From contig WHTJ01000019.1 of the NCBI GenBank assembly GCA_009377795.1, positions 1 to 40,138 on the forward strand: DNA of 40,138 nucleotides, read 5' to 3'. Below are positions 1 to 40,138 of the stretch, piece after piece (positions within the stretch are counted from its first letter, which is position 1; each line of letters opens with the position of its first letter). Made by a program: the position numbers and the translations under genes. Under the pieces are notes generated by a model that saw only the letters and a list, made by a program, of their open reading frames with translations, was not told where the DNA came from and ran no database searches. Origin of the DNA: Propionibacteriales bacterium. GTDB taxonomy: Bacteria; Actinomycetota; Actinomycetes; Propionibacteriales; Nocardioidaceae.

Positions 1-203
1 CTGCGGCAGTGGAAGGCCGCGTTCCTCGCCTACTTCACCACCAACCGTGCATCCAACGGGGGCACCGAGGCGATCAACGGCCTCATCGAACTCCACCGCC
101 GCATCGCCCGCAGCTTCCGCAACCGGGACAACTACCGACTACGCATGCTCCTCATCGGCGGCGGACTCAACGAGGTCATCCCCACCTGAAGTGCGAAGAG
201 CCG
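1..203 (+). mobile_element. 3' end of an ISL3-family insertion sequence (partial; continues upstream of window). The transposase C-terminus occupies 1..189 and is followed by the terminal inverted-repeat region.
   Basis: Frame +1 translates to ...FTTNRASNGGTEAINGLIELHRRIARSFRNRDNYRLRMLLIGGGL..* (TGA at 187-189), which matches the conserved ISL3 transposase C-terminal motif. Bases 190-203 (agtgcgaagagcc) are the reverse complement of the ISL3-type terminal repeat GGCTCTTCGCAC. Confidence 0.6.
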
Positions 204-321
204 GATATCCGAGCGCGAGCAGGGTCGGGAACGTGATGAGGGTCCCCGACCCGACGACGGTGTTGATGGTCCCGGCCGCCGTCCCGGCGAGGAGCACCAG
301 AACGGCGTCCAGCAGGCTCAC
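204..321 (-). pseudogene. TauE/SafE (DUF81) family membrane protein gene. Only the 5' fragment (about 40 codons) remains, truncated by the IS insertion.
   Basis: The minus-strand ORF MSLLDAVLVLLAGTAAGTINTVVGSGTLITFPTLLALGYP is a typical TauE/SafE N-terminal TM1-TM2 and then runs into IS sequence. Its start overlaps the SPFH stop (ATGA). Confidence 0.5.
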
Positions 322-1523
322 GGCGCGGGCGACTCCGGATCTGCGGGCGACTCGGGTGACTCGGGTGACTCGGCGGAATCGGATGCCGACGACGACTGGT
401 CAAGACCGAGGGTCGGCTTGGGCCGGTTGTTGCCGCCGCTGCGGCCCATGGCGGCTTGCCTGGCCTCCTCGATGGCCGCCTGGACCTCCTCCCGGGTCGC
501 ACCCACCGGCGAGGGACGTTCGCCTTCGTCCAGAGCCGCATCGTGGGCCGCTTCGGGTTCGAGGCTGACCCGCTCCCTGGGACCATCGGTGTGGTCGGGG
601 ATGCCCTGGATCGCGCCGATCGTGGAGCCGAGCCCCTCCAGCGCCTTGCCGATCTCGCTCGGGACGATCCACACCTTGTTCGCCTCGCCGTCGGCGATCT
701 TCGGCAGCATCTGGAGGTACTGGTAGGCCAGCAGCGACTGGTCGGGCGCGCCGTCGTGGATCGCCTGGAAGACGGTCTGGATCGCCCGGCCCTCACCCTG
801 GGCACGGAGGATCTGGGACTCGCGTTCGGCCTGGGCGCGGAGGATCTGGGACTCCCGGTCGCCCTCGGCTGAGAGGATCGCGGCCTGCTTCTGGCCCTCG
901 GCGGTGAGGATCGCCGACTGGCGGGCGCCCTCGGCGGTGAGGATGGCGGCCCGCTTGTCGCGGTCGGCGCGCATTTGCTTCTCCATCGAGTCCTTGATCG
1001 ACGGAGGCGGGTCGATGCCCTTCAGCTCCACCCGGTTGACTCGGATGCCCCACTTGCCGGTCGCGTCGTCGAGCACTCCACGCAGTGCCCGGTTGATCTC
1101 CTCGCGGCTGGTGAGGGTCTGCTCGAGGTCCATGCCGCCGATGATGTTCCGGAGCGTGGTCATGGTGAGCTGCTCGATGGCCTGGATGTAGTTCTGGATC
1201 TGGTACGTCGCGTCCACCGGGTTGGTCACCTGGAAGTAGATGACCGTGTCGATCGACACCACCAGGTTGTCCTCGGTGATCACCGGCTGCGGAGGGAACG
1301 ACACCACCTGCTCGCGGAGGTCGAGCATGTAACGCACGCGGTCGATGTACGGCGTGACGACGTTGAGCCCGGCCGGAAGCGTCGTCCGGTACTTTCCGAA
1401 CCGCTCGACGATGCCCGCACGCGCCTGCGGGATGATCCGCACCGCCTTGCCCAGCGTGACCACCACGAGCGCCGCCAGCAGGAGCAACGGCACCAGAACG
1501 CCCAGGCTGTCCACGGGACTCAC
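318..1523 (-). CDS. SPFH/band-7 (stomatin/prohibitin-like) domain protein with an acidic, low-complexity C-terminus
   Basis: 401 aa with an N-terminal TM anchor. The SPFH core includes ...ITEDNLVVSIDTVIYFQVTNPVDATYQI..., followed by a coiled-coil region with repeated AILTAEG/QILRAQ heptads. Confidence 0.85.
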   Translation of the reverse strand: MSPVDSLGVLVPLLLLAALVVVTLGKAVRIIPQARAGIVERFGKYRTTLPAGLNVVTPYIDRVRYMLDLREQVVSFPPQPVITEDNLVVSIDTVIYFQVTNPVDATYQIQNYIQAIEQLTMTTLRNIIGGMDLEQTLTSREEINRALRGVLDDATGKWGIRVNRVELKGIDPPPSIKDSMEKQMRADRDKRAAILTAEGARQSAILTAEGQKQAAILSAEGDRESQILRAQAERESQILRAQGEGRAIQTVFQAIHDGAPDQSLLAYQYLQMLPKIADGEANKVWIVPSEIGKALEGLGSTIGAIQGIPDHTDGPRERVSLEPEAAHDAALDEGERPSPVGATREEVQAAIEEARQAAMGRSGGNNRPKPTLGLDQSSSASDSAESPESPESPADPESPAP

Positions 1524-1595
1524 CTCTCCTTTCCATGGCCACTGGGGCCAGTGACGGTCGGGTTTGCCCCAGGTGTGGATACTTCCGAAACCACC

Positions 1596-1805
1596 CTAGT
1601 CATGAATCGCGCTCCCGGTGCAGTCCGAGTCCGCGGGTCGGCGACGGATGTCGTGAACCTCCGCCCGATTCATCCGGATCCCGCACTTCCGGGCCGCTTC
1701 GTCAACGACCCCACGGACCTGCCGAACGACACGTACCGCCTCGAATGCGGTGAGAATCACCAGCGGCGCCGACACCAGCACGGCCACCCGGGCCGGGCCG
1801 GTCAT
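1596..1805 (-). CDS. Small hypothetical membrane protein (69 aa) between nfeD and the SPFH gene
   Basis: Its ATG overlaps the nfeD stop as ATGA, which suggests translational coupling. GC3 is high and there is an N-terminal hydrophobic helix. No family recognised. Confidence 0.3.
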   Translation of the reverse strand: MTGPARVAVLVSAPLVILTAFEAVRVVRQVRGVVDEAARKCGIRMNRAEVHDIRRRPADSDCTGSAIHD

Positions 1806-2269
1806 GTGGCGAGTGGGTCTGCGTCGGCCGGGAACACGAGCGCGGTCGCTCCGTCGATCTCGAGCACGTCGACGGTGGCGCCGACCAAGATCCGGTGGTC
1901 ACCGCCGAACGGCCGCGCGGTCCAGATCTCCCCCGCGAGCTTGACCTGACCGCCGTGCGGGGTGATCTCCTCGGTGACCACCGCCTGCCGGCCGACCAGG
2001 GCCTGATGCCCGGTGGTGAGCTCGACGCCGCCGTGCATCCGGCGTACGACGGACGGCCGCACGAACATCAGGGTTCCCAGCGCCACCGCCACCGCGGCCA
2101 GGATCTGCAGCGGCACGGATGCACCGAGAGTGTCCGCCACCGCTCCCCCGGCGGCTCCGAATGCGAGCATCAGGAGTACGAAATCCATACTGAGCAATTC
2201 GGCGACCGCTAAAAGAACCGCGATCGCCAGCCACACTGCCCAAGGGTTGTCCCCGAACCAGTCCCACAT
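1802..2269 (-). CDS. NfeD family membrane protein, the partner of the SPFH protein
   Basis: 155 aa with two N-terminal TM helices and a C-terminal OB-fold-like beta domain (GHQALVGRQAVVTEEITPHGGQVKLAGEIWTA). It has the canonical NfeD-SPFH gene order. Confidence 0.75.
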   Translation of the reverse strand: MWDWFGDNPWAVWLAIAVLLAVAELLSMDFVLLMLAFGAAGGAVADTLGASVPLQILAAVAVALGTLMFVRPSVVRRMHGGVELTTGHQALVGRQAVVTEEITPHGGQVKLAGEIWTARPFGGDHRILVGATVDVLEIDGATALVFPADADPLAT

Positions 2270-2278
2270 GTTCCGAGC

Positions 2279-3082
2279 TTATCCGCTGCGGTGCGCGGGC
2301 ACACGCCTCCTTGCATGCCACCGACCGTCAGTATGATCGAGGACGAGGTTCATCCCGAAGGTGTACGACAGGGCGTCGGCGGTCAGGGTCGTCTCCAGCG
2401 GGCCGGCGGCCACCAGCCGCCCGCCGCGCAGGAGCAGTACGTGGGTGAACCCTGGCGGGATCTCCTCGACGTGGTGCGACACCAGCACCGTCGTCGGGGC
2501 GAACTCGTCGATCGCGAGCAGGGACAGCGTGGCCACCAGGTCCTCACGTCCGGCCAGGTCGAGTCCGGCGGCCGGCTCGTCCATCAGGAGGAGCTCCGGG
2601 TCGGCCATCAGGGCGCGGGCGATCTGTACCCGTTTGCGCTCGCCCTCGCTCAAGGTGCCGAACGTGCGCTGGGACAGGCGGCCGACACCGAGCTCGGCCA
2701 GCAACTGCTGTGCACGCTCGTGGTCCAGCCCGTCGTAGCGCTCCCGCCATCGGCCGACGATCGCGTACGCCGCCGAGACCACGACGTCTCGCACCAGCTC
2801 GGCGTTCGGGATCTGATTGGCCAGGGCGGCGCTCGTCAGCCCGATCCGGGGGCGGAGCTCGAACACGTCGCACGTGCCGAGGACCTCGTTGAGCACCCCG
2901 GCGGTTCCGCTGGTCGGATGCATGTGGGCGGAGACGATCTGGAGCAGCGTGGTCTTGCCCGCTCCGTTGGGTCCGAGGATGACCCATCGCTCGTCGTCCT
3001 CGACCGTCCAGGTGATGCCGTCGAGCAGCGCTTGGCCCCCACGTACGACGGACACGTCGGCGAGCTCGATAACGCCGGTCAA
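2279..3082 (-). CDS. ABC transporter ATP-binding protein
   Basis: Walker A GPNGAGKTT, ABC signature LSEGERKRVQIARAL, and Walker B LLLMDEP. Confidence 0.85.
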   Translation of the reverse strand: MTGVIELADVSVVRGGQALLDGITWTVEDDERWVILGPNGAGKTTLLQIVSAHMHPTSGTAGVLNEVLGTCDVFELRPRIGLTSAALANQIPNAELVRDVVVSAAYAIVGRWRERYDGLDHERAQQLLAELGVGRLSQRTFGTLSEGERKRVQIARALMADPELLLMDEPAAGLDLAGREDLVATLSLLAIDEFAPTTVLVSHHVEEIPPGFTHVLLLRGGRLVAAGPLETTLTADALSYTFGMNLVLDHTDGRWHARRRVPAHRSG

Positions 3083-3197
3083 CGATTCTCCCGGATCGAC
3101 GTAGCGATGGAACCTTCAGCCGTACAACCTACGGTATGAGCCCTATCGACCGGCAGGGCCGTCGGGTTTCCGGCGCCGCACTCGATAACGTGGCCGC

Positions 3198-4409
3198 GTG
3201 CAACAAGCCCCCGCAACCCTTCTGGTCACCCTCGTCGGCAAGGACCGCCCGGGCGTGACCTCGGCGGTTTTCTCCGCGCTCGGCCCGTACGGCGTCGAGG
3301 TGCTGGACATCGAGCAGGTCGTGCTGCGGGGCCGGCTCGTGCTCGGCGTACTCGTGACCGCACCGCGCGACGACTCGGGTCTGCGTCGATCCGTCGTGCA
3401 GGTCGCCGCCGACCTCCAGATGGACGTCGACGTGGAGCGGGGCACCGGAGACAACAAGCCGCGCCGCGAGGGCCGGAGCCATGTCACCGTGCTCGGACGG
3501 CCGCTGCGGCCGTCGGCGGTCTCGGCGGTCGCGGGCCGGATCGCCGACATCGGGGCGAACATCGACCGGATCGTCCGGATGGCGCGCTATCCGGTGACCG
3601 CCATGGAGCTGGACGTGTCCGGCGCGCCCACCGACCGGCTGCGGACCCTGCTCGCCGGGGAGTCCGCGCGGCAGCGGGTCGACATCGCGGTGCAGCCCGC
3701 GGGGTTGCTGCGGCACGGCCGGAAGCTGATCGTGATGGACGTCGACTCGACGCTGGTGCAGGGCGAGGTCATCGAGATGCTCGCGGAGCACGCCGGAACC
3801 GCGTCCGAGGTGGCCGCGGTCACCGAGCAGGCGATGCGCGGCGAGATCGACTTCGCGGAGTCGTTGCGTTCCCGGGTGGCAACGCTGGCGGGCCTGGACG
3901 CCTCCACATTGGACCGGGTCTACGAGCAGATCACCCTCGCGCCCGGAGCGCGCACCCTGGTACGGACCCTCAGGCGGCTCGGATATCAGTTCGCCATCGT
4001 CAGCGGCGGGTTCAGCCAGATCACCGACCGGATCGCAGGCGATCTGGGGATCGACTACGCCACCGCGAACTGTCTGGAGGTGGCCGAGGGCAAGCTCACC
4101 GGCCGGGTCGTCGGACCGATGATCGATAGGGTCGGGAAGGCGGACGCGCTGCGGCGGTTCGCGGAACGGGCCGGCGTGTCCAGAACGCACACCGTGGCCA
4201 TCGGCGACGGGGCCAACGATCTCGACATGCTCGCGGCGGCCGGGCTCGGTGTCGCGTTCAACGCCAAGCCGCTGGTCCGCGACGCCGCCGACACCTCGGT
4301 CAGCGTGCCCTATCTCGACACCATCGCCTATCTGCTCGGCATCTCGCGGGAGGAGATCGAGGCCGCCGACGCCGAGGACGGCATCGTCACCCCGGCTCCC
4401 CCGGTCTGA
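3198..4409 (+). CDS. serB: Phosphoserine phosphatase SerB with N-terminal tandem ACT domains
   Basis: HAD motifs are present: DVDST(L) (motif I), SGG (motif II), and K...GDGANDL (motifs III/IV). The N-terminal ACT-like region resembles that of mycobacterial SerB2. Confidence 0.85.
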   Translation: MQQAPATLLVTLVGKDRPGVTSAVFSALGPYGVEVLDIEQVVLRGRLVLGVLVTAPRDDSGLRRSVVQVAADLQMDVDVERGTGDNKPRREGRSHVTVLGRPLRPSAVSAVAGRIADIGANIDRIVRMARYPVTAMELDVSGAPTDRLRTLLAGESARQRVDIAVQPAGLLRHGRKLIVMDVDSTLVQGEVIEMLAEHAGTASEVAAVTEQAMRGEIDFAESLRSRVATLAGLDASTLDRVYEQITLAPGARTLVRTLRRLGYQFAIVSGGFSQITDRIAGDLGIDYATANCLEVAEGKLTGRVVGPMIDRVGKADALRRFAERAGVSRTHTVAIGDGANDLDMLAAAGLGVAFNAKPLVRDAADTSVSVPYLDTIAYLLGISREEIEAADAEDGIVTPAPPV

Positions 4410-4464
4410 GCCCGGTCCCCGAGCGAAGGTCTCGCGGCGAGATTTGCACATCTGGCCGGACGGG

Positions 4465-4989
4465 TCAGCCGCGGGGCACGTCGAAATGGGTGAGCCGCAA
4501 CGCCCCGGGACCGACCTCGGACCAGCCCTTGGGAACGTCGTAGGTCGCGAACGCCGACGTGGGACAGGCGGCATGCATGGCGTCGCGCGCGTCGCGCGCG
4601 GCCTGGTCGGCGCTGCCGTCGTCCAGTACCTGGCAGAGGGACTCGATCGTCGGGTTGTGTCCGACGACCAGCAGCGTGCGCACGTCGTCGGCAACCCCGC
4701 GGACGAGCTCGAGCAGCTCCCGGCTCCCGCCGGAGTACACCGCCCCCTCGAACCGCGCGGCCGGCGTCTCCCCCAACCCCGAGCACAGGTGCTCGAAGGT
4801 GTCCCGCACGCGTTGCGCCGTCGACAGCAGGGCGAGATCGATCGCCTCGTTCCGCTCACCCATCAGCTGTCCGGTGGACTCCGCGTCGCGCCGTCCACGC
4901 GCCGAGAGCGGGCGGGCGTGGTCGGTCTCCGCTTCTCCCTTCGCCTTGGAATGCCGCATCACCAGCAACCGTCGTGAACTACCAGTCAT
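4465..4989 (-). CDS. Histidine phosphatase superfamily protein (SixA-like)
   Basis: The N-terminal RHS/RHG motif (LLVMRHSKA) and the downstream catalytic His (VVGHNP) are characteristic of phosphoglycerate-mutase-family phosphatases. Confidence 0.7.
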   Translation of the reverse strand: MTGSSRRLLVMRHSKAKGEAETDHARPLSARGRRDAESTGQLMGERNEAIDLALLSTAQRVRDTFEHLCSGLGETPAARFEGAVYSGGSRELLELVRGVADDVRTLLVVGHNPTIESLCQVLDDGSADQAARDARDAMHAACPTSAFATYDVPKGWSEVGPGALRLTHFDVPRG

Positions 4990-4995
4990 GACACC

Positions 4996-5544
4996 TCACT
5001 CACTGGGCGGTATCTGCTTGAAGTTGAGCACGTGTTCGCCGTCGGTCTGCACCAGCCAGGCCGCGGGCTCGAAGCCCTCGGCGGTCCCGGCGCGTCCCGG
5101 AGTGGGCGCGTAGGCAACCGTGATCCGGCCGGTCTCGGCCGCCTCGGCGTTGGCGCTCTCCGGCGACGTCGAGCGCGGCAGGGAACGCGCGATCGTGTCC
5201 AGGTCGTCGGTTGCGCCGAAGTCGCAGTCCGGGGCGCAGCGGTACGGCGCCCAGCCGGGCGGTACGGCGACCAGTACGAAGTACGAGCCGCCCGGGATGC
5301 CTTCGGCGGCGCGCCACGAGACGTCGACGACCAGCAGGTGTTCGGGATCCGGTTCCAGCTCCTCCGGCCCGGGTTCTTCCCGCCACTCGTCGGGAAGCTC
5401 GGGGTCGTCGCGATCGGTGAAGCCGATGGACGAGGTCACCACCGCGTACTCCACTTCCGCCGATCGGTCCTGCATCCAGATGTAGGCGGTTGCGCCGAGG
5501 ACGAGGGTCACGATGACGGCCGCCGTTGCCGCACCCGATCGCAT
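4996..5544 (-). CDS. Hypothetical membrane-anchored or secreted protein
   Basis: 182 aa with an N-terminal hydrophobic segment (AAVIVTLVLGATAYIW) and an acidic body. No family recognised. Confidence 0.45.
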   Translation of the reverse strand: MRSGAATAAVIVTLVLGATAYIWMQDRSAEVEYAVVTSSIGFTDRDDPELPDEWREEPGPEELEPDPEHLLVVDVSWRAAEGIPGGSYFVLVAVPPGWAPYRCAPDCDFGATDDLDTIARSLPRSTSPESANAEAAETGRITVAYAPTPGRAGTAEGFEPAAWLVQTDGEHVLNFKQIPPSE

Positions 5545-5614
5545 GGTCCTCCCTTACACGAGCCCGCCAATCATTTCACGACGGGAAGGGAGTCCGAGTC
5601 GCGCGCGACCGCAC

Positions 5615-6385
5615 TCAGGCGCCCATGGCGTGGTAACCGCCGTCGACGTGGACGATCTCTCCGGTGGTGGCCGGGAAATAGTCGCTCAGCAACGCCACCA
5701 CGGCTCGGGCGGTCGGCTCCTGGTCGGTCTGGTCCCAGCCGAGCGGTGATCTGTCGCTCCACATGGACTCGAGCGACTCGAAGCCCGAAATCGCCTTGGC
5801 GGCCAGGGTTTTCAAGGGTCCGGCGGATACCAGGTTCACCCGGATTCCTTGCGGGCCGAGGTCCCGGGCCAGGTAGCGGGCGCACGACTCCAGGCCGGCC
5901 TTGGCGACGCCCATCCAGTCGTACGCCGGCCACGCCACCGTGGCGTCGAACGTCATGCCGACGATCGCCCCGCCGGACGACATCATCGGCAGGCATGCGG
6001 TGGTGAGCGACTTCAGGGAGTACGCCGACACGTGCACCGCATGGCCGACGTCGTCCCACGGTGCGGTCAGGAACCGCCCACCCAGGATGGTGTCGGGGTT
6101 GCCGAACGCGATGGAGTGGAAGACGCCGTCCAGCCCGTCGACGTGCTCGCGGAGGCGGGACTCGAGAGTCGCGAGATGCTCCTCGTCGGTGACGTCCAGC
6201 TCGAGGACCGGCGGCTCGGCGGGCAGCCGGCCCGCGATCCGCCGGGTGATGCCGAGGGCGCGGCCGAAGTTCGAGATCACGACCGTGGCGCCCTCCTGCT
6301 GGGCGACCCGCGCGACCGCGAACCCGATCGAGGTGTCATGCGTCACACCCGTTACCAGGAGTCGTCTGCCGTCCAGAATTCCCAT
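5615..6385 (-). CDS. inhA: NADH-dependent enoyl-ACP reductase (FabI/InhA family)
   Basis: 256 aa, of the short-chain dehydrogenase/reductase (SDR) family. The glycine-rich segment lacks a TGxxxG motif (LLVTGVTHDTSIGFAVA), and Y...K and other InhA-like motifs are present. It lies immediately downstream of fabG, as in the mycobacterial fabG1-inhA operon. Confidence 0.8.
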   Translation of the reverse strand: MGILDGRRLLVTGVTHDTSIGFAVARVAQQEGATVVISNFGRALGITRRIAGRLPAEPPVLELDVTDEEHLATLESRLREHVDGLDGVFHSIAFGNPDTILGGRFLTAPWDDVGHAVHVSAYSLKSLTTACLPMMSSGGAIVGMTFDATVAWPAYDWMGVAKAGLESCARYLARDLGPQGIRVNLVSAGPLKTLAAKAISGFESLESMWSDRSPLGWDQTDQEPTARAVVALLSDYFPATTGEIVHVDGGYHAMGA

Positions 6386-6417
6386 CTACGTGGTCCCTTC
6401 CGTCACTCGTTCCCGGG

Positions 6418-7152
6418 TCAGTGGCCCATTCCCAGACCGCCGTCGACCGGGAGCACGGCGCCGGTGATGTAACCGGCGTCCGCACCCGACACCCAGTGGA
6501 CGACGCGCGCGATCTCCTCGGTCGTGGCGTAGCGCTGCAGCGGGATGGCCCGGAGGTACTCCTTGCGCTTCGCCTCCGGCAGATCCGCGGTCAGGCCGGT
6601 TTCGACGAACCCGGGAGCGACCACGTTGGCCGTGATGGCCCGGCTGCCCAGCTCGCGGGCCATCGACCGTGCCATGCCGACCAGGCCGGACTTGCTCGCG
6701 GCGTAGTTCACCTGTCCCGCGGATCCGAGCAGGCCGACCACCGACGAGACGAAGACGATCCGGCCGTGCCGCAGCCGCAGCATCCCGCGGGCCGCCCGCT
6801 TCGCGACCCGAAAGGAGCCGGTGAGGTTGGTCTGGATTACGCTCTGCCAGTCGTCCTCGGACATCCGCAGCAGCAACGTGTCGCGGGTGATCCCGGCGTT
6901 CGCGACCAGCACCTCGACCGGCCCGTGCTCGGACTCGACGGTGTCGAACGCGGCGTTGACGGCGTCGGGGTCGGTGACGTCGCACCGTACGGCGAGGAAG
7001 CCGGTGGGTGGATCGCCGCTGCGATACGTGATGGCAACCCGGTCCCCGGAGTCGGCGAATGCATGTGCGATCGCGAGGCCGATCCCGCGATTGCCCCCGG
7101 TCACCAGCACCGAGCGAGGTCGGGTCTGTGGAGTCGCGTCCGTCACGGTCAC
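6418..7152 (-). CDS. fabG: 3-oxoacyl-ACP reductase (FabG/MabA-like)
   Basis: Classical SDR: TGGNRGIG cofactor motif, NAG, and YAASK catalytic motif. It is paired with the inhA-like gene downstream. Confidence 0.85.
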   Translation of the reverse strand: MTVTDATPQTRPRSVLVTGGNRGIGLAIAHAFADSGDRVAITYRSGDPPTGFLAVRCDVTDPDAVNAAFDTVESEHGPVEVLVANAGITRDTLLLRMSEDDWQSVIQTNLTGSFRVAKRAARGMLRLRHGRIVFVSSVVGLLGSAGQVNYAASKSGLVGMARSMARELGSRAITANVVAPGFVETGLTADLPEAKRKEYLRAIPLQRYATTEEIARVVHWVSGADAGYITGAVLPVDGGLGMGH

Positions 7153-7198
7153 GGACGCTACCGGCTACCAGCCGGTACGCCGAAACCGCCCGGGACCG

Positions 7199-7414
7199 TC
7201 ACTCGGAGTCTTCCAGCCGGAAGCCCACCTTCATCGTGACCTGGAAGTGGTCGACGGTGTCGTCGACGAGATGCCCCCGAACGCCCACCACCTCGAACCA
7301 GTCCAGATGCCGCACGGTCCGCGCGGCCCGCGAGATGCCGTTCCTGATCGCGGCGTCGACGCCGTCGGGGGACGTGCCGACGATCTCCGTCACTCGATAT
7401 GTACGACTCGTCAT
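7199..7414 (-). CDS. Dodecin family protein (71 aa)
   Basis: MTSRTYRVTEIVGTSPDGVDAAIRNGISRAARTVRHLDWFEVVGVRGHLVDDTVDHFQVTMKVGFRLEDSE matches the dodecin fold consensus. The ATG was confirmed at 7414..7412. Confidence 0.8.
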   Translation of the reverse strand: MTSRTYRVTEIVGTSPDGVDAAIRNGISRAARTVRHLDWFEVVGVRGHLVDDTVDHFQVTMKVGFRLEDSE

Positions 7415-7516
7415 GCGTGCTCCGTTCACCGGATACGTGTCCCCCTCATCATGGCGTGCTCCGGCGTCGAACGCGCGGCCGGTACGGCGTACGGTGGAAC
7501 CGTAGGAGGCGGGGAC

Positions 7517-7837
7517 ATGATCGACTGGGCACGTCGTTCGCACAACGATGCGGTTCGGATCACGTCCGCACACCGCAGTCGCACCGCGGACGTGAAGGTC
7601 CGGCAGAAGCGCTATCTCATCTCGATGGGCATCCGCACGGTCTGCTTCCTGCTGGCGGTGGTGGTGTCCAATGTGCCGCTCCGGGTGAGCTTCCTGATCG
7701 CGGCGTTCGTGCTGCCCCCGGTGGCCGTCATCGTCGCGAACGCCGGCTCGGACCGGGATACCGGAGGCCCGGAACACCCGATCGACTCGTCGCGCCCAAT
7801 GCTTGAGACGCGGCGTTCCCCTGATGACGACTCGTGA
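7517..7837 (+). CDS. DUF3099 family small membrane protein
   Basis: MIDWARRSHNDAVRITSA...KRYLISMGIRTVCFLLAVVVSNVP...FVLPPVAVIVANAG is the typical DUF3099 two-TM signature. Confidence 0.65.
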   Translation: MIDWARRSHNDAVRITSAHRSRTADVKVRQKRYLISMGIRTVCFLLAVVVSNVPLRVSFLIAAFVLPPVAVIVANAGSDRDTGGPEHPIDSSRPMLETRRSPDDDS

Positions 7838-7900
7838 TGTTACGCTTACATGGCGTGCACAACTGGCGCCTCGAACTCCCCCCGACGAGGCGCCGCCTGC

Positions 7901-7950
7901 GAAGCCGAACAGCTCTCCCCCCGTGGCTGTTCGGCTTTCGCTTTCTATAC
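7901..7950 (+). terminator. Putative intrinsic terminator downstream of the DUF3099 gene
   Basis: Stem gaagccgaacagc / gctgttcggcttt (12 to 13 bp) with a C-rich loop, followed by the T-rich cgctttct. A second GC hairpin (ggcgcctcg...cgaggcgcc) lies just upstream at 7865-7894. Confidence 0.35.
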
Positions 7951-7962
7951 CGTTGACGCGCC

Positions 7963-8163
7963 ATGAGTGACGCATCCGAGTTGACCTGCTCCGCGAAGGG
8001 CTGCCAGCGGGCCGCGCGATGGCAGCTGCTGTGGAACAACCCGAAGATCCACACGCCCGACCGCCGCAAGACGTGGTTGGCGTGTGACGAGCACCGGGAG
8101 TACCTCAGCAAGTTTCTGGACGCTCGCGGATTTCTCAAGGACACCGAGGAGATCTCGGTGTGA
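7963..8163 (+). CDS. Small conserved hypothetical protein with a CxxxxC...C...H zinc-ribbon-like arrangement
   Basis: A 66-aa ATG ORF with good GC3. It has Cys9, Cys14, Cys41 and His45. Confidence 0.4.
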   Translation: MSDASELTCSAKGCQRAARWQLLWNNPKIHTPDRRKTWLACDEHREYLSKFLDARGFLKDTEEISV

Positions 8164-8181
8164 TCGACCGAGGCCTCAGGC

Positions 8182-9201
8182 TCAGCCGCCGATGGCGGAC
8201 ATGGGCCGGGTCGGCTGCAGGAACTTCGGGTTGTCGATCCCGTGCCCGGGACGCTTCGAGGCGACCGCGGCCCGCCACCGGGCGGCGATCTCGGCATCGT
8301 CGGCTCCGTCGCGTAGCGGGGTGCGCAGGTCGGACTCCTCGCGGGCGAACAGGCAGTTGCGTACCTGCCCGTCCGCGGTGAGCCGTACCCGGTCACAGTC
8401 GCCGCAGAACGGCCGGGTCACCGAGGCGATGACGCCGACCGTCGCCGGCCCTCCGTCGACCAGGAACCGCTCTGCCGGCGCGCTCCCCCGGTCCTCGTCC
8501 GCTGGCGTAAGGACGAACTCCCCCTCGAGATGCCCGAAGATCTCGTCTGCGGTGACCATGGTGTCGCGCCGCCAGTGGTGCTGGGCGTCCAGCGGCATCT
8601 GCTCGATGAATCGCAGCTCGTAGTCATGGTCGATTGCCCACCGCAGCAGCTCGGCGGCCTGGCCGTCGTTGACCCCGCGGAGCAGCACTGCGTTGATCTT
8701 GACCGGGGTCAGGCCGTGCTCCTTCGCCGCCTCCAGCCCGCGGAGTACGTCACCCAGCCGGTCGCGGAGCGTGATCTGGGCGAACGTCTCCGGCCGAATC
8801 GTGTCGAGGCTGGCGTTGACCCGGTCGAGCCCGGCCTCGCGCAGAGCACCGGCCGTGCGGTGCAGCCCGAGGGCGTTCGTCGTGAGTGCGGTCTTCGGGC
8901 GGGGCTCCAGGGCGGTGGTACGCCGGACGATGTCGACCAGTCCGCGGCGTACCAGTGGCTCACCCCCGGTGAACCGCACCTCGGTCACGCCCAGGTGCTG
9001 GACCGCGATCGCGATCAGCCGGCACACCTCGTCGTCGGTGAGCACCTCGTCGGTCGGCATCCACTCCAGGCCCTCGGGGGGCATGCAGTACTCGCAGCGC
9101 AGGTTGCACCGGTCCGTCAACGAGACCCGCAGGTCGGTGGCCACCCGGTCGAACCGGTCGACGAGGCCGCCACCCTGGGTGTGCGGCGAGATATCCATCA
9201 C
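8182..9201 (-). CDS. moaA: GTP 3',8-cyclase MoaA (radical SAM enzyme, molybdenum cofactor biosynthesis)
   Basis: It has the CNLRCEYCMP radical-SAM cluster and the C-terminal CGDCDRVRLTADGQVRNCLF auxiliary cluster motif. Confidence 0.9.
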   Translation of the reverse strand: MMDISPHTQGGGLVDRFDRVATDLRVSLTDRCNLRCEYCMPPEGLEWMPTDEVLTDDEVCRLIAIAVQHLGVTEVRFTGGEPLVRRGLVDIVRRTTALEPRPKTALTTNALGLHRTAGALREAGLDRVNASLDTIRPETFAQITLRDRLGDVLRGLEAAKEHGLTPVKINAVLLRGVNDGQAAELLRWAIDHDYELRFIEQMPLDAQHHWRRDTMVTADEIFGHLEGEFVLTPADEDRGSAPAERFLVDGGPATVGVIASVTRPFCGDCDRVRLTADGQVRNCLFAREESDLRTPLRDGADDAEIAARWRAAVASKRPGHGIDNPKFLQPTRPMSAIGG

Positions 9202-9245
9202 CCCCAGACTACGGCCCTCCGGTTTCGCGGGCTAGCGTCACTGTC

Positions 9246-10001
9246 GTGTATCTGCTGACCCGGCGATGGCTGCTGTTCGGGCTGGTCGTCATCATCCTCG
9301 CCGTGGCCTGCTGGCGGCTGGGGGTGTGGCAGTTCGACCGGCTGGAGGAGCGGCGCGCGGACAACGAGATCTTCGAGACGAACCTCGCGGCGCCGGTGCG
9401 TCCTGCGGACGACGTCATGTCCAGCACATCACCGCTGCCGGGAGACGCCGAGTGGCAGCGGGTCGAGATGATCGGCACCTACGACCTGCGGGGTCAGACG
9501 CTGGTGCGGTACCAGACCCGCGACGGCCAGCCCGGGATGAACGTCGTCGTGCCCCTGGTCGGCGACGACGGCGCCACCGCCCTGGTCGACCGTGGATGGT
9601 TCGCCGTCACGAACGACCCGGGCGCACGGGTCGACCCGCCCGATCCTCCGTCCGGCCGGGTCACGGTCATCGGCTGGGCCCAGCCCGACCAGAACGGCGA
9701 CCCGGACGAGATCACCCCGAACGACGGAAAGGTCCGGCTGATCTCGAGTACCGGCTTCGAGTCCGAGGTCGGGGGCCATCTGCTGCACGGATACATCGCC
9801 GCGCGCCAGGAGCGGCCGGCTCCACCCGAGGAGCTGGAACGGGCGGCCCCACCGGAGCTGGACTCCGGTCCGCATTTCTTCTACGGGTTGCAGTGGTGGT
9901 TCTTCGCCGCGCTCGCGGTGGGCGGGTTCGGCTATCTGGCCTGGTCCGAGGCGCGAGATCGTCGTACTGCAAGGGAGAATCGAGGCGATGCGGCGAATTG
10001 A
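9246..10001 (+). CDS. SURF1 family protein
   Basis: There is an N-terminal TM helix, the conserved WQFDR motif, and a C-terminal TM helix (FFYGLQWWFFAALAV). Confidence 0.75.
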   Translation: MYLLTRRWLLFGLVVIILAVACWRLGVWQFDRLEERRADNEIFETNLAAPVRPADDVMSSTSPLPGDAEWQRVEMIGTYDLRGQTLVRYQTRDGQPGMNVVVPLVGDDGATALVDRGWFAVTNDPGARVDPPDPPSGRVTVIGWAQPDQNGDPDEITPNDGKVRLISSTGFESEVGGHLLHGYIAARQERPAPPEELERAAPPELDSGPHFFYGLQWWFFAALAVGGFGYLAWSEARDRRTARENRGDAAN

Positions 10002-11751
10002 GGACTACGCGATCATCGGGGATGCGCAGACCGTCGGCCTGGTGTGCGCCGACGGTTCCATCGACTGGCTGTGCCTCCCGCGGTTCGACTCCGCGGCGTG
10101 TTTCGCCGCGCTGCTCGGCGACGAGGACAACGGGTGCTGGCGGATCGCGCCCGTGGACGCGGAGCGCTGTACGTCGCGCCGGTACCGCGGGGATTCGCTG
10201 ATTCTGGAGACCCGCTGGGATGTCGAGGGCGGCTCGGTCCGGGTCATCGACTTCATGCCGCCGCGCAACCGAGCGCCGGACGTCGTGCGGATCGTCGAGG
10301 GCCTCTCCGGGCGCGTGTCCATGCACAGCATGCTCAAGCTGCGGTTCGACTACGGGCGCCGCGTGCCGTGGGTGTACCAGATCGACGGCCAGCTCGCGGG
10401 AGTCGCCGGACCGGACTCCGTGTACCTCCGCAGCCATGTGCCACACCACGGCGAGAACTTCGCCACCGTCTCCGACTTCGAGGTCTCCGAGGGCGAGCGG
10501 GTGGGGTTCGTGCTCACCTGGAAGCCGTCGCATGTTCAGCCGCCGATTCCCGTGGAGCCGGAGGCGGCGCTCGCCTCGACGGAGACGTACTGGACGAAGT
10601 GGGCGGACCACTGCCACGCGAGCGGGCCGTACGCCGAGCAGATCACCCGCTCACTGCTCACCCTGAAGGCGCTCACCTACGCCCCAACCGGCGGGATCGT
10701 CGCCGCGCCCACGACGTCCCTCCCGGAAGCCCCCGGTGGGGTGCGCAACTGGGACTACCGCTACTGCTGGCTGCGCGACGCCACCATGACCCTGGAGGCG
10801 CTGCTCAACGCCGGATTCACCGAGGAGGCGCAGGTGTGGACGGCCTGGCTGTTCCGGGCGGTCGCGGGTTCGCCCGCAGACGTGCAGATCATGTACGGCG
10901 TCGCCGGCGAGCGCCGGCTTCTCGAGCAGGAGTTGCCCTGGCTCGCCGGATACCAGGGCTCCCGGCCGGTCCGCATCGGGAACGCCGCGAGCGAGCAGGT
11001 TCAGCTGGACGTCTACGGCGAGGTGATGGCGGCGCTCTCCCTGGCCCGGGAGAAGGACGTACCCGGCCTGCGCCAGTCCTGGCCGTTGCAGCGCGCGCTG
11101 ACCGAGCATCTGGCGACCGTGTGGGACCAGCCGGATCATGGGCTGTGGGAGGTGCGCGGGCCGCGTCAGCACTTCACGCACTCGAAGATCATGGCCTGGG
11201 TCGCGTTCGACCGGGCCGCGACCGCGGTCGAACGGTACGGCCGGCCCGGACCGGGCGGGCGCTGGCGTGAACTGGCCGACCGGGTGCGCCGCCAGGTCTG
11301 CGAGCAGGCCTATGACCACGAGCGTGGGGCGTTCGTGCAGGCGTACGGCAGCAACCGGCTCGATGCCGCGGTGCTGCTCATCCCGCGGGTCGGCTTCCTG
11401 CCCGGCGACGACCCGCGCGTGGTCAGCACCGTGCACACGATCCGGCGCGAGCTCACCGACAACGGGTTCGTGCGCCGGTACCAGACCGACGTCGCCAGCA
11501 CCGAGAACGTCGACGGCCTCCCCGGACACGAGGGCGCCTTCCTGGCCTGCTCGTTCTGGCTCGCGGACGCCGAGTTCTACATCGGCGAGGTGGAACGCGC
11601 CCGGAAGCGGTTCGAGTCCCTGTTGTCGTTGTGCAACGACGTCGGCCTGCTCGCCGAACAATACGATCCGGCGACCGGGGAGCAGCTCGGCAACTTCCCG
11701 CAGGCGTTCAGCCACATCGGCCTGGTCAACACCGCCTGCCTGCTCGGCTGA
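9988..11751 (+). CDS. Glycoside hydrolase family 15 protein (glucoamylase/trehalase-like)
   Basis: 587 aa. The N-terminal beta-sandwich (IEDYAIIGDAQTVGLV...DWLCLPRFDS) and the (alpha/alpha)6 catalytic region with WDYRYCWLRDA are typical of bacterial GH15. Confidence 0.8.
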   Translation: MRRIEDYAIIGDAQTVGLVCADGSIDWLCLPRFDSAACFAALLGDEDNGCWRIAPVDAERCTSRRYRGDSLILETRWDVEGGSVRVIDFMPPRNRAPDVVRIVEGLSGRVSMHSMLKLRFDYGRRVPWVYQIDGQLAGVAGPDSVYLRSHVPHHGENFATVSDFEVSEGERVGFVLTWKPSHVQPPIPVEPEAALASTETYWTKWADHCHASGPYAEQITRSLLTLKALTYAPTGGIVAAPTTSLPEAPGGVRNWDYRYCWLRDATMTLEALLNAGFTEEAQVWTAWLFRAVAGSPADVQIMYGVAGERRLLEQELPWLAGYQGSRPVRIGNAASEQVQLDVYGEVMAALSLAREKDVPGLRQSWPLQRALTEHLATVWDQPDHGLWEVRGPRQHFTHSKIMAWVAFDRAATAVERYGRPGPGGRWRELADRVRRQVCEQAYDHERGAFVQAYGSNRLDAAVLLIPRVGFLPGDDPRVVSTVHTIRRELTDNGFVRRYQTDVASTENVDGLPGHEGAFLACSFWLADAEFYIGEVERARKRFESLLSLCNDVGLLAEQYDPATGEQLGNFPQAFSHIGLVNTACLLG

Positions 11752-11768
11752 CTCACCATCCCCTTCTT

Positions 11769-11834
11769 CGTGCCGAGATTGCACAAGTGGCCGTTTTCAG
11801 ATCGACCATTTCTGCAATCTCGGCGCGAGATGTC
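11769..11834. terminator. Long imperfect inverted repeat between the convergent GH15 and ABC exporter genes. It is a candidate bidirectional terminator or protein-binding palindrome.
   Basis: cgtgccgagattgcacaagtgg ...15 nt... ccatttctgcaatctcggcgcg. A 12-bp perfect core (gccgagattgca) extends to about 22 bp with 3 mismatches. Confidence 0.35.
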
Positions 11835-11838
11835 CGGC

Positions 11839-13710
11839 TCAGCCGACCGCGGCGGGAGCCAGCTGGGTGGAGTACAGGTCGGCGTACGTTCCGCCGAGCG
11901 CCAGGAGCTCGTCGTGGGTACCGCGTTCGACGATGCGTCCGTCATCGATGACCAGGATCTGGCTGGCGTTACGGACCGTCGAGAGCCGGTGCGCGATGAC
12001 CAGCGAGGTACGCCCGGCGAGTGCCGTGTCGAGTGCGCGGTGGACGGCGGCCTCGGACTCCGAGTCGAGGTGCGCGGTGGCCTCGTCCAGTACGACGATC
12101 TGCGGGGCCTTCAGCAGCAGCCGGGCGATCGCCAGCCGTTGCCGCTCCCCGCCGGACAGCCGGTAGCCGCGGTCCCCCACCACGGTGTCGAGTCCGTCCG
12201 GCAGGCCCGCGACCAGGTCCCAGATCTGCGCGGCGCGCAATACCGTCACGAGTTCGGTGTCGGTCGCCTCGGGCCGGGCGTAACGCAGGTTGTTGCGGAT
12301 GGAGTCGTGGAACAGGTGCGCGTCCTGTGTGACATACCCGACCACGTCGTGCAAGGAGTCCAGGGTGGCGTCGACGACGTCCACGCCCCCGATCCGGACT
12401 GTGCCGCCAGTGGTGTCGTACAGCCGGGTCACCAGATTCGTGATGGTCGTCTTGCCCGCGCCCGACGGTCCGACCAGTGCCACCAGTTGGCCCGGTTCGG
12501 CGCGGAAGGTGATGTCGGTCAGCACCTCTGTGTTGGGCGTTCCGTTGGGCGCGGCCACGGTCTCCAGGCTGGCCAGCGAGACCTCGTCGGCCCCGGGATA
12601 GCGGAACCGGACGTGGTCGAACTCGACCGAGGCGCTGTCCGGAGGCACGGGTACGGCGTCCTCGCGTTCCTGAATCATCGACGGCAGGTCCAGCACCTCG
12701 AACACCCGCTCAAAGCTCACGAGAGCGGTCATCACGTCGACGTGCACGTTGGACAGGCCGGTCAGAGGCGCGTACAAGCGGGACATCAAGGCGGCGAGCG
12801 CCAACAACGTCCCGACCGTAAGCGACCCGTCGACCGCGAGATGGCCCCCGATCCCATAGACCAGCGCGGTCGCCAGCGCCGCCACGAGAGTCAACGCACT
12901 GAAGAAGATCCGGCTGCTCATGGCAATCCGCACGCCGAGCTGCCGAACTGTCGCTGCCTTGTCCGAGAACTCCACGTCTTCGTCCGCCGCGCGGCCGAAC
13001 AGCTTCACCAGCATCGCGCCGCCGACGTTGAACCGCTCCGTCATCGTGGTCGAGAGCTCAGCGTTCACCTGCATCTGTTCGCGGCTCAACGCCGCCAAGC
13101 GGCGCCCGGCCCAACGGGCGGGCAGCAAGAACACTGGCACCAAGGCGAAAGCCAGCAAGGTGATCTGCCACGACAAGGCGACCATCGTGATCGCGACCAG
13201 CACCACGCTGATCAGGTTGGAAACGACGCCGGACAATGTCGACGTGAAGGCGCGCTGGGCGCCGATGACGTCGCTGTTCAGCCGGGACACCAACGCTCCG
13301 GTCTGGGCCCGGGTGAAGAACGCGACCGGCAGCCGCTGGACGTGGGAGAAGACCTGGGTCCGCAGGTCGTAGATCAAACCCTCGCCGATCCGCGAGGAGA
13401 GATAGCGCTGCGCGAGGGTGAGAGCCGCTTCGACGAAGGCGATCAGAGCCACCAGCAGCGCCAGCCAGGTCACGAGCGACGAATCGCCCTTGAGCACCCC
13501 GTCGTCGATGATCATCTTGAACACCAGTGGCGTCGCCACCACCAGGACCGAGCTGAAGATCACCAGGAGCAGGAACCACAGGATCCCCCCTGTGTACGGC
13601 TTGGCGAATCCAGCGACCCGGCGAAACGTGCCGGGGGCGAGACGCTTCGACTTCACGCTCTCGTCGCGAATGCGCAGCATGCGCATGTGCTCGCCCATCG
13701 GTGAACTCAC
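11839..13710 (-). CDS. ABC transporter fused permease/ATP-binding protein (type I exporter, MsbA-like)
   Basis: 623 aa. A six-TM N-terminal domain is followed by an NBD with GPSGAGKTT, LSGGERQRLAIARLLL and VVLDEAT motifs. Confidence 0.85.
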   Translation of the reverse strand: MSSPMGEHMRMLRIRDESVKSKRLAPGTFRRVAGFAKPYTGGILWFLLLVIFSSVLVVATPLVFKMIIDDGVLKGDSSLVTWLALLVALIAFVEAALTLAQRYLSSRIGEGLIYDLRTQVFSHVQRLPVAFFTRAQTGALVSRLNSDVIGAQRAFTSTLSGVVSNLISVVLVAITMVALSWQITLLAFALVPVFLLPARWAGRRLAALSREQMQVNAELSTTMTERFNVGGAMLVKLFGRAADEDVEFSDKAATVRQLGVRIAMSSRIFFSALTLVAALATALVYGIGGHLAVDGSLTVGTLLALAALMSRLYAPLTGLSNVHVDVMTALVSFERVFEVLDLPSMIQEREDAVPVPPDSASVEFDHVRFRYPGADEVSLASLETVAAPNGTPNTEVLTDITFRAEPGQLVALVGPSGAGKTTITNLVTRLYDTTGGTVRIGGVDVVDATLDSLHDVVGYVTQDAHLFHDSIRNNLRYARPEATDTELVTVLRAAQIWDLVAGLPDGLDTVVGDRGYRLSGGERQRLAIARLLLKAPQIVVLDEATAHLDSESEAAVHRALDTALAGRTSLVIAHRLSTVRNASQILVIDDGRIVERGTHDELLALGGTYADLYSTQLAPAAVG

Positions 13711-14551
13711 GCTGGTGAAACCCCCTGACCAGGCATTTTGTTCCGTCCGCCGGAGAGCAGGCGGCCCAGCTCGCGCATCCGGACCACCTGCTCGCGCCGC
13801 TCGGCGACCCGCTGCTCGTCGTATGTACGGTCCCCGGCGCCCTGCAGCAGGCGCTTGGTCGCGGTCACCGCGCCGTGCATCGGCGTGGTCAGTGCGTCGG
13901 CCAGGTCGGTGACCGTGGCGTCCAGCTCGTCCGGCGGTACGACTACGGTCGCGATACCGAGCGCGGCCGCCTCCTCGGCGTCGATCGTGCGCGACGTCGC
14001 GCAGATCTCCAGGGCCCGGGAGTAGCCGACGATGTCGACCAGCGGCTTGGTTCCGGTCAGGTCCGGCACCAAGCCGAGGGCGGGCTCCTTCATGCAGAAC
14101 CTCGCATCGTCGGCCGCGACCCGCAGGCCAGCGCGAGCTGGAACCCGGCGCCGATCGCGTGTCCCCGGACGGCCGCGATCGAGACCATCTCCGGACGCCG
14201 CCACCAGGTGAACGCCTCCTGGAACTCGGCGATCCGGGCCTCGAACTCGTCGTCGTCCAGCCTCAGCAGCTCCGGGAACGGCGTCTCCCCCGGTACGCCG
14301 TCCGGGGTGAGCATCCGGACGTCCAGCCCGGCGGAGAACGACGGTCCCTCCCCGCGCACCACCACCACCCGGGTCGACTCGTCGATCGACCGGCCGATCT
14401 CGGCGAGCGCCCGCCAGGTCGCCGGGGTCTGCGCGTTGCGCCGATCGGGACGGTCCAGTACGACGGTCGCGACCGCCCCATCGGTCTCCAGCCGTACGCC
14501 GGCGGCATCGAGCGTCCTCTGATCCATGCGCGCCATCCTCCCAGCCCTCAA
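13707..14551 (-). pseudogene. Enoyl-CoA hydratase/isomerase (crotonase) family gene, frameshifted
   Basis: The N-terminal 146 codons (frame ending at 14090) encode the crotonase fold up to ...AIGAGFQLALAC. The C-terminal part (…LRVAADDARFCMKEPALGLVPD…) continues in another frame. The oxyanion-hole region is split at about 14100-14125 (GCC TGC GGG TCG vs expected ..CD LRV..), which needs a 1-nt indel to restore. Confidence 0.6.
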
Positions 14552-16146
14552 GCCAGCGCGACGAGGTCCTGGTACTCGTCGTTCCAGAGGTCCTCGTCGC
14601 CGTCCGGGAGCAACAGCACCCGGTCCGGCTGCAGCGCCTCGACGGCACCCTCGTCATGCGTCACCAGCACGATCGCCCCCTGGTACGCCCGAATTGCCGA
14701 CAGCACCTCGGCCCGAGAGGCGGGGTCGAGGTTGTTGGTGGGCTCGTCCAGCAGGAGGACGTTCGCGGCGGACACGACCAGGGAGGCGAGCGCCAGGCGG
14801 GTCTTCTCGCCTCCGGAGAGCACGGCCGCAGGCTTGTGGCCGTCGTCGCCGCTGAACAGGAACGACCCCAGGACGCTGCGGGCCTGGGTGTCGGTGAGGT
14901 GTGGTGCCGCGCTGTGCATGTTCTCCAGGACGGTCCGTTCGACGTCGAGCGTCTCGTGCTCCTGGGCGTAGTAGCCCAGCTTGAGGCCGTGTCCCGGACG
15001 GACCTCGCCGGTGTCCGGCCGGTCGAGCCCGGTGAGGATCCGCAGCAGGGTGGTCTTGCCCGCACCGTTGAGGCCGAGCACGACGACCCGGCTTCCGCGG
15101 TCGATCGCGAGATCGACGTCGGTGAAGACCTCCAGCGAACCGTACGACTTGGACAGCCGTTCGGCGGTGAGCGGGGTCTTGCCCGACGGCGCGGGCGCCG
15201 GGAACGCGATCCGGGCCACCCGATCGTGCCGGCGTTCCTCCTCGACGCTCGCCTGGATCCGCTCGGCCCGTTTGAGCATGCTCTGTGCGGCTCGCGCCTT
15301 GGTCGCCTTGTAGCGCATCCGGTTGGCCTGGTCAGTCAGCGCGGACGCCTTCCGCTCGGCGTTCGCGCGTTCCCGCTTGCGTCGTCGCTCGTCGGTCTCA
15401 CGCTGCTCGAGGTACGCCGGCCACGATACGTTGTAGACGTCGACCGCGGCCCGGTTGGCGTCCAGATGCAGGACCCGGTTCGCGATCGTGCCGAGCAGGG
15501 CGACGTCGTGGCTGATCACCACCAGCCCGCCCTGATGGGCCTTCAGGAACTCGCGCAGCCAGACGATCGAGTCCGCGTCGAGATGGTTGGTCGGCTCGTC
15601 GAGCAAAAGGGTCTCCGCGCCCGAGTACAGGATGCGCGCGAGCTCGACCCGGCGGCGCTGGCCGCCGGACAGCGTGCCCAGCTCCTGGGTGAGCACCCGC
15701 TCGGGCAGGCCGAGGCTGGCCGCGAGGACCGCGGCCTCGGACTCCGCGGCGTAACCGCCGCCCGCGTGCAGCTCGGCCTCGGCCCGGGCGTAGCGGCGCA
15801 TGGCCCGCTCGGCGGTCGCGGCGTGGCCCGAGCCCATCTCCCGTTCCGCCTCCCGCAGCCGGCGTACGACGTCGTCCAGCCCACGAGCGGACAGGATGCG
15901 GTCCCGCGCACTCAGGTGAGGATCGGCGGCCCGCGGGTCCTGCGGCAGGTAGCCGACGGTCCCGGTCCGGGTGACCCGTCCCCCTGCCGGCTCGGCCTCG
16001 CCCGCCAGCACCCGGGTCAGGGTGGTCTTGCCGGCACCGTTCCGTCCGACCAGGCCGACCTTGTCACCGGCGGCGATCCGGAAGCTGGTGTCGGACATCA
16101 GCAGCCGCGCGCCCGCGCGAATCTCGACGGAATGGGCGGTGATCAC
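14548..16146 (-). CDS. ABC-F family ATPase (EttA/Uup-like translation factor, no TM domain)
   Basis: 532 aa. It has two tandem NBDs (GRNGAGKTT / GLNGAGKTT; LSGGQRRRVELARIL / LSGGEKTRLALASLV) separated by a charged linker typical of ABC-F. Confidence 0.85.
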   Translation of the reverse strand: MITAHSVEIRAGARLLMSDTSFRIAAGDKVGLVGRNGAGKTTLTRVLAGEAEPAGGRVTRTGTVGYLPQDPRAADPHLSARDRILSARGLDDVVRRLREAEREMGSGHAATAERAMRRYARAEAELHAGGGYAAESEAAVLAASLGLPERVLTQELGTLSGGQRRRVELARILYSGAETLLLDEPTNHLDADSIVWLREFLKAHQGGLVVISHDVALLGTIANRVLHLDANRAAVDVYNVSWPAYLEQRETDERRRKRERANAERKASALTDQANRMRYKATKARAAQSMLKRAERIQASVEEERRHDRVARIAFPAPAPSGKTPLTAERLSKSYGSLEVFTDVDLAIDRGSRVVVLGLNGAGKTTLLRILTGLDRPDTGEVRPGHGLKLGYYAQEHETLDVERTVLENMHSAAPHLTDTQARSVLGSFLFSGDDGHKPAAVLSGGEKTRLALASLVVSAANVLLLDEPTNNLDPASRAEVLSAIRAYQGAIVLVTHDEGAVEALQPDRVLLLPDGDEDLWNDEYQDLVALA

Positions 16147-16382
16147 GGTAGACAGGCTCCAGGTAGAACGGACGATGGAGGCGGGTGCGCGCCGGCAGGC
16201 GCGGCAGGGGCGACCTAGTCCAATCGAGCCAGCACGCGGTGAAGTCTACCGGATCGGCGGTGTCGCGTTCGGGCCGGCGGTGACGTCGCCGGCTCCTCGA
16301 GTGGCCCGATTTGTACGGCGACACGGGAGTGTCGCGAGCAGAACGGGCCACTCGACGCGCGGGACCGGGCCCACTGTCGATA

Positions 16383-17039
16383 TCACCTGCGGTGTGCCGG
16401 CGGATCGGTCACCTCGATCAGCACCGAGCGCGCGCGTACGGCGGCGTCCTGCAGTACGCGTTTTCGAGGATCGGGTACGGCGAGAAAGCGTCCCCGCGGC
16501 AGCTCCGCGAGTCCGCGCAGACGCGGGTCGGCCAGGACTTCGTCCACGGCACGCCGATCGCCGCCCGGTACGACACCGTCCAGTCGTCCGAGGCGCGGCC
16601 CGAGCACCTTGACGGCCGCGTCGGCGGCCGCGGCGAACGCGGCCCTGGCCTGCGCATCCCGGCGCCGGGCGTAGCGTTGCTGCGACCAACCGCCGGCCTT
16701 GGTCTTGCCCTGGACGTGGCGTGAGCCGACCGCCGAGTCCGCCAGCCGCGAACCGTCCAGCACGCCGACCGCGTGTCCCCGGCGGCGTACCAGCACGATC
16801 CCCAGCAGGAGCGGGCGGCTCGCATGAACGACCAGCCCGGCGACGGGGTCGTTGCCCGAACGCCAGGGCGGCCACGGGACCTCGATCCACGCGACCGCGT
16901 CGTCGGCCGCTCGCAGCCGGACGTGGTTGGCGCCGGCGTGCACCGAGGTCGCGCCGTGGCGGGCCGAGAACCGCTCCACCCAGCCGGCGAGCCGTTCGGG
17001 CGTGACCTCGACCCGCCGAGTGCGATCAGGACCGGCCAT
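16383..17039 (-). CDS. Hypothetical protein, candidate actinobacterial VLRF1-like (Vms1/ANKZF1-type) peptidyl-tRNA hydrolase
   Basis: 218 aa. The motif GKTKAGGWSQQRYARRRD resembles the GG-x-S-x-x-R-[YF]-x-R-x-R-[DE] catalytic loop of VLRF1-type release-factor-like domains. It lies next to the ABC-F ribosome-associated ATPase. Assignment is from memory of the family motif only. Confidence 0.4.
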   Translation of the reverse strand: MAGPDRTRRVEVTPERLAGWVERFSARHGATSVHAGANHVRLRAADDAVAWIEVPWPPWRSGNDPVAGLVVHASRPLLLGIVLVRRRGHAVGVLDGSRLADSAVGSRHVQGKTKAGGWSQQRYARRRDAQARAAFAAAADAAVKVLGPRLGRLDGVVPGGDRRAVDEVLADPRLRGLAELPRGRFLAVPDPRKRVLQDAAVRARSVLIEVTDPPAHRR

Positions 17040-17076
17040 CGCTCACCGGGTCAGACCGCGACGGTCGCGGTCACGA

Positions 17077-19881
17077 TCAGGCCGCGGTACGGCGATAACC
17101 CGGGAGCAGCTCGTCGACCAGGGCGTCGGTCTCCGGGCTCGCTCCGCGCGGTGAGCCGTGCGCGGCGATCGCGGCGTACATGTCGTCTGCGACCGCGACC
17201 ACGTCGTCGTGTCCCGCGAACCGGCTGGCCAGCCGCAGAACGTCCCGCCAGATCTCCTCGCACGCGGGGACCATCGACAGGCCGGCCCGCAACGCCTCGC
17301 GAGCGAACACCGGATCGTTGGCCGCGGCGGCGAGCCGCCCCAGCTCCACGGCGGTGTCGACCACGACCTGGCGGATGTCGCGGAGATGTTCGGAGGTCGC
17401 GAGCCAGGTGTACCGATGAGCCGGTACGTGGTCGATGGCCTGCCCGCGGACCAGGGACATGGCCTGCGCCAGGATCATGCTCGTGTCGCCGGTACCGCGG
17501 AGCGCCTGCCGTACCAACCCCCGGAAGACGTTCCAGTCGACCCGGACCGAGGTGAGGTCGAGCACCCACCGGCCCTCCTCGTCGAGGTCGAGCCTCGGCT
17601 GGCCCGCGGCGTTCTCGCCCAGCCAGCGCTGCACGTGGCCGATCGCCGCGTTGCGCACCTCCTCGGTCACGCCGCGCGGCCAGATGGCCGCGTCGAGCAC
17701 GGCGGGATGCACGCCGTACGGATGCACTGCGATGTACGCCACGATCTCGGTCGCGAGGTCCAGGCGCTCCGGCTCGATCGGGCCGGGGGCGTTCACCGCG
17801 ACCGGACCGAGCAGTTGCACATGCACCGGCGCGTCCCGCTCGAGGTCGAGCATCTCCGGCGGCAGGTCCGGCGCGGGATCGGGCGTGCTGGGGCCATCGT
17901 CTCCGCCGGTGTCGGGTACGTCCGCGGTGCGGAACAGCTCGACCGCGCGGGAGTACGCCTCGACCGGGAGCCGCTGCGCGCGGACGTCGAGGTCGAGCAG
18001 GTGGTTGGTGAGCCGGCCCTCCCCCGAGACGACCAGTCGCCAGGGCGCGGTGACCACGTCGCCGATGGTGAGGACGCCGACCGCGTGCCGCGGGTCGCCG
18101 GCCAGCTCCGCGAGCCGCTGGGACTCCTCCTCGGTCGGAGCACCGGAGAGTACGAGGAACTGCGGCTTCCACAGGGAACGGTCCGGTCGAGCCTGACGAC
18201 CCCGGATCACGGAGTCGAGACCTTCGTGCACGCAGATGTTGTGCTGACGCTCGCGGTGCTGTTCGAGCTCGGCGAGCACCTCGTCGAGGCGATCGACCCG
18301 GCGCAGCCGGTGCGGGGCCAGCTCGGTGAGGTCGTCGCCGAACCCCACGAGCGTGACGCCCACGTCGTCGGACCACAGGTTGGTGGCCAGCTCGACCGCC
18401 ATGGAGACCGCGACGTCGCGTGCGCTCTCGACATGGCCGCCGAGCGCCACGATGCCGGGAGCGGTCTCGAGCTCCAGCATGGCGACCGTGCCGTCGTCCT
18501 CGGTGCCGACCGTGACGAGTCCGGGGTATGGCGCGAGCGTCGGCGAGGGTACGTGCATGCTTTCCGCGACCCGCTGCTCGATGCTCCATAGCCGGCCGGC
18601 GTCGTCGCTGGTCCATCCCTCCGGCGGATCCTCCGTGACCGCCGGGGACAGGGCCAGCGAGAGGGTCGTACCGTCGAGGTAGGCGGCGTAGACCGAGGGC
18701 ATGGGGCGTCCTGCCTCGTGCATCTGGTGGGCCAGCGCGCGCAGTGCCCGGTTGACGAAGGCGGCGCGCGGACCGTCGGCCGCCAGCCGCAGCGCGACCT
18801 CCTCCTCGGCGGTCGGTCCTGCGGATCCGGCGTTCCAGCCCCGGCGCCGGGCCAGGCCGGCGATCAGGCCGGCGGCCAGCAGCCCGCCGCCGACGCCGTA
18901 CTGCAGGAACCCGTCGGAGCCACCGGCCTGGGCGGCAACACCGGCCGTACCACCGGCTGTACCACCGATCGCACCGCCGATCGCGGCGCCCGCGGCGTCG
19001 ACCGACCCCGTGTACTGCTCCACGGGCGGCCCCGAGCCGGGCTTCTGCGGAGCCGGCGCCTTCTCCTCCCGGATGTGCAGCCCGGGACCCTTCGCGTCGT
19101 CGGGAAGGGCGAGCACCCATCCGGGGTAGATCAGGTCGGCTTCACGCAGTGCACGGCCGTCGGCCTGCAGGGTGCCCTGGTTGAGCCGGAAGATCTCCTT
19201 GTAGCGACGCCCGTCGCCCAGGAACCGCTCGGCGATGTCCCACAGGCTGTCGTAGTGCCGGCCCTCCGGCGGCTGCACGGTGTAGCTGATCTTCGACCCC
19301 TTCGCGGCGACCTGGGTGCTCGCCTCGGCGGCGCCCTTCGCCTGCTCCGCGGCGGGCGTCGCCAGCCGGGCCTGGGCTGGTTGGACCTGTCCTACTGTCG
19401 CGGATACGTCGGCGGCACTGGAGGTCGCGGCGGTCGCGGCCGGTACGGACACCGCCGCGGACCCCGCGAGCAGCAGCACCGAGGCCACCAGACGACGGGC
19501 GAGGGACTGTGTGCCGACGCCCCCAGCCGGAACCTGGAACCCGAGGCCGCTGGCCCGGCGCTCGGAGAACAGCTCGACGAGCACGCAGACGACGAAGTGC
19601 AGCCAGGCCAGCCAGAGCACGAAGACGAGGACGCCAACAACGGTCTCGACACCGATCTTGCCGGTCAGCCACTCCATGCTCGGCGCGCTCGAGGGCCACG
19701 GCGCACCGCCGCCGTACGTCCACAACGCCCACGGGACGCCGAAAACCAGGGCCAGGATCGCGATCAGCGACAGGACGCCTCTCAGCTTCTCGCCGCGACG
19801 ACGCCGGGGGGTTGGGTTGTACGCGGGCAGACGCGCGGCGCGCGGGTTTGTTGTCACCACGTCAGACTCCTCCTCAGTCAA
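17077..19881 (-). CDS. Large membrane protein (934 aa) with two N-terminal TM helices, a LysM domain and a C-terminal BTAD-like helical domain
   Basis: TM helices at about aa 35-60 and 75-100. LysM: ISYTVQPPEGRHYDSLWDIAERFLGDGRRYKEIFRLNQ...IYPGWVLALP. There are Gly/Ala-rich linkers. The C-terminus (RVDWNVFRGLVRQALRGTGD...LVRGQAID...REALRAGLSMVP...DMYAAIAAHG) follows the bacterial transcriptional activation domain pattern of SARP/AfsR proteins. Confidence 0.6.
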   Translation of the reverse strand: MTEEESDVVTTNPRAARLPAYNPTPRRRRGEKLRGVLSLIAILALVFGVPWALWTYGGGAPWPSSAPSMEWLTGKIGVETVVGVLVFVLWLAWLHFVVCVLVELFSERRASGLGFQVPAGGVGTQSLARRLVASVLLLAGSAAVSVPAATAATSSAADVSATVGQVQPAQARLATPAAEQAKGAAEASTQVAAKGSKISYTVQPPEGRHYDSLWDIAERFLGDGRRYKEIFRLNQGTLQADGRALREADLIYPGWVLALPDDAKGPGLHIREEKAPAPQKPGSGPPVEQYTGSVDAAGAAIGGAIGGTAGGTAGVAAQAGGSDGFLQYGVGGGLLAAGLIAGLARRRGWNAGSAGPTAEEEVALRLAADGPRAAFVNRALRALAHQMHEAGRPMPSVYAAYLDGTTLSLALSPAVTEDPPEGWTSDDAGRLWSIEQRVAESMHVPSPTLAPYPGLVTVGTEDDGTVAMLELETAPGIVALGGHVESARDVAVSMAVELATNLWSDDVGVTLVGFGDDLTELAPHRLRRVDRLDEVLAELEQHRERQHNICVHEGLDSVIRGRQARPDRSLWKPQFLVLSGAPTEEESQRLAELAGDPRHAVGVLTIGDVVTAPWRLVVSGEGRLTNHLLDLDVRAQRLPVEAYSRAVELFRTADVPDTGGDDGPSTPDPAPDLPPEMLDLERDAPVHVQLLGPVAVNAPGPIEPERLDLATEIVAYIAVHPYGVHPAVLDAAIWPRGVTEEVRNAAIGHVQRWLGENAAGQPRLDLDEEGRWVLDLTSVRVDWNVFRGLVRQALRGTGDTSMILAQAMSLVRGQAIDHVPAHRYTWLATSEHLRDIRQVVVDTAVELGRLAAAANDPVFAREALRAGLSMVPACEEIWRDVLRLASRFAGHDDVVAVADDMYAAIAAHGSPRGASPETDALVDELLPGYRRTAA

Positions 19882-19924
19882 CCCTCATGATGCACCCGGA
19901 GGGGGTCACTGCCGGGAGCTCGGC

Positions 19925-21013
19925 TTACTCGAACACCTGGTCGCGGACCTGGACCTCGCGTACCCGGATTTCGTGCTCCATGCGGGTGGTCACGATGCTG
20001 AGACTCTCGCCGTTGAGCGGCTTGGGCGGTGGCGGCTTCTCGCCCTGGGCGATCTCCCCGATGTGGTAGCCGACCCGCCAGGTGGCCCGGGCGGTGGTGG
20101 TGTAATAGCCGTCCGGCTGACCCGCGCTGGAGTGCTGGTATACCCACGAACACGTGTCGTCGAAGGTCTCGATGTCGTTCTCACCTGCCACGAACTCGTG
20201 TTTGTACTCCCGCTCGCAGTTGATCTCGTGCGGATCGCCGGTGACGTCGCTGATCTCCCCAGGTTCGATCCGCAGGTTGGCGAGTTGGGCGATCACGTAG
20301 ACCGGGTCACCGCTGTTGAAGTCGGTCCCGATCGGGACCACGAAGGGCTCGCCGACCGGCTCCGGCGTGCCGTCTGACTGCAATCGCTGGAAGCTCGCCC
20401 AGAAGAAGGTCGGGGTGCCCACGATCGGATCCGGCGTCTGGGGGCCGAAGTCGAGAAGCGGGAACGGGAACGTGCCCTGGCCCTCCGACACGTCGCCCCA
20501 GATCTCCCACATCCACGGCGGCTCCTCTTCGTACTCCTCCCAGACCCGGCGGATCTGCAGCGTGATCTTGGCGCCGCCGTCCGGGTCGTCGAGGTCGTAC
20601 CCGTCCATGCAGAACTGGATCAGCCATTCTTTGTCCGGGTCGTCGTCCAGCGGTGGCGGGTGCCGGAACCCGTCGGGTATCCGGTCGACCCGGCACGGGT
20701 CGAACCGCCGGATGCCGCCGTGTTCGTTGATGATCTCCCGCCAGGTGGGGGGTACGCAGTCGGCCGGGTTCGGCGCTTGGCATTCCCAGCCGCCGCGGGA
20801 GGCGCAACCGCCGCCGAACGCGGTCGAGGAGACGTAGGCGCTGCAGCTCGTGCCGCCGATGCTGTAGTACCCGGTGTTCTGCGTCTCGGCCTGCACCGTG
20901 GTGCACGGCTCGGACGAGCCCACGCCGCATGCCTGCGCCGGGGCCGGTACGGCGACCAGGATCACGAACGGCAGCGCGATCACCGCGAGTGCCGACACCA
21001 GCCTGCGGGTCAT
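19925..21013 (-). CDS. Secreted Cys-rich hypothetical protein (10 Cys). The GTG at 21070 is an alternative start.
   Basis: From the internal ATG the protein begins MTRRLVSALAVIALPFVILVAVPAPAQA (Sec signal, AQA cleavage site). The body is acidic and W-rich with 10 cysteines. It is tightly linked to tad genes. Confidence 0.55.
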   Translation of the reverse strand: MTRRLVSALAVIALPFVILVAVPAPAQACGVGSSEPCTTVQAETQNTGYYSIGGTSCSAYVSSTAFGGGCASRGGWECQAPNPADCVPPTWREIINEHGGIRRFDPCRVDRIPDGFRHPPPLDDDPDKEWLIQFCMDGYDLDDPDGGAKITLQIRRVWEEYEEEPPWMWEIWGDVSEGQGTFPFPLLDFGPQTPDPIVGTPTFFWASFQRLQSDGTPEPVGEPFVVPIGTDFNSGDPVYVIAQLANLRIEPGEISDVTGDPHEINCEREYKHEFVAGENDIETFDDTCSWVYQHSSAGQPDGYYTTTARATWRVGYHIGEIAQGEKPPPPKPLNGESLSIVTTRMEHEIRVREVQVRDQVFE

Positions 21014-21612
21014 TGTCGGTCCTCTCCGCAGGCTGACTGCTGGTAACCGCGGGTCTGCTCTACGCGCCACTTGCCGGACTCCTTGACCAGATTCACGTTG
21101 TAGTCGATGTAGCCGTCGGCGGCCTTCTTTTTCACCGGCAGCCCAGTGCTGGCATCCAGCACCTGCGCCGACACCGCGGCCATGCAGATGTCCACGTTGG
21201 ACCCCTTCACCCGCAGGACGCGCGCCTGTGACAGATTGTGCACAACCTGCCCCTTCCGCGCCAGCTCCGCGATGGTGTCCTGGAACTCCGACTCCGCCCG
21301 GCCGGTCATGAGCCTATCCAGCCGTCGGGTCACCTTGCCCCGGGCGTACGCCTCCCACAGCTCCTCGTAGAACCGGGCGGCGGTCTCCGCCTTCCGGTTG
21401 CCGGAGTACTCTCCGCGGTCGATCACCTCCGGCGGGCGATTACCCCCGCCACCCTGTGCGGCGTCCGGAAGGTCCGGCGTGACCGAATCCGGCGTCGCGC
21501 CGCCCTGGGCCGCGACCTCTCCGCCGGAGTCGCCGCCGATCAGCCCGCAGCCGCCGAGCACCAGCACGGCCGCGATCCCCAGCGCGCCCGTGCATGCCTC
21601 GAGGCGGCGCAT
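21010..21612 (-). CDS. Lipoprotein of unknown function
   Basis: The signal peptide has lipobox LVLGGC. It is 200 aa, and its C-terminal half resembles small SnoaL/DUF4878-like periplasmic folds (weak). It has a stop/start overlap with the downstream gene. Confidence 0.55.
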   Translation of the reverse strand: MRRLEACTGALGIAAVLVLGGCGLIGGDSGGEVAAQGGATPDSVTPDLPDAAQGGGGNRPPEVIDRGEYSGNRKAETAARFYEELWEAYARGKVTRRLDRLMTGRAESEFQDTIAELARKGQVVHNLSQARVLRVKGSNVDICMAAVSAQVLDASTGLPVKKKAADGYIDYNVNLVKESGKWRVEQTRGYQQSACGEDRQ

Positions 21613-22463
21613 CAGGGGCCGTTCCCCGGAGGATCATCTGGCCCCTGGCGTGGACGGCAGTTGTCCCTGCGTGGTCGTTCCCCTACGTCGCACTCGGGCG
21701 GTTTGCCGTCGACCCAGAGCAGTCCGTTCGGGCACTGCGCGTAAATCGGCTGCTCGCCTCGCGCCTCCTCGACCTCGTCATCGCTGTTGAACGGCTCCTG
21801 CGGGCAGACCGGCAACGGGTCGCAGCCGAGCACGCGGCGAGGCACGACGTCTTCAGGAAAGGTGTAGAAGAACGGGTGCAGCTCGGGTGGTGCATCCGGC
21901 CACGGCGTTCCACTGCCACACTCGTTGTCGGGGTCCGCGGTGGGGATGCGGCCGATCCGGATGTCGTCGTTCTCCAGCACGGTGGTGTCCACGCCGCCGC
22001 CCCGGGAGCCGTCGCCGGGCTCGAGGATGCCGATCTCCGCGACCGCGGACGCGTTCGTGGTCGCGGTCATGGTCTCGGACGTGATGCCGGGGATGATGCC
22101 GAGCAGTCCCGGCTGGATGCTGGTGGTGATGGCGACCTCGACCTCGCCGGTCGCCGCGTTGACGATCCTGGCCGTGCAGTCGGTCACCCGGTCGTCCTGC
22201 TGCAGGATCTCGGCGCAGTACGCGTCAACGTCGGCGGCGGCCATCCCGGTGTCGAGCTCCGGCTCGCCGGTGTCGAAGTTCATCGCCTGGCCCATCACCC
22301 GGGCGCCCTCCTCGGCGTACGCCTGACCGGTCGACCGCGCATTGAGGAAGCGCGCTCCGTCGATCACCAGACCGCCGAGGAAGAACAGCACGACGATCAT
22401 CGCGGCGGTCGCCGGTGCCAGCGAGCCGCGCTCGCCGCGTCTTGGAGTCCCGAACACGACCAT
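21612..22463 (-). CDS. tadG: TadG-like pilus assembly protein (TadE-like N-terminal domain plus a Cys-rich C-terminal extension)
   Basis: N-terminus RRGERGSLAPATAAMIVVLFFLGGLVIDGARF is the TadE/TadG pseudopilin motif. It is 283 aa with 9 cysteines in a Pro-rich tail. Confidence 0.6.
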   Translation of the reverse strand: MVVFGTPRRGERGSLAPATAAMIVVLFFLGGLVIDGARFLNARSTGQAYAEEGARVMGQAMNFDTGEPELDTGMAAADVDAYCAEILQQDDRVTDCTARIVNAATGEVEVAITTSIQPGLLGIIPGITSETMTATTNASAVAEIGILEPGDGSRGGGVDTTVLENDDIRIGRIPTADPDNECGSGTPWPDAPPELHPFFYTFPEDVVPRRVLGCDPLPVCPQEPFNSDDEVEEARGEQPIYAQCPNGLLWVDGKPPECDVGERPRRDNCRPRQGPDDPPGNGP

Positions 22464-22906
22464 CAGTAAACCCCCCGGTTGGGGTCAAGGCGACTGGTGA
22501 AGGACTTCGTGATCTCGTGATCGCTCAGGCCGGGCAGCATCAGGTCGGAGTACGACACAGTGCAGGTGTAGGTCACGGTGATGAAGGCGCCGCGGACGAA
22601 GGCCTCGACCCCGCTCGCGCCCTCGAATCTCACCGACGGTTCCAGCGTGTCGCCGCACGAGTCGGGGAGCTGGGCGGCGGCCTGGTCCCGTACGCTCTGG
22701 ATGGCCCCGGTCATCGCCGGCTCGCTGCGGGCCTGGGTGGCCGTACGCGCGGAGTCGCGGGCCGCCTGCTCCACCAGCCCGCTGACCTGGCCGAAACGAC
22801 CGAACGCCATGAACAAGAAGAACAACATCAGCATGATCGGCGCGATGATGGTCAGCTCGAGGGCCAGCGACCCCCGCTCCCGCCGCGATCTCCCGAGCCG
22901 GCTCAT
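22463..22906 (-). CDS. tadE: TadE family pseudopilin
   Basis: The N-terminal RRERGSLALELTIIAPIMLMLFFLFMAFG is the TadE-like motif. 147 aa. Confidence 0.7.
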   Translation of the reverse strand: MSRLGRSRRERGSLALELTIIAPIMLMLFFLFMAFGRFGQVSGLVEQAARDSARTATQARSEPAMTGAIQSVRDQAAAQLPDSCGDTLEPSVRFEGASGVEAFVRGAFITVTYTCTVSYSDLMLPGLSDHEITKSFTSRLDPNRGVY

Positions 22907-22916
22907 GGATGCCCCC

Positions 22917-23348
22917 TCACTGTCCCAGGTCCGGCTCGAAGCGCTCGACCTCGCCCGAGGCCTCGCGTGTGACCGAGAGATCGTACAGCGGTCCGAGCAG
23001 GCTCAACGCATCCCCGCTGACCGTCACCGTGACCCGCTGCGGCCGGTAGTCGACGGCGACGCCCTCGGAGCCGCCCTTGAGTGAGAAGGTGGTCTGGCCG
23101 ACGGCGCTGACGTACTCCTCGACGTACGCGCGAATCCTGGCCTCGCCCCCCACCCGTTCGTACTCTTCCCGGTTGAGTAGCCGGACGTCCGCGACTCCCT
23201 CACGCGCCGCCGACACCGCGACGTTGCTCGCGTAGAAGTACAGCGCGGACTGGATGACCAGGAAGATGAGTGCCAGGAAGAAGGGCGCGACGAGCGAGAG
23301 CTCGAGCGCACTCGCGCCACGCTCCGTACGTTCGCCTCGACTGCGCAC
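22917..23348 (-). CDS. tadE: TadE family pseudopilin (second copy)
   Basis: N-terminal GERTERGASALELSLVAPFFLALIFLVIQSALYFY. 143 aa. Confidence 0.7.
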   Translation of the reverse strand: MRSRGERTERGASALELSLVAPFFLALIFLVIQSALYFYASNVAVSAAREGVADVRLLNREEYERVGGEARIRAYVEEYVSAVGQTTFSLKGGSEGVAVDYRPQRVTVTVSGDALSLLGPLYDLSVTREASGEVERFEPDLGQ

Positions 23349-23363
23349 GGTCCTAGCGCGCGA

Positions 23364-23585
23364 TCAGCAGACCGCGCCGGTGCAGTTCTCGAGCCGGCCG
23401 GACTGCTCGGTCACCTTCTGGTACACGGCGTTGCCGATGAAGACTGCCGCGAGTACCAGGATGGCGGAGATGATCGCCCACTCCAGCGCGGATGCACCGA
23501 GGTCCTTGCCTTCGGTGCGCTTCGCCGCGTCCATGCGACCGCGGGCGATCCACCACATCGTCCGCGCTGCCATCAACTGCGTCAT
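23364..23585 (-). CDS. flp: Flp family type IVb prepilin
   Basis: 73 aa. The leader ends ...KDLG|ASALEWAIISAILVLAAVFIG, matching the Flp G/(A,S)TAIEY-like processing site and hydrophobic core. A strong SD (gggagg) lies 8 nt upstream of the ATG at 23585. Confidence 0.75.
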   Translation of the reverse strand: MTQLMAARTMWWIARGRMDAAKRTEGKDLGASALEWAIISAILVLAAVFIGNAVYQKVTEQSGRLENCTGAVC

Positions 23586-23671
23586 GCGAGGGGCCTCCCG
23601 AGCCTCGACGGTGTGCGGTTCGTTCCGTCACACCCGTGTGGTCCGCCTTCCTTACGTATGACGAGACGGAC

Positions 23672-23712
23672 CGGTAGCGATTTTATGACTCCGCATCGCA
23701 TCATGACATGAT
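23672..23712 (-). promoter_or_regulatory. Candidate flp promoter in an AT-rich island
   Basis: The minus strand reads ...tgtcatgatgcgatgcggagtcaTAAAATcg, with an actinobacterial -10 TANNNT (TAAAAT) and a weak -35 TGTCAT 17 nt upstream. Local AT content is unusual for this genome, and the site would leave an ~80-nt leader. Confidence 0.3.
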
Positions 23713-24600
23713 CGCCACCGTCGCGGGGTATGCGAGAAACAGCAGGAATGCCGCACACAGCATCAATTGGGCCACGAGCATCGACTGTGACCGCTCCCCC
23801 GCCTTTCCCTCGACGTTGGCCAGTTCCTTGCGGCGCAGGCTCTCGGCGCGCGCCATCAGCGAGGCGCGGATCTTCGCGCCCTCGTCGCCGGCGAGGGCGA
23901 GGGCGGACGCGAGATCCCGCAACTCCTCGATATCGAGCTCCAGACCGAGCCGCGCGATCCCTTCCCATGGGGTGATCCCGACCAGCCGCGCGTTGCTCAG
24001 GGACTGCCGGATCCGCGCCATGGCCCAGTGGTCGCCGATCGTGGACGCGGTCATCAGCGCCTCGGGGAGACCGCGTCCGCCGGAGAGGTTCATCGCGACC
24101 AGGTCGAGGAAGGAGCCCACGACATGCCGGAAGTCCCGGCGCAGCGCCTCGGCCTGGGAGTGCAGCCGGAGGTCCGGTACGTAGAAGCCGAACAGCGCCG
24201 CGAAGATGCCCACGATCACGCTGGACATGGACCCCTGGCCGATCAGCAGCAGCACCACCGGCGTGGCCACGAACGCGGCCAGCCCAATCAGCACCTTGGT
24301 GGCCAGATGGCTGCCGAACGAGCGGTTCAGCACCGCCAGGTCGGACCGGATCCGGGTGAGCTTCCAGCCATGAGCGGCCGCCTCGGCCTCGAGTCGCGCT
24401 CCCAGTCCGGAGTGCACGCGCCCGAACGAGTCCAGCGGCGACGAGTCGGCCTCGCTCCGCGTGGCCGGGACCTGGCCCCTCCGGCCGGCGTCGATTCGGG
24501 CCAGCGTCGCCGCGACACCGGGCTCGGACCGCCAGAACATGCGGACGAGCAGGAAAAGCCCGAAGCCGGCGACACCGCCGAAGAGGATCGCGGCCGTCAT
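23701..24600 (-). CDS. tadC: TadC (type II secretion system F-family inner-membrane platform protein)
   Basis: 299 aa starting MTAAILFGG. The ATG overlaps the tadB stop (ATGA). The TM/cytoplasmic pattern is typical of TadC/GspF. The track's 666-aa ORF is upstream read-through in the same frame. Confidence 0.75.
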   Translation of the reverse strand: MTAAILFGGVAGFGLFLLVRMFWRSEPGVAATLARIDAGRRGQVPATRSEADSSPLDSFGRVHSGLGARLEAEAAAHGWKLTRIRSDLAVLNRSFGSHLATKVLIGLAAFVATPVVLLLIGQGSMSSVIVGIFAALFGFYVPDLRLHSQAEALRRDFRHVVGSFLDLVAMNLSGGRGLPEALMTASTIGDHWAMARIRQSLSNARLVGITPWEGIARLGLELDIEELRDLASALALAGDEGAKIRASLMARAESLRRKELANVEGKAGERSQSMLVAQLMLCAAFLLFLAYPATVAIMS

Positions 24601-25511
24601 CGGGTCATCTCCACGGTCTCGGCGGCCACGTCGGCCTCCTGGTGCCGCTTGCTCTGCACCAGGAACCGCTCGGGCACCTCCACCCCGGCCAGCCTCCGCA
24701 GCCACATGATCCCGGCGGCGAAGATCCCGATGCACACCATCAGCATGAGCTGGCCGTTCGCGGTGTCGTACGGCTCCAGGTACCTCTCGTTGAACAGGAC
24801 GAGGAGCGCCGCGACACCCAGCGTGATCCCCACGACGACCTGCACGCTGCGGCGGGTGCTGCGGCGCTCGGCCTCCACCTTGCGGCGAAGGTCGAGCTCC
24901 TCGCGCGCGGACTCGGCCAGCGACGACAGCACCTCGCGCAGGCCGGGTCCACGAAGCCTGGCGTTGAGGACCAGCGCAGCGACGATAAGGTCGGCCGACG
25001 CGTCGTCCAGGTCGTCGGCGAACTTCAGCATCGCCTCGTGCATCGGCTCGCGGATCCGCAGCCGGTCCACCAACAAGTTGAGGTGCGGACGGATGCTCGG
25101 CGAGGCGTTGATCGCGGTCGCCGGGATCGCCTGTTCGAGCCCCACCGCACCCGCGATGGTGTCGCGCAGCGCCTCCGTCCACGACGCGAGCCCGTCGAGG
25201 CGCTCGATCTGGGCGCGCTCGGCGGCGGCGCCGCCGAAGATTCGGTCCCAGAACGCCGCCAGCAGGCCGAGGGCCACGGCGAGCACCGGCCACTGGGTCG
25301 CGACCAGCACAACCAGACCCGCCGCACCTCCGAGCAGCAACCGCCGGGCGGACTCGCCGAGCGTCCTCTGGTAGTTGGACCACCCCCCCGGCCTGGCGGG
25401 GTCGCGTGGCGGCAGCCCGCGGATCGCGATGATCAGCAGCCAGACCCCGGCGCCCACCACGGCGCCGATCAGCATGATGAGGAGATAGTCCGGGGTCAGC
25501 ATCAGGCCCAC
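24597..25511 (-). CDS. tadB: TadB (type II secretion system F-family platform protein)
   Basis: 304 aa with an N-terminal TM, a cytoplasmic helical domain and C-terminal TMs. It overlaps tadA by 10 nt. Confidence 0.75.
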   Translation of the reverse strand: MGLMLTPDYLLIMLIGAVVGAGVWLLIIAIRGLPPRDPARPGGWSNYQRTLGESARRLLLGGAAGLVVLVATQWPVLAVALGLLAAFWDRIFGGAAAERAQIERLDGLASWTEALRDTIAGAVGLEQAIPATAINASPSIRPHLNLLVDRLRIREPMHEAMLKFADDLDDASADLIVAALVLNARLRGPGLREVLSSLAESAREELDLRRKVEAERRSTRRSVQVVVGITLGVAALLVLFNERYLEPYDTANGQLMLMVCIGIFAAGIMWLRRLAGVEVPERFLVQSKRHQEADVAAETVEMTR

Positions 25512-26809
25512 TGCCCGTGTACGAGCGGCCGGTACCCGGCCTCCTGCAGCTCCGCGATGGCCTGCATCGGCGCGTGCGGTACGGCCCGGCCGTCCGGCCC
25601 GGGTGCGAACACCTCGCCGGACAGGACCCGCTCGTCGATGCCGGTGACCTCGCGGATGCTCTCGACGATGCGCACCATGCCGCCTCCCTGGCTGTATTCA
25701 TTGCGCTTGCGCATGAACACCACGAAGTCCAGTGAGCCCGCGATCAGCATGTGGGTGGCCTGGATCGGGAGCCGCTCGCGGGACTGGATCGCGTACGTGC
25801 TGATCCGGTTGAAGACCTCCATGGACGAGTTCGCGTGAATCGTCGACAGCGAGCCGTCGTTGCCCTGGCTCATGGCGTTGAGCATGGTGACGATCTCGTC
25901 GCCCAGGACCTCACCCACGATGACCCGGCTCGGGTTCATCCGCAGCGAGCGGCGTACCAGGTCGGACATCGAGACCCCGCCCACGCCCTCGGAGTTAGGC
26001 AGTCGCTCCTCGAAGGAGACGACGTTCGGGTGCAGATCCGGGAACTCACCGAGGCCCACCTCGAGCGCTCGCTCCACGGTCACCAGGCGCTCCACGGGCG
26101 GGATCTCGTTGGCCAGCGCGCGCAGGAGCGTGGTCTTCCCGGCGTTGGTCGCCCCGGCGATCATGAGGTTCTTGCGGGCTGTCACCGCCGCGCGCAGGAA
26201 CTCCGCGATCTCCGGGGTCATCGTGCCGTTGGCGACCAGGTCGGTGAGGAACACCTTGCCCATACGCGCCTTGCGGACCGACACCGACGGACGCGCGCAT
26301 ACGCCCATCACGGCCGAGAGTCTCGATCCGTCGGGCAACCGCAGGTCCAATTGCGGGTTGGCGGAGTCGAACGGGCGGCTGGAGAGACCGGCGTGTGACG
26401 CCAGGACCTGGATCAGGTCGACCAGCTCCTCGTCGGACTCGGCGACCGGCGGGTGCACCACCTCGCGACCGTCGCCGTACTGCACGAACACCTGGTCGCA
26501 GCCGTTGATGTCGATGTTCTCGACCTCGGGGTCGTCGATCAGCGGCTGCAGGCGTCCGACCCCGAACAGCGCGGAGTGGACCGCGGTGGCGAGTGCGGCC
26601 TCGTCGTCCGAGCTGGCCGGTGTGCGCCCGGAGGCGATCTCGGTACGGGCGTGGTCCTCGAGTACCTGCACGATCAGCGATCGCGCGAACTCCCGCTCGT
26701 CCTCGACGGTCATCGCGGGGTAGCCGTTGACCTGGTCGCGGCGGCGTTGCTCGTTGAGTCGGTCGGCGACCTGCACGCGTAGCTGGCGTACGAGTTCGTG
26801 ATCAGTCAT
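25502..26809 (-). CDS. tadA: TadA/CpaF secretion ATPase (type II/IV secretion NTPase family)
   Basis: Walker A GATNAGKTT, Asp box, Walker B SRVIVGEV, and His box TIHANS. Confidence 0.9.
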   Translation of the reverse strand: MTDHELVRQLRVQVADRLNEQRRRDQVNGYPAMTVEDEREFARSLIVQVLEDHARTEIASGRTPASSDDEAALATAVHSALFGVGRLQPLIDDPEVENIDINGCDQVFVQYGDGREVVHPPVAESDEELVDLIQVLASHAGLSSRPFDSANPQLDLRLPDGSRLSAVMGVCARPSVSVRKARMGKVFLTDLVANGTMTPEIAEFLRAAVTARKNLMIAGATNAGKTTLLRALANEIPPVERLVTVERALEVGLGEFPDLHPNVVSFEERLPNSEGVGGVSMSDLVRRSLRMNPSRVIVGEVLGDEIVTMLNAMSQGNDGSLSTIHANSSMEVFNRISTYAIQSRERLPIQATHMLIAGSLDFVVFMRKRNEYSQGGGMVRIVESIREVTGIDERVLSGEVFAPGPDGRAVPHAPMQAIAELQEAGYRPLVHGQWA

Positions 26810-27836
26810 GTCTCACCCCCTGCTGGTCGTCCTCCGGTGATGCCGCGTGGTAGTAGTGTCTCGGCTCGGTCGGCGGTCCGGCCTCGTCATGCTCCGGCGG
26901 CGGCGGAGGCGGCGGCGGCGGAGGCACGGAGTCCGCCGGCTGCCCGGCCGGCCGGCCCTCGGACTCGGCGAGATGCGGCTGCTGCCATGGTTGCGGCTCG
27001 ACCTGCATGTGCCACTCCCCCTCCGCTTCCTGCTGCGGCCATGCGTCGTACGGCTGGTCGGCGGGCACGAAGAACGGCGCTACCGCCCGCGAGAGATCAC
27101 CGGCGACCTGGCGGGCCGACCTGACCAGCGCCGTACGATCCGGGCGGCCGGTCACCGCGCCGGCGAAGATCTGGGCGCCCTGCGGATCCCACGCCAGCAC
27201 CCACTTGTAGGAGATCGGAACGTCCATCTGGTCGAGGGCGGCGAACACCTCTCGGACGGCCTCCCGCTTCTTCTTCGGGTCGGCGACCACCATGACGGCG
27301 ATCGGCACACCGTGCGGGTTCGCCGGGTCGAGATCGCGGGCGAGGACGTTGATGCGCTCGCGGAGGTGGACGACGCTGGAGGGCTCGGTGTCGCAGACCA
27401 TCACCAGCAGCCGGGCGGAGCGCATGAGCGCGTTCTGCGGAGTCTGCGCGCCGCAGCGTCCCAGGTCCGCGAGCACGTCGTACCCCTGCAGGCCGTCGAA
27501 GATCGATCCCAGCTGCGGCCACATGTTGCCGATTCCGGCTGCCTGCTCGGGTACCCGGAGGCCGACGAGGACGTCCAGGCCGCCGATCACCTGCTGGGTG
27601 TGGCTGAGCAGCAGATCCGAGCGCAGCCCGCGACGGCCGGCCGCGGCGAGGGTGACGAGTCCGCGGTCGGCGTCGAGCACGCCGCCGTCGAGCGCGGGCA
27701 TGCGGATGGCGATATCGCTGCCTGCGGTGTCGCACTCGGCGACCACGACCGGCCGGGGCCACAACGCGCCGATGGCCAGGGCCGCGGTGGTCGCACCGGG
27801 TGATCCCTTGGACGAGGCGAACGCGACCAGCGCCAT
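26802..27836 (-). CDS. tadZ: TadZ/CpaE-like ParA/MinD-fold pilus localisation protein with a degenerate Walker A and a poly-Pro/acidic tail
   Basis: The N-terminal ASSKGSPGATTAALAIG corresponds to the deviant Walker A KGGxGKTT, but the GK[ST] Lys is replaced (GATT). The C-terminus has PPPPPPPPPPPEHDE. Gene position between cpaB and tadA. Confidence 0.6.
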   Translation of the reverse strand: MALVAFASSKGSPGATTAALAIGALWPRPVVVAECDTAGSDIAIRMPALDGGVLDADRGLVTLAAAGRRGLRSDLLLSHTQQVIGGLDVLVGLRVPEQAAGIGNMWPQLGSIFDGLQGYDVLADLGRCGAQTPQNALMRSARLLVMVCDTEPSSVVHLRERINVLARDLDPANPHGVPIAVMVVADPKKKREAVREVFAALDQMDVPISYKWVLAWDPQGAQIFAGAVTGRPDRTALVRSARQVAGDLSRAVAPFFVPADQPYDAWPQQEAEGEWHMQVEPQPWQQPHLAESEGRPAGQPADSVPPPPPPPPPPEHDEAGPPTEPRHYYHAASPEDDQQGVRHD

Positions 27837-28612
27837 CAGCGTGCGCCCGCGTTCCCGCGATCCGACGACACCTCTGCGTCCTCGGAGTCCTCGGGCGATG
27901 TGACGGTCAGGATCGCCGTACCGCTGCCGCTCGCACCGGCCACCGCCGACGTGTCGTTCGCCCGGACGAGCAGGGTGACGTGCAGGCCCTGGGTGGCTCC
28001 GGTCACCCCACCTTGGGAGTTCGCTCCGGCGGAGCCGACGTCGATCACGACGCCGGTGCCGGCGAGGGAGGCCGCAGCGCCCTGGTCCTCGGCGGACCAG
28101 ATCTGCACTTGGTCGTTGATCGCCAGCCCGGTGGGCGCCTGCTCGGGCGTCAGGACCATGCCGACCTTCTCATAGCCTGACGGGAACGGATCGCTCTTGG
28201 CGAACATCGAGCGGGTCGCGAGGGTTCCGGCCGGGTAGTTGCCGGTCGACATCATGCCGATCATCCCGGACGCCTCCTCGACGGTCATGACCTCGGGCGC
28301 GGCGACAGGCCCCGCGGACTCCACCTCGTCGAGCGTCATCGGCACCCGGCGGAGGTCGCCCTGCTCGATGACTTGGCCGCGGCCCAGCTCCACGCCGAGG
28401 TAGGCGTACTCCGTGCGGTCGGCCAGGCGCAGCGCCATCAGGCCCGCCGCGGCCGCACCGCCGACGATAAGAAGCACCGCGAGTACGGCGAGGAGGGGCC
28501 GTCGCTCGCGGTTGGAGGGAAGCCGTGATCCCGTCCCCACCCCGCGAGCGTTGCGTCTGCGGGCGGGAGCTTCGGTCGATGCCATGAGTACCCCAAGGGT
28601 GAGAACAATCAA
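27836..28612 (-). CDS. cpaB: CpaB/RcpC family Flp pilus assembly protein (SAF domain). The probable true start is the ATG at 28585 (MASTEAP...).
   Basis: It has an N-terminal TM anchor (LLAVLAVLLIVGGAAAAGLMAL), a SAF-like beta domain and a Gly/Ala/Ser-rich C-terminus. It is the first gene of the tad operon. Confidence 0.65.
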   Translation of the reverse strand: MIVLTLGVLMASTEAPARRRNARGVGTGSRLPSNRERRPLLAVLAVLLIVGGAAAAGLMALRLADRTEYAYLGVELGRGQVIEQGDLRRVPMTLDEVESAGPVAAPEVMTVEEASGMIGMMSTGNYPAGTLATRSMFAKSDPFPSGYEKVGMVLTPEQAPTGLAINDQVQIWSAEDQGAAASLAGTGVVIDVGSAGANSQGGVTGATQGLHVTLLVRANDTSAVAGASGSGTAILTVTSPEDSEDAEVSSDRGNAGAR

Positions 28613-28780
28613 ACATCCGCTGGCTGTGACGGAGGGTCACATATCCAAGGACACGATATGCGGTTTGTCCACAAGTGAACAGCGCGGGCCTGGACCGTCA
28701 CCACGGGTGGTCGTAGGCTCCGGGAGCGGACCCGATCCAGGATGAGCCGTCGGTGACCCCCTCGTGGTCTAACGTCTCAT

Positions 28781-28794
28781 GCACGACGTCGTGC
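28781..28794. promoter_or_regulatory. Perfect 14-bp palindrome GCACGACGTCGTGC in the divergent cpaB / WXG100 intergenic region
   Basis: Read directly from sequence. It lies 40 nt upstream of the WXG100 ATG and about 170 to 190 nt upstream of cpaB on the other strand. This is the size and symmetry expected of a dimeric regulator operator. Confidence 0.35.
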
Positions 28795-28834
28795 CGAACC
28801 CCGGCACGTGAACGAATATGTGAAGGAGTTCGAC

Positions 28835-29104
28835 ATGCCCGCAGAGTTCCTTGGGATGAGCATCCCTGAGGCCGAAGCTCTGGAGAGCCGCCTCGACCAG
28901 GCGCAGCAGGCCATCAACGGCGAACGCACCCAGACCGTCAGCCAGGCCGAGAGCACCGGCTGGACCGGCGCCAACCGGGACCGGTTCATGGAGGCGATGG
29001 ATCAGCTCGGTGGCTCCATCCAGGGCTGCGAGAACGCTCTGGCCGAGGCTCGCCAAGCGGTGCAGCGGCAGAAGGAAGCCATCATCCAGGTCACCGGCGG
29101 CTGA
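28835..29104 (+). CDS. WXG100 family protein (EsxA/EsxB-like type VII secretion substrate)
   Basis: 89 aa from the ATG at 28835, with a strong SD (gaaggag) 6 nt upstream. A helical hairpin has the central motif STGWTGAN (W-x-G). The track's GTG at 28808 is a less likely start. Confidence 0.7.
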   Translation: MPAEFLGMSIPEAEALESRLDQAQQAINGERTQTVSQAESTGWTGANRDRFMEAMDQLGGSIQGCENALAEARQAVQRQKEAIIQVTGG

Positions 29105-29123
29105 AGCCCCGGATCTCTTCAGG

Positions 29124-29159
29124 GGGCGGCCGGTCCGGCTCGATCGGCCGCCCTTTGTC
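29124..29159 (+). terminator. Intrinsic terminator after the WXG100 gene
   Basis: gggcggccg - 12-nt loop - cggccgccc followed by tttgtc, giving a 9-bp GC stem plus a T-tract. Confidence 0.5.
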
Positions 29160-29306
29160 ATGCCCGGCAGCGAGAACCGTCTGCGCGTTGTGGGTCTGGA
29201 AACGGTGGTCGATATGCCCGTCTGGGCCCCGTCTGTGGGTATTGGGTCGGAGGACGGTGGCGGATCTGGGGCCACCTCGCGCCATTGCGTTAGCGGCGCG
29301 ACCCGC

Positions 29307-32300
29307 CTATTCGCGCGGGACCGCCCGTGGATTCGGGGAGTCCAGGTCGGCCGCGACCTGGATCGACTCGTGACGCCCGGTCCTGACCATGAAGCCACGG
29401 CCGACCGGCATCCCGCCCGCCGTGCTGCGCGGTAGCCGCAGGCCGAAGATCTCGCCGTCGGTGTGTGACAACGGGTTCAGCAGTACGCCGGCGCGGTTCT
29501 TCTTGATCGCGACGACGGGCCCGCGGTACATCGAGGCCAGCTCGTCGGTCGTGCCCGCCGCCACGACCAGGTTGCCGGTGTCTCGCACCCGGCGTACCCG
29601 CTCGTTGATCAGGTCGACCAGCCCGCCGTCCTGGCCGAGCAGCTCGAGATCGTCTATCACCAGGGCGTTCGGGGCGGGCAGCGATGTCACGGCCTTGCGC
29701 ATCTCTTCGGGGTCGGCGTCGGCCCCGTACACCGCGGTCACTCCCCTGGTACCCGTCAGGTCCCGCAGCGGGCTGCGCCGCGGGACGATCACCACGACCC
29801 GCCATTTCTGCGAGACCATGGACCGGATTATGGTCATCAGAGTCGTACTCCTGCCCGACCGCGGCGGGCCGGTGACCAGCAGCGCCGGGCCGTGCTCGTA
29901 ACCGTCGAACGCGCGGACCCCCAAGGTGTCGCCGCCGACGCCTACCAGGAACTCGGTCTTCTGCAGGCGCGTCTCCGCAAGCTCGAGCGCGTCCGCGACG
30001 GTGATCGAGGCGGGCAGCGGATCCACCCGGAACGGCCGCCTGGCCGGCTCGATGTCATGCAGCGCGGGCGCGTGCTGTGCGATTCGCTGTAGCTCGGCGA
30101 CCTGCGCCGTACCGTCGTCGTCCTCCGTCAGCAACGCGACCTGGGTCTCCCGCAGCCCCGCGGCCCGGAACCCGCGACCGGGCGGGTAGTGCTCGGGAAC
30201 CTCCTTCTTCGGCAACCCGATGACGGTGACGTCCTGCGGATCGGTCAGACGAAGCACCAGCTTGTCCTCGAACAACGTCGAGACGCGGCCCATCAGACCG
30301 GTGCGGTCGACGGTCGCCACGACCTTGACGCCGACGCCGGCGCCCTCCTGGAGGATCTGCATCCAGGCGTCGATCAACCTTCCGGAGTCGACCATGTCGT
30401 ACGCCGCGACGAACCCTTCCCAGCGGTCGAGGAGCACGAGAAGGTACGGGAGCCGCTCCTCCGGCGGGCTGGCCGCCCGCTGCTCGCGGATATCCGAAAA
30501 TCCCTTCATGGCAAGGCTTTGCTGCCGCTGCGCGATCTCCGCCTGAAGGCGCGCCGTGAGCCGGGTGAGCCGGTCGGTCTGTTCCCGGCTGACCACGGCG
30601 CCGGTGTGCGGCAGGCTCACCAGCGGCAGGAGCGCGTTGTTGCCGCAGTCGAAGCCGTAGACGTGCACGTCCCGCGGGTCGACGAGCCGCCCGACCGCGC
30701 CCGCGACGGCCCGCAGCGCCGACGACCGGCCGGACCGCGGGGCTCCCACCACGGCGAGGTGCCCGCCGGAGCTCAGGTCGAGGGTCGCCACCTCGCGGGA
30801 CTGCTCGCTGGGTACGTCGGCCATCCCGAACGGGATCGGCGGAACCACGCCGTTCCGGGACGGCTCAGGCAGCTCCATGTCGTCCAGCGTCACGATGTCG
30901 GGCAGCGGCGGAAGCCACGGGCTCGGCGGCGTGTCGATCTCGGTGAGCCGCTGCGTCTCCTGAAGCGCCGTGACGAGGGTCGCCAGGTCGGTCGGCACGG
31001 AGGCGTCGTCCTCGGCCTGGCCACCGCCGAGCTGGACCGGTCGGGCCAGGTCGGACCACCGCAGTGGCTTGACGTTGATCGCGGCGTCCACCACGCCCGG
31101 TGGCTTGCCTCCGACCCGGGCGGTCTGGAACGGGATCAGCGACGTGTGCCCGAGCCGGGCGAAGGCCCGGCCGGGCGTCGACTTCCCGATGTACGCGGAG
31201 TCCGGCGCCTCGATGACGTCCTTGCTGTCCTCGACGTCGGTCACCCGCAGGGCGATTCGCAGGTTGGTGTTCGCCTTGATGTCGGCGGTGACGACGCCGG
31301 CCGGGCGCTGGGTGGCCAGGATGAGGTGTACGCCGAGGGAGCGCCCCCGACGGGCGATGTCGACGATGCCTGTCACGAAGTCGGGTAGCTCGGTCACCAT
31401 CGCGGCGAACTCGTCGATGACGATCAGCAGCCGGGGCATCGGCTCGTCGCCGGGCCCCATGCCCGCGAGGTAGTCCTCGATGTCCTTCGCGTTGGCCTGC
31501 TTGAGCTGGTGCTCCCGCCGGTGGAGCTCGGCGGCCAGAGACTGCAGGGCCCGGGTCGTGAGATGGCCGTCGAGGTCGGTGACCATTCCGACGGTGTGCG
31601 GTAGGTGGTTGCAGTCCTTGAACGCGGCGCCGCCCTTGTAGTCCACAAGCACGAACGTCATCTCGTCCGGCCGGTTCCCCACCGCCAGCGAGGCGATGAT
31701 GGTCTGGAGTAGTTCGGACTTGCCCGCGCCCGTCGTACCCGCGAGCAGGCCGTGCGGACCATCACGCACCATGTCGATCGCGAACGGACCCTCTGCTCCC
31801 TCGCCGAGGACCGCCTGCGTGGTGCGCCCGCCGCGGGTCCAGATCTGCGCGAGCCGCTCCGGGTCGGGGGGATCCAGGCTGAGCACGTTGAGCAGCCGGC
31901 TCGAGCCGGGCAGGGCAAGGCCGGCGTCGTCACCGGAGACGTCCCGGATCGGCGACAGCGAACGCGCCAGCCGCTCACACCACGCGATCGACACCAGGTC
32001 CGGGCGCAGGCCGTCGACGGTCTTCTCCGACATCCGCCGCAGCCGCAGCCACGGACCGTGGCTGGTCACCACGGCCATGGCCTCGTCGGGGAGCTGGCGC
32101 TCGTCGGCGTCGAGGCAGATGAAGTACACCCCGACGGCCGGGCCCTCCTTGAGCAGGCTCACGACGCCGGGGAGCAGCCGGAGCCTGCGGGCGCCGTCCA
32201 TCAGCACGACGACCTGCTCACCGACCGGACCCGCCGGACGGCCGGTGAGGGGGTTCCCGGACGCCTTGGCCCGGGTCTCCACGAGCCGGCTCAGCTCGGC

Positions 32301-33890
32301 GATCCGTTTCATGGTGGTCTCGTCGTCGCTGCCGATCGACGACACATACGCCGCGTCGTCCTCTCCCCGGCTGTGCGGAAGCCAGCGGACCCAGTTCCAG
32401 TGTGGTTCGGCGTCCGGGGGGCACAGCACGCTCAGCCGCAGGTCCGCCGGGCTGTGTAACGCCGCGAGCTGGGCGAGCATCCAGCCGCCGATCTGGCGGG
32501 CGAAATCCCCCGCACCGGCCAGGCCGACCACTCCGGTGTTGGGCAGCAGGATGGAGGCCGGGACGTCCGGTGCAGACCACTCGACCTTGCGCTGATGGTC
32601 CTCCCGCGAGGAGTCATCGAGCTCGACCTCGCTGGGGAGGTCGCCGCTGCCGATCCGCACCTCGAGCCAGTCGGGATCACTTGGCCGGCGTTCCCACAGC
32701 CGTGCCCGGGGACCGGTGGCGAGGAGCAACAACGCGGCTGGGTCGGGCAGGTCGCGCCGTCTCGCCGCGCGCTCGATCCACAGTGCGCGCCGGGCGTCGC
32801 GCTCGACCGCCTTCGTGCGCTCGACCCACTTCTTCATGTCGTCCCGGTAGCGGTGCTTGCCCTGCTTCTTGTTGTTGAAGTAGTTGCTCATGTACATCAA
32901 CGGCCCCATCAGGCCGAAGATCAGGAAGAACCACCGCTGGAAGATCGTCGCGATGAGGACCGCACCGACCGGCGGGATAATCAGCATCATCAGCGGGAAG
33001 GCTTGCCGGGACGGCTTGTCGGGCTTCCGCGGCAGCTTGAACTCGGTCTGCCGCTTGGGCGGCAGCAGCCGCGGCGGCCGGTTGAAGTCGAGGGTCACCC
33101 CTTCAGGGCTGCTCGACAGCGACGCGTCGGGCGGCTGCACGGGCGCGAGGCTCATGAGGACCGTGCCCACCGTCACGACGCCGCCGGGCAGCCAGCGGTC
33201 GGTCTGATCCAAAGGCTTGCGGTCGAGCTCGATCAGGGCGGGCTCGGTGCCCGGATCGAGAACGTGGGTCTTATCGGCCTCGCCAGTCTCCGTGGGTACG
33301 ACGACCGGTCCGGACTCCTCGTCGGCCGGGCGATAGAGCCCATGGAGCCCGATCGCCTGGGGCGCCGGCCGGAGCGTCACGTCGCCGCTCGGTGCGACAT
33401 CGACGTACGCCGCGGTCGGCGGCAGATGGGCGTCGGCCAGCCGGATCGCGGCGTTCGGATCGGATCCGATCGCGAAGCTGCCGATGCCCAGCCGGTGGAC
33501 GTCCCCCGCGCCCGGGCCGCCCACGACGCGGATCTCCACGAGCCCCTCCGGCTCGGGCGGTGGGCAGCCGCGCGGATCGCCGAGGCTCACCACGACCCCT
33601 TCGCGGATCGGCGAGTCCACCAGCTGCTGCATCGGGTCCAGCCGCTCGCCGTTCACGAACATCGGTTTGGTCCCCCCGTTGCCACTGACACCCCCGCGCG
33701 CGGCGAGTGTGCTGTGGAGGTCGACCACCGTCCCCGAGGACGCCGCGGACGCCTGGGCGGGTGCGGCCTGTTCGAACAACGCCTCCAGCTTCGGCGCCGC
33801 CTGGCCCACGGTCACCTCCGGATCGGAGTCCAGTACGACGTCGCAGAGGGCGTCGCGCTCCGGATCGACCACGGTGAGCATGACGCGCAT
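29307..33890 (-). CDS. eccC: FtsK/SpoIIIE-family type VII secretion ATPase with three P-loop domains and an N-terminal FHA-like cytoplasmic region (EssC-type architecture rather than actinobacterial EccC)
   Basis: 1527 aa. There are three Walker A sites (GTTGAGKSE, GAPRSGRSS, GPPRSGRST) with matching Walker B/DE motifs. About 290 aa precede the TM segment (FPLMMLIIPPVGAVLIATIFQRWFFLIFGLMGPLMYM), including the FHA-like LVEIRVVGGPGAGDVHRLGIGSFAIGSDPNAAIRLADAHLPPTAAYVDVAPSGDVTLRP. Confidence 0.85.
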   Translation of the reverse strand: MRVMLTVVDPERDALCDVVLDSDPEVTVGQAAPKLEALFEQAAPAQASAASSGTVVDLHSTLAARGGVSGNGGTKPMFVNGERLDPMQQLVDSPIREGVVVSLGDPRGCPPPEPEGLVEIRVVGGPGAGDVHRLGIGSFAIGSDPNAAIRLADAHLPPTAAYVDVAPSGDVTLRPAPQAIGLHGLYRPADEESGPVVVPTETGEADKTHVLDPGTEPALIELDRKPLDQTDRWLPGGVVTVGTVLMSLAPVQPPDASLSSSPEGVTLDFNRPPRLLPPKRQTEFKLPRKPDKPSRQAFPLMMLIIPPVGAVLIATIFQRWFFLIFGLMGPLMYMSNYFNNKKQGKHRYRDDMKKWVERTKAVERDARRALWIERAARRRDLPDPAALLLLATGPRARLWERRPSDPDWLEVRIGSGDLPSEVELDDSSREDHQRKVEWSAPDVPASILLPNTGVVGLAGAGDFARQIGGWMLAQLAALHSPADLRLSVLCPPDAEPHWNWVRWLPHSRGEDDAAYVSSIGSDDETTMKRIAELSRLVETRAKASGNPLTGRPAGPVGEQVVVLMDGARRLRLLPGVVSLLKEGPAVGVYFICLDADERQLPDEAMAVVTSHGPWLRLRRMSEKTVDGLRPDLVSIAWCERLARSLSPIRDVSGDDAGLALPGSSRLLNVLSLDPPDPERLAQIWTRGGRTTQAVLGEGAEGPFAIDMVRDGPHGLLAGTTGAGKSELLQTIIASLAVGNRPDEMTFVLVDYKGGAAFKDCNHLPHTVGMVTDLDGHLTTRALQSLAAELHRREHQLKQANAKDIEDYLAGMGPGDEPMPRLLIVIDEFAAMVTELPDFVTGIVDIARRGRSLGVHLILATQRPAGVVTADIKANTNLRIALRVTDVEDSKDVIEAPDSAYIGKSTPGRAFARLGHTSLIPFQTARVGGKPPGVVDAAINVKPLRWSDLARPVQLGGGQAEDDASVPTDLATLVTALQETQRLTEIDTPPSPWLPPLPDIVTLDDMELPEPSRNGVVPPIPFGMADVPSEQSREVATLDLSSGGHLAVVGAPRSGRSSALRAVAGAVGRLVDPRDVHVYGFDCGNNALLPLVSLPHTGAVVSREQTDRLTRLTARLQAEIAQRQQSLAMKGFSDIREQRAASPPEERLPYLLVLLDRWEGFVAAYDMVDSGRLIDAWMQILQEGAGVGVKVVATVDRTGLMGRVSTLFEDKLVLRLTDPQDVTVIGLPKKEVPEHYPPGRGFRAAGLRETQVALLTEDDDGTAQVAELQRIAQHAPALHDIEPARRPFRVDPLPASITVADALELAETRLQKTEFLVGVGGDTLGVRAFDGYEHGPALLVTGPPRSGRSTTLMTIIRSMVSQKWRVVVIVPRRSPLRDLTGTRGVTAVYGADADPEEMRKAVTSLPAPNALVIDDLELLGQDGGLVDLINERVRRVRDTGNLVVAAGTTDELASMYRGPVVAIKKNRAGVLLNPLSHTDGEIFGLRLPRSTAGGMPVGRGFMVRTGRHESIQVAADLDSPNPRAVPRE

Positions 33891-34195
33891 AGGCGCTCCT
33901 TCGAGGTCCGCGTCTTTACCGTGTAGAGCTTACGAGACCTCGGTCGAATCGTCCGCGGCCGGCCACGGTGTGTAGGCGCCGATGACCCTTCCCCTCGATA
34001 GGCTGCGTCGAACGCGCGTGAGTAGACGGGAGCGGGCATGCTTGGTTACTCGGTGGAAACCCACGGACCCTGCGTGAAGAGGCGACGCAGGTCGAGTCCG
34101 TGGGCGACGACTGCGAGTCGGCCGGTGACGCCGTGTGGCGCGAGAGCCGGAACGCCGCCCAGGTGGTGCGGTACGGCGGCTTCGAGCTGAGGCCG

Positions 34196-34582
34196 ATGGC
34201 CGACGGTGGACCGGCCGTGTCCTCGACCCACAGCCAGGGCATCGCTCCTGGCGGTTGCTACCCGCCGAGCGACTGGGCACCCCCGCTGCCACGTCCGTCC
34301 GAGGCGGAGGAGCAGCTCGCGGAGGCACTGGAGCGGTTCGCGGACGCCCGGGAGCGTCTCGGCGACACCCTGGAAACCTCGCTTCGTGACCAGGCGGAGG
34401 AGCTCCGGCAGGGCGCAGAGGACCTGGAGAACTGGGATCGTCCCCCGATCTGCTGGCCGCCGTACCCTCCCCCGACCAGCCCGGAGTTCCCCCCGGCGTA
34501 CTGGCGAGACCAGTTCCCGAGGACGCTCACGACGGCACCTGACGTCGCGCAGGCGAGGGAGGCGACCGATGCCGACGCCTGA
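34196..34582 (+). CDS. Small Pro/Cys/Trp-motif protein (128 aa) and paralogue of the next gene: MADGGPAVSSTHSQGIAPGGCYPPSDW... helical core ...DRPPICWPPYPPP
   Basis: GC3 is high. There is a GAGG 6 nt before the ATG, and the gene overlaps the next gene by 14 nt. It shares the SQGIAPGGCYP and PIC[W/I]PP motifs with the ORF at 34569..35180. The track's 34100 start is upstream read-through. Confidence 0.5.
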   Translation: MADGGPAVSSTHSQGIAPGGCYPPSDWAPPLPRPSEAEEQLAEALERFADARERLGDTLETSLRDQAEELRQGAEDLENWDRPPICWPPYPPPTSPEFPPAYWRDQFPRTLTTAPDVAQAREATDADA

Positions 34583-35180
34583 CGACGACCACCTCTCGCT
34601 GTACTACCCAGGACCACCGTCCGACCGCGCGGAGCGGGCCGAGGAGATCCGCAACCTGGCGCGGAACCTCGGCGAGATCGCGGCCGACGTCGAGCAGCAG
34701 GCCGACCGTTACGCCCGATCCGCCGAACGGGTCGAGCAGGACTGGCATGGGCCCCGAGCCACCACCTGGCTGCTGGGCGCCCGTTTCACCGCGGGCAGGC
34801 TGCGGAGGTACGCACAGGCGGTGGAGGACTGCGCGCACGAGCTGCGCAACTACGCCCACCTGCTGGACGGGCCGGTGTTCACCCCACCGGTCTATGGCCG
34901 GGCCGACTCGAGCCAGGGCATTGCGCCCGGCGGATGCTACCCGGACGGGACTGGGAGCATCGAGTCCGAGACAATGCGCATCGCCGAGCGGATCTCCTGG
35001 CTGGCGTACGACATCATGGCGTGGGGACCGATCTGCATCCCGCCCGTGATGTGGCCTCAGCGCTCGATTCCGTTCCAACCCGCTCCGGAATCAGCAGAGG
35101 TGCGCCCTGCCGAGGACATGACCTGCCGGACCAGCGCGGCGCACCGCATCGTCGGCTTCGTTCCCTCGGCAGACGGCTGA
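34569..35180 (+). CDS. WXG-like helical-hairpin protein (203 aa) with a C-terminal Cys/Trp/Pro motif domain; candidate T7SS substrate
   Basis: The N-terminal ~100 aa are helical with a central W-x-G (VEQDWHGPRATTW), as in WXG100/EsxB-like proteins. The C-terminal domain carries SQGIAPGGCYP...WGPICIPPVMWPQ. Confidence 0.5.
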   Translation: MPTPDDDHLSLYYPGPPSDRAERAEEIRNLARNLGEIAADVEQQADRYARSAERVEQDWHGPRATTWLLGARFTAGRLRRYAQAVEDCAHELRNYAHLLDGPVFTPPVYGRADSSQGIAPGGCYPDGTGSIESETMRIAERISWLAYDIMAWGPICIPPVMWPQRSIPFQPAPESAEVRPAEDMTCRTSAAHRIVGFVPSADG

Positions 35181-35184
35181 GCCG

Positions 35185-35778
35185 GTGCCGATGACACCGG
35201 CTACGGCAGCCGAGTCCCTCGCCGCTGCTCGGAGCGTGTTGGACGAGCGGCTGGGCGTGGCCGAGGAGTGTGAGCTCCTCACCCTCCAGGACGCCGAGCT
35301 GGCCATCTTCGACGGCCTGAACCGGCATCATGCGGCGCCGCTGCGGACCGTGAGCGCCCTCGACGAGCAGGCGAGGGAGGAGGCGCTCGGCGCGGCGTTC
35401 GGCCGGCTGCTGGAGCGCGACCTGGTCCGGCACGAGACCGTCGACGGCCAGGCCGAGCTGCACATCGCCCAGCCGCTGGCCTCCTTGCTTGTGCTGCGCT
35501 CCGCGGCGCCGCAGGTGACGCTGCTGGAGCGGCGGGACGCCGACCAGCCGGCATTCCGCGCGCTCTACCACCATGGAGAGCTCGTGGTAGACGAATCGGT
35601 CGACCACGAGGGCACGCATCGGGTGCAGCTCCGCCGGACCGCGACGCTGGCTCCGGTCCTGGCCGCCTGGCTGGCGCCCAGCGAGATCCGGTCGGTCTCC
35701 GGGGATTCGGTCGTGGTGCGGCCCGGGGACGACGGCTGGGACCAGCTGGCGACGGCTACCGTGCTGGCTCGGTGGTGA
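35185..35778 (+). CDS. Hypothetical protein (197 aa), a possible chaperone or immunity-type partner of the upstream small proteins
   Basis: It starts 5 nt after the previous stop and has high GC3. No motif recognised. An EspG-like role is speculative. Confidence 0.4.
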   Translation: MPMTPATAAESLAAARSVLDERLGVAEECELLTLQDAELAIFDGLNRHHAAPLRTVSALDEQAREEALGAAFGRLLERDLVRHETVDGQAELHIAQPLASLLVLRSAAPQVTLLERRDADQPAFRALYHHGELVVDESVDHEGTHRVQLRRTATLAPVLAAWLAPSEIRSVSGDSVVVRPGDDGWDQLATATVLARW

Positions 35779-35966
35779 AGGTAGCGCAGACCGCAGACGG
35801 GGTGGCCGAGGACCGGCTCGGCGCATGCCGCCTCGACGACCGGACCATCGTCACGCGCCTGTCCGACGATCCCTCCCGACCGGATGCCGTCATAGCTCAC
35901 GACGTCGACCGCATCGCCTTGGTCGGTGAGCTCGAATCCTTCCTCACGGGTGCGGCCGAACGCTGA
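35772..35966 (+). CDS. Possible small ORF (64 aa, GTG start) overlapping the end of the previous gene
   Basis: Only ORF length and GC3 support it; there is no recognisable motif. Confidence 0.2.
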   Translation: MVKVAQTADGVAEDRLGACRLDDRTIVTRLSDDPSRPDAVIAHDVDRIALVGELESFLTGAAER

Positions 35967-35992
35967 CCGTGCAATGGTCCGCCGCCTCGATC

Positions 35993-36899
35993 CGGTCGTT
36001 GGTGGGTTTAGTTGCTGCCTCGGTCGAAGATGTCGGTGGAGCGTTCGGTGTAGACGGGGTCGAAGCTGCTGGCTGCGTATTGTTGGACGGCGGGGTCTTC
36101 GAGCCATTGGTGGTAGGCCTGGAGTGCTTCGGGTCCGCTGGCGACGATTTCGTCGTAGGGCAGGGGTTGGTTGTTGCTGTCGGTGAATTCTGCTCCGGGT
36201 GATTCGTAGTCGGCGGGGTTGCCGTCGTAGGTGAGGCCGTCGACTTCGACTGGTGGGTGGTTGGTGTTGTCGCCGGGGTTGTTGAAGGGGAGTTCGTTGA
36301 CGTTGTTGTCGACGGCTTGGCGCCAGCGGTCGGAGTAGTTGTTGGCCCAGTCCGTGTCGGCTTCGGGGACGGGTTGTTCGTGGCCGAGGAACTCTTTGAG
36401 GATGGTTTTGGTGGCGTCTTGGCCGAGTTGGGTGAGGAGTGGGGCGGGGTTGCCGGTGGCGAGGGAGGTGCCGCCGGCGAACAGGTAGTTGACTGCGGTG
36501 TCGACTCCGCTGTTGACCTGGTTGTCCCAGTCCTCGTTCTCTTGGATGACGTCGGCGCGGGTTTCCTGGAAGTTGTTGACGAACCAGGTCTCCAGGTGGT
36601 GTGCCTGGGCGAGCTCGAATCGGCTTGACTCGCTGAAGCGGATGCCGGTCTGTTCTGATTGGTTTTCGTCGATCATGGTCTGTACGTCGTTTTCGAACAC
36701 CACCGACAGCTCGCCGGCGGTCTCGCCGTGGCGCATCGATTCCTGGATGAACGCCGACCAGACGTCGGCCGGGGCTTCCAGCCCGTCGCGCTGGTCGGTC
36801 ATCTCCTCGAACAGCTCCGGAGTCGCCGACGTCACCGAGTCGTACATGTCCTGCTTGAAATGCATGATGATGTCGCCGTACGCCGCCTGGATCTCCGCG
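35993..36899. repeat. Direct repeat copy 1 (at least 907 bp), identical to 39232..40138
   Basis: Read directly: gcctcgatccggtcgttggtgggtttagttgctgcctcggtcgaagatg... recurs exactly 3239 bp downstream and matches to the end of the window. Confidence 0.85.
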
Positions 36900-37909
36900 T
36901 TGACGTGCGTGTCCTGGTTCTCGAACTTCCACTCCAGCAGGTTCCGGGTGTTCTCGTGCGCCAGGTTGTTGACGTTGGGGTTGTCCAGCTGCATCAGGTA
37001 GTACTCACGATCGGCCTCGATCGTCGCCGCCCGGATGAAGTTCGCGATGTTCTCCTGCCACTCCGACTCGCTGGCATATCCATTGCCGTGATGCGAGTCC
37101 CCGACACCCATCTGGTTGATCTCGTCGAAGTTGGAGCTGTAGAACTCCGCTGACGCGATCGCATTGCGGGAGATGCCGTCGAGGATTCGGGTGCGTCCCT
37201 CCCATGGCTGCATGTCGGTGGTCTGGCCGTGCAGCGCCACGTCGCCGATCGTCTGCAACGCGTCGGTGTTCCACTCGCCGTACTGCATGAGGTCGGCCAT
37301 CAGGCTCATGTTCATGCCGGCCTGCGTGTAGTTCGGGCAGAAGTCCTCCAAGAACTCCTCGGTCAGGACGCCCTGGTGGCTGGCGGCGGCCATGATGTAG
37401 CCCGAGAGCACGTTGCGGCGGCGCATCTCGTCTTCATCATCGAGGATCTCGTAGTTGCCGTGCTCCGAGAACATGTACGCCGCCCGTTGCGGGCCGAGCG
37501 TCTCCACGAATGCCCCACTGACCTCGCGGTCCTGCGACCACCTGTCGAGCATGTCCCAGACCCATTGCGGTGCCGCACCGTCGTCACCGACGTTCTCGGT
37601 GAGTTCCTCGCCGAGGCGTCGCCTGGTGGCCGCGGACGTGTCGCTGCTGACGTCATACTCGACGGTGCCGTCGAATCCCTCGTCCTGCATGATCGTTCGG
37701 GCGAGGTCGACGCGGGCCTGCAGGCCGGGTACCCGGCCGCGGACCCACTCCGCGATGCCGCTGAGGTCGCCGATCGGGCTGGACGAGAACGGCGGCTGCC
37801 GGCAGGCGTTGCTGGCCGAGGTCTTGGCACCCTCGATGTTGCTCGCGAGACTGTTCAGGTCACTGATCACCTGATCCATGTCCGAACAGTCGATACTCAC
37901 AGTGGTCAT
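36008..37909 (-). CDS. Large acidic N/Q/D/E/W-rich hypothetical protein (633 aa), candidate secreted effector. The N-terminal helical region contains an L-x-G (IGDLSGIAEW). The 3' third has atypical codon usage and a TAA stop.
   Basis: It is a long ORF with a clean start (MTTVSIDCSDMDQVISDLNSLASNIEGA). The first ~420 codons use GAG/CAG/CTG/GCG. The last ~210 codons use GAA/CAA/AAA/ACC/CCC/GTC and almost no G at position 3. Its 3' 880 nt are duplicated at the window end. Confidence 0.6.
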   Translation of the reverse strand: MTTVSIDCSDMDQVISDLNSLASNIEGAKTSASNACRQPPFSSSPIGDLSGIAEWVRGRVPGLQARVDLARTIMQDEGFDGTVEYDVSSDTSAATRRRLGEELTENVGDDGAAPQWVWDMLDRWSQDREVSGAFVETLGPQRAAYMFSEHGNYEILDDEDEMRRRNVLSGYIMAAASHQGVLTEEFLEDFCPNYTQAGMNMSLMADLMQYGEWNTDALQTIGDVALHGQTTDMQPWEGRTRILDGISRNAIASAEFYSSNFDEINQMGVGDSHHGNGYASESEWQENIANFIRAATIEADREYYLMQLDNPNVNNLAHENTRNLLEWKFENQDTHVNAEIQAAYGDIIMHFKQDMYDSVTSATPELFEEMTDQRDGLEAPADVWSAFIQESMRHGETAGELSVVFENDVQTMIDENQSEQTGIRFSESSRFELAQAHHLETWFVNNFQETRADVIQENEDWDNQVNSGVDTAVNYLFAGGTSLATGNPAPLLTQLGQDATKTILKEFLGHEQPVPEADTDWANNYSDRWRQAVDNNVNELPFNNPGDNTNHPPVEVDGLTYDGNPADYESPGAEFTDSNNQPLPYDEIVASGPEALQAYHQWLEDPAVQQYAASSFDPVYTERSTDIFDRGSN

Positions 37910-38045
37910 GGTCTGGGTTTGTCCTCGCTCGGGTACGGCGCAGGAGGAGCCTAGCCGTCGAACGGGTCACCGCGGCCGCGGAAGCGTCCCGCACCGCGCG
38001 CGATGCGCGCCCCGTGACCCGACGCTGTGTAAGACTGGTTGCGAT

Positions 38046-39230
38046 ATGAGTCACGGAACGAAGCGCATAGCGCCCGCGGCCGTCGCGGTCATGTTGGCGA
38101 CCGCCTGCGGTGCATCTGGGGCGGAGGGTGACGGCGACGGCGACGGCGACCAGCCCGCGGACATGCAGGTCGTGGCCGGCGGCAGTGCCGAAAGCCGCCT
38201 CCCGGGCTACGTCACCGACGTCGACGTCCGCGACGGAATGATGGCGGTCATCGGTCTACGCGACGGCGAGACGTCGGTGCTGTGGCAGGTGAACGACGGC
38301 CAGCTCGAGGAGACCCCCCTGCCGGGGATGGAGTCGATGACCGACGTGGCGGTCGCCCCCGACGGCTCGGTGATGGTGGTGGACGCCTCGGGTATCTGGC
38401 GGGTGTCCGGATCGGATGCGCAACTGGAGATCGCCGACGACGACGCACAAGACACGGCCGTCCGGACCGAGAACGGCGACATCCGCGCGGTTGCGGTCGA
38501 CGGCGAGGGGAGGCTGCTGTGGACCGTGGTCGGCAGCGAGGACCGCACCACGCAGGCCGATGCGCATGCCAAGTCACGCCACCCGATCGTCGTACACCGG
38601 CTGGACGGCGATCAGGTCGACACGGTGGCGGGCTCTGACCGGCCGGCCTCCAACTCCGACGAAGAGCTCTTCGATCGGCAGCAGGACCCGCCGGCGGGTA
38701 CACCGGCGCGAGGCTTCGCGATGGTCTCCCCCGGTCCGGATCTCGACCTTGCCGCCGACTCGGCGGGTGTCTACCTGCTGGCCAGCAGCTACGTCCTGAC
38801 GGTCTCGCCCGACGGAAGCCTCTCGAAGCTCGCCGGTGGCGTCGACCGTGATGCTCCCGGGCGGCCGTTCACCGACGAAGGCGTGGCCCAAGAGCTGGGC
38901 ATGGAGATCACCGAGCGCTCGGGGATCTCCGCGAGTGACGGACGAGTCGTGATCGCCGACTTCTCCTTCACCGGTGAGTTCGGTGACAACGCCGACTTCG
39001 CTTGGACCGGCGATTTCACGAACGTGCAGCAGCGGCTGATCGACAAGGTCATGGACGGCGCCGTGCACGACGCCGGAGCCGTGCTGGTCGAGGACGGCCA
39101 CGCGACCACCGCCGCGGTGCACGCGAAGGCGGCCGCGATCGACGGAGACTGGTTGTACCTGGTCGGCCAAGTCGACGACGATCGCGACCAGGCCATCCTG
39201 GTGCGCACGCGGGTTCCCGACTGGCGGTAG
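38046..39230 (+). CDS. Secreted protein or lipoprotein with a beta-propeller-like repeat (NHL/SGL-like)
   Basis: From the ATG at 38046 it begins MSHGTKRIAPAAVAVMLATACGASGAEGDGDGDGDQ (signal peptide plus Cys). Recurrent strands such as VAVAPDGSVMVVDASGIWRV, VAVDGEGRLLWTVVGS, LTVSPDGSLSKLAGG and RVVIADFSFTG are present. The track's 37878 start is unlikely. Confidence 0.55.
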   Translation: MSHGTKRIAPAAVAVMLATACGASGAEGDGDGDGDQPADMQVVAGGSAESRLPGYVTDVDVRDGMMAVIGLRDGETSVLWQVNDGQLEETPLPGMESMTDVAVAPDGSVMVVDASGIWRVSGSDAQLEIADDDAQDTAVRTENGDIRAVAVDGEGRLLWTVVGSEDRTTQADAHAKSRHPIVVHRLDGDQVDTVAGSDRPASNSDEELFDRQQDPPAGTPARGFAMVSPGPDLDLAADSAGVYLLASSYVLTVSPDGSLSKLAGGVDRDAPGRPFTDEGVAQELGMEITERSGISASDGRVVIADFSFTGEFGDNADFAWTGDFTNVQQRLIDKVMDGAVHDAGAVLVEDGHATTAAVHAKAAAIDGDWLYLVGQVDDDRDQAILVRTRVPDWR

Positions 39231-39231
39231 A

Positions 39232-40138
39232 GCCTCGATCCGGTCGTTGGTGGGTTTAGTTGCTGCCTCGGTCGAAGATGTCGGTGGAGCGTTCGGTGTA
39301 GACGGGGTCGAAGCTGCTGGCTGCGTATTGTTGGACGGCGGGGTCTTCGAGCCATTGGTGGTAGGCCTGGAGTGCTTCGGGTCCGCTGGCGACGATTTCG
39401 TCGTAGGGCAGGGGTTGGTTGTTGCTGTCGGTGAATTCTGCTCCGGGTGATTCGTAGTCGGCGGGGTTGCCGTCGTAGGTGAGGCCGTCGACTTCGACTG
39501 GTGGGTGGTTGGTGTTGTCGCCGGGGTTGTTGAAGGGGAGTTCGTTGACGTTGTTGTCGACGGCTTGGCGCCAGCGGTCGGAGTAGTTGTTGGCCCAGTC
39601 CGTGTCGGCTTCGGGGACGGGTTGTTCGTGGCCGAGGAACTCTTTGAGGATGGTTTTGGTGGCGTCTTGGCCGAGTTGGGTGAGGAGTGGGGCGGGGTTG
39701 CCGGTGGCGAGGGAGGTGCCGCCGGCGAACAGGTAGTTGACTGCGGTGTCGACTCCGCTGTTGACCTGGTTGTCCCAGTCCTCGTTCTCTTGGATGACGT
39801 CGGCGCGGGTTTCCTGGAAGTTGTTGACGAACCAGGTCTCCAGGTGGTGTGCCTGGGCGAGCTCGAATCGGCTTGACTCGCTGAAGCGGATGCCGGTCTG
39901 TTCTGATTGGTTTTCGTCGATCATGGTCTGTACGTCGTTTTCGAACACCACCGACAGCTCGCCGGCGGTCTCGCCGTGGCGCATCGATTCCTGGATGAAC
40001 GCCGACCAGACGTCGGCCGGGGCTTCCAGCCCGTCGCGCTGGTCGGTCATCTCCTCGAACAGCTCCGGAGTCGCCGACGTCACCGAGTCGTACATGTCCT
40101 GCTTGAAATGCATGATGATGTCGCCGTACGCCGCCTGG
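39232..40138. repeat. Direct repeat copy 2 (truncated by the window end)
   Basis: See copy 1. It begins 1 nt after the TAG of the 38046..39230 gene. Confidence 0.85.
39256..40138 (-). CDS. Second copy of the acidic 633-aa protein gene (3' part only; continues beyond the window edge)
   Basis: It appears identical nucleotide for nucleotide to 36017..36899. The track's M start (MHFKQ...) is only the last in-frame Met before the window end. Confidence 0.6.
   Translation of the reverse strand, partial: QAAYGDIIMHFKQDMYDSVTSATPELFEEMTDQRDGLEAPADVWSAFIQESMRHGETAGELSVVFENDVQTMIDENQSEQTGIRFSESSRFELAQAHHLETWFVNNFQETRADVIQENEDWDNQVNSGVDTAVNYLFAGGTSLATGNPAPLLTQLGQDATKTILKEFLGHEQPVPEADTDWANNYSDRWRQAVDNNVNELPFNNPGDNTNHPPVEVDGLTYDGNPADYESPGAEFTDSNNQPLPYDEIVASGPEALQAYHQWLEDPAVQQYAASSFDPVYTERSTDIFDRGSN

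Follow-up and report, generated by a model that had tools for sequence, protein, structure and literature searches.

A putative WXG100-type substrate cassette with a Cys/Pro-capped module in two overlapping genes beside a T7SS-type ATPase

The window analysed here is a 40,138 nt stretch of DNA (contig WHTJ01000019.1; ~70% GC) from an uncultured member of the Propionibacteriales. It includes two overlapping genes, here called A and B, and a third gene, C, immediately behind them (Table 1). The initial annotation had placed A and B divergently from a T7SS-type ATPase gene. This holds, as the adjacent gene encodes a three-domain FtsK/SpoIIIE protein, has a WXG100 gene alongside it, and starts 209–305 nt from the start of A, on the other strand. 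Linkage of FtsK/SpoIIIE-family ATPase genes to WXG100 genes is what defines the system in PMC4010439. The closest relatives of the ATPase are Kribbella proteins that share ~64% identity with it. No EccB/D/E, MycP or EssA/EssB/EsaA gene was found beside the ATPase gene among the window ORFs scanned; the surrounding genes are Tad-pilus and housekeeping genes, and the orthologous Kribbella loci look alike. The neighbourhood also holds at least one further, exact duplication.

Table 1. Genes, motifs and predicted structural elements at the locus, in window coordinates
Feature	Position (nt)	Strand	Details
Small canonical WXG100 gene (W-T-G)	28808–29104	+	conserved in Kribbella relatives
EssC/EccC-like T7SS ATPase gene	29307–33890	-	1527 aa; three FtsK_SpoIIIE stretches, weak FHA-like N-terminus
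Gene A	34100–34582	+	GEU93_07450; 160 aa from GTG at 34100 (NCBI) or 128 aa from ATG at 34196
Cap 1 in A, SQGIAPGGCYP	34232–34264	+	residues 13–23 of the 128 aa form; Cys21
Predicted long amphipathic acidic helix in A	34295–34435	+	residues 34–80, net charge -10; AF2
Cap 2 in A, W80-D-R-P-P-I-C86-W-P-P	34433–34462	+	PICWPP is residues 84–89; repeat D6
Gene B	34569–35180	+	GEU93_07455; 203 aa
Predicted WXG100-like helical hairpin in B	34617–34868	+	H17–58 and H62–100; AF2 pLDDT 79–87
Cys-less cap 2 relic in B, G101-P-V-F-T-P-P-V-Y109	34869–34895	+	third copy, right behind helix 2
Cap 1 in B, SQGIAPGGCYP	34911–34943	+	residues 115–125; Cys123
Predicted short inter-cap helix in B	34959–35021	+	residues 131–151; AF2 low confidence, pLDDT ~58
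Cap 2 in B, W152-G-P-I-C156-I-P-P	35022–35045	+	PICIPP is residues 154–159; repeat D6
Gene C	35185–35778	+	197 aa; third operon gene, 4 nt gap behind B

Loci encoding T7SS effectors evolve fast and most of the substrates they encode are orphans. Six related loci were compared with the window. In these, a conserved flank on one side of the ATPase gene carries, as in the window, the opposite-strand small WXG100 gene and then a Tad-pilus operon. The variable flanks of the relatives (L010, L011, L014–L016) hold differing cassettes made up of a small WXG-like protein, a large effector and small downstream proteins. One combines a small WXG-like protein with a Peptidase_C2 protein and another has small proteins with a DUF6571 protein, while others encode either a 102–103 aa protein and a 627–693 aa protein or an 88 aa protein, a 422 aa WXG-like/glycine-zipper protein and two downstream proteins. 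Neither A nor B, nor the conserved motifs described below, was present in any of these Kribbella-type cassettes. Genes A, B and C thus form a three-gene operon in a hypervariable T7SS substrate/effector slot, which explains their orphan status.

Genes A and B overlap by 14 nt (ATGCCGACGCCTGA), and a Shine–Dalgarno sequence, GGGAGG, is found seven bases before the ATG of gene B. When codon-usage log-likelihoods were calculated, the annotated frame was the sole clearly positive frame of the six for A (+0.17 bits/codon for 34196–34579), for B (+0.34 bits/codon) and for C (+0.51 bits/codon), and a GC3 frame plot agreed with these coding frames. Together with the Shine–Dalgarno sequence and the translational coupling, these measures bear out the earlier view that both A and B are coding. 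The extension of A from 34100 to 34195 scored +0.60 bits/codon, again in the only clearly positive frame of six, and as this favours the longer form, the true start of A is probably the GTG at 34100. The product of gene A is acidic (24 D + E against 10 K + R), includes 20 prolines and has no signal peptide. The product of gene C is a candidate accessory protein (a chaperone or an immunity protein), and over a short stretch it is clearly similar (pairwise E value 4e-6) to a 269 aa protein encoded right behind the WXG-like/glycine-zipper effector of L014. The sequence pattern of C has an EspG-like look that no profile confirmed, and this relationship is not claimed.

Single-sequence, single-chain AF2 models were made for A and B. 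The long amphipathic helix that had been proposed for A was recovered at residues 34–80 with pLDDT >90, reaching 90–98 over residues 40–80, and the tails of A were modelled with low confidence. When PDB sequences were searched, A matched a D-mannonate dehydratase (E value 0.003) in what proved to be a chance alignment. For B, the model places W59-H60-G61 (nt 34743–34751) exactly at the turn between the two helices of the hairpin. Nearly all of the top Foldseek matches of B in PDB were to EsxA or EsxB, with rmsd of 1.4–1.7 Å over 77 columns and TM scores (target) of 0.72–0.85; the E values were only 0.06–1, which is not significant, as a helical hairpin holds little information. Outside the hairpin and the short inter-cap helix, B is predicted to be disordered, and in both proteins the models give low confidence or disorder for the segments that carry the caps.

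Profile comparisons point in the same direction. B matched the Pfam WXG100 profile (PF06013) with an E value of 0.011 and 16.5 bits, under the curated cut-off of 27.3, and TIGR03930 with an E value of 0.0029 and 17.8 bits, under the curated cut-off of 44.85. As the conserved WXG100 protein of the locus itself reaches just 20.7 bits against the same 27.3 bit cut-off, sub-threshold WXG100 scores are normal for this lineage. The B hairpin was also aligned with small WXG-like proteins from Kribbella, both by BLASTP (29% identity over 82 residues, E value 0.012) and by hhalign (E value 5e-4), and W-x-G-P-x-A-T is common to the B hairpin and these Kribbella partner proteins. The model, the Foldseek matches, the WXG100 profiles and the Kribbella alignments all agree with the WXG-like hairpin with W-H-G that had been described in B. 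B is therefore predicted to consist of a WXG100-like hairpin followed by a C-terminal extension of ~100 residues.

Two short motifs, here called cap 1 and cap 2, are found in both A and B. Cap 1 is identical at all 11 residues, and the DNA of the two copies differs at 4 of 33 nt, each a synonymous change in a third codon position (atc/att, gct/gcg, cct/ccc and ggt/gga), just as had been listed. The pair was retrieved independently by a repeat finder (repeat D1), a degenerate DNA pattern for cap 1 matched twice in the window and not at all in 100 shuffles, and BLASTP with the 11-mer alone returned an E value of 1e-5. Given that 8 of the 33 sites are synonymous, the probability that four of four random substitutions would be synonymous is ~0.002–0.0035, which supports the purifying selection on the motif that was originally suggested. 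The residues flanking cap 1 are saturated or unrelated between A and B, while the 11-mer has stayed identical. On this pattern of substitution, the caps are held by purifying selection, with the remainder of A and B diverged beyond recognition.

Other explanations for the cap 1 repeat were considered and set aside. As a recombination substrate or target-site duplication it is too diverged, with only 29 of 33 nt identical and a longest exact run of 12 nt. As an RNA or DNA element it can be rejected since every difference falls at a third codon position and there was no Rfam match in the region 33800–36100. APGGC is also not a lipobox, in which L-[AS]-[GA]-C follows a signal peptide: no hydrophobic segment precedes it, the Kyte–Doolittle 19-residue maximum of A is -0.08, and in B the motif sits at residue 123.

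Cap 2 was first seen as the shared element PICWPP in A and PICIPP in B, each following cap 1. Both are present as described, and the conserved stretch is longer, taking the form A-x-D-[LI]-x-x-W-x(1-3)-P-I-C-x-P-P. The relic in B, GPVFTPPVY, scores 30 against GPICIPPVM, a score matched by none of 3000 shuffles. Both types of cap are built on a P-x(1,2)-C-hydrophobic-P-P core (PGGCYPP and PPICWPP in A, PGGCYPD and GPICIPP in B). The ~330 codons of A and B contain this core four times, against only two occurrences in the remainder of the 40 kb window read in all six frames. The most hydrophobic stretch of B (Kyte–Doolittle 19-residue maximum 1.13, at ~142–160) spans helix 3 and cap 2.

The two caps had been thought to occur in different arrangements in the two proteins. 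This is incorrect, as the order is cap 1, helix, cap 2 in both, and the spacer between the motifs is simply 32 residues shorter in B (28 residues against 60 in A). A gapped local alignment of residues 13–100 of A with residues 112–170 of B scored 69, a score reached by none of 2000 shuffles, with one 30-residue gap inside the helix. With cap 1 excluded the alignment retained p = 0.002, and the short inter-cap helix of B was aligned with the C-terminal part of the A helix. E-N-W-D-R-P of A aligns with E-Q-D-W-H-G-P of B, and the start of the A helix, PSEAEEQLAE, resembles the start of B helix 1, PSDRAERAEE, in both DNA (repeat D2) and protein (p ~0.02–0.03). Repeats D1, D2 and D6 were all retrieved independently by the repeat finder. 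As one module is found in the same order in both proteins, A is a partial paralogue of the C-terminal region of B, both being built from one repeated unit, and the module makes up most of A and is also fused behind the hairpin in B.

Relatives of these proteins were sought widely. None of A, B or C had a family match above threshold in Pfam or NCBIfam, and PDB likewise yielded no relative of any of the three. This agrees with the initial statement that the motif pair corresponds to no named domain. A word-indexed search of 5.8 billion clusters with A and B returned only the queries, and C found nothing in a metagenome search. In an exhaustive phmmer search with B of 1.84 billion representatives, which reported only matches with E ≤0.001, B itself and a single unrelated protein were recovered. 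The latter (P0123) is an irrelevant beta-repeat protein in which SQAGGCYPDVTGT is repeated. A was not returned by this search, and diverged module-only relatives could thus have escaped it. A tblastn search of plasmids with A and B was likewise negative, and a DNA pattern for Q-G-[ILVMF]-A-P-G-G-C-Y-P had no matches in the JGI metagenomes. A DNA pattern for GIAPGGCYP had nine chance matches in 185,579 species genomes, none of them actinobacterial; four are antisense in RNase P RNA genes and one is in an unrelated EF-hand-like repeat protein. The literature held nothing relevant on GGCYP or DUF6571.

The sole other occurrence was a Logan contig containing A, from run SRR10173838, which is 100% identical to the window and so supplies no variants for pN/pS. 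It had been proposed at the outset that a lack of conservation of the ORFs in related genomes would mark them as non-coding. Formally this is the case, as no homologue of A, B or C was found in any collection searched. We conclude that the missing homologues reflect the hypervariable effector slot and not non-coding DNA, and A and B look like a lineage-specific pair of secretion substrates.

Our best reading of the caps is that they mediate either pairing of A with B or recognition of both by a common partner. Of the two we favour pairing. The perfect identity of a short segment in two paralogues that are co-expressed is consistent with an interface that is either like-with-like or bound by a common reader, and A lacks a targeting hairpin. 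Under such a scheme the module would be the element that pairs A with B, by like-with-like packing of its helices, and the four proline-framed cysteines would lock the pair, either through disulfides formed once the proteins are exported or by jointly binding a metal through their thiolates. Lacking a WXG hairpin itself, A would be exported together with B by the T7SS. C may act as the accessory chaperone or immunity protein. For A, the closest analogy may be with the small helical partners whose genes precede those of LXG and other WXG-type effectors; partners of this kind upstream of T7SS effectors are well documented (PMC10801868). We hold this scheme, in which A and B pair via the module with the cysteines as a lock and are exported by the T7SS, tentatively, as somewhat short of an even chance.

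In a more specific form, the cap–helix–cap arrangement would be an undescribed hetero-association 'clasp', with the four cysteines forming either a tetrathiolate metal site or a disulfide pair between the chains and B serving as the WXG carrier that ferries A as its cargo. The predicted helix lengths of 47 residues in A and 21 in B are awkward for a simple symmetric clasp, and we consider this version quite improbable. If true, it would be a new way to recruit T7SS cargo that has no WXG or LXG targeting domain.

Instead of forming an interface between A and B, the caps could be a shared linear epitope that is read by a third party, such as C, the substrate-binding domain of the ATPase, or an enzyme that modifies cysteines or processes the proteins. 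Perfect identity over 11 residues amid unrelated flanks is typical of a linear motif with one reader, and the caps, like T7SS export signals, lie next to helices in stretches for which the prediction is non-helical or disordered. YxxxD/E and FxxxD export motifs have been documented for T7SS (PMC10801868), and Y109-G-R-A-D113, which fits YxxxD, is found 9 residues past H62–100 in B, with Y22-P-P-S-D26 inside cap 1 of A. However, YxxxD/E is too information-poor for such matches to be significant (~1 chance match per protein, on a rough estimate from residue frequencies) and it is not conserved in cap 1 of B, where the sequence is CYPDG. Known T7SS signals also sit on a single partner and are not of the Cys/Pro type, binding of C to A or B would have to be assumed, and a single epitope would leave the bipartite design, with two caps and the conserved AxD[LI]xxW, unexplained. 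We judge this explanation unlikely. Rather unlikely, in our view, is that the module is a payload, namely a small Cys/Pro/Trp-rich effector (a membrane-active, metal-binding or target-binding peptide) that is fused to a WXG hairpin in B and free in A, with C as the immunity protein. B does combine a WXG-type targeting domain with an extension and is followed by a small gene, as in the polymorphic effector cassettes of the relatives; its hydrophobic peak (~142–160) covers helix 3 and cap 2, and the only relative of C follows a glycine-zipper effector. Against this, the payload would be only ~50–100 residues long with no toxin-domain match, the version in A is strongly acidic and not hydrophobic, and a copy on its own, lacking any targeting domain, would still depend on a carrier.

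The similarity between A and B might also be nothing but a neutral leftover of an event in fast-evolving orphan ORFs, either a partial tandem duplication or gene conversion over a short tract, or else A, B or both might not be expressed genes. On this view the motif would serve no specific function. This would fit with the absence of homologues of A, B and C from all collections searched and with the presence of at least one other exact duplication nearby, and the only other occurrence, in SRR10173838, is 100% identical and provides no population variation from which constraint could be gauged. However, synonymous changes at all four of the differing positions in cap 1, between flanks that are saturated, are the opposite of neutral decay, and four synonymous changes exclude a recent conversion tract. 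Moreover, codon usage is positive in the annotated frames only, and AF2 predicted helices confidently from single sequences. We consider a neutral origin very improbable.

The rules by which non-WXG cargo is recruited to T7SS are still being worked out, and A and B are a candidate case of a carrier and a partner that have one short module in common. The synonymous-only divergence of the motif is evidence, from within the sequence itself, for translation of and constraint on two orphan ORFs. If the caps are an assembly or recognition device, they would offer a search handle for module sharing in cis and in trans in other effector cassettes; the value of this is limited at present, as a single uncultured genome is the only known source of the module.

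WXG100-type cassettes are already known; what is new here is a WXG100-type T7SS substrate cassette with an undescribed Cys/Pro-capped module. Residues 17–100 of B resemble the WXG100 proteins EsxA and EsxB in forming a predicted helix-turn-helix of ~84 residues with W-x-G at the turn, and gene B lies beside an FtsK/SpoIIIE-type ATPase gene, in an adjacent overlapping pair, and its product has no Sec signal. B differs from WXG100 proteins in its length of 203 aa, its 100-residue extension with the Cys/Pro module and its HMM scores under the curated cut-offs. A is predicted to be a single helix and not a hairpin, and what it shares with B is the module of the extension and not the hairpin.

The arrangement of a small helical protein directly upstream of a larger substrate with a helical targeting domain at its N-terminus, with an accessory gene downstream, recalls the LXG/Lap (T7SSb), EsaD/EsxBCD and TslA/TlaA systems (PMC10801868, PMC9600955, PMC10653861). 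The lap genes, which encode small helical partners, are typically upstream of their LXG toxin gene, and Lap proteins are helix-turn-helix proteins that have no module in common with the toxin C-terminus (PMC10801868). B differs from the LXG proteins in having a targeting domain of WXG100 size and no recognisable toxin domain, and neither A nor B matched the LXG, DUF3130, DUF3958 or Lap3/4 Pfam families even at E values up to 10. The ATPase resembles EssC in its weak FHA-like N-terminus.

The order of a small helical protein, a WxG protein of ~200 aa and a cytosolic accessory protein is also that of PE, PPE and EspG, and a proline motif marks the N-terminus of helix 1 in both B (YPGPPSD) and A (YPPSD). 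The match of B to the PPE profile had an E value of 0.063 and 13.7 bits, against a cut-off of 26, and there was no PE match for A and no EspG match for C. A is predicted to have one helix and not two, and Cys/Pro caps are not known as a feature of PE or PPE proteins. The Kribbella-type cassettes differ in having neither caps nor a homologue of A or B, and in that their effectors are large (Peptidase_C2, DUF6571, TPR_23 or glycine-zipper proteins). They nonetheless occupy the same genomic slot, and include the small domain with W-x-G-P-x-A-T, a similar arrangement of genes and a distant relative of C.

The gene for the EssC/EccC-like ATPase and the small WXG100 gene form a pair that is syntenic with a Tad-pilus operon, both in the window (19900-33890) and in all of the Kribbella-type relatives examined (loci L010, L011 and L014-L016, which carry an orthologous ATPase). 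The operon includes genes for SAF/CpaB-like, TadZ-like, TadA, TadB/C, Flp and TadE/G proteins, followed by one for a 934-938-aa regulator. EccB/D/E, MycP and EssA/B were not seen in the window or in the Kribbella-type relatives examined. Residues 121-168 of the ATPase (within 33400-33890, minus strand) gave a weak FHA-like match (Yop-YscD_cpl), and the same family is among the precomputed assignments of several ATPase homologues. An FHA-like N-terminus, as this weak match would indicate for the window's actinobacterial ATPase, is an EssC-like (T7SSb-type) feature.

A homologue of the window's 633-aa protein, 26% identical over 632 aa (E 6e-41), was found in L015, where its gene adjoins that for the orthologous ATPase and is preceded by a gene for a 102-aa helical protein. 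The same contig encodes a homologue of the neighbouring 450-aa protein (E 2e-14). Over its first 88 residues, the 633-aa protein shows weak likeness to the N-terminus of Kribbella DUF6571 proteins (E 0.005). It is likely a large T7SS effector encoded with a partner gene.

Positions of features in the window and in related or matched loci
Feature	Position	Strand	Remark
633-aa protein gene	36008-37909	-	acidic product, lower GC
450-aa protein gene	37878-39230	+	neighbour of 633-aa gene
285-aa ORF	39256-40113	-	inside second copy of 907-bp repeat
PPAY	34490-34501		A residues 99-102
PPVY	34884-34895		B residues 106-109
Homologue of 633-aa protein	L015 14679-16562		JGI metagenome contig
Homologue of 450-aa protein	L015 16563-17789		JGI metagenome contig
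Inserted cassette	L014 15071-18088		between WXG100 gene and Tad genes; Kribbella-type locus
222-aa protein with GIAPGGCYP	L007 5296-5964	-	unclassified MAG

Within the window, 35984-36890 and 39232-40138 constitute an exact 907-bp direct repeat with no mismatches, and the second copy reaches the window's last base. The 285-aa ORF matches residues 349-633 of the 633-aa protein at 100% identity. Either the putative effector gene was duplicated very recently, so that copies lie on both sides of the 450-aa gene, or the repeat is an artefact of metagenome assembly.

The cassette in L014 encodes an 88-aa helical protein together with a 422-aa protein that combines a W-D-A-P N-terminal domain with a C-terminal glycine-zipper or hydrophobic region. 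It also encodes a 269-aa C-like protein and a 227-aa membrane protein. The cassette has the appearance of a membrane-targeting T7SS toxin accompanied by accessory and immunity genes.

Proteins A and B share a PPxY tetrapeptide, located right behind a cap-2-type element in each, which may be due to chance given their proline-rich sequence.

When the degenerate DNA pattern for GIAPGGCYP, the 9-mer within cap 1, was used to query 185,579 species genomes, the matches in L003, L004, L005 and L008 (Planctomycetota, Brocadiaceae and Alphaproteobacteria) lay antisense to bacterial class A RNase P RNA genes, a trap for this type of motif scan. The 222-aa protein in L007, which begins MAVAFNFQANYGIAPGGCYPQGGG...HHHCPGPYGPPPSW, has GIAPGGCYP close to the N-terminus as well as a second patch of Cys/Pro/Trp. 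It continues into EF-hand-like DxNxDGR repeats, and was judged a chance match.
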